DNA of 64,000 nt from contig OZ024741.1 of assembly GCA_964016885.1 (NCBI GenBank), positions 43,958,001-44,022,000 of the forward strand. The letters run 5' to 3'. The notes under the pieces are model-generated. The model made no database searches and was not told where the DNA came from. It was given only the letters and a program-made list of their open reading frames with translations. Position numbers and translations under genes: made by a program. Positions 1 to 64,000 of the stretch are shown piece after piece. Every line of letters starts with the position of its first letter. Within the stretch, counting starts at the first letter, position 1. The DNA comes from Eledone cirrhosa. Its lineage: Eukaryota.

Positions 1-933
1 GTGTGTTTGTGCGTATTCGAGTAAGCAGGAAGGAAGTCAGAGTTGTACCATAAATGAAATTTGTTGCATCTGACAATTGTTTTGATATCAATCCTTTCGC
101 GGTTCAATCATAACGTTTAAAGTGGAAGAACACCTAATTGTACCAATATTTACAGACATATCTACTACGTGAACATTTCCAGCTGGTGTTTTCTGCTTTG
201 CAAAATACAAATGAGTATCGCCAGTAAGTGATCACACGCAAAAGTCTATACAGGCTATAGTCTATTTGATGCTAGTACCTTTTGAGTGAGTGTCACTGAT
301 GAAAGTTATATAGATTTTGAAGCACTGCGCTGCCTTACATGCTCAGAACATATAAACTCGCTGATAATAAGAAAAATAATATGTTTCTCATTTCCTTATG
401 TTATTAAAAAATAATTTTCCTCGACATTGCGACTACCCATATTTTTATTGTACATAAACGTATTATATATATTTTCACATACACCTCACTCTATCTCTCT
501 CTCTCTCTCTCTCTCTCCACACTCACACATATCTATATATGTAATCTATGTTTATTCTTGTATTTTAAATTTTAATGGTTATTGGCTATGTCGTGCATAG
601 ACTTATATGTCTGCTTGTTGCATACTTATATACTTGCATTCGCTCACGTATGTAAATACCGCAATTTGGTATTTCATATTTTCTAAACTTCTACTGATTT
701 CAGTCATAGCCTACGGTCATGCTTGGGCAAATCTTAAATTCATTTAGTAGATCCTATAACCCCCGAGGAGATATATTGTCAAGTCAGTTACGTATTTTAT
801 CAATAGTTTTTGATATGTCCGCTAGTAAACACAGACACACACTCAAAAACCAACACCTACAAAAAGGAACACGTGTACTCATACATACATACATACACAC
901 ACTCACACATAAATATATATATATACATACATA

Positions 934-1003
<70 letters not shown>

Positions 1004-1587
1004 TATATAGTTAGAAAGTTTAGGTGATAATGTGCAGAAGTATATTTAAAAATTACTTTTTCTTTAATCCGAAAGAGTCACAAATTTTCTGTGTTGCATT
1101 AAATGTTACCCGTTTTGATTGGTATAAAAATCTCATTAAATATTTTAAAAACATTTATTTCGTGTATTGTGTGAGCAGGTCAAATATATATGAGTTTTCA
1201 GTCAAAATTACTTCTTATGTATATATTCTTTACGGAGATAAAATTGTGAAGCTGAAGGTGGGGTTAAACAGGTCAAGAATTCAATTGAATTTGTTTAGTT
1301 AAATATACAAAATGTTCCGACCATTTTATGTCTCTCCTTTTTTTCTGTCCTACACCATCTTCTACTTGATGGTGTAGGACAGAACAATGGCTATAGACAA
1401 AATAAAACCCAGCCACTTAGGATGTCACACAATGTGTGACAAAAGGGCTCTGACAATACATAAACAACCAGCCGGTTATCGAACCAACAACCCAACCGGA
1501 AATTTATAATACATTGAAGTGAAAACGAACAGAAGCGTGTGATTTTATAGGCAGCATGAACTTTCCCAAAGTATAACAACACACAAA

Positions 1588-1596
1588 CACACACGT

Positions 1597-1675
<79 letters not shown>

Positions 1676-1684
1676 TATAAATAC

Positions 1685-1759
<75 letters not shown>

Positions 1760-1766
1760 TAAAAAC

Positions 1767-1806
<40 letters not shown>

Positions 1807-2022
1807 GAGATATACTTTAACTTTAATTATATCTCATAAAATAATACAACTGGTTTTTCCACATTATACATATTGTTAGCACCCCAAACACTTAAATTGG
1901 GTTTATATTTTAATATAACCTAATGTTTGTTGAGTGAGATGGTTACCAGTCAGAGTTTAGCTTTAAACTATCTCTGTTATTGTATTAAATATATATATAT
2001 ATATATACACATATATAAAAAC

Positions 2023-2062
<40 letters not shown>
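1588..2062. repeat. (TA)n microsatellite cluster, representative of dozens of tracts in the window
   Basis: Long pure TA runs; these produce the YIYIYI ORFs. Confidence 0.99.
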
Positions 2063-2063
<1 letters not shown>

Positions 2064-2165
2064 TAATATATATGAGTAATATATATGATGAAACAGATAC
2101 CAACATATCTGTATTTATATTGCAAAAGAAAGTTAGCCAGACTGAAGAATATTAATTATTTTACC

Positions 2166-2717
2166 ACAGTTCGTCCACATCGATTTAAAATAATAATAAT
2201 AATAAATCGACAAAAACTAGCTGTGCCGCCAAATGGCTATGATGTTTATACATATTTAAATTTCAAAGTCAAACCTGTTCAGTAGATAAGTTTAAACCTC
2301 AAAATCGAAACATGTTTCGAGATGGATACGTGTATAAGTGTAGGAATATCTTAATATAACGGCTCTTCGTCAAGCTAAAATTCGCCTCATATATACGACT
2401 GTTATTTCTAGCAGTACGGTTATGAGACTAGCCTGAATTTGTGAACCCATGTGCGTCACACAGTCTTTTAAATTATTTAGAAGTGAAGCTTATCAATTGT
2501 CTCTGGATGTTTACTGAGGAGAGCAGTGGCAAGATATTCCTACACTTATACACGTATCCATCTCGAAACATGTTTGGATTTTGAGGTTTAAACTTATCTA
2601 CTGAACAGGTTTGACTTTGAAATTTAAATATGTATAAACATCATAGCCATTTGGCGGCACAGCTAGTTTTTGTCGATTTATTATTATTATTATTTTAAAT
2701 CGATGTGGACGAACTGT
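2166..2717. repeat. Inverted repeat, about 185 bp arms (2166-2352 / 2531-2717)
   Basis: Arms are reverse complements; ORFs 2085(+) and 2598(-) share TVRPHRFKIIIIINRQKLAVPPNG. Confidence 0.95.
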
Positions 2718-3842
2718 ATCAATAACATTGATACAAAGGCTGACACCTGGACTTACAGGGCACATACAACAAATACAGACAGCCCAGCAGACCGAATATC
2801 CAGTCAGCACAGTCCCAGCAACTACAACAGTCTTGCCAACAATAGGGCAGATGTATCCGGTACAACAAGCATAATAACAGCAAATATCCAGGGTCTTTAT
2901 CCGAAAACAAAACAGTGTAAATTCCCTTTCTTGGAAGAATTAGCAACAGAAAACAACTCCAAAATAATTGGAATTACTGAAAGTCATCTCAACGAAAACA
3001 TCCGCAACAGCGAAATCTCAATCAATGGATTCAACATCTTCAGATGTGATAGACAAGGCAGATCCCATGGGGACGTTATGATGTATATCCATGATACCTA
3101 TGCATGCATAGAACTTGTCAATGAATCAAATGCCTACTGCAACCTGCTGTGCATAAAAATCATCCAACTTAATACAGTTGTAAGAATAATGTACAGACCG
3201 CCAAACAGCCCAACATTATCCTTCACTGAGCCACTGACAAAGCTCCAACAAATTCTGGGAAACATGGCGAGTCCAATGCCAGACATTATCCTCCTTGGCG
3301 ACTTCAACTTCCCTAACATCATCTGGCCACATGGACACATACTAAAACTGGGGACAAAAGCTGAACAAATACAGGCAGCCAAACTGTTGGAAGTCACAGA
3401 GAAATTATACCTCAAACAAATGATGAGAGAAGCAGCTAGAAATAATAATACGATCGACTTGGTTTTCACCAACAACGAGGACACGCTATTTGACCTTCAC
3501 TCAACCCCAACAATCCTTTCAGACCACAATATTATTGAAATGCATTTACACATTGGTAATGAGCCCAATGCCACAACTCTTAAACAAAAGGACATGCCAA
3601 AGTTATGCAGGTATGATTATCACCAGGCAAATTGGGAAACTATTAACAACCAGTTACAAATCATTGACTGGGATCTCTACCTTACTGGGCCAGATAAACA
3701 CAAGAAATTCTTAAACAAGATCGAAGAAATATGTGCAAAAAATATTCCTCTTAAGAAAACCAAATCCACAAAAAAAACCTGTACCACGGGAGCGAAAGAT
3801 CCTGATGCGCAAAAGGACAAGACTAAGAAACAAAACATCTAA
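2718..3842 (+). pseudogene. APE endonuclease portion of LINE ORF2 (frameshift at A-run near 3770)
   Basis: ORF 2670-3842; the first residues are read from the unrelated upstream inverted repeat, LINE-like sequence starts near 2718. Confidence 0.85.
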
Positions 3843-5863
3843 GCTGACATCAAAACATGAACTACAGAAAGTCCTTGACCAAATATACAGATTAGAAGAC
3901 AATCTAAAACAACACTATGATGAAGAACGTAACAATGCAGAAAAGAGAGCTATAGAAAACATCAAGAAAAATCCAAAATGTTTCTACAGTTTTGCAAAGA
4001 AATACTCGAATACCAAGTCAACAATAGGACCTCTCCAGAGACAAAATGGGTATGTAGTGAATAACCCTATTGAAATGGCAGAAATGTTGGGTCAACAGTA
4101 TGAAAGTGTCTTCAGTGAGCCATCTAAAACCATGAAGATCCATGACCCAGGAGAATTCTTCAAGGATATCGACCATACTAAACCTATCCTATCCGACATT
4201 GATTTCAACCCAGAAGGCATAGAAAGAGCCATAGACAAGCTCTCCATGCACTCGGCTGCGGGGCCTGATGGTTTCAATGCCATGCTACTTAAAAACTGCA
4301 AGGTACAATTGTTGAAACCCCTCTACATGATATGGAAGGAATCTATGGAGAATGGCAAAATACCAAATACATATAAAGAAGCACACATAACTCCATTACA
4401 TAAAGGGGACAGCAAATCAAAACCAAAGAACTACCGACCAATCTCACTGATATCACACATTATCAAGGTCTTCGAAAGAATAGTTCGTGGAAAACTGGTT
4501 GAGTTCCTGGAATCCAACAATCTGATGAATTGCAATCAGCATGGATTCAGGTTAGGTAGATCATGTCTTTCCCAACTACTGGCACACCATGACCAAATCC
4601 TAGGAAATCTAGAGAATGGATACAACACAGATGTTATTTACCTCGACTTTGCCAAGGCATTTGACAAGGTAGATCATGGCATCCTGGTACACAAACTTCG
4701 AAAGCTAGGAGTAGGAGGAAAATTTGGTACATGGATACATGAATTCCTTATAAATAGAACTCAAACAGTCACTGTGAATGGAACCCATTCAACACCATCA
4801 CCTGTGACCAGCAGTGTTCCTCAGGGTACAGTACTCGGCCCGATCCTGTTTCTCATCCTCATCTCTGCCATAGATGAAGATACAACCAGCAACGTCTCAT
4901 CCTTTGCTGATGACACCAGGGTCATGAGACAAATCAAAGACGAGGTGGATACAGAGGCCTTACAAAAGGACCCAACCACCATATACAAATGGCAGGAAAC
5001 AAACAACATGTTGTTCAATGATAAGAAGTTTGAACTAATTCGCTACGGAACAGATCAAGATCTGAAAAATACAACAAACTACAGAAACCCATCAGGACAA
5101 CAAATAATGGAAAAACAGTGTGTGAAACATTTAGGCATCCACATGGGAACCAGCCTAAAATTCAGAGAACACCTTGACTCAGTCTGTCTTACTGCAAGAA
5201 AGTACAGCGCGTGGATCTTGCGCACCTTCAAATCAAGAGATACCTCAACAATGAAAACCCTCTGGAACAGTATGATACTTCCGAGGATTCACTACTGTTC
5301 TCAGTTGTGGTCACCAACAACAAAGGGCCAACTATCTAAGATGGAATCGCTCCAAAGAAATTTTACCTCATACTTCTCAGAAACGAGGGACCTGGACTAT
5401 TGGCAAAGACTCAGAACCTTGAAGATGTACTCAATAGAAAGAAGATTTGAGCGATACCGAATAATATACATTTGGAAAAATGATAGAGCAAAAGGTGCCA
5501 AACTTTGGTATCAAAACCTACCACTCACTGCGCCACGGAAGACGCTGCCAGCTACCACCAATCAACAAAAGGGCTGGCCAGGCAGCAAAAACCCTGCGAG
5601 AGTCAAGTCTGTTGGTTAGAGGGGCACAACTATTCAACTCCATTCCGGTACATGTCAGAAATCTATCAGGATGCAGTGTGGAATCATTCAAATTGCAGCT
5701 GGATAGATACTTAAGCACCATTAGAGATGAACCCCATCTCCCAGGATATACACAACGAGCACAAACTGACTCAAACTCGCTCCTACACATGTCAAAATTA
5801 AACAGAGAATCCAACCTGGCAACCACACCAGACTCTGAGGGTGGAGTCTTCGACTTGACCTGA
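3733..5863 (+). pseudogene. Reverse transcriptase and C-terminal portion of LINE ORF2 (second frameshift at A-run near 5478)
   Basis: ORF 3733-5619 carries the RT motifs; ORF 5480-5863 continues with GAQLFNSIP...FKLQLDRYLSTIRDEP, a typical LINE C-terminus. Confidence 0.88.
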
Positions 5864-5905
5864 GCATGGACTCAAACTCAAATGAAATGATATGAAATGA
5901 AATGT

Positions 5906-7130
5906 TTAGTGGATTCTGTGGAGGTCAAGTTCCACATACGAGTATTCAATGAAGAGATGGTCGGAAGAGGAGAGATGTGGGGTGCGCGCGCAACAGGAAG
6001 TGATCAAGCAGTGGGAGTGCTGTGTGTCTGTTTGTGCTGGGAGGTGGTCAGAGGGCATAGCAGCAGTCGGTGGAATGGTAAAGGGGCGAGAATGGGTAGG
6101 TGTGAAAGTTGGAGTGAGGAGGGTGTGTGTGTGTGTATTAGTAGAGGTGTTAGTGGGATGAGTGAGTGTGGAGCGAGGGTGTGGGTGGAGCGAGGAGAGA
6201 AGGGTGTGTGTAGTTCTATGGAGGGATTGTGGTGTACTGGTGTGTGTGTAGTTTGATGAAGGGGTGTTAGTGGGTGTTAGTATACGGGTGGTGGGGAAGG
6301 GTTGAATGCAGGCGTGAGTGGGGGATAGTGGTGGTAGGGTGTGTAGAGTTGGTGGTGTACGAGGGTGTGTGGGTACGTGTGCGTGGGTTTGGGGGGGTGT
6401 TAGTGATGTTAGTTGCGTGTGGGGTGGTTGGTGTAAGTGGGTGCGTGTGTTCGTGTGCTTGGGGTCAGGGGGTGTTAGTGAGGTTAGTTGCGGGGTGGTG
6501 GGATGGAGGTGTGGGGGTGAGAGGTGTGGGGGTGAGGGTTAGTGGTGGTAGTAGGGTGTGTATATATTTGCCGGTGGGTGTGTGCGTGTGATAAGGAGGG
6601 GGGAGGAGGAGAAGAAGGGAGGGATGTTAGTATGTTAGTTGGGGAAGGGTGGTCGGATGAGGGGTGGAGTGGAGGTGTTAGTATCGTTAGTTGTGGGGTG
6701 GGCGGTGAAAAGGAGGGGTGTGTTAGTGGTGTTAGTGGGGGATAAGTGTGGAGGGAGGGGGGCGGTCGAAGGCTAAAGGAATAAGGGTGGGGAGTTCAGG
6801 CCGGGGGGAGTGTGGGTCTGTAAGATGAAGATAGTTCTTTGTTCGACTCTAAGGCGATTGGCGGGTGTTCCGTGGCATTGGAGTAGGCCACAGACTGTGA
6901 GATGGCGTGCGGAATGTCCAGGACCACTAAAGTGGCGTGCGATGGGGGAACTACCACCGAGACGAATATCCCGGAGGTGCTCAGTGAATCGGTCCCCCAG
7001 GCGACGTCCCGTCTGTCCGACATAAGTCGAACGTTTTCACGAACGTTTTCACGAACCAAAGTATCGTCTTCCTGTCTTCCTCCGGTTGCAACGTTTTTCG
7101 AAATATCCAGTTCTGCGTTAACAGATTGAC
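5906..7130 (-). mobile_element. Possible ORF1-like fragment of a second Tx1-type LINE (C/A-rich low-complexity minus strand)
   Basis: Strong GT skew mirrors the C/A-rich Thr/Pro region of ORF1 at 24660-25400; minus frame reads SVNAELD versus PVNRQLD in that ORF1. No catalytic motif. Confidence 0.35.
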
Positions 7131-7136
7131 TTTGTT

Positions 7137-7187
7137 AGTTTCAGAAGATCCCGTTAAAAGTGAAAGCAGCGCTTCTTTGCTTAAACT
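7137..7187 (+). ncRNA. Variant-core hammerhead-like motif (CAGAAGA), stem II decayed
   Basis: agttt-CAGAAGA-tcccgttaaaagt-GAAA-gca...tgc-TT-aaact. Confidence 0.5.
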
Positions 7188-7198
7188 TTAATCTGTTA

Positions 7199-8925
<1,727 letters not shown>

Positions 8926-10984
8926 TGTATATATATATATACATATATATATTTACATAGAGGAAAGAGAGAATGACGGCCTTCTGCAGCTTAATTCACA
9001 CACAAAGTATTGATCACCTCGAGTCTATAGTAACACAAATTTACCCGAGGTGCCATAAGTATGTATTTGCCGAAAACAAAACAAATGTTTACATATAGTA
9101 TATTTTCAATGTGGTATTGTCGTGACAGAAATATTTAAGAATTAATTAACAATTTGATCTCTTTGCATGTGGAGTTATTGCGATATAAATATTTAAGGAT
9201 GTATGAACAAAATAAATTCTGACATCCCGAGCATATGTTTTCAGTGATTTTCACAAAATATACGTCACTCTTTCTCGTAGTTCATTAGCCACGAAAGGTT
9301 GATCATTTTGATATCAGCAGGCCTAGGATCACATATGCTACAGCCCACAACATGTCTTGTATTCAGGCAGTGTTTCATTTTCTATGTAGTACTACATGAT
9401 TTCAATGATATTTGGTCGGTACCTTTTGCAAATTTACTGATGGCTCCTTATATTATTAGCAAGCCATTATAAACTGTTTCAAATACAAACCAGAGAAGCA
9501 ATACATCTCAATTGCAGACCTGTCTGTCTCCCCGTCGGACGGAGAGATCTTCCACCCAGTTTGGGGTGGGTGAGAATGTCTTCTCTTGTGAAAATAGGTA
9601 TAGCCTTCTTTATGTAAAATCTCCCCTTTTGCCAGATTTCTCCCCGGTTTGAGGCACTTTTTTTCATGGTACTCCCCGTTTGGATATTTAGAGGTTGCCA
9701 GGACTTCAATTGTAATCCTCAATTAATTCAAAAGTCTACAGAATAACCAGAAATTCAAACGTTGCATGACATTGCAATTAAGTGGAAGTTGAAATAAAAT
9801 ATCTCTCTCCTATGTACGTTCTTTTTATTCAGAAGGAACGTTGTGAGAATTCTCTCAGTTTCTGTTTACATTCCATATATTCCTGTATTTAGGATTATCC
9901 AGCATTCATTTCTTCCTGACAATTATTTAAGAGAGAATATCTCACACAAACATTAACTATTTAAATCAAATTTTCGAATGTGCTGTTGTAAAGGAGATTA
10001 AACTGTCATGGTCATTTTGCTATAAACATATATATCACAACAGGCGTATTCAAAACCATCGTCCAAAAGACTTGCAACTCAATGTCAGATTTAAAAAATT
10101 ATGTTATCCAAGGGTATTAGGAGGAGTAAGAATATTGGGAGACAGATATAAACTGTTGAGCACATTGTTGTTTTAATTATCCTTTTTTAACAAGTTTATA
10201 ATTATACATTATAAACTTGTTGTTAAAAAAGGGATAACATGATTTGTAAATCTGACATGAATCCAATTTAATGATCTTTGATAATGTTGTACTGGAAAAA
10301 CAAAAAAAAAGAGTGGAAACAACACATTAGAATATTTAAAGAAACACGCAACAGAAATTTGAACGTATAGTCTTAAACAAAATAAAAACAATGTATTTTT
10401 TTTTCAAGAAACGAGGAGAATTAAATATTGCAGCACGTTATCTCTCTTACAAAAGGAACAATGACGGTCAATAAAAAATTTGCTTAATTTAATCAGTAGC
10501 GATAGCATTATTTGTGTTGAGCAAATATATATTAAAAATTCTTGAATACATTATTCCGAGAGAATTCTCCAAAAATGAATCATCGTTATACACAGAAATA
10601 ATGTAATTATTTAAGATAATAATGTGTTAATAAACTGATACCATATTTACTTCGCTGTCATATTTATAATGTGAAAAGTAATAAAGTACGTTTCCGACAT
10701 TTCCTGAAACATAAGTCAATGGGAGGGAATAAAATAAAAGAAAGACAGAGAGGCACGGCGGAGACAGACATTAAGCAGGCATATACACTTAGATAAATAT
10801 CTACACAGAGAAGATATACAGAGAGATATGTAAAGATAGAGAGGTAGAGATAGAGATATTGGAATAAATATGATAGTATGTGATACGAAGTTTCCAACAT
10901 TTCATAAAATTATTATCTGAGAGGAAATCAAATGTAGCTTAATGAAATATATATTACCGCATATTTAATGGAGCCAACGGTCTA

Positions 10985-11031
<47 letters not shown>

Positions 11032-11210
11032 CAGTCGATTGACTTTCGTCAAATCGGACCGAGGTATCAATGTTTACATTGGTCTTTCCAATTGCTAATA
11101 TTTTCTATCGGTCGCAACTCCAGGTAGAAGGAGCAATGTGAAATAAAGTCTTGCCAAGGACAAAACACATCGCCCGGTCCAGGAATCAACCACTCAGCCA
11201 CACACCTTCA

Positions 11211-11253
<43 letters not shown>

Positions 11254-11832
11254 ATGTATGTATGTATGTATGTATTGTCCCGTAACTTCTGATTAGGCGC
11301 ACCACGTTTCTTGGGCAATTTAAGCGTGGTGCAACTCATCCCTCTCCATGCCTGAGTACAGCAGATTTATTCCAGAGCGAGGAAGAATCGACCTCAGTAC
11401 TAGACAGGTATTCTTTTTATTGAACTATAAAGGATGAAAGGCAAAATATGACATCGGTGGGATTTGAATTCATAGAGCAAAGAGATTTTTCCAACACGAA
11501 TGGACCTGCAATTTTTCTATAAAAACATTTTTTCGGGATTCCACCCTGCCCGTCTCTTCATTTTTTGTAATTCCTCTTTCTTTCTTCTGGTGAAAGAATG
11601 GCATCCGAAGCGTTAAGAAACTATTCCTGCTATTTCAAGCGTTAAACCAATATAATCCTTCCATATACTGTACCGATTGTGCTGTTATTTCTGATTACCT
11701 TTTACATATATATATATATGTGTGTGTGTCTGTATATATATATATTGTCTGCATATATATATATATGTATATATATATAGAAAAGATGAATATAAAATGA
11801 AAGTGCTTTTTTTAAAAAAAGGAATTTATTAG

Positions 11833-11958
11833 GTATTGACATATGTTTCTGTAACTCTTTTCTGTTTCTAATACCTATGTATCGCTGCTTGCGTAATCAT
11901 ATAATGTTAGCAAGTATTCGATAGCAAAAGTATAATCAGTTGTCACTTCTTCAGAGAT
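11833..11958 (-). ncRNA. Degenerate hammerhead-like motif with long stem II
   Basis: Minus strand CTGAAGA-agtgac...gttaca-GAAAC-ATAT-GTC; stem I pairing is poor. Confidence 0.4.
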
Positions 11959-12562
11959 TTTGGATAAATTGGATAAAATCAGAAAGATTGAAGTATTTAT
12001 GTTAGTTGTAATAGAGGAAGAAGAGAGGGGTAGTATATGACAGATGGTAATTCAATTTACTGCTAAACAAGTATATAAAGGGTTTCTAATGAGAATACAA
12101 TGAGTAAATGGTTTATATTATCTAAATAAGAATTTTTGGGAGTGCCTATTTTAATCTATACTTGACCAATTGAACAATGGACTGGTCATTTGGTGTAGTA
12201 GTATTAATTATAAAGAGTCAATTGGGGAAGGGGAAGATTTCGACTGCTACTGAATAACATCAATGCTATGTAGCCAGCTGGTATATGCATTAGGGAACTG
12301 AATTAAGAAATCAGAAATCTCATTTTATCTATAGCAGTTTATATTAAATGGTAAATAATAGAAGAGTTGATAGAATTAAGACTAATAGAGAATGTTAATA
12401 TGTATTTTGACAATCAAACGGAGATGGAGACAGGCGTTCAATCCTGGTAGTATTTGTAATATATTTATATATATATATATATATATATACATATACAGAC
12501 ATATATATATGTGTATATACACTCACACTCTCACACACACACACACGCACATATATACACAT

Positions 12563-12595
<33 letters not shown>

Positions 12596-12602
12596 CATAA
12601 GT

Positions 12603-12760
12603 AATTGTTTTTACTTTTGGCACAAGGCCAGCAATTACCCCAGTTCATTACTGGTGCTTTATTTTATCAACGCTGTAAGGATGAAAGGCAAAGTAAACCT
12701 CGGCGGGATTTCAACTGAGACCGTAAAGCATGGCGTCCGATCCTCAACCGATACTGCCAT
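12603..12760 (-). mobile_element. tRNA-derived Nin-domain SINE copy
   Basis: Matches the window-wide family (ggcacaaggccagcaattaccc...ggatgaaaggcaaag...cctcggcgggattt). Confidence 0.8.
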
Positions 12761-12975
12761 ATTGAAAAGTGAAATCAAAATAAGAAAAGATCTAACAGTT
12801 AATTTATTCATTGTTATAGGATCGTTTTCTAGAGGTAAAAATGTTCGATGTGTAGGGCGATCGTGAGTAGTTATGCAATTCCATATTATTAGCTCCGAAA
12901 TAACACTTACACTCTACTGTCTATCCATGTATCTATCGTTCTCTCTCCCTCTCTCTCTTTATCTCTCTGTGTGTG

Positions 12976-13021
<46 letters not shown>

Positions 13022-13096
13022 GAAGGAAATGTGGTAAGGAACCAGGTGGACCATAACGCAACAAAGTACTCAATACTTAGGGTAGTAGAGTGCGTA

Positions 13097-13216
13097 ATAG
13101 GAACGAGTAGGACCTCGACGGCTGAGCTCAAGCCGTTTCGACGGCTAATTCTTGACTTTTAGTCCAGAATTAGCCGTCGAAACGGCTTGAGCTCACCCGT
13201 CGGGGTCCTACTCGTT

Positions 13217-13221
<5 letters not shown>
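13097..13221. repeat. GC-rich fold-back palindrome, about 60 bp arms
   Basis: ataggaacgagtaggacc...ttcttgact / agtccagaa...ggtcctactcgttcctat; right end joins (TA)n. Confidence 0.92.
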
Positions 13222-13272
<51 letters not shown>

Positions 13273-13276
<4 letters not shown>

Positions 13277-13664
13277 CTTGAGGAGGGTCATATTGTTGTA
13301 ATAATATTGTCAGAATTAATAACAGAAGACACTCACTGTTTGGTTGGTTTTCGCTTCTGTATCTTTTATATCGGTTAATTTATTCGGTCGTCAATGTTTA
13401 CCATTGACTGACCAACGGTCATAAATACAGATATAATATAGACACAAACATATATATATATATAGTCTAACAGTTAGACTATATATATGTGTTTGTGTCT
13501 ATATAATATCCGTATTATTGACCGTTGGTCAGTCAATGGTAAACATTGACGACCGAATAAATTAACTGATATAAAAGATACAGAAGCGAAAACCAACCAA
13601 ACAGTGAGTGTATTCTGTTATTAATTCTGGCAATATTATTACAATATGACCCTCCCCAAGTATA
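13273..13664. repeat. Fold-back palindrome, about 195 bp arms, 1-nt centre at 13472
   Basis: gtctaac-A-gttagac centre; arms differ by several substitutions and small indels. Confidence 0.95.
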
Positions 13665-13847
13665 ACAATATTTGTTTCGACACACGATTTCATATCAAAA
13701 ACCTCACGAAACTATATATATGTATATATATATAAATAGTGTTGTGGAAATACTTCTTTATATATATATAGGAACGATCAACTTTTGTCAAATCGGACAA
13801 TGTTTCCGTTGGTCTTTCCAATTGCTAATACTATCTATCGGTCGCAA

Positions 13848-14063
13848 TTCCAGGTAGAAGGAGCAACGTGAAATAAAGTGTCTTGCTCAAGGATATAACG
13901 CATCGCCTGGTCCAGGAATCGAACTCACAACCTCACGATTGTGGCTGAGTGGTTAGAGAATTAGATTCGCAAACGTGAGGTTGCGAGTTCGTTTCCTGGA
14001 CCAGGCGATGCGTTATATCCTTGAGCAAGACACTTTATTTCACGTTGCTCCTTCTACCTGGAA
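13848..14063. repeat. Head-to-head inverted pair of a second tRNA-derived SINE 5' region
   Basis: Right arm has an A box (tggctgagtgg), a B-box-like gagttcgtttcc and ccttgagcaagacact; left arm is its reverse complement; related copies near 11118-11210 and 41585-41720. Confidence 0.8.
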
Positions 14064-14342
14064 TATATATATTTTATTGTATTTCTTCAGTATCTTTATT
14101 TTCTTCCCTATTTCTGGTTTTGTTATTTTCCAATTCATTTAAGATTCAGAGGTCTTTTCTTTTATTTTCTATCTTTTTCTGTATGTTAGTTTCCCATGTG
14201 TTTGTGGGTTTTGTTTTTTATGTTTGTATAGATCTAAGGAGGTACCTACATTCTTTGGTACCAATAACAGCTGATGCATATATTCAATTATTTTTTCTTG
14301 TTATAAGAATATTGTTGTTCGTTTTTATTAAGGCTATTATGC

Positions 14343-14522
14343 TTCAGTGTCGGTAAAGGGTCTGACGCCATGCTTTGCAGTAAAGAGTTACGGCATTTTT
14401 ATGTCTGTGTTCCAATCCTACCGAGGTTAACTTTGCCTTTCATCCTCCCGGAGTCGATAAAATAAAGTACCAGTAATTCACTAGGGTAATTTCTGGCCTT
14501 GTGCCAAAAGTAGAAACAATTA
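14343..14522 (+). mobile_element. tRNA-derived Nin-domain SINE copy
   Basis: gcctttcatcctcccggagtcgataaaataaagtaccag core, 3' end gtgccaaaagtagaaacaatt. Confidence 0.8.
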
Positions 14523-15886
14523 CTTTATTATTAATTTTTGTCTTTGGGAAGTGTATTCTTTGGTCTATAGGGAGATCTTCTATTGAGTTGAGTTCTTGCA
14601 TTATTTACTATTTCATCGTATTGTAGGCTTGAGTTTTGTTTTTATAGTATGGTTTTAGAAACATCTTTCTCGTCATAATTCTTTTCGTTTGTATTTTTGT
14701 TTGTATTGTACTGCTGCTTTTTGATATTTTGTTTATTTTTCTTCTTGTTTTAAATTGTCGTTATGTTTTTTATTTGTAATTATTCAGAGTAAAATTGCTC
14801 AATGTCCATGGTTGATACTTTTGTTTTGTTTTTAATACGTATCTTCTTAAATTTACTAGATTGTTAGGTTCAACTTATAAATCAGACTGCAGGTTGTGTT
14901 TTTGCCAGATTGTATATGTCTCTTTTCTTGTGTTCTCGTTTTTTCTGTATTGTTTTGCCGTAAAATAAGCATGTGTATAATTTGTGTATTTTTCATTTTA
15001 TTTGTGACATGAGTGGTAAAGTCCTACCCATTCTTTGGAACGTTTTCATATTTGTTGGGTCTTTTTTTTCTAAATGTGTACGTTTTTGCGCACGTCGGTC
15101 GTTGTACAATATATTTCTTAAGTACATCTATGTGCTTCCTTTGTCTACAGCTTTCGCTATTTTTATAATATAAGAACTTATATTACACTCGATAACTTTT
15201 GTGTTACTTATATGCTTCCGTATTCGAGTCTATGTTGGTTGTCAACTTTCTAGATTTTGCTGTAGATGTTTTTCAACTTCTTTGATTTTTCGTATCGGTG
15301 CATTGATATCAAAATCCCTGTATGTAACTTTTAGGTATGTACTTTTCCACGAACCTTTTGAAGCCCTCTCAAAGCTAGGAATCTACCATAGCTAACTTTG
15401 TAAAAGTTGCTCTATGTTTCCGTATAATTCTGTATGTGGTCTTTTTAGCGATCATTTATTGAGATTTTCAGTACATCAGCGAGAAATAATTTTCAGTTTG
15501 CTATTTGCTACTCCATTATTGTTGAGTTGGTTGACGTAATATATATCAGCTATGTGTCGCGGTGTTTATACTTATCTTAATTCGCATGGTTGCTTGATCT
15601 ACGCAGGCGTGAAAATCTGCCCCTTGTGAGAACGGCCATGAACGGATTTTCCATCCTCTGACAGGTAATATTTATTTATATATACAAAGAAGCCATCCGA
15701 AGAAGCTGAAGGTCTTGAGTATTGGCTACTGTATATTATGTAATCGCGAAACCTTTGCTTCTGGGTAAAAGTTACTCTGTATTTCTCTCACTCTCACTCT
15801 CTCTCTCTCCCTCTCCTCCTCTTTCTCTCTCTCTCTCTCTCTCCTCCTCTTTCTCTCTCTCTCTCCTCCTCTTTCTCTCTCTCCTC

Positions 15887-15928
<42 letters not shown>

Positions 15929-15939
15929 GTGTGTGTATA

Positions 15940-15968
<29 letters not shown>

Positions 15969-15972
<4 letters not shown>

Positions 15973-16118
15973 TTATTAAAATAACAGATTAAAGTTTAAG
16001 CAAAGAATCGCTGCTTTCACCCTTAACAGGATCTTCTGAAACTCAGAGTTTCAGAAGATCCCGTTAAGGGTGAAAGCAGCGATTTGCTTAAACTTTAATC
16101 TGTTATTTTAATAAATAT
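15969..16118. repeat. Fold-back palindrome, 1-nt centre at 16045, made of two back-to-back variant HHRs
   Basis: gaaactc-A-gagtttc centre; HHR-like motifs at 15993-16043(-) and 16047-16094(+). Confidence 0.92.
16047..16094 (+). ncRNA. Variant-core type I hammerhead (CAGAAGA)
   Basis: agttt-CAGAAGA-t-ccc-gttaa-ggg-t-GAAA-gca-gcgatt-tgc-TT-aaact; all three stems pair. Confidence 0.65.
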
Positions 16119-16201
16119 TTGCTCTACGGTTCTTATATATTTGCTATAAATTTATCCTTATCGAGCCCTCTTTGGATTTTAGTCTTCAAATTTATTATAT
16201 A

Positions 16202-16238
<37 letters not shown>

Positions 16239-16264
16239 CACACACACGCATATATATATGTGTA

Positions 16265-16300
<36 letters not shown>

Positions 16301-17728
16301 CATATATGTGTATACATTTATATATATGTATATATACTTACTGGATTTATGAAGACACATGGTTTATTAGTTGAGCCTTGAGTTCACATTCATAAAGTTG
16401 CGAGTTCGAATCTCTCACTGGGTAAAGAGTTTTGTTCTTCAGCAAAATACTTAATTTCAAGTTTTTACAATTTATTCTGCTGAAGGAACGATTCCAAGCT
16501 CTATCGACGATTGCCTTTTCCTTGGAGAACATAAGTGGCGAGGAGAGGGGACACTGGCATTTATGGGCGTCTGCTGATCATTTACAAACACACCTAGCCC
16601 ATAATTATTCATCTGAGAAGAACTTTCCACGTGCAAATACATGATTATAATAACGAAAAAGCGCTTAACGTCAAATTAATTTTACCAAATGTGTAAACAA
16701 GGACGGAGTGAAATATATTAACAATACAAATATATAGAAATAAAAAGTGAAACAGAAGTTGACATCGGCTGCTATGAGGTATCGTACCGCATAACTTCCA
16801 GATATCGGTGAGGCGCATTAAGGGAGCGTGATATCTCTTACCGTTTTAAACTATATAACTACATCAAAGCGTTTTAAATGTGTACAGCCATCGTATATTC
16901 GTCACCAATCTCTCTGACTTTTATGAAGCTAAGTTGATACATTTAATATAACGAATGGTGTGATTATACACAAAGACACTATAAAATAGCTTATAAAATA
17001 GCCATATTTTGAAGAATTGTGATACATCTCAATCAATACTGAAATATTCACTCCTACCTATATCATGATCCGATCCCTGTGCAGTTTGATCCAACAGATT
17101 TGTGTATTTGCGCGTATGATAGTTAACATTTCTATGTTCTGGAAATATCATACTGTTAGTGGCATATTCTTGTTCATTCTTTTAACCTACACACTGAATG
17201 TGTTTGTAAACATTTCATTATTTGTTTTGTTATCTAAATATGTATGTAAATATGTATGCATTCATATAACTGAAATCCTCATTTAACTTTCAATACATTG
17301 CCTCATATATATATATATTTATATTTAGGTTTGCTTTGGTTTGATTTTAAATGCACTGCGTTTATTTTATTTACAACCCTATTTTAACATCTCAGCTATC
17401 TAGTTCCAACAATGATTGATCGAATGAAATATCTGCTGAAACTTATAAAGTGTAAAGGCAAGCCTCACGGAGGAGACATATAGCATTTACCTGGCCCGAA
17501 TGGTTTTTACGATTCGGAAATGTCAGGATAGTTTATAATTGACAGGTGATCTCCCTACGACATGGATATGTATTACTTCATTGAATGAAATAGGAAGATT
17601 CAATCAAAACAATGCCTCAAGGTTTGTGAGGAGCAATAAGCATACATACATACATACATATACACCCCAAAAAGCACACACATATAAGCGTAGACACACA
17701 CATATATATATATATGAGGAATATATAT

Positions 17729-18340
17729 AGGATGAAAGGCAAAGTTAACCTCGGCAGGATTTGAACTCAGATCATAAAGGACTGAAACTCTATGCTGCAA
17801 AGCCTGGGGCCGGACCCTCAACCGATACTGCCAATCCATCAACCACCCTGTCTTACATTATAATGAATAACATCGTGTTACATCAAATGTAATATTTCAC
17901 TATTGTATTATATATTAACATTTATTCTACAATGTTATTCACACATTGATGTGTATAAATGAACAATACCAGTGAACGTCACCTTACAATAACAGTGTAT
18001 TATGTTTAAAACGAACGAGTTACAATAGATAATGCATAAGGACTTTAGGCAGGCATCTGAAAGTGAACCACAGAAAGAGGCGAGGAGTGATTCTTGGAGA
18101 AGAAAAAGAGGTAAGATAGGCAAAACGAATGAATGTAAGTCACACACACATACATAAATACACATTTGCTAGGGTTGGTTGAAAAGTTCACAGGCTAAAC
18201 AAACAGTCGCATAGAATGAACGAATGAGGTATATTCTTCAACATAGTCCATGGAAAGAAACAATCAAGAAATGCAGTTGTTAATAGGCAGAGTTGAAATG
18301 AATACATGCAATATTTCACAGTTTTAGCATTACTGCTTCC
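17729..18340. repeat. Left arm of an about 610 bp inverted duplication (partner 35835-36446)
   Basis: Identical 76-aa ORFs at 17935(-) and 36010(+); arm comprises a SINE 5' part, unique sequence and a mariner-TIR-like stretch (agggttggttgaaaagttc). Confidence 0.95.
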
Positions 18341-18661
18341 TTCGTAGTATATGCATATATATATATATATATATATATAAAGACACACACACACGCACAC
18401 ACACATATATATATATCGATATATATATGTATATATATATGGTTGTGTGTGAGTGTATATATTATGTACCAAACATACATATGATACTAAGGACACATAC
18501 ACTCATACACACAACAATATACATATCAACACTCACAGAATGAGCATCATCTGTGATAAAGGACTGCATACAACGCATCGAAATTTTCTTTGTCATTTTC
18601 TCACTTGTAAAACTAATAGACGTTCTTTAATTGTCTTCTCTGTTATATATATCTATATCTC

Positions 18662-18693
<32 letters not shown>

Positions 18694-18702
18694 TATATAG
18701 AT

Positions 18703-18741
<39 letters not shown>

Positions 18742-19322
18742 TATAGATAGGTAAATATACACGGGTGTGTATGATTGTGTATAGAAGATTATATTAATAA
18801 GAGGAATTCCAACTTTGTCTGATTTACTCGTTTTATTTACAATCCTTTAAAATATGTAATGGTATTATAATGAAATAGCATGATAGAATATTAAATTCTA
18901 AGTGTTAATTGAACAAATACTTTAATGCTTTCGCAATCTTCAGGTTCATAATATGTGGTGACAGTCGAGTTTGCAATTTTCAACTGTAATGAGATGGGTA
19001 AATTTCCTAACCTTTATACATTTTGTACAGAGAAAAGTGGCTCCAGAATGCTAAGCCCTGTAAACTGTATTTCGACCAATCAGTGTCTAGTTTCACTGAA
19101 TTACTAAAGCTGATTGGTTTAAGCGTCACGGCTGGTTGAGCATGCTAAAGACCAATGATCATATCCAAAGCATCAATTGTTTTGCTATGTTCAGAAATGA
19201 TGAAAATAGCATTTTCTATTAATCATCACCATCAACATCACTTTTATTATTATTATTGTTGTTGTTGTTGTTGTTGTTGGTAGTGGTCATAGTGGTAGTA
19301 GAAGTAGTACACCTAAGCGTTA

Positions 19323-20093
19323 TTATTGTTCATTTAGCTTGGGTTTGAATTTATCAATAAAATTATTTTCTTTGATTTTTCTCTTGATTTCACTTGGGCT
19401 GTATAATTTGTAGAATGGGAATATTATAAATATTCCCTGACCACATGTTGCCTGGTGGCCGCTTAGGGGTATCTGACGGACATTTGGGTCTCTGATTTGT
19501 TGACGGTGTACCCGTGCACGTTTCGATAGTGCATTTCCAGTTTGACCGACATATAGTTCTTCACAATTCGGGCATTTAATGCAGTAAATTAGATTTCTGC
19601 TTTTGCAGTTCATATTTGCATTTGGGAATATTTTTCCAATTTTTGTTTTCATATATTGACCGGCGTGTATGGATTGACATGTGCCGCATCGATTATCATT
19701 GCATTTAGATACAGTGAATGATTGGTCTTTGTTGATAAGGTCAAACTTTGCTTTTGTTAGTAATTGCTTCAAATGTTTTGGCTGTCTTTTACTAAGAGTC
19801 AAAGATCGATCTGTGATTAAGCCTTTTAATTCATTACTTTGAGCAATGATCGGTAGGTTTGCTTTGGCAGTGTTGAAGATATTCTGGTGACATGGGTTGT
19901 GTGCCATTATAATTGGTATGACCAGTTCTTGGTTTCTTCTTCCTTGGGTTGTCCTAAGTTGTTGTATAAGTATTTTTATAGCCCGATGTATGCCATTTTC
20001 TATAAGTAGAGATGGTTTTTTTGTTTGAGCAAAAATTCTCTTAGTTCTGTTAGGCGTTTGTACCTGGTATTCGTATCTTCTACAATGGTACAA
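19323..20093 (-). pseudogene. Inverted duplicate of PLE thumb, Zn-linker and GIY-YIG region
   Basis: 256-aa ORF nearly identical to 22126-22835 and lacking the break at about 22380. Confidence 0.92.
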
Positions 20094-20599
20094 ATTCTTA
20101 TAGCCAGGCAGTATGGGTATCCTCCTTCAGTTCTTGGTGGTTGACTGTTGGAGTCGGTGTGAATTTCAGTCCTTTTGACAGAATTTGCATTTCTTCATTG
20201 TCAAGATCTTTTTCTTCCTGTTAGCATTATTTTTAACAATCTGGGAAAATGACCTAGGCTTGCTTTCAGGTTTAGATCGTTTTTTCGTCCAATTTCTTGT
20301 GGGCAATCTCTGTTGAGATATTGAGAGTGATCTGGTTATTCTACGATCTAAACCTGAAAGCAAACATAAGTCATTTTCCCAGATTGTTAAAAATAATGCT
20401 AACAATAATATACAGAATACCAAAAATAGGACAAAATACATAACGAAACCAAATATAATATCACGACCAAAAGTTCATCAAGCGAACACCAACAGGAATA
20501 TAAATCCTGAACAGAGAAAAATCCATTTTTTAACGTCAGGACAACAAAAACCGGAAAAAGAAAAACTCCAGGAGGGAACATACCCAAAACAGCTGTACA

Positions 20600-22835
20600 C
20601 GTAGATCCTAAAATAATTAATTTATCTAAAAGAGATCTTGACAATGATGAAATGCAAATTCTGTCAAAAGGACTGAAATTCACACCGACTCCAACAGTCA
20701 ACCACCAAGAACTGAAGGAGGATACCCAAGAATTCTGTCGAAAATTACGTCTTGTAGAATTCTTCGCTCATAAAAATAATGAGAGTGATGAATCACTATT
20801 AAAGAATAAATCAAATTTCACTCCGCCAAAAGGAAGAAATATCTATCTCGACCAATACATTGACATCCTGTCTAAATTTCCTCTTAGACATAATACTAAT
20901 GTTAGGCCAAACATTAACAAATCAGAAATGTCTGCACTTAAACGTATACAAAATGATAAAACAATAATAATTAAACAAGCAGATAAAGGGGGTGCAGTTG
21001 TTATAATGGATACTGAATACTACAAGGATTTGGTTGAGGAACAACTGAAAGACAACATTCTATCATGAAATACCGTCAAATATAGACCACAACATCATGA
21101 AGAAGATCAACAACCTGGCTTCAAAATACCACAACTCATTTACTGATAAGGAAAGAGACTGCATCACCAATTTTGAGCCGAAACCCAGCAACCTGTATGG
21201 CCTACCGAAAGTTCATAAGTCAAAAGAAATACAACTGGCAGTAAGAGAACAAAACAGTGAGTACATTAAATTATTACACCCAAAAGACTTAAAACTTAGA
21301 CCTATTATAGCTGGTCCAACATGCCCCACCCACCGTCTAAGCAATTTTGTTGACATTATTTTGAAACCACTATGAATTCACATACCCAGTTTCATCCGGG
21401 ATGATATCGACTTCCTGTCCCATCTTCCCAAAACCACGGAAACGAATTCACTTCTACTCAGTTTTGATGTGGTAAGCCTTTACACCAACATTACACATGA
21501 TTTAGCAATAAAGGCGGTTAAATACTGGGTGGAAAAACATAGAGAAGTGATTCCCATCAGATTCTCAGCGCCATTTATATTAGACGCAGTTAAACTTATT
21601 CTGGAAAACAACACTTTCATCTTCAATGGAAATAATTACATCCAAATTAGAGGCACAGCGATGGGAACGAAGTTTGCTCCCGTTTACGCGAACTCTGTAA
21701 TGGGATACTTAGAACAACAACTCTACCAAAAAATAGAGGAAAAATATAGTACTGACTTTAGAAAGTACATTGAAAAATCTTGGAAGAGATACCTTGACGA
21801 CTGTTTCATCATCTGGACAGAATCTCTAGATACTCTGGATGAGTTCATTATCCTCCTGAATAACCTACACCCAACTCTCCAATTCACAAAAGAGATGAGT
21901 AGGACCAAATTACCATTCCTAGATATAATGATAATCAAAAACGACACCACCATTACCACGGATATATATTATAAACACACAGACACCCATTAATATCTGA
22001 ATTTTAAGTCGTGCCATCCACCTCATACAAAACGCAACATCCCATACTGCCTAGCCAGAAGAATTTGTACCATTGTAGAAGATACGAATACCAGGTACAA
22101 ACGCCTAACGGAACTAAGAGAATTTTTGCTCAAACAAAAATACCCATCTCTACTTATAGAAAATGGCATACAGCGGGCTATAAAAATACCTATACAACAA
22201 CTTAGAACAACCAAAGGAAGAAGAAACCAAGAACTGGTCATACCATTTATAATGACACACAACCCATGTCACCAGAATATCTTCAACACTGCCAAAGCAA
22301 ACCTACCGATCATTGCTCAAAGTAATGAATTAAAAGGCTTAATCACAGATCGATCTTTGACTCTTAGTAAAAGACGCTAAAACATTTGAAGCAATTACTA
22401 ACAAAAGCAAAGTCTGACCTTAACAACAAAGACCAATCATTCACTGTATCTAAATGCAATGATAGTCGATGCGGCACATGTCAATCCATACACGCCGGTC
22501 AATATATGAAAACAAAATCTGGAAAAATATTCCCAAATGCAAATATGAACTGCAAAAGCAGAAATCTAATTTACTGCATTAAATGCCCGAATTGTGAAGA
22601 ACTATATGTCGGTCAAACTGGAAATGCACTATCGGAACGTGAACGGGTACACCGTCAACAAATCAGAGACCCAAATGTCCGTCAGATACCCCTAAGCGGC
22701 CACCTGGCAACATATGGTCAGGGAATATTTATAATATTCCCATTCTACAAATTATACAGCCCAAGTGAAATCAAGAGAAAAATCAAAGAAAATAATTTTA
22801 TTGATAAATTCAAACCCAAGCTAAATGAACAATAA
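20600..22835 (+). pseudogene. PLE RT plus GIY-YIG polyprotein broken by stops and frameshifts
   Basis: Collinear ORFs 20652-21068, 21097-21375, 21469-21993, 22126-22380, 22386-22835. Confidence 0.92.
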
Positions 22836-23215
22836 TAACGCTTAGGGGTACTACTTCTACTACCACTATGACCACGACCACTATCAACAACAACAACAAC
22901 AGCAACAATAATAATAATAAAAGTGATGTTGATGGTGATGATTAATAGAAAATGCTATTTTCATCATTTCTAAACATAGCAAAACAATTGATGCTTTGGA
23001 TATGATCATTGGTCGTTAGCATGCTCAACCAGCCGTGACGCTTAAACCAATCAGCTTTAGTAATTCAGTGAAACTACACACTGATTGGTCGAAATACAGT
23101 TTACAGGGCTTAGCATTCTGGAGCCACTTTTCTCTGTACAAAATGTATAAAAGGTAGGAAATTTACCCATCTCATTACAGTTGAAAATTGCAAACTCGAC
23201 TGTCACCACATATTA

Positions 23216-23254
23216 TGAACCTGAAGATTGCGAAAGCATGAAAGTATTTGTTCA
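23216..23254 (+). ncRNA. Minimal type I hammerhead in PLE 3' pseudo-LTR
   Basis: tgaac-CTGAAGA-t-tgc-gaaa-gca-t-GAAA-gtat-TT-gttca; inverted copy 18910-18948 has GAAA changed to TAAA. Confidence 0.8.
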
Positions 23255-23641
23255 ATTAACACTTAGAATTTAATGTTCTATCATACTATTTCATTATAAT
23301 ACCATTACATATGTTAAAGGATTGTAAATAAAACGAGTAAATCAGAGAAAGTTGGAATTCCTCTTATTATTATATATATATATATATATAAATATATCTA
23401 TCTATATATATATATCTATCTATCTATCTCTGGGATGGACACACGCGTATAACTTGCTGAGTAAGTTCTGTTTAAATTTCTATAGAAATTCTTGTCTGAT
23501 AACTTTAATTTTTGTACCATTTTGTAGAGGGACTGCCAGGTCAAACTTTGATCTGGTCAGTCTCTCAAAATATTCTACGCCTTTAGGCGAAATAGTTAAA
23601 AAAAAAAGTTTTTTCTTGTTGAAAAGTCAATATTTTTTTAA

Positions 23642-25429
23642 ATGGCCGAAGCTTCTTCACCAAAATTCGAAGGAGGAAAGGGGAAGATGAACTTACAGCT
23701 TCCCCCTGCCACTGTCACAGTAGCAGAGGTCAAGAAGATAGGTCAGCCAGAGGAAGAATTCTCTCCACCTGTTAACCGACAACTTGACGTTGCCATGGCA
23801 ACAACCCAAAGAACCAGCAGCAACAGCAACAACAACAACAATGCGACGGACGAAAACAACACCAATAACAATAACAATAACAACAACAAGACCAATAACG
23901 GTGACAACAACAACAATGATAACAACAACACCACCAACGACAACAACATCACAAACAAACAAAATTTCTCCTTCGCCGAGACGACAAGGAAAACCCTCGA
24001 CTATCTGCCAGTAGATATAACAAAAGCGAAGGAGCTACTGGCGGATGCGAAAAAATATATAGTGTACGTGGAAAATGGTTCATTCACAATCCATTCCCCC
24101 CCGGAACTAAAAAGCCAGAGACTCCTAAACACGGTCATGTTTAGGACAATCTCGAACAAAAGTAAAAAACCAGCTCAACCATCACAGAGCGAGATAGAGC
24201 TGGTCTTAAAAGACGTCATGAAGGACATCACCTTCATTCAGAAGGATAGACTCTACGGGAGTCTATCCATTCTCATGAAGGACAGGGACACAGCAGTGAA
24301 ACTGTCCATCAAACCAATCACATCCACCGCATACACCTTCTACCCTACGTACATGGGTAGAAGAACACAAAAAATAAAAATCCACACCATCCTGCCGATT
24401 ATGGACATATGGTGGGTTTTGACAGGTTTTCTGGACCTGGAGGATGACATGCTGGTGTCCATGGGAAAGGCATCGGGTGACGCGTTCAGTGGAACGAGCC
24501 TCGAACTTGTAGTTCAAATGAGGCCCGAAAGGATCGCCCAGATCCCTGAACGCGTCATACTGGATGATCTAACCTTCATCAACATTACCGTTGAGGGTAG
24601 ACGGCCCTCGTGTTACCTCTGCGGAACCAGAGGTCACCTGAGGGCTGTCTGTCCCCAACTTAATAAGAAAACCCCAATCCTGCCTACACCACCAACAACT
24701 GCACAACCAACACAATCACCACAACTACCACTACAAAAACAACCACCACAGCCCAAACCAAAACAAAACAATGTCCAACCCATCCCCTCCACTCAAAAAA
24801 CAAAAACAATTTCCAAAACACCCGTACCGCAAACACAACCCGAAAATATACCCCTCCCCTCCAACGCGGAAGATGACCCTAGTTCGTCGTCAGACGAGGA
24901 GGAGCACTTCCACACAATCAAAAGAAAAAAAAGAAAACACACCTCAGACACACAAATGAAAAAAACCCCTCCCCAAAACATAACACTGACACCAACACAA
25001 AAGAGCTCACAACAGCAAACAAAAAACACCACACAAAAACAAAAACATGCATACACATACATAAATACAAGAAACAAAAAACTGTTAAACATTGTGTACA
25101 ACAACAATCTAATAAAAACACAAGGGCCTAACTTCACCCAGGCAGGGGATTTCCCCCACCTCAAAATGATTAAGGCCCCACAGGACACCTATAAAACTTT
25201 AAAAAACAATTTTAAAGAGGACGTGGGTCCCCCCTGCGTCGGGCCCATTAACCGCGTCCTCCTAAAAAACTATCCCACCCCCTCCCCAAACACCCTCACA
25301 ACTCCAAGCTCCCCAACCACACAACACACTGATGCCCCCACACTTCCACAAACCACCACCCCACCCAACAACCCATCCCCCACCCTAATGGAAATTGTGC
25401 AGCCCGATACCCGGGACGCAGAGAGGTAA
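23642..25429 (+). CDS. LINE ORF1 gag-like nucleic-acid-binding protein, 595 aa
   Basis: CCHC knuckle CYLCGTRGHLRAVC, poly-Asn tract, Pro/Gln/Thr-rich tail, basic KRKKRKH. Confidence 0.9.
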   Translation: MAEASSPKFEGGKGKMNLQLPPATVTVAEVKKIGQPEEEFSPPVNRQLDVAMATTQRTSSNSNNNNNATDENNTNNNNNNNNKTNNGDNNNNDNNNTTNDNNITNKQNFSFAETTRKTLDYLPVDITKAKELLADAKKYIVYVENGSFTIHSPPELKSQRLLNTVMFRTISNKSKKPAQPSQSEIELVLKDVMKDITFIQKDRLYGSLSILMKDRDTAVKLSIKPITSTAYTFYPTYMGRRTQKIKIHTILPIMDIWWVLTGFLDLEDDMLVSMGKASGDAFSGTSLELVVQMRPERIAQIPERVILDDLTFINITVEGRRPSCYLCGTRGHLRAVCPQLNKKTPILPTPPTTAQPTQSPQLPLQKQPPQPKPKQNNVQPIPSTQKTKTISKTPVPQTQPENIPLPSNAEDDPSSSSDEEEHFHTIKRKKRKHTSDTQMKKTPPQNITLTPTQKSSQQQTKNTTQKQKHAYTYINTRNKKLLNIVYNNNLIKTQGPNFTQAGDFPHLKMIKAPQDTYKTLKNNFKEDVGPPCVGPINRVLLKNYPTPSPNTLTTPSSPTTQHTDAPTLPQTTTPPNNPSPTLMEIVQPDTRDAER

Positions 25430-25453
25430 GTGCCTTTTCTCTTCACCACCAAC

Positions 25454-28400
25454 ATGGCTATGCTAAGAGTAGGCTGTTTAAATGCGCGTGGCCTGGGCTC
25501 AACTTGGAAGCAAGCAATGCTTCTAAATGACCTCAGGTCACAACGTATAGATGTGATGGTTATTTGCGAGGCCCGGATCAGCAACGTGCGACAGCTGGCC
25601 CCCACCTTTGATGACTTTGAGATGCACGCATCTCTCTGTCAGCCCGGAGGTGGGGGTGGAGTTGTCGTTCTGCTGCAAAAACATCTGGGTCTCGCAACAC
25701 AGATGGTACATTTGGACCCGGAGGGTCGACTAGTGGTTCTGGACCTTGGCAGTGGTAAAGGCGGAGCGTTTAGGTTGGTAGCCGCCTACGGCCCTTTCGG
25801 GTCAATGCGGCCGGACTTCTTCCATCGTCTGGAGACTTTTCTAGGGACGTCCCGCTCCTTGCTATTAGTGGGGGACTGGAATGGTATCCTAGATGCACGC
25901 TGGGACTACGTAGGGGCCTGCCCCGATAGAGAGGGGTGTAATAGCCTCAAAGGGTTAATCGGTCGATTTGACCTGGCCGATAGATATCGACTAGATTTTC
26001 CGACTGCGCCAACCTGGACTTGGGCAAATCGTAGCGGATCATCTAGGTCGTACCTAGATAGGTTCTTAGTTAGAATTAAGGATAAGGACTTTTTAAGTTG
26101 TCCAAAAATGCGCATGGTTGGCTATTCAGACCACAAATTAGTGACCTGCATGGTCAACCTTGACAGAACTCATAGACAGGGCCCCGGTTACTGGAAGCTC
26201 AACTTGTCCTTGCCGGCAAGTAGAGCCTACAGGAATCGGATTAGTACGTTAGTTAAGGAACGGTTGACTGGAGCGATCGTCAACAGCAGGTGGTGGGTAT
26301 CTCTAAAGAGAGAGATTAGAGTAGTCTCGATAGAATTTAGTAAGGTTCTAGCTGCGGATAGGAATAGGAAGGAAAGGGAGCTAATAGATAGAGTAGAAGA
26401 GGCAATTAGAAGCGGCGACGTGGCCAGAGTGCTAGCGTCGAGAACGGCTTTGAGCCAGTTTTTCGACGCGAAGCACGAAGGCTGCGTTGTCCGAAGTAAA
26501 ATACGTGCTCTAGGGAACGAGGGGACCAAAGCTGTTAGCTGGGCCCGCGTGACAGAGGCCAACAGTGGAACTAAATCCACCATCCGGTCTTTGCGAGACC
26601 TGGATGGACGGGCGATTCTTGAGCCTAAGCAGATGTGTGAGGCCTTTCAAAGGCACTTTGCCCGACTGTTCGGGAGGGGCGGGGAGCCGGTTGGGAACGT
26701 GGACTTCGGTCCATACCTCGACGGCCTGCCGCGCCTCTCGGACAGGGAGGCGAAGTCCTGCGAGGAGCCGATTTCGGCCGCTGAGATAGAGGACGTGCTG
26801 AGCCAATGCGGCAAACGCAAATCCCCGGGTCTCGATGGTCTTCCTTACGAATTATATCTAGCTATGCCGGACTTATTCCCCAATCTCCTCGAGGCGGTCT
26901 ACTGCAACTGGCAACAGAACGGGAGAATTCCCTGTACTGTGACCAAGGGCGTAGTCACGCTAGTGAGGAAGGACGAGAACAAGGGGGACGAAATAAGTAA
27001 CTTCAGGCCCATAACACTGCTAAATACAGAGTTACAGATTTTGGCCAAGGTGCTAGCAAAGAGGTTGGCGCTTGTCGTGGGCAACCTGGTGGGAGATGCG
27101 CAGACATGCGCTATCCCGTCCAGGTCCATCCATGACAACCTCCACCTCATGCGATACATCATAGAGAGGGTTGGGAACGAACCCGGCTTTGGTGGGGCTC
27201 TGATCAACTTGGATCAATCTAAGGCGTTCGATAGGGTCGACCATGGTTACCTGGATGCGGTGCTAGCGGCGGCAGGCTTCGGACCCGTTTTCAGGGGCTG
27301 GATCACTGCTATGCACAGCAGCCGCATCTGCTCTAGGGTCAAGGTGAACGGCTACCTCTCGGAGCCGTTCCAAATCGCGCGGTCCATCCGACAAGGGTGC
27401 CCTCTCTCCTCCCTTCTGTATGTGTTGACTCTCGAGCCACTACTGCGGAAGTTGGAGTTGTTGCAGGGCATCCCCTTGGAACCGGGATTGCGGAAAGCGG
27501 TGTCGGCCTACGCCGATGACGTGACAGTAATGGTGTCAACGGCCTCCGAAATCGAGGCGGTCGGCACCTTACTGGAGGAGTACGAAAGGTTCACAGGGGC
27601 TAAGCTGAACCGGGACAAGTCGATCGGTTTGCAACTCGGCACGTGGAGGGGCAGACCGATGCCCTCCGATAGCGTCGTCGGACGCTGGACGGAGGGCCCG
27701 GTGAAGTTGCTCGGGGTCTGGTTCGGACCGGACCTCCAGGTGGAGAAAAACTGGGCGGAGGTTACGAACAGGGTGTTTGCACTGACCCAGAAGTGGGCCA
27801 GTTGCAAACTATCCCTGAAAGGTCGGGCGGAAGTGGCGAACACCTACATAGCGTCCGTCATCTACTACCGCCTGACCGTAGTGCCCTGCCCAAGGGAAAC
27901 CCTCACCAAGATGGAGCGCGCGCTCTTCCAATTCCTTTGGAAGAGGCGGGCTCCTATGGTGAGGAGATCCATCTGCTGTCAACACCCTTCGAAAGGAGGG
28001 CTGGGGATGCCGTGGCTAATGATGCGTAAACACGCATTAAGGCTACGGCACCTCTACGTATTCCTCACCGGACAACCGGTGTGGGCCTCGTTTGTGAGAC
28101 GAACCTTTCCCAGACTCGTCTCACTCACCGAGCTGCAATCCTGGGTCAAGCAAAGACCGAGAAAACTGGGCGCCTGGCACACTGAGTGTGCCCAGGCGCT
28201 CACCGCCCTCTGGCAGGCGGATCCGGTTATCAGTGGAGACTCCACCGCAACATTCTATAGAGGGCTGGTACGCAGCAGGTGCGACGACGCCCTCGGAGAA
28301 GCCCTAGACATGGAGGAGGACGAACTGGCCAGCCTGTTCGGTAGGACATTCAGCCCAGGACCTATGGACAACTTCCAGAAGTCCCTGGCCTGGCAGTGCT

Positions 28401-28891
28401 ACCGAGGGGCTTTACCCGTTCGAGAAAGGCTCTACAGACACGGGCGCCCGGGTAGGGACCCCGCCAAAAAGATCTGTCCCAGATGCGTGTGCGACGAGGA
28501 AACCGTTGCACACGCATTGGTACACTGCTCGGGCGTAGCCGATCTGTGGGGCTATGTCGAACAACTGCTGTCAAGGGTGGGACCGATCCGGTTGACCACC
28601 GAGTCTATTGTAATGATCAAGCCGCCTCCCCCCTTCAAAGATGAAGCAGAGGCGGTGTTTCTGTGCGTAATAGCCATGGCGAAAGAGGTTGTATGGTGGA
28701 CGCGTCTGAAAGGACTGAGGTCAGGCACCTTTCTCTCTGGCCAACAACTGGTCCGTTTCTTCCGATATCATTTCGGAAGAAGGATCAGGATGGAGAGAGA
28801 GGTGCTGCACCCCAGCCGTTTCTATGAAAGATGGGTGAAAGTGGCGAGAATGGCCCGTGTGAATGGGCCTTCACTCTACATCAGACTATAG
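25454..28891 (+). CDS. LINE ORF2: APE endonuclease, reverse transcriptase and C-terminal Zn finger
   Basis: CLNARGL, VGDWN, YLDRF, SDH; KSPGLDGLP, NFRPITLLN, LDQSKAFDRVDH, RQGCPLS, YADD; CPRC..ETVAHALVHC. First in-frame ATG at 25454. Confidence 0.95.
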   Translation: MAMLRVGCLNARGLGSTWKQAMLLNDLRSQRIDVMVICEARISNVRQLAPTFDDFEMHASLCQPGGGGGVVVLLQKHLGLATQMVHLDPEGRLVVLDLGSGKGGAFRLVAAYGPFGSMRPDFFHRLETFLGTSRSLLLVGDWNGILDARWDYVGACPDREGCNSLKGLIGRFDLADRYRLDFPTAPTWTWANRSGSSRSYLDRFLVRIKDKDFLSCPKMRMVGYSDHKLVTCMVNLDRTHRQGPGYWKLNLSLPASRAYRNRISTLVKERLTGAIVNSRWWVSLKREIRVVSIEFSKVLAADRNRKERELIDRVEEAIRSGDVARVLASRTALSQFFDAKHEGCVVRSKIRALGNEGTKAVSWARVTEANSGTKSTIRSLRDLDGRAILEPKQMCEAFQRHFARLFGRGGEPVGNVDFGPYLDGLPRLSDREAKSCEEPISAAEIEDVLSQCGKRKSPGLDGLPYELYLAMPDLFPNLLEAVYCNWQQNGRIPCTVTKGVVTLVRKDENKGDEISNFRPITLLNTELQILAKVLAKRLALVVGNLVGDAQTCAIPSRSIHDNLHLMRYIIERVGNEPGFGGALINLDQSKAFDRVDHGYLDAVLAAAGFGPVFRGWITAMHSSRICSRVKVNGYLSEPFQIARSIRQGCPLSSLLYVLTLEPLLRKLELLQGIPLEPGLRKAVSAYADDVTVMVSTASEIEAVGTLLEEYERFTGAKLNRDKSIGLQLGTWRGRPMPSDSVVGRWTEGPVKLLGVWFGPDLQVEKNWAEVTNRVFALTQKWASCKLSLKGRAEVANTYIASVIYYRLTVVPCPRETLTKMERALFQFLWKRRAPMVRRSICCQHPSKGGLGMPWLMMRKHALRLRHLYVFLTGQPVWASFVRRTFPRLVSLTELQSWVKQRPRKLGAWHTECAQALTALWQADPVISGDSTATFYRGLVRSRCDDALGEALDMEEDELASLFGRTFSPGPMDNFQKSLAWQCYRGALPVRERLYRHGRPGRDPAKKICPRCVCDEETVAHALVHCSGVADLWGYVEQLLSRVGPIRLTTESIVMIKPPPPFKDEAEAVFLCVIAMAKEVVWWTRLKGLRSGTFLSGQQLVRFFRYHFGRRIRMEREVLHPSRFYERWVKVARMARVNGPSLYIRL

Positions 28892-29158
28892 GTGAGGAAG
28901 ATGAAAGACCAAGGGAGCACCCCTTCTCTGTGCTCCTGAGGAGAAGGGTTGCACACTTTTTTCGGGGGTGTGTGCGACCCCCCAAGGCGCCTCCTCTCTA
29001 TTGAGGATTTTGTTAAAAATTTTATTTTTTGTTATATCTTATTTTATTTTTATATTTTGTTATTGCCTCCTCCTTATTGAGGACGCCTTTTTGTGTAAAC
29101 TCCCCCCCTTTGTACTTGTCCCACTTTTGATGCCCTATTGGCAAATAAAAGAAACATA

Positions 29159-29218
<60 letters not shown>

Positions 29219-29271
29219 CCTATATACAAACTGATAGACGTTGTTTAGTTGTCTTCTCTGTTATATATATA

Positions 29272-29648
29272 TACGATATTAAATAAATGGAAACTATATT
29301 TATAAAACCATATTTATTTCATTATATATATTTCAGGGATATCATATTAACAATATGCTATACCTTCCTCAGACAAAATACAATATAAACAGTTTTATAG
29401 ATAAATAGATTTGACATACCGTACAACATCGACTTGTATTTGAAAAGTTGAATTGGCAGTCTGCCAATTCAACTTTTCAAATACAAGTCGATGTTGTACG
29501 GTATGTCAAATCTATTTATCTATAAAACTGTTTATATTGTATTTTGTCTGAGGAAGGTATAGCATATTGTTAATATGATATCCCTGAAATATATATAATG
29601 AAATAAATATGGTTTTATAAATATAGTTACCATTTATTTAATATCGTA
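29272..29648. repeat. Fold-back palindrome, 188 bp arms, 1-nt centre at 29460, one HHR per arm
   Basis: ttggcag-T-ctgccaa centre; one mismatch noticed between arms. Confidence 0.96.
29542..29603 (+). ncRNA. Type I hammerhead (mirror copy 29317-29378 minus)
   Basis: ttttgt-CTGAGGA-agg..catatt-gtt-aatatg..cct-GAAA-TATATA-TA-atgaaa. Confidence 0.75.
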
Positions 29649-29732
29649 AATATACTCCAAATACTTGTCGAGTGCTTTTATATCAGTTATAAATATTTAC
29701 TAGTTGTAACCCAACAATTTAAATATAACTTT

Positions 29733-29819
<87 letters not shown>

Positions 29820-29968
29820 AATTAATAGACGTTGTTTAATTGTGTTCTCTGTTATATATATATATAATAATATTAATAAATTTGAAGACTAAAATCCAAA
29901 GAGGGCTCAATAAGGATATTGTATATCGAATATCTAACAACCGTAGAGCGAATATTTATTAAAATAAC

Positions 29969-30019
29969 AGTTTCAGAAGATCCCGTTAAGGGTGAAAGCA
30001 GCGATGCTTTGCTTAAAAT
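29969..30019 (+). ncRNA. Variant-core hammerhead (CAGAAGA), fourth copy
   Basis: agttt-CAGAAGA-tcccgttaagggt-GAAA-gca...tgc-TT-aaaat. Confidence 0.6.
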
Positions 30020-30267
30020 TTAATCTGTTATTTTAATATATATATATATATATATATAAACGGAAAAAATGAAACGAAATTTAATTTCCCACACTTAGTA
30101 CGGCTGTTACTTAAATATAAGTATGTACACGTACAATCATACATGCACACAGACGCACAGTAACTCACCGATTAACCCACTCGATATGCAAATCTGGCTG
30201 CTCAGCCGTTAATATTTAAAAGGAAAGTATATACTTTCAGACGTTCAATCATCTGGCAGGAAGGTAT

Positions 30268-30310
30268 ACGTTGCTGACGATAGCTAATAAGCTTGAAACT
30301 AGTACAACGT
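30268..30310 (+). ncRNA. Minimal type I hammerhead
   Basis: acgttg-CTGACGA-t-agct-aata-agct-t-GAAAC-TA-GTA-caacgt. Confidence 0.9.
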
Positions 30311-30695
30311 TCCTTTGTCAGTGTTGATCAAACGAGCAATGGTGGTTGCTAGACACTAGGGCTTAATACGGGATGTTTGTTTACAAACACACCGAGCATC
30401 ATAATAAATGATCGGTGAATCCATACGTACATATATATATGTATGCATGTATGTATATATGTATACATACTTCTGTGCGTCTGTGTGCATGTATGTATGT
30501 ACGTGTACATATTTATATTTAAGTAACAGCCGTACTAAGAGTGGGAAATGAAATTTCGTTTCATTTTTTCCGTTTATCGTTTTCGGAGTACCCGGCCGAT
30601 TAACCCATTCGATATGCAAATTAGGCGGCTCAGCCGTTAATATCCATAAGGAAAGTATATACTTTCCGACGTTCAATCATCTGGCAGGAAGGTAT

Positions 30696-30738
30696 ACGTT
30701 GCTGACGATAGCTAATAAGCTTGAAACTAGTACAGCGT
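30696..30738 (+). ncRNA. Minimal type I hammerhead, tandem copy
   Basis: Same as 30268 with stem I acgttg/cagcgt (G-U wobble). Confidence 0.88.
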
Positions 30739-30934
30739 TCCTTTGTCAGTGTTGAACTAACGAGCAACGATGGTTGCTAGACGCTTCGGCTTAATACGGG
30801 ATGTTTGTTTACAAACACACCGACCATTATAATAAATGTTCGGTGAATCCATACGTACATATATATATATGTGTGCATGTATATATGTATACATACTACT
30901 GTGCGTCCGTGTGCATGTATGTATGTACGTGTAC

Positions 30935-31008
<74 letters not shown>

Positions 31009-31141
31009 TCTGAATTTGTTTAGCAAGAATCTTTATCTGAAAGCGTGTATGAAACCGATATTGTTATACTTTGGGAGGGTCATGTTGCCAATATATATAT
31101 ATATATAACAGAGAAGGCAATTAAACAACGTCTATTAGTTT

Positions 31142-31251
31142 AAGCAACTGGTGCGTGTGTTTCTTATTGGCAACATGACCCTCCCAAAGTATAACAATAT
31201 CGGTTTCATACACGCTTTCAGATAAAGATTCTTGCTAAACAAATTCAGAAA

Positions 31252-31299
<48 letters not shown>

Positions 31300-31410
31300 T
31301 TTCTGAATTTGTTTAGCAAGAATCTTTATCTGAAAGCGTGTGTTGAAACCGATATTGTTATACTTTGGGAGGGTCATGTTGCCAATAAGAAACACACGCA
31401 CCAGTTGCTT
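31142..31410. repeat. Palindrome with about 112 bp arms centred on a (TA)n tract; third copy 31007-31092
   Basis: aagcaactggtgcg...cagaaacg-(AT)n-cgtttctg...caccagttgctt; related to the ends of 13273-13664. Confidence 0.93.
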
Positions 31411-31505
31411 TCACTTCAATTTAATATAATAAATTTATAAATTCAGGAATTTATAAATTTCCGGTTGGTTGGTTGGTTCCACAATCAGATGGTTGTTTAT
31501 ATATT

Positions 31506-31548
31506 GTCAAAGTTCTTTCGTCACACATTATGTGACCTCTTCAGTGAC
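31506..31548 (-). ncRNA. Minimal type I hammerhead
   Basis: Minus strand gtca-CTGAAGA-g-gtcacat-aat-gtgtgac-GAAA-gaac-TT-tgac; decayed homolog near 1412-1455(+). Confidence 0.8.
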
Positions 31549-33233
31549 TGGTTATTCTTTTCTTTGTTTTTGTAACTCTCCTTTCTTCTTTCCTACGCAA
31601 ACTTATCACACAACACACACACAGAAACAAATATCATCATGGGATCATATCTGCGTTCTCATCAGATAAAATAGGGATACATGATATGAAGCTTAAAATA
31701 CACTTTTGAATAGTGAAGTTTTAAATCAACATATGAAAAATCATTTAAGATTGATGTATGAGATTGGGAAACAGTGATGGGGGTTAGAAAAGGTAAGGAA
31801 GAGGAGAGGAAGAGAGATGGGTAATAGAGTGAGAGAGATAGCCTTTACCACTGATAAAAAATATATATTGTCTGCCAGAGAGAAGTTAAAAAGCTGTTGG
31901 AAGATAATAGATAATTTAAAAGAATTTGAAATTAAAAGTTAATGAGGTTTATGCATGAAGAGAAAAAGGAATTAAGAATAATATTAAATTAAGGTTTGTA
32001 TATTGAAGGGTTTAATGTGCGAGGAAAAGAAATTATTAATATGTATTATTTAAAATATAAATATTAATGTTATTAAGGATATAATGTGAAAGAAGGAGAA
32101 GAATGAATGAGTTATGAATTTAGAGGAATTAGTTAGGGTTTAAATTTGTTTTTATGTAATGTAATATATGTACGTAATAGATTGTTTTAAAATTAGCGCA
32201 GAAGGTAAAGAAGAAAAGAATGTTTAAGGAAGAAAATATCTAACATCAAAAAATATATATGTTTACGAAATATTTTCTAATGGTAATAATATAATATATT
32301 AAAAGAAATTAGTTAGGGTTTAAGTTTGTTTTTATGTATTGTACTATGTAAAAGTCAAACGAGCATGATAAGATGAGATAAGAGAAATTTAAGGAAGAAA
32401 AATCTAACGTCAAAAAAAATGTTTATGTTTACGAATGACTTTTAAAGTTAATACTATAATGTATTAAAAAAAAAAAATGTTATGGCCAATGATATGAGGA
32501 AAGATGGAAGAATGGATAATGTTGTGGTGAGTAATAATAATAATTGAGAAGTAGTTAGGAAGAAAAAGTACAGATTAGATGTTAGAAATTAAAAAGAAAA
32601 GAGGAAGAAAGGAAAGTGATAAAGAGGAATGATGTAGAATGAGTAACTTGTATTATATAATATATAATAAATAATATTGAAATAAGGTAGAAAGATGGGT
32701 ATATTTTTAATAGAGAAAAAGGATTTTAAACTAGTAAGGTATTAGATATTAGCTGTATACTTTATGGAATGTTTTGTGGAATTTATGCAAGCAGAGAGAA
32801 AATAAATCCGTGCGTCTATTTATTATAGAATTGAAATTAGATATAATGGTAAATTTCTCAGCTAGGCAAATATTACATGTTAAGGATAGGGAGGCATTCA
32901 AGAGTGACGTTTCAGAACTCATATGGTCCTTGAAAGACAAAAATATTAACTATCACATCTCTTGGAGAAAGGTTTGTTCTGCCTCTCCCTACTTGAATGC
33001 CTCCCTATCCAGGACATGTAATCTTTGCTTAGCTGAGAAATTTACATTATATCTAATTTCAATTCTATAATAAAGAGACGCAAGGATTTATTTTCTATCT
33101 GCTTGCATAAATTCTACAGAACATTCCATAAAGTATACAGCTAATATCTAATACCTTACTAGTTTAAAATCCTTTTTCTCAAAAATATACCCATCTTTCT
33201 ACATTATTTCAATATTATTTATTATATATTATA

Positions 33234-33421
33234 TAATTGTTTCTACTATTGGCACAAGGCCAGAAATTACCCAGTACATTACTGGTACTTTATTTTATCG
33301 ACCCCGTAAGGATGAAAGGCAAAGTTAACCTCGGCGGGATTTGAACTCAGAATAGCAAGGGCCGTAACTCTATGCATCAAAGCATGGCGTCCGACCCTCT
33401 ACCGATACTGCCAATCCACCA
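33234..33421 (-). mobile_element. Nin-domain SINE inserted in one arm of the fold-back
   Basis: Full family sequence; absent at the mirrored position near 32655. Confidence 0.88.
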
Positions 33422-34475
33422 ATACAAGTTACTCATTCTATATCATTTCTCTTTATCACTTTCTTTTCTTCCTTTTTCTTTTTTTAATTTCTAACCTCTA
33501 ATCAGTACTTTTTCTTCCTAACTACTTCTCAAATCTAATTATTACTCACCACAACATTATCCATTATTCCATCTTTCCTCATATCATTGGCCATCAAAAC
33601 TATTATTTTTTAAATACATACTATTACCTTTAATACATACTATTACCTTTAATAGTCCTTCGTAAACATAAACATTTTTTTTTACGTTAGATTTGTCTTC
33701 CTTAAATTCCTCTTATCTCATCCTTTCATTCTCGTTTGACTTTTACATATTACAATACATAAAAACAAACTTAAACCCTAACTAATTTCTTTTAATATAT
33801 CATATTATTACCATTAGAAAATATTTCGTAAACATATATATTTTTTGATGTTAGATATTTTCTTCCTTAAACATTATTTTCTTCTTTGCCTTCTGCGCTC
33901 ATTTTTAAACAAACTATTTACGTACACATATTACGTACACATATTACATTACATAAAAACAGATTTAAACCCTAACTAACTCCTCTAAATTCTTAAATCA
34001 TTCATTCTTCTCCTTCTTTTCACATTATATCCTTAATAACATTAATATTTTTATTTTAAAAATTTCTTTTCCACGCACATTAAACCCTTCAATATACAAA
34101 CCTTAATTTAATATTATTCTTAATTCCTTTTTCTCTTCATGCATAAACCTAATTACCTTTTAATTTCAAAATCTTTTAAATTATCTATTATCTTCCAACG
34201 GCTTTTTAACTTCTCTCTGTGAGACAATATTTTTTTTTTCTCAGTTGTAAAGGCTATCTCTCTTTCTCTATCACCCATCTCTCCTCCTCTTTCATCCTTC
34301 CTTCTTATACTCCTCCCCCACCATTCTTTACTCTCATCTCCTCCTCTTCCTTACCTTTTCCAACCCCCCTCACTTTTTCCAAATCTCATACATCAATCTT
34401 AAATGATTTTTCATATGTTGATTTAAAACTTCACTATTGACAAGTGTTTTTTAAGCTTCATATCATGTATCCCTG

Positions 34476-34542
34476 TTTTATCTGATGAGAACACAGATAT
34501 CATCCCATAATGATATTTGTTTTTGAAATGCGCATAATAAAA
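34476..34542 (+). ncRNA. Type I hammerhead
   Basis: ttttat-CTGATGA-gaacacagatatcat..atgatatttgttttt-GAAA-TGCGCA-TA-ataaaa. Confidence 0.88.
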
Positions 34543-34579
34543 TACTTGGAACTATTTTAAACATCTTTTGATCTTATAT

Positions 34580-34619
<40 letters not shown>

Positions 34620-34709
34620 GGAGGTGAGTTTTATTGTAGTACAATAAAGCAATGCAGATATCGGATAAGAAGCACTCTACAGTTTGTAGGACTGGAGTAT
34701 ACATATTAT

Positions 34710-35812
34710 ATAAGAACAAAAGATGGTTAAAAGAGTTCCATGTATTTTATTATGCGCTTTTCAAAAACAAATATCATCATGCAATAATATTTGTGTTTTC
34801 ATCAGATAAAACAGGAGGACATGATATGAAGGTTAAAAAACGCTTGTGGATAGTTCAGTTTTAAATCAACATATGAGGAGTAGTTTTAGATTGATGTGTG
34901 ATATTGGGAAAAATATTTTATTTAGAGGGGGGGGGGGAAAGGATGAAAAAAAGGAGATGAGAGTGAAGGTGGAGAGGGAGGAGTATAATGAGGAAGGATG
35001 AGATAGGAGGAGAGATGGGTGATAGAGAGAGAGAGATAGCTTTTATAACTGAGAAAGATATATTGTTTTACATAGAGAGGTTGAAAACCGATGGAAGATA
35101 ATGTATAAATTAAAAGAATTTGAAAATTAACGAAGAGAAAAATAATGTAAAGTTAAGGTTTGTATATTGAGGGGTTTGATAATATGTGCGAAGAAAAAGA
35201 AAGACTTAATATGTATTGAGAATAATGAGTTAGATGATAGGGCGAAAAGGATAATGAATTGAGGATGAATAATCTAACGTCAAAAAAAATGTATATGTTT
35301 ACCAAGGATTTTTACAAGGTGATATAGAGTAAGAATGTGTTGTATTATGTAATAATTGATTCTATGTTAGGCAAGAGTGAGAAAAGTTAATTTTCAATTT
35401 CTTTTAATTCATACATTTTCTTCCAACGGTTTTCAACCTCTCTATGTAAAACAATATATCTTTCTCAGTTATAAAAGCTATCTCTCTCTCTCTATCACCC
35501 ATCTATCCTCCTATCTCATCCTTCCTCATTATACTCCTCCCTCTCCACCTTCACTCTCATCTCTTTTTTTTTTTCATCCTATCCACCCCACCCCCTCTAA
35601 ATAAAATATTTTTCCCAATATCACACATCAATCTAAAACTACTTCTCATATGTTGATTTAAAACTGAACTATCCACAAGTGTTTTTTAACCTTCATATCA
35701 TGTCCTCCTGTTTTATCTGATGAAAACACAAGTATTATTGCATGATGATATTTGTTTTTGAAATGCGCATAATACAATACATGGAACTCTTTTAACCATC
35801 TTTTGTTCTTAT
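34710..35812. repeat. Inverted repeat (34710-35130 / 35385-35812) of the same PLE 3' region; HHRs at 34745-34811(-) and 35711-35777(+)
   Basis: Arms are reverse complements and homologous to 34150-34570. Confidence 0.9.
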
Positions 35813-35834
35813 ATATATATATATATATACACTA

Positions 35835-36446
35835 TGAAGCATTAATGCTAAAACTGTGAAATATTGCATGTATTCATTTCAACTCTGCCTATTAACAACT
35901 GCATTTCTTGATTGTTTCTTTCCATGGACTATGTTGAAGAATATACCCCATGTGTTCATTCTATGCGAGTGTTTGTTTAGCCTATGAACTTTTCAACCAA
36001 CCCTAGTAAATGTGTATTTATGTATGTGTGTGTGACTTACATTCATTCGTTTTGCCTATCTTACCTCTTTTTCTTCTCCAAGAATCACTCCTCGCCTCTT
36101 TCTGTGGTTCACTTTCAGATGCCTGCCTAAAGTCCTTATGCATTATCTATTGTAACTCGTTCGTTTTAAACATAATACACTGTTATTGTAAGGTGACGTT
36201 CACTGGTATTGTTCATTTATACACATCAATGTGTGAATAACATTGTAGAATAAATGTTAATATATAATACAATAGTGAAATATTACATTTGATGTAACAC
36301 GATGTTATTCATTATAGTGTAAGACAGGGTGGTTGATGGATTGGCAGTATCGGTTGAGGGTTGGACCCCAGGCTTTGCAGCATAGAGTTACGGCCCTTTA
36401 TGATCTGAGTTCAAATCCCGCCGAGGTTAACTTTGCCTTTCATCCT
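35835..36446. repeat. Right arm of inverted duplication (partner 17729-18340)
   Basis: Reverse complement with scattered substitutions. Confidence 0.95.
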
Positions 36447-36728
36447 TACGTGGTTGATAAAATGAAGTACCAGTCACGCACTGGGGTCGATTTAATCGAC
36501 TTCCTCCTCCCCGAGCATTACTGGCCTTCTGCCTATACTAGAAATCGTTATACATTCTAATTGTTTCTACTTTTTGGCACAAGACCAGCAATTACCCAGT
36601 GCATTACTGGTACTTTATTTTTATCGACCCCGTAAGGAAGAAAGGCAAAGTTAACCCCGGCGGGATTTGAACTCAGAAATGCGTCAAAGCATGGCGTCCG
36701 ACCCTCTACCGATATTGCCAATCCACCG
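36327..36728. mobile_element. Two Nin-domain SINEs tail-to-tail (36327-36555 plus, 36558-36728 minus)
   Basis: B box gagttcaaatcc and core gcctttcatcc..gataaaatgaagtaccag. Confidence 0.85.
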
Positions 36729-37731
36729 TTATTCATTATAATGTAAGTCAATGCAATCTTAAATCATTATATATATATATATATATATAAACACACAAAC
36801 GTTGATCCTCTTTAACATTTCTTACGTCGTGTTAAAGTAGGCATTTCATTATTGGCAGTTCATAGACCGGACGGAAATAATGTTATATGCGTTGAAAGAT
36901 CCGTTGCTACTCGTGGTATTTTAACCTTTTTGAATGTTATTTTAAATAGCCATTCCAATGCCGATAGCAGAAAATATGGAGGTGAAGAAATTGGTGGAGA
37001 AAAATATCATCGGTGATCATGGAATGTACTTCATTAGTATAAGGCCTGCTTGAGATTGGCACACTTGCAATGATATTCAGTTACTATTATGATTCCCAGT
37101 GCTATTATTCGTTTGAAAGCCCTAACAGAGACTGTGTAATTAGCACTTTCTTTATTGCCGAATAAAGAGCCTACCATTGCGTCTGCCATTCTTGAACTGA
37201 AGCGACCAGCATCGTCTTTTTGTAATCGCACATACTTGTGTGTTCCTTTTAGTTTAGTCCATAGCATTTTCTATTGTACCTTACATTTAGATATTTGCAA
37301 AAGTCCAAGTCTCACAGAGAACTCCTTGTGAAACTCTTTCGTATTAGAACATTAAAAATGTTTGCAGGGAAATGAACATTTAAACTGAACATTGATACTT
37401 TAGCACATACCCGATATAGAACATTACACATATACTTTACTGAACTATTTTGACTTAATTGCTCTTTGTGATTGCACTGGCTCTATAGCCAAGTCTCTTG
37501 CGGAAAGGACTCGAAAGTTTTGAACAAACCCAGCAGGTTGCTAACTATGTCATAACCAAGTCATTTCGCTTCAGTAAAGGTGGCAAAAGCTTCTAGCTTA
37601 TCTATGCTTCTATTGAAACTTTTCAAAATGTTGTTATATTACATTCCAGGAATATTGTCGAAATATCTTTTATTATATGCATAACTATACATTCACAAAC
37701 TCAAACTAAAACTTATGTGAGAGAAATGAAA

Positions 37732-38118
37732 TAATTGTTTCTACTTTAGGCACAAGGCCAGCAATTACCCAGTGCATTACTGGTACTTTATTTTATCGAC
37801 CCAGTAAGGATGAAAGGCAAAGTCAACCTCGGCGAGATTTGAACTCAGATCATAAAGGGACGTAACTATGCTGGAAAGCATGGCGTCCGACCCTCTACCA
37901 ATACTGCCAATCCACCACCTGAGTGAAATGAAATAATTGTTTCTACTTTTGGCACAAGGCCAGCAATTACCCAGTACATTACTGGTACTTTATTTTATCG
38001 ACCCCGTATGGATAAAAGGCAAGGTTAACCTCGGCGGGATTTGAACTCAGATCATAAAGGGAGGTAACTATGCTGGAAAGCATGTCCGAGCCTCTACCGA
38101 TACTGCCAATTCACCGCC
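37732..38118 (-). mobile_element. Two tandem Nin-domain SINEs
   Basis: Copies 37732-37919 and 37934-38118 separated and flanked by tgag(a/t)gaaatgaaataat direct repeats. Confidence 0.9.
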
Positions 38119-38844
38119 CATGAGTGAAATGAAATAATGACATATAATTATATTTGTTTCGTAGCCAGAAGGGAATAATTCATAACGTGATAATTTATGG
38201 TATATTACTCAAACCAAATATATTGTTACATATTACAAGATGAAGTAAGGCGAAATATAGAAGCCATCGTAGAAAAATGCTGCAGTCAGAGAAAAGAAGC
38301 CAAAGAATACGTTCCAAAACGCAATCCGCAATAGCTGCCGGAGGATAACTTGATTATTGAACAAAATGTGATTGTACAAAACGATCAGAAATTTGTTGAT
38401 CCCTATTAAAGTTTCATTATAACGATGGGATCTCATATTTTATATTGAACATTTTTAATATCTTGTTCAATTATTTGGTGCTACTCTAGGTACAAAGTAT
38501 TAGAACGCTAAGGCTATACTACAGATGTATGTACTCATATGAATAATGTTGTCAGTGAAAAGGCAACTTTCGCATTTCAGGTAGGGTTAGTGAGGGATAT
38601 GGTGTAATATAAAACATTCTGAACATAAGTAATTTATTATTTCTGTAAATGTTGGGTTTTTAACAGTTTTTACATCCTATTCCAATAACTACCTATATAA
38701 TAACTAACAGAAACAAAACAAAAAACGAAAAACAATAAAGGTGCAAACACTTGCAACATTATATATGAGAATATATTGTTTCGTGAACCCAGGTTACAAA
38801 AAATAATATTGACAATTGTGAAAAAATATTGAGTTTATTTGCGA

Positions 38845-39033
38845 TAATTGTTTCTACTTTAGGCACAAGGCCAGCAATTACCCAGTGCATTACTGGTACT
38901 TTATTTTATCGACCCCGTAAGGATGAAAGGCAAAGTCAACCTCGGCGGGATTTGAACTCAGATCGTAAAGGGACGTAACTATGCTGGAAAGCATGGCGTC
39001 CGACCCTCTACCGTTACTGCCAATCCACCGCCC
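38845..39033 (-). mobile_element. Full-length Nin-domain SINE with target-site duplication
   Basis: tttatttgcgataat on both sides (38834-38848, 39037-39051). Confidence 0.92.
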
Positions 39034-41789
39034 CTATTTATTTGCGATAATGCCATGATGCTGAACTTTCTTCAGGCGAAGTTACTGCCCAGTGAGGAAT
39101 TATTATAATTCTTATTTCTAAACATTTAGCAGATAGAAATTCCGTGTGCCAGAATTGTTTGACGAATGGAATAAAGAATATTTCATTCTCGTTGACTATT
39201 TAACTAAATAACGTTAAAGTGCGATGATGGCGTTCTTTGTAATGTTTACAGGTACAAGGACCTGACCAACATTTAAGAAAAATACATTAACCTCAATTTT
39301 CGGTGGTAGATTCCAGGAATGGGGACTATCAAATACACATGCCGAACATGTTTGGTATCCATTTACTAAAACAGTTGTACCACACTACATATACCGACGT
39401 GTATAAATTTCCATGTACAAATTGTAGGTTCTGGTTTATCAAACACGAGTATCTTTAGGTGTGAATAGGTTCCATGAATATAAAATATACAGATATAATT
39501 TCAGTTTTATTATGCACATGAGTCTATTGAATATATTTAATTTTCTTCGATACTAGCTTTATAGTAACTAGTGGGTGCAATGGTATTTGTACCCGACAAA
39601 GGATAACCGAATTTCTGTGGAAATATATTTCCTAATGTAAAACAAAAATAAACTTGGCTCTCTAAACATATGTGCAATATATGTTTCATAGACACAGAAT
39701 CATAAGATAATAGTTGCAGCTTAACCTTCCCTCTACACAAAGGAAGATACAGTACTATTTTTTACGTTATATTTCTGTTCAAAGTTATACTATTTAAACC
39801 AGTGTAATTTGCGGACCCAATTCATAATAAAATATTTACAAAAAACATACATTTTATTGTGGTACGCTATAGTTTAAAAAAAAAAAAATGTTATTATGCA
39901 CTAGGTCCGCATATTATACTGTATTTTAAAAGGCAATCGTACAATATATATGATAATTGCAGAAAATTACTCAGGGGCCTTTACTGCATGGACATGTAAT
40001 GCAAAGTGTGTAGTAGTATTACAAAATTATACGTCAGCATCTCATTATCTGAACAACGCTGAGGATTTTATTTCAATAGCATCGTTTTCTCTTATTTTGT
40101 CACGATATTAACTACACTTCGTAATTACAAATGCAATCTACTCGCGGTGATATTCCAATGATTGTCAACATTGCTGCTGCTGTTGTTGGTGAGGATGATG
40201 TTGAAGGTGAGGATGAGGAGAGGAGGTTCGTTATTCTTATCAAAAGCGCTATCAAGTATCTCTTGAACGACTTTGCTCATTAATCCTAAAATCACGTTTA
40301 GAATTTTCTCTCACCACTTGCCAGATATCCCAACTAATTATGTGTATTGTTTCCACATCGTATATGCTAACTTAGAATTCTATAAAGATACAGCTATACG
40401 ATTAATACAACATATATGTTTTTACCGATATTTTACTTTTAATAAAGTATTCATTCATTCAAGTAGCTTCAGGAAGTATATTCTCTAATGTGTTTGCATG
40501 CCTTACTTTATCTAAACATATTTCTATTATTTATTTGTAGATCCTTAGCTGATAATACTGTCTTTTCAATGAATATATGTCAATCTATCTTGTAGCTTTT
40601 AAGTTCCCTGATAGATTCATTTTCATCCATTCTCCTTTATAATATATAATTCATGTAACACTCTTTTATACGTATCTAAATTCACACTGTAACTAATTAT
40701 AAACGCTTCATGTGATAGCTTTCTTCCCTATATTTGATCATTACTCTTACTATATCGTAGGGAGCCTTCATAGTATCAGATTTAGATAAATGGCGCGCTG
40801 TAGATGATGTCCACACAATAGGTTATAGTTATTTTTTACAAGTTTAGCAGTTTCCTGACTAGTAATTTGCTTCCTAATTTCACTTCATTAATGCTTCTTT
40901 TATTTGTAACATGAAAAAGTAAAACGTGTCCTATTCATTGTAGTTATTTATTTAGATTCTGCTCATTTTTGCAACAATATTCCATAAATTGTCATTCATT
41001 GCACACATCCGTGGTATTTATTCAGTTATTTGTATTCGCATATAATTATCTCTCAAGGATTTTAAGGTGAAGTAAGATGGAAGATAGTTACATAGTTATA
41101 ATTTCATTATTTTTTAGTTTCAGTCGTTTAGGAACTATGTTGCATTATCGTGTTTGTTTTTAAGGAATATGATTGTTGTTACGTACACGTAATGTTGAAT
41201 GAATGCGTATTTTACTGAATGTGGTAAATATCGTGCATCCAATAGTACTTAACTGTCAATCCAATATGTATCTATCCATGTTCACTAATTAATGAAGCAT
41301 CAAGCAAGTACAAAAACCTTAAACGCATGAAAAATGTTCTTTAATATATAAGACTTTAAGCCAAGAAAAACAACTGATATGAATCATATCCTTGTTTACG
41401 ATGTGAAAAGATTTAGGCCTGAGATTATACAAAATAAAGGCATGGTTACTTTAGGACATCATATAACATATACTCCGCACTTTGAGGTGTGGATCCACAA
41501 GCATTCGAAAACCATTTTTGTTAATATATTATTTAAGATATCAAAGTATGACGTGCAAATTCGTGAAGCGTTCAATAACAGGGGAGGGAAGCCTAGTGGA
41601 ATGGGTGTTGTATTTACGATCATAATGTCGTGGATTCGAGTCCTGGCCTTGGTTGTGTGTTGTGTTCTTAAGCAAAACACCTCATTAGACATTGCTTCAT
41701 TATACTCAGCTGAAAAAGAGTAGTATATTATTTTCATTATTATTATCCGAGTCTCAGTCATTGATGTTATTTAACTGGAGAGTTTGCTC

Positions 41790-42360
41790 ATATGAATATC
41801 AAGTCGCTACCTACAGCCTCAGATATTCAGGATGTATCGGGAGGTTCTTGCTGTTCCCAGCAAGCATGCCTTTTGAAGTGTTAAAAAAAAACGGAGCCGG
41901 ACTAATGTTTTTTAATCATCCTTGAAAACTATTTGAGATAACACCTAGTGCTGCTATAACAATCGGGACGACCTTGATCTCATGACAGTCCCAAATCCTT
42001 TTTAATTCCCATTTTAAATCCTGGTATCGGTTAATTTTCTCCTTCTCCTGTTCTTGTATTCTCGTGTAAAAGGGTCAGGCTACATCTAAAATCCGGCACT
42101 ATCTTTTTTTCTTGTCAAAACCCACCAGGTCAGGCCTATTGTGTTCTAATTTCTTGTCCGTCTGTATCCTGACATTCCATAGCACCTTCACTGGATCACC
42201 GACTCTGGCTTATGCTCATACCAGTTCTCAGAATGTGGTAAATTGTTTAGTTTGCATACAAGCCAGTGCATCACATTTCCTACCCTATCATGTCCCCACC
42301 CTGGGCTAGGTGTTTACACTTTGATAAGATGTGAACCACAGTCCCCATTCTCAGATCCTA
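41790..42360 (-). mobile_element. Decayed 3' fragment of an RLE-type (R4/NeSL-like) non-LTR retrotransposon
   Basis: Minus frame reads VKVLWNVRIQTDKKLEHNRPDLVGFDK...EKEKINRYQDLK, matching the restriction-like endonuclease RPD motif. Confidence 0.75.
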
Positions 42361-42711
42361 CAAGAAATACTGCTATTATATATGAGATGTATATTCCCAT
42401 ACCTTATATAACATAGAGAACTTCTAAATATAATGAACATTATTTCTGATAATAGAGCCCTTAAAATATACATATATATTCACACGTCTGAAGTAGGGGT
42501 TATATCGAATTTTCGATTACCCTAGATAGATTTCAGTGGTCAAAAGAATATATAGATACTACGAGTATAAAATCTGGCATAAAGTGTGACATAAAATGGG
42601 TGGTTATAGATAATTGTTTGTAAATTTATCGGCAGAAATTCGAATACATGACCAGTGACATGTACATACATATACACACGCACATACATTTATATATATA
42701 TATATATATAT

Positions 42712-42899
42712 AATTGTTTCTACTTTTAGGCACAAGGCCAGCAATTACTCAGTGCATTACTGGTACTTTATTTTATCGACCCCGTAAGGATGAAAGGCAA
42801 AGTCAACCTCGGCGGGATTTGAACTCAGATTGTAAAGGGACGTAACTATACTGCAAAGCATGGCATCCGACCCTCTACCGATACTGCCAAGCCACCGCC
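42712..42899 (-). mobile_element. Nin-domain SINE in a (TA)n tract
   Basis: Full family sequence flanked by TA runs. Confidence 0.9.
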
Positions 42900-42985
42900 T
42901 TATATATATATATAATACTTCCACACTCCGTTTCCACCCTGCCCAGCTCCTCAATCTTTCAAATCTTCTTCACTTTCTCATTATT

Positions 42986-43021
42986 TCTTCTGATGAAGGA
43001 GTAGCGTCTGAAACGTTAAGA
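42986..43021 (+). ncRNA. Minimal type I hammerhead in a short repeat family (decayed copies near 11583 and 56256)
   Basis: tctt-CTGATGA-agga-gtagcg-tct-GAAA-CG-TT-aaga; shared downstream cctgctattt.aagcgtta. Confidence 0.7.
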
Positions 43022-43172
43022 CCTCTTCCTGCTATTTGAAGCGTTAGACTGATATGTTCCTTCCATATATTCTGCCATTTGTTTTGTTATTTCTCTTATT
43101 TCTGTTTATCTTTTACATACCATAATATATATGTATGTGTGGGGATTTTTATATGTATACACACATACTTAC

Positions 43173-43243
<71 letters not shown>

Positions 43244-45839
43244 TATATGATATATACTTATATATATATATATATCATTTATATATATATATCACTTATA
43301 TATATATATATATATATATCACTTATATATATATATATCACTTATATATATATATATCATTTATATATATATATCACATATATATATATCATTTATATAT
43401 ATATATCACTTATATATATATATCATATATATATATATATATATATGATATATACTTAACATGTTCCAGGATAGTACATGGTTGAATGTTATCTAGAATT
43501 TATTATTTTCAGTTAGAAGCATTTATCTAATCTGTGAAATGTCAGCCACTTCACAACCTGCATCAATTTTCAATGAATCTTTTGAAATTCCTCCTCTCAA
43601 TATTTAGTTCTATGCAAATAAACCAGTAATAAACTAGACACAGATTTATGAAATATGCATCGCGTTTTTGTTATATCAACTTGGATTGTTTCCACAGGGC
43701 ATATATTTTACGTATCTGTTAGTAACAACAGCGGATGTTTTCAATTTAAGAAACAGACATTCTATTCCTGGTGGTTATTGAAATGCAAATACTGTTCTGA
43801 AGTGTGTAAGGAATATAAATAGGAATAATACACACCTAGGGCTTGTAGATATTTGATTTGGATGTCAGCAGTGCTTCGGGAATTGAAGGAATATGAATAT
43901 ATACGGAACACGGTTTCAAAATGGCTGAATGTGTATTAAATATTTTCTGGTATAGCTAATGTGACATATTTTGATTCGTTAAAATAAATACCTGTTTAGG
44001 AAACAAATACCGTTTTCAATCTTAGTGAATGAATTTGTTCTACTGGAATGAAACAAGATCGGTCACTCGGAATGTAAATCATTAGACAGCAAATTCCAGA
44101 GACAAATCTGCAGGCATTTGCATAGGGCTGCCTAATGTGCTCTAAAATGCATGTATAAACAGTGACAGATAAATCCATCCTATGCTGGTCGAATTCATTT
44201 GTCTTTACCTCAATATAAAGGATGGAATTGAAGGATCATACATCAGTTTTTATGATGAGCCTTTCGATCAACAGAGCTGTCTTGCCAACCATTGTCTACG
44301 CCCTTCCACACATCTTTCACTGCTATGGACATCGCACCTTCTGGAAATAGGCTTTCCGCTAGAACATGTAGAACAACGATTTGTAACCCGAGTAAATTCT
44401 TACCCCAGGAAAAAAAAAAGTATTGTAGGAACATATTTTTGATTTCAAATGAGGAAATTGATTTAGACAGAAATTATCATTAGAGAAACCCACAATGTTT
44501 TTTGAGATGTAATTCCTTCACATTTGTTTGATTGGTTAGATATAATTTTAAATAAATATTATATGAAATGTTCCTATATTGTTTCCGAATCCCAGAGGCA
44601 TATCAGGCCATGGCTTATCCCAGGGACTAACAGTACAAACCCCCAGCTTGAAGGATCACCAATACCTTTCAGGGTTAAACCCAGCCATTTCTAGTACTTA
44701 TATATTTCAGTTCAATGAACGGGACATGGAAGTGTCTCGCTCAAGTGTATAAACTCAAGCACCAAATGAAATCGAACACACAACCATACGATCGTAAGCC
44801 CAACTTCCTCTCCACTAGATCTCAGGCTTTCATGATATTAAATAAACTATCATGCCATAAATTGTATGGTATACATCTGAACTCCTTTCTGATCCCATAT
44901 AGTAGACGTTGGGATGTTGAGGGAGAGGAATGGAAAGATAGGTTATCATAAAATCGACTGATACGTGTTGTTTGGTATAACGCACTGAGAACAGTAATGT
45001 AGGAACAAGAATTACAAGAACAGCAAGAACAACAAGAACAACATCAGACACAGCAGCGACAAGAAGAAGAAGAAGAAGAAGACGACGACAATGATGATGA
45101 TGATGATCCCCGGACTTAACATCATGGCCACCTATATCAAGGATACCCGCAAGATTTTAAGTAATCCATTAACATTGTTAAATCAAAAACAAAACAAATA
45201 AATTAATCTGCTCAGAAAAGAAGACGAATGTGATAGTGGAGAACCAAGTGAACCTTAACAAAATTATATTTTATGTGTACGTTGCGTCCATCTTATGAAT
45301 TTCATTTTTTTTAACTAAGAAACGCATGCGACCGATGCAACCAGATAAACATGCCACGACACACATAGAGAGCTTAAGCATCAGCAATAAATCAAAAGAG
45401 ATAAAACCCAACGAAAACCAATGAATGCAAGCAACACACATATCATTTATATATGTATTGACTGTTAACGTACCACGAATGTATGCATTATGAAAACACG
45501 TGTGGGACGAATGATGCATCGAGGGACAAAGCGATCAATCACGGACGAATACACAAAGAAAACAACAACAAAAAAAACTAAAAATGAAACAAATAAACAG
45601 AGTTTAACTCAGCAGAAATCGAATAATAATACATTGAATTTAACAAAAAATAGGAAGAGCTGTACATGGAAAATGTAAAATATAGAAACATTAATACCCG
45701 TACCCAACAAAAATGATGATATTTTAAATGAAGGGCGGGACGTTACATCTGATGCGCTACAAATGAAACAAAAACAAACACACAAATGCACACGAGAGGA
45801 ATATATTTCTATTATATATTTTACGGCAACACAGTAACC

Positions 45840-45912
45840 ATTCAATGAAAACACAACAGTACACATTCAATGAAAACACAACAGTACACATTCAATGAAA
45901 CCACAACAGTAT
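45840..45912. repeat. 25 bp tandem repeat, 3 copies
   Basis: cattcaatgaaaacacaacagtaca repeated. Confidence 0.9.
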
Positions 45913-46603
45913 ACACTGATAGAATCTGAGAGAAAAATATCCCACGCCTTAATTTAAATCTCCACTCCAAAAAACATACGAATATAAAATATGTATCAAA
46001 TCAAAACAATATCAGAAATTGAAACAGAGAATATATAACGAGAACACACATAGCGAAAGCAAAACAAATGAGGAAACAGAAATTAAACTAATTAACCTTT
46101 AAACCATGGTGATATAACAAACGTATCCAAAATAGATAAAGTACAGATCAAGAAATAACCAACCCTCACCCGAGAAGACATACTGTATACAAATGAAAGG
46201 AAATATGTGGAGTAACATATAGGTATATAGAATAAAGATGGAAATAATTCAAGAACTCCAAACACAGGAGGTTACCACTATCAACGAAAGTTATCCCCTC
46301 TCCCACACGAAAAATAAAATTCAATGGAGGAATAGCAACAATTATAAAAGCATAAAAGCTGCTCAACTGGCATCATAGACTTAATTAGTACAAATAAAAA
46401 CATTAGAAACACAAGACTAAATAACATAATATATACAGCAGCCATAGTCGTTACAAAAGAAAGGGTGTATCCACCTAGATATACACAAACACGGAGATCA
46501 AAGATATAAAATAAGACAAGTCCTCTCAGTCTTAAATGAAATAGGAAAGAAAACAGCACAAGTAGAAAAAGTGAAAAATATAAATATAAAAAAAAATATA
46601 ATC

Positions 46604-47778
46604 CAGGTTTGTTCAGTTCTTTGGGGATATGTCTTATAATAGCTCTAACCTTTTCCTAACTTTTTCTGATTATCATTTATTTTCACATAAGTGATAAAAG
46701 ACTTCAAGCTAACTTAGCAAATGAAAAAAAACACGCTGTAATTTTTGCCTTAAATCCAGAACATTATCGTTTTGAAATTACTTGTTTCCTGCAAATTGTA
46801 CACTCATTTGTTGTCAAATCCTGCAAAGAGCTGAAAAGTCCTTGCGTGCATTCTCCAGTAGTAGCTAAACGTAAAACGGTTGTTAAGTTTTTCTAATACT
46901 ATCAGAAGACCCACATCTGTACAAATGCTGCGGTAAATTATCAATAAAATGCCATTTCTAAAGAGCTCAAAATTTCAAGGCTCACTATCACAAGAATTGT
47001 TCATGATGACCTTCGATACAAGTTATATATTATGTGGCGAGGCTTATTCATATGTGTATGAAAAAAAGATAACTGTCTGATACTCACCAAGTGTTTAGTG
47101 AGCAGGTTGAATCATCAAGAGCCTGGTATGCATTTTTTTGATGCTAAGATTTTTTTCTGTTAACTTTGATCAGAACCTAACGTTTAACCGAAAGAATGTT
47201 AGATGGTTATACAGGGGCCTAAAACACATTCTCCGGGTACTGTGAGGGTTGTGATAGTCGTGAACAACGGCAACGATGTCATGCCTCCACACTTTTTTCT
47301 CGGGGTTTAAGGGACGATGCTACTGATTAAAATTAGGTGATGGAAAGAATTGTGACGACATGAGCAAACAGCGTGTGCAAAAACAGTCCGTCAACCTAGC
47401 AACAAAATTCTGCGTCCTCTCATGAGGACATGATGCTACAAGAGTGAATGAGTTACATCCTCCTTTATCACGTCACTTCAACATATACCCTCCTCGTTCT
47501 CCAGAAATTAATCCTTGGACTACTACGTATGGGGTGTAGTCGAAAGGGAATCTTATGTCACCAGAAATTCTATTAAGTACTGACTCAGGCGTATCAATGT
47601 TTCAGAAGTCGTATTAAAGACGTTATTGTTGTTAACAGTGGGTCAATGAATAGGTGTGTAAAAGATAATCTCAAGATTATTCATGCCCATTTTGTCTCAA
47701 ATGAAACTATTCTGTCATAACGCATGCGTATTTTAATAAATTCATGCAACTGTCCCCCCAATGAACTGAGCAAGTCTG
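46604..47778 (+). mobile_element. Decayed Tc1/mariner-superfamily DNA transposon (maT/DD37D-like)
   Basis: Frameshifted PPRSPEINP(L)DYYVWGVVE near 47490-47545 and QQNSASSH near 47400; imperfect TIRs caggtttgttcagttctttgggga / tccccccaatgaactgagcaagtctg. Confidence 0.75.
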
Positions 47779-48095
47779 TATAATAGAAGCTGAAATCATT
47801 GAGACAACATGGCCAATACACAACATTTACAAAACTGTTAACAAAGCAATGGGCTCTAAGTGTCGAGACTGAAGTATTTCAAATTGTAGCACAAGAGCTA
47901 AGTCTCATCATAACCCACCAATAATAGACAATAAAGGAGAACACAGTCAGTAACAGCAGATTATGTAAAGGTTGGGAAAAAACAACTAACCATATTTTCC
48001 TTGTGTAGTCTAAACCAGAGAGGGGATTTACATGCACTGGAATTTATAACAACAGTAAAAATGTTGTACAAACTTACACTAGAAAATGAGTCAGA

Positions 48096-48940
48096 GTTGA
48101 AAGGCAAAGTCAACCTCGGCGGGATTTGAACTCAGATCGTAAAGGGACGTAACTATGCTGGAAAGCATGGCGTCCGACCCTCTACCGATACTGCCAATCC
48201 ACAAAAAATAATGGTTTATGATTTAGGCACAAGGCCAACAATTTTATGGGGAGGGAAAGTCGAATAAATCGAACCAGTACGTTGCTGGTACGTTAGTTTA
48301 TCAATCCTGTAAGGATGTAAGGCAAAGCTATGCTCGGCGGGATTTGAATTCAGAACGTAAAGGAAGGTACCTATATTCCACAACACATTTTGCACGACAC
48401 TCTACCGATACAACTAATTCAGCGCCCTATTAATAACATTTCTATTTAGTCATAAGGCAATCATTAGAGGAAAGTCAATTCAATCGGCCCCTGTACTGGA
48501 ATTGTAGTATACTGTATGGATCTGGAAAAGATGAAAGCCAAAGTTGAGTTCGGCAGAATTTGGACTCAGATAATAATCAGAGTAAATATTGTAAAACATG
48601 TGTCTGTCTCTCTACCGACTCTGCTAATACACCTCCCTAACAACAACAGTGATAATAGCAATTATTCATATATCTTAACTGGAGTGAAATGTCGATTAAA
48701 TATACCTCAGTAAGTGACTATTTTTTTAATCAACCCTGTCAGAGTTGGTATCGTAGCGGATTTGACCACATAAGCTAATAATTAGAAACATGTCTAAAAG
48801 CATTTTGATCAATGCCCTATCAATTCTGCCACATAATCGCTTGAAACTACAATAATACGTATTTCTAATTTACGCCGAAAATCAGCAACATTCTGGAAAG
48901 GCGAAATCGATTAAATTAAACTCAGTACTTGAGTGGTACT
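48096..48940 (-). mobile_element. Cluster of progressively older Nin-domain SINE copies
   Basis: Young fragment 48096-48202, then diverged copies at 48215-48428, about 48435-48635 and beyond. Confidence 0.7.
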
Positions 48941-50786
48941 TTATGTATCAACAACAATATATTGAAAGACAACAATAATTTCCGTGTGATTAGAACTTAG
49001 AAAAAACAGAAACAAATACTGCACAACAATTTCTCCGAAGTTATAACGATTTTGCCAATAAAGTACTATGGCAAAAGTGTCTCTCCCGTCTCCTTTACTA
49101 TCTATATTTCTTCTGATCCATTTAGCACATAGTGCGATTCTGATGCACATCATTGCAATTTTGCTTTTCACTATTTTGTTCGTCTACGTTTATAGAAATA
49201 ATAGAATTAGAGCGAGCTATTATAATCCAGATATGGATTTTCTTGTTTGCTACAAATATACAGATATTGTTTCAGAATCAATTGTTGTCAGTGTTTCTTT
49301 GTATAGTTCAAAGGTCAAAGTTAAATTAAAAATAATTCTTCGTTCAATTTATTCTTTCAATCAATAGTTGCGTGTATAATTTGAAGGTGAATTTAGTATA
49401 GAGTTAATGCGAAATGTTAACATATATTGAGCTATGAAGCTTAGTAAACCTTTTTATGAGAGTGTATAGCTCTTGTTGTTTGTGTTCAATATGCTAAATA
49501 AGGAATTCTACACAGAAAAAAAAAAAGATTTCCTCTTGGGAGTCGTATTGATACATTCCACTATCTCTGAATCTATTTGGCTTGGGAAGCAAGGAGATAG
49601 AATTTAAAAGCTTCGACATAAAACTATCAAATAGTGGCTGGTATTTCTGTATGTCTATTGATTAAAAGGAATGTTTCATTCGATAATAGTACTTTGATTA
49701 TTCGCCATGTTCAACATCGCCATGTTTATTGTTATACACAGCACGGCCACAATGACAACAACCCTATCTTTTAACACAGTTTTAAAGTAGATGGGAACTA
49801 AACAAAGAATCCTCAAAATTCCGAAGGAAATCCTTCTAAAAATATAGAATTGCAACGGTTATTTCTTGCTTCAATATATATATATAATGTAACAGCTAAC
49901 TGTAATCTTAATCGTATCTTCATTTGTTAAATACAAATCCGCATGAAAGCGCTTCTGGTTCGACGATAGAAATGTGTTTATATTTGTCTCAACATATTCT
50001 ATCATAATTTTATACGAGAACATTTTATTTATAGATTACAAAGACCAGCACAAAAATGAGATAGTGGCTTAATTAAATCCCTTTGAATTCTTGATTATTT
50101 TCGAAATCAATTGCAAAGCGTAGGCAGAGACATTCATTAGAAATATGGTAACAAAAGGATTAATGTACTTAATTAATGTTTTTACTTTATTCTTATAGGA
50201 TTCAAATCAAATGTTGGAGAACCATGTTGTTGTCAAATACAGAAAAAATGAAATTTTCTACAAAATATTCAATGCTATTTATTTATGATAAACCAGGCAC
50301 AGTATTATTATTTAAAAAAATAAAAGAGGTTATAGTTTTGGAAAAAAATATCAAAAGAAATTATCTGAAATCTTTGGTAGCAGATATCTGATTTTGGTTG
50401 TCAAAGATGCTAATAAATTGTCCAGTCTTGCTTAAAGCTATCCATGTTTCTCTTTACACAGAAGAAAGATTATTCTTAAATCTTTATTTATTTCACAAAT
50501 TTCTTTCACGTATGATATTCACAATTAATTACATATTTATCCAAATGCTTTTATTTTATATATTGTATTTGTCTTTTAATTAAGAACAGATTATTTAAAT
50601 ATTTCTAGTGAGAATAAACATGCTGAGTTAAAGAGACTGTTACAATTGATCCGTAAAAGCCACATAGTAATGGTGATCATTACATTATATGAATATTCTA
50701 TGCAGCTCAACTGTATTGGCAATAGTTATGTAACTATATAAATGCTCTGAAGACTAGGATTTTAATTACATGTTTAAACATTCTCT

Positions 50787-50835
50787 ATGCTCCGATGATA
50801 TCAGACATCCGTCTGGAAGAAACAATTGTCGGCAT
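50787..50835 (+). ncRNA. Type I hammerhead, core CCGATGA
   Basis: atgct-CCGATGA-ta-tcagac-atcc-gtctgg-aa-GAAAC-AATT-GTC-ggcat. Confidence 0.65.
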
Positions 50836-51127
50836 TTAAATGTATTAAACTAAGATTTGATTGTTTCATATTTTGTTATAAATATATATATATTTCCTAA
50901 TGATTTCCTTCGAATGAAACAGTTCTAGTCCCGTAGAAGCTATTTCTATATTAAACATTATATACTCTGCTATGCATTGAGTACCTTACTTACTGTGATT
51001 ACCCCAGATGGACCCTGGGATACATACACAGACACACATATACATATATGCATATATATATATATGTGTGTGTGTGCGCGCGCGCGCGCGTGTATATATA
51101 TATGTGTATATAAATATATATATATAT

Positions 51128-51982
51128 ATATATGCCAATCTGTTGAACGGTAAAAATATATAGTATTTTCTTAATCATGCATCGGGTGGGTATCCTCATT
51201 TGCATACGGAACGTGTTACGGCCGTCGTTGCCGAATATTAAAAATAAAATTAGAATTTTATTTTTTCACCCTAGTACTGCTGATACATGAATGTAAGTAT
51301 GCACACGTACACATTCACATGTATATACACACACACACATATGCAGATATGTACGTATGGGTTATATCGGACATTAATAAAAATACTCGATTCGTTTATA
51401 AACAAACGGCCCGATTTGAAGCTGTGTCGTGTCGGTGATCGTCACCTACTTACAAACAGGTTTTGAGAAATAATCAACATGTTTCTCACCAGTACCCTTC
51501 ATCGGGACTGTATGCCTCTGCCAGTCTCTTGAACCGTTGAACATATATAGTATTTTCTTAAGTACACATCTTCTGAGATGCCTTATTTGCATACCTTGCC
51601 TAATATTGAAAATAAAAATAAAATTGTATCTCTCGCCATAGCACAGCTAATACATGAATTTAAGTATGCGTACGTACACACATATATATACACACATATA
51701 CATATATTTAATGTATAATAAAAAACACAGTATAATTACTTCATTACCCGAGGTTTCCTGAAACGACGAAGACAAGAGACGTCCTCATTCGTTATTCAGA
51801 TAATGCAAGCAATATTGCCTTATCTGACGAACGAATACGGACGTCTTGTGTTCGTCGTGTTCAGGAAACCTCGGGTAATAAGGTAATTATACTATGTTTT
51901 TTATTATACATTAAATAAATTTAGCTCTGTTACTTACATAGACACGCTTCATTCTTTTTAATTGTTCACGGAAACTTCAACA

Positions 51983-52046
<64 letters not shown>

Positions 52047-52051
52047 TATAG

Positions 52052-52134
<83 letters not shown>

Positions 52135-52992
52135 TGTTGAAGTTTCCGTGAACAAGTAAAAAGAATGAAGCGTGTCTATGTAAGTAACAGAGATAAATTT
52201 ATTTAATGTATAATAAAAAAACATAGTATAATTACCTTATTACCCGAGGTTTCCTGAACACGACGAACACAAGACGTCGGCATTCGTTCGTCAGATAAGG
52301 CAATATTGCATGCATTATCTGACTAACGAATGAGGACGTCTCTGGTCTTCGTACTTTCAGGAAACCTCGGGTAATGAAGTAATTATACTGTGTTTTTTAT
52401 TATACATTAAATATATATATATGTGTGTATATATATGTGTGTACGTACGCATACTTAAATTCATGTACTAGCTGTGCTATGGCGAGAGATACAATTTTAT
52501 TTTTATTTTCAATATTAGGCAAAGTATGCAAATAAGGCATCTCAGAAGATGTGTACTTAAGAAAATACTATATATGTTCAACGGTTCAAGAGACTGGCAG
52601 AGGCATACAGTTCCGATGAAGGGTACTGGTGAGAAACATGTTGATTATTTCTCAAAACCAGTTTGTAAGTAGGTGACGATCACCGACACGACACAGCTTC
52701 AAATCGGGCCGTTTGTTTATAAACGAATCGAGTATTTTTATTAATGTCCGATATAACCCATACGTACATATCTGTATATGTGTGTGTGTGTATATACATG
52801 TGAATGTGTACGTGTGCATACTTACATTTATGTATCAGCAGTACTAGGGTGAAAAAATAAAATTCTAATTTTATTTTTAATATTCGGCAACGACGGCCGT
52901 AACACGTTCCGTATGCAAATGAGGATACCCACGCGATGCATGATTAAGAAAATACTATATATTTTCAACAGTTCAACAGATTGGCATATATA
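51128..52992. repeat. Large nested palindrome, about 860 bp arms, centred on (TA)n 51985-52131
   Basis: Arms near-identical; each arm contains an inner hairpin (51703-51915, 52200-52415) and tandem units. Confidence 0.96.
51815..51886 (+). ncRNA. Type I hammerhead with 9 bp stem I (mirror 52232-52303 minus; decayed copies 51736-51806 minus, 52313-52382 plus)
   Basis: ttgccttat-CTGACGA-acgaatac..gtgttcgt-cgtgttcag-GAAAC-CTCGG-GTA-ataaggtaa. Confidence 0.75.
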
Positions 52993-53033
52993 CAGTCCTG
53001 ATGAAGCGTAATGAACCTGAAACATGTTGATTG
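52993..53033 (+). ncRNA. Minimal type I hammerhead (diverged tandem copy 52608-52647, 385 bp upstream)
   Basis: cagtc-CTGATGA-ag..ct-GAAAC-AT-GTT-gattg. Confidence 0.75.
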
Positions 53034-53294
53034 TCCCTTAAGGGCCAGTTTATATCAAGCAGGTGACGAATGCTTATAAATCAGGCCGCTTGTTTATAAA
53101 CGAATCCAGCATTATTTTTAATATACGAACAGTAGTATGTATATATATACATACATGCACACATATATATATGTACGTATGGGTTTACCGAACATTTATT
53201 ATAATGTTCGGTTTGTTTGTAAACAAACAGCTCGAATTACGCCGTACAGTGCTCGGCAACCATCGTCGCCGTTTTGTTCAACACTTACATAGGA

Positions 53295-53337
53295 ACGATG
53301 TACTAGTTTCAAGCTTATTAGCTATTGTCAGCATCGT
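53295..53337 (-). ncRNA. Hammerhead of the 30268 family, core G8 mutated
   Basis: acgatg-CTGACAA-tagctaataagctt-GAAAC-TA-GTA-catcgt; compensatory stem I pair relative to 30268. Confidence 0.75.
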
Positions 53338-53827
53338 ATACCTTTCTGTCACACATGTATATATATATGTGTGTGTGTACATGTGCATACATACATTTAT
53401 ATATATTTGTGTATAAAGAGCAGGGACCCGACGGCTGAGCTCAGCCGAGGGTACGATTCTTTATAATATAGCCATACTCTACTACCACAAGTATCGCGCG
53501 CGTGTGTGTGGGGGGGAGGGCTTCGTGTGTGCGTGTATGTGTGCTTTTGTCCGTGATAAAATTGATAATAGAATGTTGTTTTGGTGCACATTTCCTATTA
53601 ACTGAATGTATCATACTATTAGTTACATAAATGTATCATCATTTTCCTCTTTATATCTGAAACACGGTACATCTAACTAATTGTCTAATGTTTATTAAAA
53701 ATATGCCAATATGTTTACATGGCGACAGACTGTTGTGTGGATGAATAATTTTATTAAACTAATTGTGAAAAATTGCACCGAATCGAATTTCTACTATCAC
53801 TTTCTATTATCACTTCATATATATGAG

Positions 53828-54338
53828 AGTGGGGGATTATCAATATCGGTAGAGTGTCGGACAACGTCCTTTGCAGCATACACTTACTGCCCTTTAGGTT
53901 CTGCGTTCACTTCCCGTCAAGGTTAGTTAACGAACCAGTAACGCACCCTGGTTGATGTAATCGACTTGCGCTTCCTCCCAAATTGTTAGCCTTGTGTCCA
54001 AATCAGAAATGACCGCCGAGGTTGACTTTGCCTTTCATCCTTACAGGGTCGATAAAATAAAGTACCAGTAATGCACTGGTTAAGTGCTGGCCTTGTGCCA
54101 AAAGTAGAAACAATTATATATATATGAGGATGCTGTATTAACAGTATCGTTAGGGTGTAGCAAATATGCTTTGCAACATACGGTTATGGTCCTTTAGGTT
54201 CTGTTTTCAAGCCCCACCGAGGTTTGGTTTGCCATTCATTCTTATGGGGTCGATAACATAATGCACCAGCTAAGTTCTGGTGTCGATATAATCGAGGTTT
54301 CCCTTTCCCACAAACAGCTGGCACTGTATCAGTGTTAG

Positions 54339-54340
<2 letters not shown>
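53828..54340 (+). mobile_element. Three tandem or nested Nin-domain SINE copies
   Basis: 53828-54010 diverged, 54013-54115 young 3' half, 54125-54340 diverged. Confidence 0.75.
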
Positions 54341-54385
<45 letters not shown>

Positions 54386-55051
54386 AGTTTGATAGCTTTT
54401 TGACGTGCGGCAGCCTTAGATAGCATATACTACCTCGAAGGTAATCAAAATAATCAAGAGAAATGCTCATAAATGGAGCCATTCAACTAGAAGTATATGT
54501 TGCACATGATGGCAAAAGCAAATCATGTGTGTCAGCGGCATCATGGCAGAAATAATTGATGTTGTTAGAAGTGACAATACGGTCAGTTATCAAATGGATG
54601 GCTTTGGGTGGGGGTCTGAGCTGTAGTTAGAATCTACATCAAGCCTAAAGAGTTATTTATTTTGGGGTTTATGAGGATTATGCAGCCTGTTGATTACCAT
54701 TTCGACGCTGTCTACTTGTCTGAGATAGGTAGGGGTGAAAGATTTTGATAAATGTAGACAGAAGCTAGAAGGTTATATAGAAAGGACATTCTCTACCGGA
54801 AACATTTAGTCTATTTTTGGTGTTTTTTTTGCCTCAGCTTTATACGGGTATTTGTTAATATTGTTAAAAAGTAGCGGTACCCATGACTACGCAAGCTCAT
54901 CTAGATTCGTTTTGCTGTAGATCTGGTAGTTTCATAATTATTTCAGCCAGCTATAATTAGGTATTCCGTTATTCTACATGGTCGCAGGAGTTTAAGCATT
55001 TTGCTTATATATATATATATATAATGTTTAAGCAAAGAACTTTATTATTAT

Positions 55052-55149
<98 letters not shown>

Positions 55150-55222
55150 ACAAAATGAAACGAAATTTCATTTCTCACTCTTAGTACGGCTGTTACTTAA
55201 ATATAAGTAACAGTAATACATA

Positions 55223-55277
<55 letters not shown>

Positions 55278-55458
55278 TAGGGTATATAACATTAAATATA
55301 TATATATATATAACTTTAGGTTGGTTGATCCACCACTGGATAGAGTTGTTCATTCCGTATGGTCAATCTTGATGTAATATTGTGGAGAGTACTCAACGTA
55401 GTGCAGTTCACACGTCTTCGTTTGTGTAGTCGGTGTTGCGAATACGGAGTTAATTATA

Positions 55459-55754
55459 TATAAAATAACAGGAGGCTGGACTGGTGTAAATCCTTGAAAC
55501 TTTCAATGACCGGGTTCCATATGAATCCGGTGATATCATCAGGTATTGGAATATAACAGAGAATATATAAAAAACCCTGGGTCCGAAAAAATTTGTCTGT
55601 GTCTCTGATTTTTCGGTCCCAGGGTTTTTTACATATTCCTTTGTTATATTCCAATACCTGATGATATCACAGGATTCATATGGATCCCGGTCACTGAAAT
55701 GATCATAGTATAATAAACCTTTCAAGGATTTACACCAGTCCAGCCTCCTGTTAT

Positions 55755-55801
<47 letters not shown>

Positions 55802-56009
55802 AGGGCGACCGGCTAAAGTGGAAGATGGTAGATGGTCGGTCGTCCTCGGGTCTATGATTTTCAGCCCCATGGATTTTATCTTCTACATTCATTTATTATA
55901 TTTCGAATACCTGATGATATCGCCGGATTCATACGGAACCCGCTCATTGAAACGATCATAGTATAATAAACCTTTCAAGGATTTACACAAGTCCAGCCTC
56001 CTGTTATTT

Positions 56010-56015
<6 letters not shown>
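55459..56015. repeat. Inverted repeat 55459-55760 plus a direct third copy 55895-56015, HHR-bearing
   Basis: Arms are reverse complements around a 17 nt spacer near 55591-55607. Confidence 0.9.
55654..55711 (+). ncRNA. Type I hammerhead (second copy 55907-55964)
   Basis: atac-CTGATGA-..ggattc-atat-ggatcc..-GAAA-TGATCA-TA-gtat. Confidence 0.78.
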
Positions 56016-56061
<46 letters not shown>

Positions 56062-56459
56062 TTATTTATTTAGGTTTGTTGGTTTACCACTGGATAGAAC
56101 TGGTCATTCCGTATGCTAAACCTCGATGCAATATATATATATATAGGGCTGACAGAATACGCACGTGTTTTACCCCGATTTATTCTCCCTTTATTTCCCG
56201 TTCTTTACTATTATCACTCTTCATGTTTCTATTTTATCTTTTATTTCTAATTCTATCTTCGTGTGAAGGATTAGTGTTCGAAACGTTTAAATCTCTTCCT
56301 ACTATTTCAAGCGTTAAACTAAGGCATTTCTTCAATGTACTATGTCGTTTGCTTTGATATATCTGTAAACTTTCACACACACACACACGCACACACACAC
56401 GCACATACGCACATACACACATGCGTGTGCGCACTTATACTTACGCACACAAATACATA

Positions 56460-57120
56460 CATATATACTTACGGTAAACATTGATGCAATTCATTCAAGG
56501 ACTCAACGTTGTGTTTCCACATAGGAATGACGGAGTATATTTAGAATAAGGAAATGTGAAATAGTTTCAGATGTTATAGCCCCTTATTAATATGACTGTG
56601 ATACATATTTCAATGACGACAGTGGCCACGCGATTCCACCTAACCAGTGTCATGATCTCATCAGACTGCTTCTTACATAATAAGATTACGTTTTCTAGGC
56701 AATCCAAATTAAAACTAGCCATGTCTAGTTTCGTTGTGTTTTGGGTAGTAGTTAGATAGTCAATTTCGTTCACATTTGTGCCTGCGCATAGCTGTGGAGT
56801 AGAATTAGGTTTCCCAAGGGAACGGGTGAACGCTTAATGTATATCATCTTTGTTCGTTCCCTTGTCGTTTTAATTTGGATTGCCTCGAGAAAAGTAAACG
56901 TTATTATGTAAGAAGCTGTCTGATGAGATCATGACACTGGTTAGGGGAATCGCATGGCCACTGTGACCATTGAAATATATATAACAGCCTTATAAATAAA
57001 TGGTTTTAACATCTGAAACTACTTCGCATATTCTTATTCTAAATATACTTCGTCATTCCTATGTGGAAAAAGCACATTGAGTGCTTGAATGTGTGCATCA
57101 ATGCTTACCGTAGGTATATA
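56460..57120. repeat. Older inverted repeat (56460-56715 / 56868-57120), one HHR per arm
   Basis: Arms are diverged reverse complements. Confidence 0.88.
56915..56988 (+). ncRNA. Type I hammerhead (mirror 56594-56669 minus)
   Basis: gctgt-CTGATGA-...-GAAA-TATATA-TA-acagc. Confidence 0.75.
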
Positions 57121-57300
57121 TATATATATAGTCGTTTTGGAAGCCTCAACAGTGCAGATCGGTAAATCTCAGGGTGACAGAATCAGGTGGTAACGAGGGA
57201 GAGATGTAAGAGGAAGCGTAGAATCATTACGGAATCGCGTGGCCACTGTATCAGAGCCTTATTAATAACATCGGAAACTATTTCGCATTTTCTTGTTGTA

Positions 57301-60300
57301 TCTATATATATAAAAGCGAGGATGTGTGTGTGTCTGTGTACAAATTTGGATACCTAACGCTTTTACAATTCCCAACCGAATTTGACCAAATTTTCTGTGC
57401 ACGTTGCACCTGTGGCTAAGAGGTTCACATCACAAACATTTTTCAAATCGACCCACCTTGAGCAATAAAAAATCGATGGCAAAATTATTTTTTCTATAGT
57501 GCATGATGTAAGGGATATAACAAACTTTATTGACAATCCTTATAAAGAGAGTGAGAGAAGGGAGATATGGAGACCTTCGTTTTCACTTTCAAAACAACAA
57601 TCATAGTCGGACGAAATTTCAGAAATATAAACATCAGATTCATTTGTAGATAAATCCCTAATATTATCGTTTGTTTCTTGTTTATTCTGAATGTCGTCGT
57701 GTGTAAAACCTCGAAAGTCGGTATCGCTACTTTCATAAGCCATGTTGATACAAAAAAACATTTGTTGCACTTTCAAAGTTAAAAAAAAAACACTTGTTGT
57801 TTTAATTTATTTCACTTTATTAAGTGTTAATTTTCGCGGTAAGGGCCTAATCTCGCAGCAGTCTCGAATTGACGAGATTTTTAGAACAATCCTTATGGAA
57901 CTTTCCATTCAAACCATTGGGACCTACAACCCTTACGTTTTTAAAATAATTTCTTCCACATTTGAGGCAGGCATTATCTATGCTTCCAGCTGTATTCGTA
58001 CATATCAAACTTTATTGACAACGAAGGAACATACTGAACAGGATGTAGTTATTCAAAGGATTTTTTAAGTTTTGCCAGTATATTTTTAATTTTTCTGTAA
58101 CGCTTCAATTCATACATTTTGACTTTACAATGTTTCACCAAATATGCCCCGTAAAAGAAAGTATGCACATATTGGCTCTCGGACTTTGACCTCTCGCTCG
58201 AAGAAAACAATGCGTGTAAATGAGGCTCCACCGAGAACGGAAATTAGACAATAAAAAAATGCGGTGAGTACAGTTATTGCAACATCTTTGTCCGCCGCTG
58301 AGCGTCGGTTAGTGCGGCGAACCAATAATGCTAAAGCAACTGCTGAAGCACGAGCTACAGAGACAGTACAGATATATGAAACATGCCGTGCGCGTAATGC
58401 TTCAGCTAATGCTGCAGCAAGAGCAATTGAAACTGAGAAAGAACGTCAAAGTCGCCAATTGAGAAATGCTTCAGCTACTGCTACGGCACGAGCTGTAGAG
58501 ACTGTAACAAGTCGAGCTATTCGGCAGGAGGGAACGCTTAACGTAGAGCTTTATCGCGGCGTATTTCAAAGGCATCACGCTCACGATGGTACCTTAAGTA
58601 CCATCGTGAGTGTGACCCTAATGTAAACTATCAAATCCATCCTGGTATTCAAATATATGCCATGTCAAATACTTGCCAACATCGTAAAGCTAAAAAGTGG
58701 GCGGGAGAATCGGCTGGAATGTGCTGCTCTAATGGTAAGGTTAATTTGCCCACCCTTAGGGAACCACCGCAACCTCTTCAGATGCTTCTAACAGGTAATC
58801 ATTCACAATCACCTGATTTTCTTAAGCATATCCGACAGTACACCATTGCGTTTCAAATGACCTCTTTTGGTGCAAAACGTCTTAAGGAAGATGGATATAT
58901 CCCGACTTTCAAAGTACAGGGCCAGGTGTATCATCTCATTGGATCTCTGCAACCGCTGCCTACTGAAGAGCCACAATGTTTACAAGTTTACTTTATCGTT
59001 AACTGTCATCAGCAAACAGATAGACGGCAATCGTACACTTCAGACACTAAACTGGAACTCTTGATTGACCTCCAAGACATGCTTCACTCTAACAATAGCT
59101 ACATTCAAAGCATCAAGTATGCTACGCCAAATTACGATATCGTCATTTACGCTGATGAGAGACCATCTGCCGAGCATGCGGGCTGGTATAATGCACCTAC
59201 TTGTAATGAGGTAGCCATCGTTATTAGTGGAGAGAAGCACAAGAGAGACATTATTATCAAGCGACCAGACAATAGCCTTAACAGAATAAGTGAAACCCAT
59301 CGATCTTACGACGCACTCCAGTATCCGCTATTATTTGTTTATGGTGAGGATGGATACCATTTCGGAATTCATCAAATTAATTACACCAACCAAGATGAGC
59401 ATACTACGAACATTGTCACGGGCTTGGATTTTTATGCTTTCCAATTCATGATCCGCGACAGCTGCTTCAACCAGCTGCACCGATCACAAGACCTCTTCAA
59501 TCAATTTTGAAGTTGACATGTTCGCGAAAATGGAGTCCGAGAGATTATGCTTCATTCGACTTAATCAGAAACAACTTTGCTGTGACAGTTACATTCAGCT
59601 TCGTGATAGTATTGGACTGTTGTGTATCCTGCCTTCATCTTTCACAGGATGTCCTCGGTTCTTTTTCGAAAAAATTCATGATGCTTTAATTATTGTGCGC
59701 CTTTTCGGTAAACCAGATTTCACTTCAAACCCAAAATGGGAAGAGATTCAGAAAGAACTCTTTCCAGGTTAAAAAGCCACAGCCAGGCATGATCTTATTG
59801 CCAGAGTTTTCCATCTTAAGTTAATTAAGCTCATGGAAATTATCAAAACAGTTTTCTTTAAACTATGTCAAGAAGATCCATTTGCTAAAACCTTGCTATA
59901 TCCACAAGTCCCATCTTACTATACCTGGGACAAAAATACATGGAAGCGAAGAATAACGACAGTGCGTCGAAGGTTATCCGAGCATCAAGTTCAACGAGTG
60001 CTTGGGCAGAGTTTATACTGTGCCCCCAAACCAACACGATTGTTTCCATCTTCGCATGCCACTACATGAGGTCAGAGGACCTACCTACTTTGATGATCGC
60101 CGAACGTTAGACGGACAAGTTCTTCCAACATACACAAAGCATGTTTGAGGCGTGGATAGCTGGAAGATGGTTCGCAGTGGGATGTAACGATGGCGGAAGT
60201 TGCTCTTTCACATTCACCTGCCAGCCTAAAAAAATTATTTGGGGTACTTTTGCACTCGTGCAACTTATCTGATCCTCTGTCCTTGTGGATGAAATATAGG

Positions 60301-62387
60301 AATGAACTAACAGACGACTACAGACACCAAGCACAATTGCTGCTTCCTGAAATAGACGTCGGCTTTAGTAATGAATTATACAACAGAGCTCTCATTGATA
60401 TTGAGGACAAGTTAGCTCTGATTGCAGGAAAGGTTTTACGTGACTACGATTTACCAGAAACTCATCGCACGGACTCAAACAAACTTCCCACAGATATCAT
60501 ACAGGAGACTTCTTATGACATCCATGATCTCGGCCTCTACGTCACAGATAATGAGCCAAAGCTTCTAGCTGATCAGCGACTGGCTTATACCCCCATTACT
60601 GAATAAGTATTTCAAAGAAGAAGTGGCATATTTTCCTCGATGCTCCAGGTGGGACAGGAAAAACTTCCGTTACTAAACTTCTTCTTCCAAAGGTTAGGCA
60701 GAATAAGGACATAGCAATAGCAGTTGCGTCCTCTGGAATCGCAGCAACTTTGCTCCCTGGTGGAAGGACGGCACATTCAGTTTTTAAGTTGCCCCTTGAT
60801 ATGGCAAAATTGGAAACTACTACTTGTCATATCACCAAAGACTCCGAAAGGGCTCTTCTGCTGCGAAAGTGTCACCTTATTGTTTGGGATGAGTGCACAA
60901 TGGCGCACAAAGGTATTCTTGAGGCACTAGACAGGTCTTTGCAAGATATACGGGATTGCAGTGATGTTATGGGGGGTGTCACCCTTCTGCTATCAGGAGA
61001 CTTCAGACAGACTCTTCCTATAATACCGAAAGGAACAAGAGCAGATGAGGTAAATGAATGTCTTAGGTCTTCACCATTGTGGCGACAAGTGACATCATTA
61101 AGAATAACTACCAACATGCGTGCAAGGTTACATGGGGACCCTCTGTCATCAACATTTTCTGGAGACATTCTGAAATAGGGGATGGTAACCTATCTCCGGA
61201 TACAGATGGACACAGCAATTGATCACATCTGCAATGTAGTTGAAACTGTCAATGATCTCAATGCGAGTGTATTCCCGAACTTACGTGATAACTATATGAC
61301 TCTTGAATTGCTATGAGAAACAGCCATTCTTGCACCCAGACATATCACGGTTAGCTGTATTAACGATCAGCTTCTTCAGCTTCTTCCTGGATGTCCACGG
61401 ATATATAAATCTATTGATACTGTGTGATCCACAGGATGCTGTCAATTATCCAGTTGAATTTCTAAATTCTTTAAATCCTCCCGGTTTACCTCCTAATACA
61501 TTGGTTCTGAAACGCCAGTTATTTTGCTGAGAAATATCACTCCTACAAAACTATGCAATGGTACATGCCTTGTGGTTAAAAAACTGTCTCGAGTTAGTAT
61601 TGACGCTACCATTCTATCCGGATGTGGAAAAGGCGAGGATGTGATAATAACAAAAATTAGCCTAACTACATCAGGCGTGGATACTCCTTTCTCCTTTCGC
61701 CGAACCCAATTTCCCCTTCGTGTTGCCGTTGTGATGTCCATAAACAAGTCACAAGGTCAAACTCTGTCTGTCGCTGGAATTCACTTGGATGAACCTTACT
61801 TTTTCGCACGGAAAATTCTACGTTGCCTGATCACGAGTAGAGATAATCTCTTTGCGATTGTTCCGAAAACAAAACCAAAGAATATCGTCTATCCTGAAGT
61901 GCTTTAGTGTTAACAAAAACACTTATTACAGCTCTGCCTTGACTTCACCTTACTCATTACAAAACATACAATGAATATGTCATGCAGGATATTTTGGATT
62001 ATAAGTTCAAAATTTAACCATACACAGCAAAGGATGCTCTAAAAGAATAGATTTTCTCTTATTCTACTCTCATTGTTTTTTTGTTTGTATACAACTCTGT
62101 TTTCATTACAACTTTTTGTACTTTAGCAAAACTGCCTGTTTTTTTACAGATTTGCAACATGTACTGTCTTTAATCATTTGTATAACTACATCCTGTTCAG
62201 TGTTTTCCTTCATTATCAGCATAGTTTTATGTGTACAAAGATTGCACTAAATATTCGTTTGCATTAGTTATTGAAGACTTCTGCTTATTTTGACAGGTTG
62301 GGGACAAATCATTTTCTTCTTTTACTTCCTAGCTGTTTATTCTTAGCATAATTTCAAACCCCGGGCAACGCCGGGTAAATCTACTAG
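57301..62387 (+). mobile_element. Helitron, decayed autonomous copy
   Basis: 5' A|TCtatatatataaaagc; 3' hairpin cccgg-gcaacg-ccggg then CTAG|T; encloses RepHel remnants. Confidence 0.92.
58143..61907 (+). pseudogene. Helitron Rep/PIF1-like helicase, fragmented and internally deleted
   Basis: CCSNGKV, FQMTSFG, FKVQGQVYH, SYDALQYPL, LPSSFTG, FGKPD; helicase DAPGGTGKT, LLPGGRTAHS, IVWDECTM, GDFRQTLP, QFPLRVA..SINKSQGQT. Confidence 0.92.
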
Positions 62388-63564
62388 TATATATATATGT
62401 CATTAAGAATTCTGGGTCATGAATTTCAGCTGCATGTTAATGATGCTCCTTGTACATATTTTTTTCTACAAAGACGTCGTCTAATGATTTTGTTTCTCAA
62501 ATCCAAATATAATTTCTCAACCGCAATCGTATAATATAATTACAGTGATAATCGATGCTTCAGAAGATAAAATGATATAAACCAAAAGCATGATATAATG
62601 TATATTTATTATTTTCTTCAGTAGTATATAATATAGAGATATTATTTCAAGATTAATAAATCCGCAATTTATGTTGCCGTTTTGACTCGTATATTGTGCT
62701 TTTCTACGAGCATGCTTATGTAATAAATCCTTCATTGAAAGGAGTGGCGATATATTAAGGCAAGTATAAACATGTCTCTTGATTTACATACACATATTTA
62801 AATACAAATTGTTGCGTGGGAACAGTATAACTTTAGCAACTGCTTTTACAACTACAAGATATGCTTTATGTTATCTCAATTTATTTGCGATATTTTTAAC
62901 AACACTGTTTCTCATAAAAATATATCTGCACCAATTATTTTTACAAATATTATCCGTTGAACAGCCAAGCTTATTATTAAAACTATAAATTGATGAGAAG
63001 ACATAAAATACATCATTATTATATTTTTTAAACCGTCCATCCTAGTGATGTTGTAAATCCAAATGGGACTGAGAGTGGAATCTTACGAAATAGTATAAAT
63101 AAGAATGACAACTGTCAGAAAAGAATGGAAGGGATTTGAAAAGCGCTAAAATCAGCAGTAATCCGCACTATCGGAAGCAATATTATAAAATTCTTATTAT
63201 ATATTTCTTATTTTTCCCAAAGACGAAATATATTAAGACGAATATTGGTGAGGATCGGTTATTAATATTATATTTGCTAGAGCCATCAGAGCGTTGCTGA
63301 CTTGTTCTAGCACTCAACAATCTGGCATCAAATTCTGACAATGTCCGTTTGCCTTTCAAACTTTCGGTATTGATAAATAGGAAAATCCCTTACGTTTAGT
63401 AGGTATCACATATTATCTGTTACACTGTATGAAGGGAGGTCACGACAAAATCTGTATTTGCAATCGATATAAGATGAACTTAAAACCATTATCGAAATCA
63501 TGGTATATACTACCAAATAATAATTGTGAGAAGATCATGTAAACGTCTCTTGAGTAACCTTTAA

Positions 63565-63880
63565 TCTATATATATAAAAGCAAGTTGGTCTGTGGGTGTG
63601 TGTGTGTCTGTCTGTGTACAAATACTAGGCTCCTTTTAACTTTTGAAGTACTAAGCCGATTTCAACCAAATTCGGCACACATGTTGCTTATATACCACAG
63701 CAGGTTTTGGACGAAAACAAATTTGAAAAAGATCGATATTGGGGCCGAAAAATCGATTTAAAAAAAAAATTATCTGTCTGTGTACAAATACTAGGCTCCT
63801 TTTAACTTTTGAAGGACTAGGCCATTACGGACAAACAGGCTGTCGTTCATTTCCCGAGCAACGCCGGGTACATCTGCTAG
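63565..63880 (+). mobile_element. Non-autonomous mini-Helitron, 316 bp
   Basis: A|TCtatatatataaaagc ... cccgagcaacgccgggta catctg CTAG|T; termini resemble 57301-62387. Confidence 0.9.
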
Positions 63881-64000
63881 TGAGTATATATAATTTCATA
63901 GTTAGTGTATTTAGAATAGAATGTCAATTAATAAAATGACCGTTTTCTTTTTCAACATTGGCTAATAGAGAACACATCCAGCCAACATATATTTACTCCT

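What the first reader, a model, noticed from the sequence alone, without database searches (positions are those of the whole stretch)
15993..16094. Hammerhead family with conserved non-canonical core CAGAAGA (U4 replaced by A)
Seen: four copies (7137+, 15993-, 16047+, 29969+) all carry CAGAAGA in place of CUGANGA. Stems I (agttt/aaact), II (ccc/ggg) and III (agca/tgct) are best preserved at 16047; other copies have some stem changes. All four cassettes start at the same base, the first nucleotide of stem I. Inference: a natural core variant that still propagates. A standard CUGANGA search would miss it. Two of the four are mirror arms, so there are three independent loci.
Basis: partly seen in the sequence, partly recalled or inferred. 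Interest (0 to 1): 0.75.

Follow-up and report, generated by a model that had tools for sequence, protein, structure and literature searches.

The report
Core-mutated hammerhead starting a Penelope RNA
These repeats are end-pieces of a very abundant jumping gene whose hammerhead-shaped RNA has an A where working self-cutting RNAs have a U; the motif likely sits at the capped start of the element's RNA and likely cuts slowly or not at all (untested), which makes it a natural test of what these ribozymes are for.

Summary
Observation mostly confirmed. The four copies are end fragments (pLTR) of a Hydra-clade Penelope-like retrotransposon with at least 26,800 ends in the genome. A at core position 4 is the family state: 17,754 of 17,938 exact matches (T 72). 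Older subfamilies, about 80% identical, also have A. Between old and young, majority changes fall only in loops (4 of 14, against 0 of 37 stem/core sites), so the fold is likely still selected. About 1,800 copies begin exactly at the first base of stem I, about 60% of them after an extra G: likely the capped transcription start. These copies were therefore likely made from uncut RNA, and cutting would remove the cap. Best reading: a slowed or dead hammerhead in an element that moves without cleavage. Activity is untested, and selection for A4 itself is not shown. Corrections: the 7137 copy continues 97 nt upstream; the 16047 copy has a loop deletion. The scan reported this family twice before on other DNA of this genome (e1-10304421, e1-10330111).

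The parts
7040..7211 (+). pLTR fragment, element positions -97 to +75 (+1 = first A of AGTTT); contains the outer 5' strand of stem I (7121-7129)
   Evidence: 96% to L047
7137..7187 (+). hammerhead-shaped motif, core 7142-7148, A4 at 7143; stem II broken in this copy
15969..16043 (-). mirror arm, +1 to +75, ending in (TA)n; motif 16043-15993, A4 at 16037, predicted cut between 15998 and 15997
16044..16046 (.). 3-nt junction CAG between the arms; each arm, read on its own strand, has a G before +1 where the element has T (likely cap-derived)
   Evidence: sequence; genome counts
16047..16207 (+). forward arm, +1 to +161 (long tail), followed by (TA)n; motif 16047-16094, A4 at 16053, 3-nt deletion in loop III
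29866..29973 (-). inverted tail arm, +54 to +162, joined to the 29969 copy
29969..30043 (+). arm +1 to +75; motif 29969-30019, A4 at 29975, one stem I mismatch; ends in (TA)n

Best explanation
The motif is the end-repeat hammerhead of a Hydra-clade Penelope-like retrotransposon, fixed for A at core position 4, and it likely cuts slowly at most, so that the element likely moves through uncut, capped RNA. Shown: the element anatomy (pLTR, 708-aa ORF, pLTR, tail, (TA)n targets); A4 in young and old subfamilies; the pile-up of 5' ends at +1 with an extra G. Inferred: (1) RNA polymerase II starts at +1, so the 5' copy of the motif has only a 5-bp stem I, while the 3' read-through copy can add a 9-bp outer helix. 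(2) The element's protein starts reverse transcription about 25 or 115 nt 3' of the cut site and runs off the cap, giving short arms like those in this window. (3) Cutting would decap the ORF RNA or detach the priming site, so loss of speed costs little. (4) The fold is still kept, for residual, possibly protein-assisted cleavage or as an RNA handle.
For: Two direct copies 3,259 nt apart flank the ORF in L047. 35 of 63 scored ORF matches have no stop; 53 of 53 motifs in loci L061-L089 have A4. Old subfamilies: A 45, G 2, T 3 of 50, all three T at mirror junctions. Majority changes old against young: 4 of 14 loop sites, 0 of 37 stem/core sites, Fisher p 0.004. 5' ends: G before +1 in 1,126 places, 96 of 100 listed being junctions; A or C in 1,007, 71 of 100 junctions; control site +33 about 18 of 100 of 542: about 17-fold pile-up (row classes by eye). 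Of 100 unselected copies, 6 mapped to +1 (7 with one x-drop overrun) and 0 to the cut site +47. Old subfamilies read TCAGTT at +1, an initiator-like sequence (consensus recalled). In another PLE, dead hammerheads did not affect insertion in vitro and unprocessed RNA was the main substrate (PMC11167929). CUGA mutants other than the C3-G8 swap had low activity (PMC9901934).
Against: No cleavage or RNA data: activity and the start site rest on DNA footprints. Conservation of the nine core bases alone is not significant (about 17% change per free site gives p about 0.2), and no reversion to U would be expected by chance either, so neither catalytic selection nor selection for A4 is shown. No compensatory pair change was seen in majority states; subfamily changes are phylogenetically linked, so the p values are optimistic. 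A canonical-core family in the same genome also shows no ends exactly at its cut site (0 of 100 rows), so the lack at +47 says nothing about activity. About a quarter of the extra G can be templated by the mirror arm. A natural U4C core stays functional in a viroid (PMC3088659).
Confidence: 0.6

Rival explanations
1. A4 is a working core variant: tertiary contacts or the element's protein restore useful cleavage, mainly in the 3' copy with the long stem I, and cleavage is part of the life cycle.
For: Stems and core unchanged across subfamilies about 20% apart while position 7, the free core position, varies (A 36, T 10, G 4 of 50). The outer helix (-16 to -8 with +52 to +60) has no subfamily-diagnostic change in young copies while -17, -7 and -3 do. 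The Anolis PLE hammerhead cuts only with its protein. U4C is tolerated in vivo.
Against: Low activity of CUGA mutants; inner stem I pairing probability 0.01-0.08 and the hammerhead shape 3-4 kcal/mol above the minimum; copies read through the cut site in both pLTRs.
Confidence: 0.17
2. The motif is a dead relic; +1 to +60 is conserved only as the internal promoter, a DNA-level constraint, and the fold is irrelevant.
For: The region directly follows the inferred start; D. virilis Penelope has an internal promoter with downstream elements (PMC2377424); no covariation. A recurrent chimeric form lacking stem I and C3 appears in 6 of 100 rows.
Against: Changes fall in loops II and III (+19, +20, +34, +35, and a loop II insertion) and spare both strands of each stem, an RNA-fold pattern.
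Confidence: 0.15
3. A4 is kept because it makes the AG of a 3' splice site (pyrimidine run, then TTTCAG) inside the core.
For: The sequence looks like an acceptor, and the element does splice: 7 loci lack a GT-AG intron of the 3' UTR.
Against: No copy joins a known donor exon to +9: 0 of 100 listed of 1,517 and 0 of 100 of 157. RNAs starting at +1 have no upstream intron.
Confidence: 0.04
4. The hammerhead likeness is chance.
For: No Rfam hammerhead match at E <= 1; fold z-scores near 0.
Against: Same place in the element and same layout as published Hydra-clade hammerheads, including U10.1-U11.1 and U17. Rfam also missed canonical motifs at window 29548, 30274 and 31544.
Confidence: 0.02

Closest known systems
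Hydra-clade Penelope-like elements and their 3' hammerheads (Craig et al. 2021, PMC8557442; section 11, passages, supplement parts 1-2 and a supplement search read)
   Same: Single ORF of about 700 aa with RW(K/R), DKT, CxCX5C and C-terminal GIY-YIG; (TA)n targets; type I hammerhead near the 3' end; U10.1-U11.1 and U17 are common in their File S2.
   Different: Every Hydra row in File S2 has a CTGA core; this family has CAGA. Loop III is 9 nt and not palindromic (theirs 1-3 nt). The unit is 3.26 kb, with an intron-bearing 3' UTR. It is not Hydra-1_Obim, whose motif differs; 'cagaagatcc' has 0 hits in the supplement.
PAc Poseidon element of Anolis (Frangieh et al. 2024, PMC11167929; parts 1-2 of 4 read)
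   Same: Two fixed 3' ends (tail) downstream of the hammerhead; uncut RNA as template; no ends at the cut site.
   Different: Canonical core with protein-assisted cleavage shown; other clade; there the ORF starts inside the motif, here the ATG is about 200 nt after +1.
Natural hammerhead core variants (Perreault et al. 2011, PMC3088659, passages, Figure 5 not seen; Cervera and de la Pena 2014, PMC4209133, parts 1-2 of 4)
   Same: Natural departures from CUGANGA exist, including U3-A8 in about 1,300 Schistosoma motifs, A6C, and U4C in a viroid.
   Different: U4A is not named in the passages read; here an uncompensated change is fixed in tens of thousands of copies and several subfamilies.

Membership tests
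Hydra-clade PLE | single ORF with RT and C-terminal GIY-YIG between pLTRs | tested here: met
   L045 ORF 708 aa, L047 pLTR-ORF-pLTR; Pfam scan gave 0 families, so domains rest on motifs and on likeness by eye to published Hydra proteins
Hydra-clade PLE | RWK, DKT, CxCX5C linker, CxxC and CxH around E and N | tested here: met
   RLRWR 35 (R for K), DKT 115, CNCRNRADC 566, CDLC 661, CKH 689
Hydra-clade PLE | insertion into (TA)n, tails, inverted 5' arms | tested here: met
Hydra-clade PLE | placement in the clade by RT phylogeny | not tested
   no tree built; 1,604 unnamed relatives, best full-length about 46% identical
Hydra-clade PLE | canonical hammerhead | tested here: not met
   A at position 4; no CTGANGA in the sense-strand 3' UTR or pLTR of L047
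Type I hammerhead ribozyme | three stems around the core, open end at stem I | tested here: met
   5, 3 and 4 bp plus a 9-bp outer helix can be drawn; weak in prediction
Type I hammerhead ribozyme | C3, G5, A6, G8, A9, G12, A13, A14, A15.1-U16.1, H17 | tested here: met
Type I hammerhead ribozyme | U4 | tested here: not met
   A in 17,754 of 17,938
Type I hammerhead ribozyme | covariation of stems | tested here: inconclusive
   stems invariant in majority states, no two-sided change
Type I hammerhead ribozyme | self-cleavage | not testable with these tools
   needs an assay; the DNA footprint test was uninformative
Non-LTR retrozyme | non-coding tandem monomers of a few hundred nt | tested here: not met
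   the motif belongs to a protein-coding 3.26-kb unit

The most novel reading that the evidence does not exclude
A4 is the first natural purine-4 hammerhead core that works, as a position-dependent switch: off at the capped 5' end, where transcription starts inside stem I, and on, with the element's protein, in the 3' copy that has the full stem I. The element would have tuned its ribozyme down to protect its cap.
Probability: 0.15. Interest if true: 0.75.

Novelty: new variant of a known kind. Interest (0 to 1): 0.52.

Why it matters
The job of hammerheads in Penelope-like elements is open. A family that reached tens of thousands of copies with a changed core, while keeping the fold, separates fold from catalysis in nature. 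The cap-like footprint places the motif at the first base of the element's RNA, which gives a concrete reason for slow cleavage. It also warns that CUGANGA searches miss such families and pick up mirror-junction look-alikes.

Tried and rejected
Rfam scan: no hammerhead among 150 of 151 rows shown; uninformative, since canonical motifs were missed too. Pfam: 0 families. A T4 sister subfamily: suggested by 1,359 CTGA hits, rejected because 9 of 9 family loci among the 10 fetched were mirror junctions where the inverted arm supplies CT (the tenth was unrelated). A T4 revertant lineage: true revertants are scattered over all upstream types. Splice acceptor in the core: no support. Ends at the cut site as a sign of activity: about 24 junctions plus 11 stem I fold-backs per 100 of 743, about twice the +33 control and inflated by AAA microhomology; the canonical control shows none. 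A permuted core from elsewhere in the element: none found. RNA: no RNA holder listed. Contigs of 4 runs showed no other base at position 4; the two runs labelled as other organisms had 6 and 12 records laid and were not used for taxonomic depth. Literature: 'hammerhead' with 'U4A' gave 0 papers; searches gave none on U4A in listings; PMC11014351 had 0 hits; PMC7151607 passages and supplement had nothing on it. Ambros and Flores 1998 and Lunse et al. 2017 are not held and Ruffner 1990 was not looked up; Lunse et al. treats PLE hammerhead variants and may bear on novelty. PMC4191386, PMC3846280, PMC6765202 and bioRxiv 2026.07.22.740005: passages only, little used.

Full report
Observation. The four copies are present and all read CAGAAGA. 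I number from the first A of AGTTT as +1: core +6 to +12, position 4 at +7, predicted cut between +46 and +47. Three copies start at +1; the 7137 copy starts at -97. The window lies in an unnamed 3.0-Gb animal genome.

What it belongs to. [quoted passage not shown] In L047 two direct copies of the motif, 3,259 nt apart, flank the ORF. These match the features listed for the Hydra clade of Penelope-like elements (PMC8557442 section 11); no tree was built. The family is young and large: 35 of 63 scored ORF matches have no stop, 29 copies are 97.2-98.1% identical to L045 in the ORF, and a 25-nt end anchor matches 26,833 places. The window copies are short end arms inserted in (TA)n.

Is it a hammerhead? 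File S2 of that paper lists Hydra hammerheads with the same layout; U10.1-U11.1 and U17 are common there, and all have CTGA. So position 4 is the one core oddity. The fold is weak: z-scores near zero, stem II 0.67-0.87, stem III 0.33-0.43, inner stem I 0.01-0.08. In read-through RNA a 9-bp outer helix extends stem I past a 7-nt bulge.

How fixed is A4? A 17,754, T 72, C or G 112 of 17,938; 113 of 113 covering copies chosen by tail or ORF; 53 of 53 beside near-intact ORFs. A looser search gave 1,359 CTGA hits. I first read some as a canonical sister family, but 9 of 9 family loci fetched were mirror junctions. Older subfamilies, 80% identical on average (27 tail-anchored loci, after dropping 3 duplicates of 30), also carry A: 45 A, 2 G, 3 T of 50, the T all at mirror junctions. 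The tail-anchored listing, free of any core constraint, agrees (about 48 A and 2 G by eye among 100 of 127 rows, T only at junction-type rows). Position 7 varies (A 36, T 10, G 4).

Is the fold selected? Old-against-young majority changes hit 4 of 14 loop sites and 0 of 37 stem or core sites (p 0.004). Among young copies, second alleles at 6% or more occur at 10 of 64 upstream and 0 of 47 motif sites, CpG sites left out (p 0.005). The changes are linked by descent, so these p values are optimistic, and there is no two-sided covariation. With about 7 of 40 upstream sites changed, nine unchanged core bases alone have a chance of about 0.2, so catalytic selection is not shown; nor is selection for A4.

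The shared start. G precedes +1 in 1,126 places, 96 of 100 listed being junctions to foreign or mirror sequence. A or C precede it in 1,007, with 44 A and 27 C junctions per 100, 8 of the C being the partner arm's G. That is about 1,080 G, 440 A and 270 C; junctions with T cannot be separated from the element's own T. At +33 the same test gives about 100 junctions, 3 of 18 with G; at the cut site 2 of 24 have G. These row classes are by eye. A script on 100 unselected copies found 58 extending 40 nt or more upstream, 6-7 at +1, 6 at +4 (mirror fold-backs) and 0 at +47. An extra G at 5' ends is reported as reverse transcription of the cap for L1 (PMC4038843 passages citing Gilbert 2005). Old subfamilies read TCAGTT here, like an initiator (recalled consensus). 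I infer a capped start at +1, with a minor one near -3. In the window both arms at 16043 and 16047 carry the G.

Mechanism. Likely, RNA made from +1 carries the motif at its cap. Reverse transcription likely starts at the two fixed 3' ends (about +70 to +75 and +161 to +165), as shown for the Anolis element (PMC11167929), and runs off the cap. Copies that span the cut site and reach the cap G need uncut RNA. Cleavage would strip the cap or the priming site, so a slower core is cheap; in that paper catalytic mutants inserted normally. Mutagenesis predicts low activity for A4 (PMC9901934 passages), though natural U4C survives in a viroid (PMC3088659 passages). The absence of ends at the cut site is uninformative, because a canonical family of 27,667 matches shows none either in 100 rows.

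Rivals. A working, protein-assisted variant (0.17), a promoter-only relic (0.15), a splice acceptor (0.04; negative) and chance (0.02).

Novelty. I found no paper naming a natural U4A core (limited library; Lunse 2017 not held). Two earlier notes of this scan describe the same family, seen after my reading was formed; their listed lines do not mention the start-site footprint or the old subfamilies. Verdict: new variant of a known kind, interest 0.52.

Noticed in passing
L047 4834-5583; L012, L013, L014, L028, L055, L090, L104: The element's 3' UTR holds a GT-AG intron of about 750 nt with two donors; 7 loci carry the spliced form, unusual for elements known for keeping introns.
   Followed up: partly
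genome-wide; L183-L192: Many mirror junctions (most of 1,359 hits, judged from 9 of 9 fetched) recreate a canonical CTGAAGA without stem I and would fool a CUGANGA search.
   Followed up: partly
G000:C1:1933596 and 5 more rows: A recurrent chimeric family joins foreign upstream sequence to +7 of the motif, losing stem I and C3 (6 of 100 rows).
   Followed up: no
window 30274 (+): Canonical hammerhead of a tandem non-coding family with 27,667 anchor matches; stem and position 7 differences between subfamilies.
   Followed up: partly
window 29548 (+) and 31544 (-): Two more canonical hammerhead motifs of other repeat families.
   Followed up: no
window 7387-7764 (+): GIY-YIG end of a different Hydra-type element, 34% identical to this family's, after the (TA)n tail of the 7137 copy.
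   Followed up: no
window 19323-22835 (-): Broken Penelope-type RT and GIY-YIG frames of another family, with a repeated endonuclease part (read by eye).
   Followed up: no
window 23642-28891 (+): Two long open frames (595 and 1,153 aa) that look like an L1/Tx1-type LINE; 2667-5863 holds another LINE-like and 58542-61907 a Helitron-like remnant (read by eye).
   Followed up: no
window 7040: The 7137 copy starts at -97, the first base after the 3' UTR splice acceptor.
   Followed up: no

What the first reader, a model, noticed from the sequence alone, without database searches (positions are those of the whole stretch)
30059..30945. Tandem 428 bp HHR units predicted to release a unit-length, possibly circular RNA
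Seen: two same-orientation canonical HHRs with predicted cuts after 30304 and 30732, 428 nt apart, in a non-coding tandem with an inverted terminal piece. A third copy at 53295(-) has a compensatory stem I change (acgttg/caacgt versus acgatg/catcgt), which is direct evidence of selection on structure. Architecture matches retrozymes.
Basis: partly seen in the sequence, partly recalled or inferred. Interest (0 to 1): 0.72.

Follow-up and report, generated by a model that had tools for sequence, protein, structure and literature searches.

The report
Two-armed hammerhead retrozyme, Penelope-pasted
This is an ageing copy of a 428-base non-coding repeat, present more than 12,000 times in this animal genome, that carries a predicted self-cutting RNA motif and was likely pasted in by Penelope-type transposon enzymes, probably by copying a small RNA circle from both ends of a DNA break; it is a new member of a known class (animal retrozymes).

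Summary
Observation confirmed: two intact type I hammerhead cores, predicted cuts after 30304 and 30732, 428 nt apart, plus an inverted 105-bp arm, all between (TA)n. It is one ageing copy (units 7.6% apart) of a family with at least 12,820 ribozyme copies. The 'inverted piece' is a Penelope-like (PLE) footprint: insertions are two head-to-head arms, and in 40 of 40 pairs with defined ends one arm stops at a short site, the other 59 nt further. Three autonomous PLE families here show the same two ends. 61 of 64 arms that reach the cut site run through it, and a young insertion has nine units within 0.7% across both arms, so the template was likely a circle (or an uncut multimer). Corrections: the third copy's compensatory pair is a subfamily trait and its core is mutated (G8A); the proposed back-junction test cannot work, because the genome holds the same junction. 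No RNA data; cleavage, circles and the helper are untested. Known class (non-LTR retrozymes; PLE link proposed 2020, supported 2026). This scan reached the same reading before on other DNA of this genome, probably including this family.

The parts
30056..30160 (-). Left arm: unit positions 315-419, 3' end at the long ('tail') site, joined to (TA)n
   Evidence: 95% to 30473-30577 in reverse; long end followed by TA as in most of 67 long ends
30159..30167 (.). Head-to-head junction of the two arms with a few extra bases
   Evidence: sequence; the right arm aligns from unit position 10
30168..30944 (+). Right arm: 1.8 tandem units (positions 10-428, then 1-360), 3' end at the short site, joined to (TA)n
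30253..30322 (+). Hammerhead 1 with extended stem I; core at 30274-30304; predicted cut after 30304
   Evidence: activity not tested
30681..30750 (+). Hammerhead 2; core at 30702-30732; predicted cut after 30732
   Evidence: activity not tested
30305..30732 (+). Predicted 428-nt cut-to-cut monomer; ends held together by stem I; 38% GC, 69% paired as a circle
   Evidence: z -5.5, much of it from the TA/TG microsatellite hairpin; the parts without it z -1.8 and -1.5
30519..30577 (+). 59-nt tail between the short and the long end site (inferred reverse-transcription start sites)
   Evidence: 134 of 153 arm 3' ends fall at these two sites; PMC11167929 equates the PLE tail with the stretch between two RT start sites
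30544..30605 (+). Covarying pair 30544:30605 in a predicted helix closing the long-end hairpin
   Evidence: G-C 25, A-U 24, G.U 4, A.C 3 in 56 loci; one of many linked pairs in that scan
30186..30234 (+). Octamer-like ATGCAAAT (30186-30193; again 30614-30621) and TATA-like block (30227-30234): possible internal promoter
   Evidence: both kept in a sister family; no match to this genome's U1/U2 upstream regions; function untested
53125..53351 (-). Third copy, older subfamily, internal fragment without ends, core G8A (predicted inactive)
55148..55229 (.). Minimal 82-bp family member: long-end arm (minus) plus a few bases of short-end arm (plus), between (TA)n

Best explanation
This is a non-coding retrozyme copy whose two head-to-head arms end at two fixed sites in (TA)n, and it was likely made when a Penelope-like (PLE) enzyme borrowed in trans nicked both strands of a TA repeat and primed reverse transcription from both ends on a probably circular 428-nt RNA. 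Shown: the repeat family, intact cores, the two-end rule, read-through of the cut site, near-identical units across both arms of young insertions, and active PLEs with the same anatomy. Inferred: a tandem transcript folds as a double hammerhead (palindromic helix III) and releases a monomer; a host ligase closes it; the lone ribozyme in the circle is weak, so the circle persists; two RT active sites start at the short and long sites (TAT microhomology to the target), run round for a random length and are joined head to head. This locus is an old product (about 4% decay per unit), not necessarily a source.
For: 12,820 exact ribozyme hits, control 0. In 91 loci, 54 head-to-head pairs and 0 tail-to-tail; 40 of 40 pairs with both ends defined are short+long (p 2e-12; 27 of 27 in position-picked loci). 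Ends join (TA)n. The same two-end pattern occurs in three autonomous PLE families of this genome, two with many full-length open frames (775 and 784 aa). Inverted 5' copy, one-sided tail and (TA)n targeting are PLE hallmarks; a PLE protein cuts and extends both strands, is modelled as a dimer and starts at two internal sites (PMC11167929). Of 71 arms picked without regard to the ribozyme, 64 reach the cut site and 61 run through; 4 stops near it against 3.1 expected. L161: 2.3+7.5 units, short+long ends, 9 cores, units 0-0.7% apart across arms. Rare variants are shared within loci at 6-7% against 0.6% between loci. Double-hammerhead fold -154.9 against -155.4 kcal/mol. Stem I site: 155 of 161 copies pair, in five pair types; a sister family changes stem I on both sides and keeps a palindromic helix III.
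Against: Cleavage and circles were not observed. Read-through fits an uncut multimer equally well; in PMC11167929 unprocessed RNA was the main substrate and ribozyme mutants still inserted; only 1 of 9 Xenopus dimers cleaved in vitro. A young, apparently active Neptune-type family here carries a degenerate ribozyme (GCAA for GAAA in the 24 of 30 loci where the motif was in range), so PLE mobility need not involve cleavage. No autonomous element shares the unit's sequence, so the helper is unidentified. The two window units share 0 of their 9 and 8 rare variants, and in most multi-unit loci no rare variant is common to all units. Some arrays grew after insertion (2-unit period in L065, 4-unit period in L178), and inverted arms can be homogenised by gene conversion or assembly collapse, which could also explain L161. 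The U.U at the base of helix II may weaken catalysis.
Confidence: 0.68

Rival explanations
1. Same element and same PLE helper, but the template is a linear, uncut multi-unit transcript from a homogeneous tandem source; the ribozyme is slow or idle in vivo and circles, if any, are a by-product.
For: Read-through of the cut site and within-locus similarity fit this too. Unprocessed RNA is the main substrate of the Anolis PLE. Long arrays exist as possible sources (L178, at least 24 units). Helix II lacks G10.1-C11.1.
Against: A 7.5-unit arm with intact cores needs at least seven uncut ribozymes in the dimer-competent context. The one long array examined has units mostly 5-11% apart and could not give L161. 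Core, stem I and the palindrome are conserved across subfamilies and a sister family.
Confidence: 0.22
2. The unit is simply the pseudo-LTR of an autonomous PLE, and these loci are 5'-truncated insertions of that element, later multiplied locally.
For: All end features are PLE features. The 2026 preprint derives vertebrate retrozymes from pLTRs. Neptune-type ribozymes here share the U.U base and a palindromic tetraloop.
Against: Arms continue from unit to unit, never into coding DNA: RT/EN hits in the retrozyme loci were separate neighbours or inverted, and of 120 PLE endonuclease loci the 6 with unit matches were, by their coordinates, adjacent or nested insertions.
Confidence: 0.07
3. A DNA-level satellite or an assembly artefact (fold-back chimera); the ribozyme likeness is incidental.
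For: The window is full of long inverted repeats; old arrays show higher-order periods.
Against: The two arms differ by 4-5% and have different, fixed ends in 40 of 40 pairs, which fold-back artefacts do not give; the repeat is in independent sequencing runs of two labelled organisms; the core is conserved.
Confidence: 0.03

Closest known systems
Metazoan non-LTR retrozymes (Cervera and de la Pena 2020, PMC7229834; passages and sections 14 and 17 read), especially axolotl HHR_Amex1/Amex2 repeats and the mussel repeat
   Same: Tandem 150-450-bp non-coding units, one type I hammerhead each, low GC, thousands of copies; 1-bp helix III with palindromic tetraloop as in Amex1; U.U at the base of helix II as in Amex2; PLEs proposed as helpers, circles as templates.
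   Different: Expression, cleavage and circles were shown there, not here. The passages read do not describe two-armed insertions with fixed short and long ends ('inverted' and 'tail' occur 0 times). Triplet is GUA.
Animal retrozymes as non-autonomous PLE sequences (Li, Clavereau, Pollet 2026, 10.64898/2026.07.22.740005; parts 1-3 of 5 read)
   Same: Retrozymes co-occur with PLEs and resemble pLTRs; two consecutive complete ribozymes is their criterion for 'active', which this locus meets.
   Different: Their evidence is co-occurrence and sequence homology in Xenopus, and they favour local tandem amplification; here there is no sequence homology to a parent, but an insertion footprint that points to multi-unit arms made at insertion.
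Penelope-like elements, Neptune type (Craig et al. 2021, PMC8557442 and its preprint, passages; Frangieh et al. 2024, PMC11167929, parts 1-2 of 4)
   Same: Inverted 5'-truncated copy, tail on one end only, (TA)n targets, two internal RT start sites, ribozyme upstream of the ends. Non-autonomous multicopy head-to-tail elements were noted for Chlamys (MRC1).
   Different: No RT-GIY-YIG frame; tail 59 nt, not 30-40; both start sites have TAT microhomology to the target, whereas the Anolis start sites are not homologous to the cut DNA.

Membership tests
Metazoan non-LTR retrozyme | Tandem units of about 150-450 bp, each with a type I hammerhead | tested here: met
   42 cut-to-cut monomers of 419-434 nt in 18 loci; window 428 nt
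Metazoan non-LTR retrozyme | Non-coding, low GC | tested here: met
   38.3% GC; only a 106-codon antisense frame across the microsatellite, no Pfam hit
Metazoan non-LTR retrozyme | Many dispersed genomic copies, monomers to multimers | tested here: met
   12,820 and 17,123 exact hits; arms of under 1 to at least 24 units
Metazoan non-LTR retrozyme | Target-site duplication longer than 4 bp when present | tested here: inconclusive
   Both flanks are (TA)n, so a duplication cannot be read
Metazoan non-LTR retrozyme | Self-cleavage of the transcript | not testable with these tools
   Only fold predictions
Metazoan non-LTR retrozyme | Accumulates as linear and circular monomer RNA | not testable with these tools
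   No run on record as RNA was available
Type I hammerhead (metazoan canonical form) | Core C3 U4 G5 A6 N7 G8 A9, G12 A13 A14, A15.1-U16.1, H17; helix I 6 bp, II 4 bp, III 1-2 bp with palindromic loop | tested here: met
   Both tandem copies (definition from PMC4209133); third copy fails at G8
Type I hammerhead (metazoan canonical form) | G10.1-C11.1 pair (usual, not universal) | tested here: not met
   U.U instead; the same U.U is described for axolotl HHR_Amex2, which cleaves weakly. No Rfam hammerhead hit
Penelope-like element (insertion signature) | Inverted 5'-truncated copy next to the main arm | tested here: met
   54 head-to-head pairs, 0 tail-to-tail, in 91 loci
Penelope-like element (insertion signature) | Tail on one end only | tested here: met
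   40 of 40 pairs with defined ends; 14 further pairs had an end elsewhere
Penelope-like element (insertion signature) | (TA)n target preference (Neptune, Naiad, Hydra) | tested here: met
   Most of 69 short and 67 long ends run into (TA)n; exceptions include L017, L020, L021, L053, L055, L063
Autonomous Penelope-like element | RT plus GIY-YIG open frame; sequence identity with a pLTR of such an element | tested here: not met
   No frame in the unit; no parent among the PLE families sampled. Filed as non-autonomous only

The most novel reading that the evidence does not exclude
A PLE dimer reverse-transcribes one small circular RNA from both ends of a double-strand nick at once, each active site committed to one of two start sites, rolling round the circle several times: genomic proof of the circle-templated retrotransposition proposed for retrozymes, readable from more than ten thousand insertions, with the ribozyme acting as a switch that cuts in tandems and stays shut in the circle.
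Probability: 0.45. Interest if true: 0.75.

Novelty: new member of a known kind. Interest (0 to 1): 0.5.

Why it matters
How animal retrozymes get back into the genome has been a hypothesis since 2020 (circle as template, PLE as helper). This family leaves a countable footprint: strict short+long end pairing, random arm lengths that ignore the cut site, and young insertions with identical units in both arms. It names the RNA, two start sites, the (TA)n target and candidate enzymes with intact frames in the same genome, so the step can be rebuilt in vitro with an existing PLE assay. The locus itself is an ordinary ageing copy, and the class is known.

Tried and rejected
Rfam: no hammerhead in the whole window or in 30200-30400, only microsatellite-driven miRNA noise. 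Expression: no RNA holder listed; the four unlabelled runs gave contigs that also cover the flanking repeats, so they say nothing on RNA. Parent search: Neptune-type family of the window (30 loci), 30 best GIY-YIG loci, a second Neptune-type family and a divergent family show no alignable pLTR. Two head-to-head chimeras among 61 single arms (L058 with the second Neptune-type family, L029 with the divergent family) implicate different helpers, both pair a short end with a short end, and a deletion between neighbours explains them as well; not counted as proof. A pyrimidine-rich motif at the long end resembles the short end of the second Neptune-type family but similar runs precede the ends of other Neptune-type families; no significance test was run. 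snRNA-type promoter: no octamer in 260 bp upstream of 10 U1/U2 genes and no match of their proximal region to the unit. Editing scars: sense-strand A>G against T>C is 116:45 in the young subfamily, but three recurrent sites give half; low-recurrence sites give 58:33 (p 0.012), old subfamily 26:16 (p 0.22); C>T at CpG is also skewed (80:39), which fits tolerance of G.U pairs as well as editing; kept as a weak hint only. The first cut-site test (2 of 153 5' ends) was biased by picking loci on the ribozyme and was redone with a body pattern. One regular expression matched nothing; the alignment-based count of the same call was used. Genome-wide counts of stem I haplotypes were not obtained; the counts rest on 161 copies, a third of them picked for likeness to unit 1.

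Full report
Observation. The window lies on contig 2 of a 3.0-Gb animal genome; from its size and repeats I take it for an octopus-like cephalopod, which is recall and inference, not a tool result. A pattern scan finds two hammerhead cores on the plus strand at 30274 and 30702, each with a 6-bp stem I, a 4-bp stem II on a U.U mismatch, GAAA, the palindrome CTAG and the triplet GTA; predicted cuts fall after 30304 and 30732, 428 nt apart. Stem I extends through a bulge to about 15 pairs. By the definition in PMC4209133 (passages) this is the canonical metazoan type I form, whose weak helix III needs a second ribozyme; it lacks G10.1-C11.1, like axolotl HHR_Amex2 (PMC7229834). Rfam does not detect it. 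The inverted piece is unit positions 315-419 in reverse. The third copy has the stated stem I change but a G8A core; a G8 change abolished cleavage in the Anolis PLE ribozyme.

Family. The exact ribozyme 22-mer occurs 12,820 times, the reversed control never; a body 22-mer occurs 17,123 times. There is an older subfamily (median 5.4% from its majority) and a younger one (3.4%). The window's two units are 7.6% apart and share none of their 9 and 8 rare variants: an ageing insertion.

Structure evidence. At the variable stem I site 161 copies give U.G 105, A-U 25, U-A 15, G.U 9, C-G 1 and 6 unpaired or gapped. A second pair, 30544:30605, gives G-C 25, A-U 24, G.U 4, A.C 3 in 56 loci and lies in a predicted helix closing the long-end hairpin; that scan also returned many chance-linked pairs. 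A sister family in the window (51205-51615 minus, 52880-53120 plus) aligns along the unit, changes stem I on both sides and swaps CTAG for another palindrome, CATG. The monomer folds at z -5.5 as a circle, but the parts without the microsatellite hairpin reach only -1.8 and -1.5. Forcing the two helix III palindromes of the window's transcript to pair costs 0.5 kcal/mol and yields the full double-hammerhead fold.

Insertion anatomy. In 91 loci (100 fetched, 9 overlapping or self left out) 134 of 153 arm 3' ends fall at two sites, unit position about 360 (70) and 419 (64), each ending in TAT and mostly running into (TA)n. Adjacent opposite arms are head to head in 54 cases, tail to tail in none. 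In 40 of the 54 both ends are defined, and all 40 pair a short with a long end (one is a local duplicate; 27 of 27 in loci picked by position). The window follows the rule: long end at 30056, short end at 30944; an 82-bp copy at 55148-55229 consists of the two ends alone. An inverted truncated copy, a tail on one end and (TA)n targets are PLE hallmarks (10.1101/2021.04.23.441226, passages), and the Anolis PLE protein cuts and extends both strands, is modelled as a dimer and starts at two internal sites that bound the tail (PMC11167929, parts 1-2). A PLE with RT, a C-x4-C-x2-C linker and GIY-YIG domain (Neptune type by that motif) sits at 18737-23371 with the same two-armed build; its family shows short and long ends, 26,680 candidates and 775-aa frames.

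Template. If cut linear monomers were copied, arms could not pass the cut and 5' ends would pile up there. Of 71 arms carrying the first 100 hits of a body pattern, 7 stop before the cut region, 64 reach it and 61 run through; over 92 arrivals 4 stop within positions 144-156 against 3.1 expected. So the template was circular or uncut. L161 holds 2.3 plus 7.5 units head to head with short and long ends, nine cores (one with a stem II change), and units 0-0.7% apart across arms; L167 and L050 are similar. Rare variants are shared in 7.2% (same arm) and 6.0% (opposite arms) of cases against 0.6% between loci. Against over-reading: most multi-unit loci have no rare variant common to all units, L065 and L178 show later duplication, and conversion or assembly collapse can homogenise arrays.

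Helper. No sampled PLE shares the unit's sequence. Neptune-type ribozymes here share the U.U base and a palindromic tetraloop; the tail length is nearer that of the divergent family (about 57 nt). Two of 61 single arms are fused head to head to PLE arms, one to each of those two families; deletions could do the same. The helper stays open.

Mechanism. Shown: family, cores, two fixed ends, strict pairing, read-through, active PLEs of the same build. Inferred: tandem transcript, dimer-dependent cleavage, ligation by a host enzyme (model of PMC7229834, section 17), a circle that a lone weak ribozyme does not reopen, twin priming from a nicked TA repeat, random-length rolling synthesis, head-to-head joining with small overlaps or inserts. 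The main rival is an uncut multimer; the Anolis data, the 8 of 9 silent Xenopus dimers and a mobile PLE family with a degenerate ribozyme keep it alive.

Comparison and novelty. It meets every testable feature of metazoan non-LTR retrozymes (PMC7229834). PLEs were proposed as helpers there, and 10.64898/2026.07.22.740005 (parts 1-3 read) supports a pLTR origin by homology. Searches for a cephalopod retrozyme or for retrozymes with PLE tails returned no such description, and 'tail' does not occur in either retrozyme paper's main text; supplements were not read (those of the preprints are closed) and could list such cases, and most subscription papers are not in the library. The newt satellite 2 internal snRNA-type promoter is known to me only through a citing passage (PMC2220036); the octamer and TATA-like blocks kept in the sister family have no counterpart in this genome's U1/U2 upstream regions. 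I reached the two-arm reading before looking up earlier notes; the scan had it already for several families of this genome, e1-8665316 probably at L161 itself. Those notes gave me the editing, Hydra and fusion leads; none is independent evidence.

Verdict. Real feature; new member of a known class; interest 0.5, for the testable footprint of the family, not for this locus.

Noticed in passing
window 18737-23371: Two-armed Neptune-type PLE (RT, GIY-YIG, ribozyme at 23221) with short and long ends in (TA)n; this copy is broken, the family has 775-aa frames elsewhere.
   Followed up: yes
window 30987-31560: The right flank is itself made of 3' ends of the divergent ('Hydra-like', label untested) PLE family, with a ribozyme at 31544 minus; insertions pile up in the same TA tract.
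   Followed up: partly
window 51205-51615 (minus) and 52880-53120 (plus): Sister retrozyme family, about 73% alike in the body, same octamer, TATA-like block and short-end motif, different stem I and CATG palindrome.
   Followed up: partly
window 29372/29548, 51824/52294, 55658, 34482: Further hammerhead-like motifs with long stem II inside inverted repeats flanked by (TA)n; probably more PLE-type ends.
   Followed up: no
L181-L209 (3' of GIY-YIG frames): Several Neptune-type families carry ribozymes with U3 and A8 in place of C3 and G8, a compensatory core change; one young family also has GCAA for GAAA.
   Followed up: partly
L178 (G000:C5:84414000-84423999): At least 24 tandem units of this repeat, mostly 5-11% apart, with a 4-unit higher-order period: the element has seeded a satellite.
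   Followed up: partly
L058 1076-1751; L029 1400-2671: Head-to-head fusions of a retrozyme arm with a PLE arm; the L029 junction holds short pieces copied from both partners.
   Followed up: partly
window 2667-5619, 25430-28891, 59452-61178: Two endonuclease-RT LINE copies (one 1153-codon frame) and Helitron fragments; also a roughly 190-bp SINE-like repeat in many copies.
   Followed up: no
L271-L294: U1 and U2 genes lie in tandem arrays and share a TCAGT motif about 57 bases upstream of the start, a likely proximal element.
   Followed up: no
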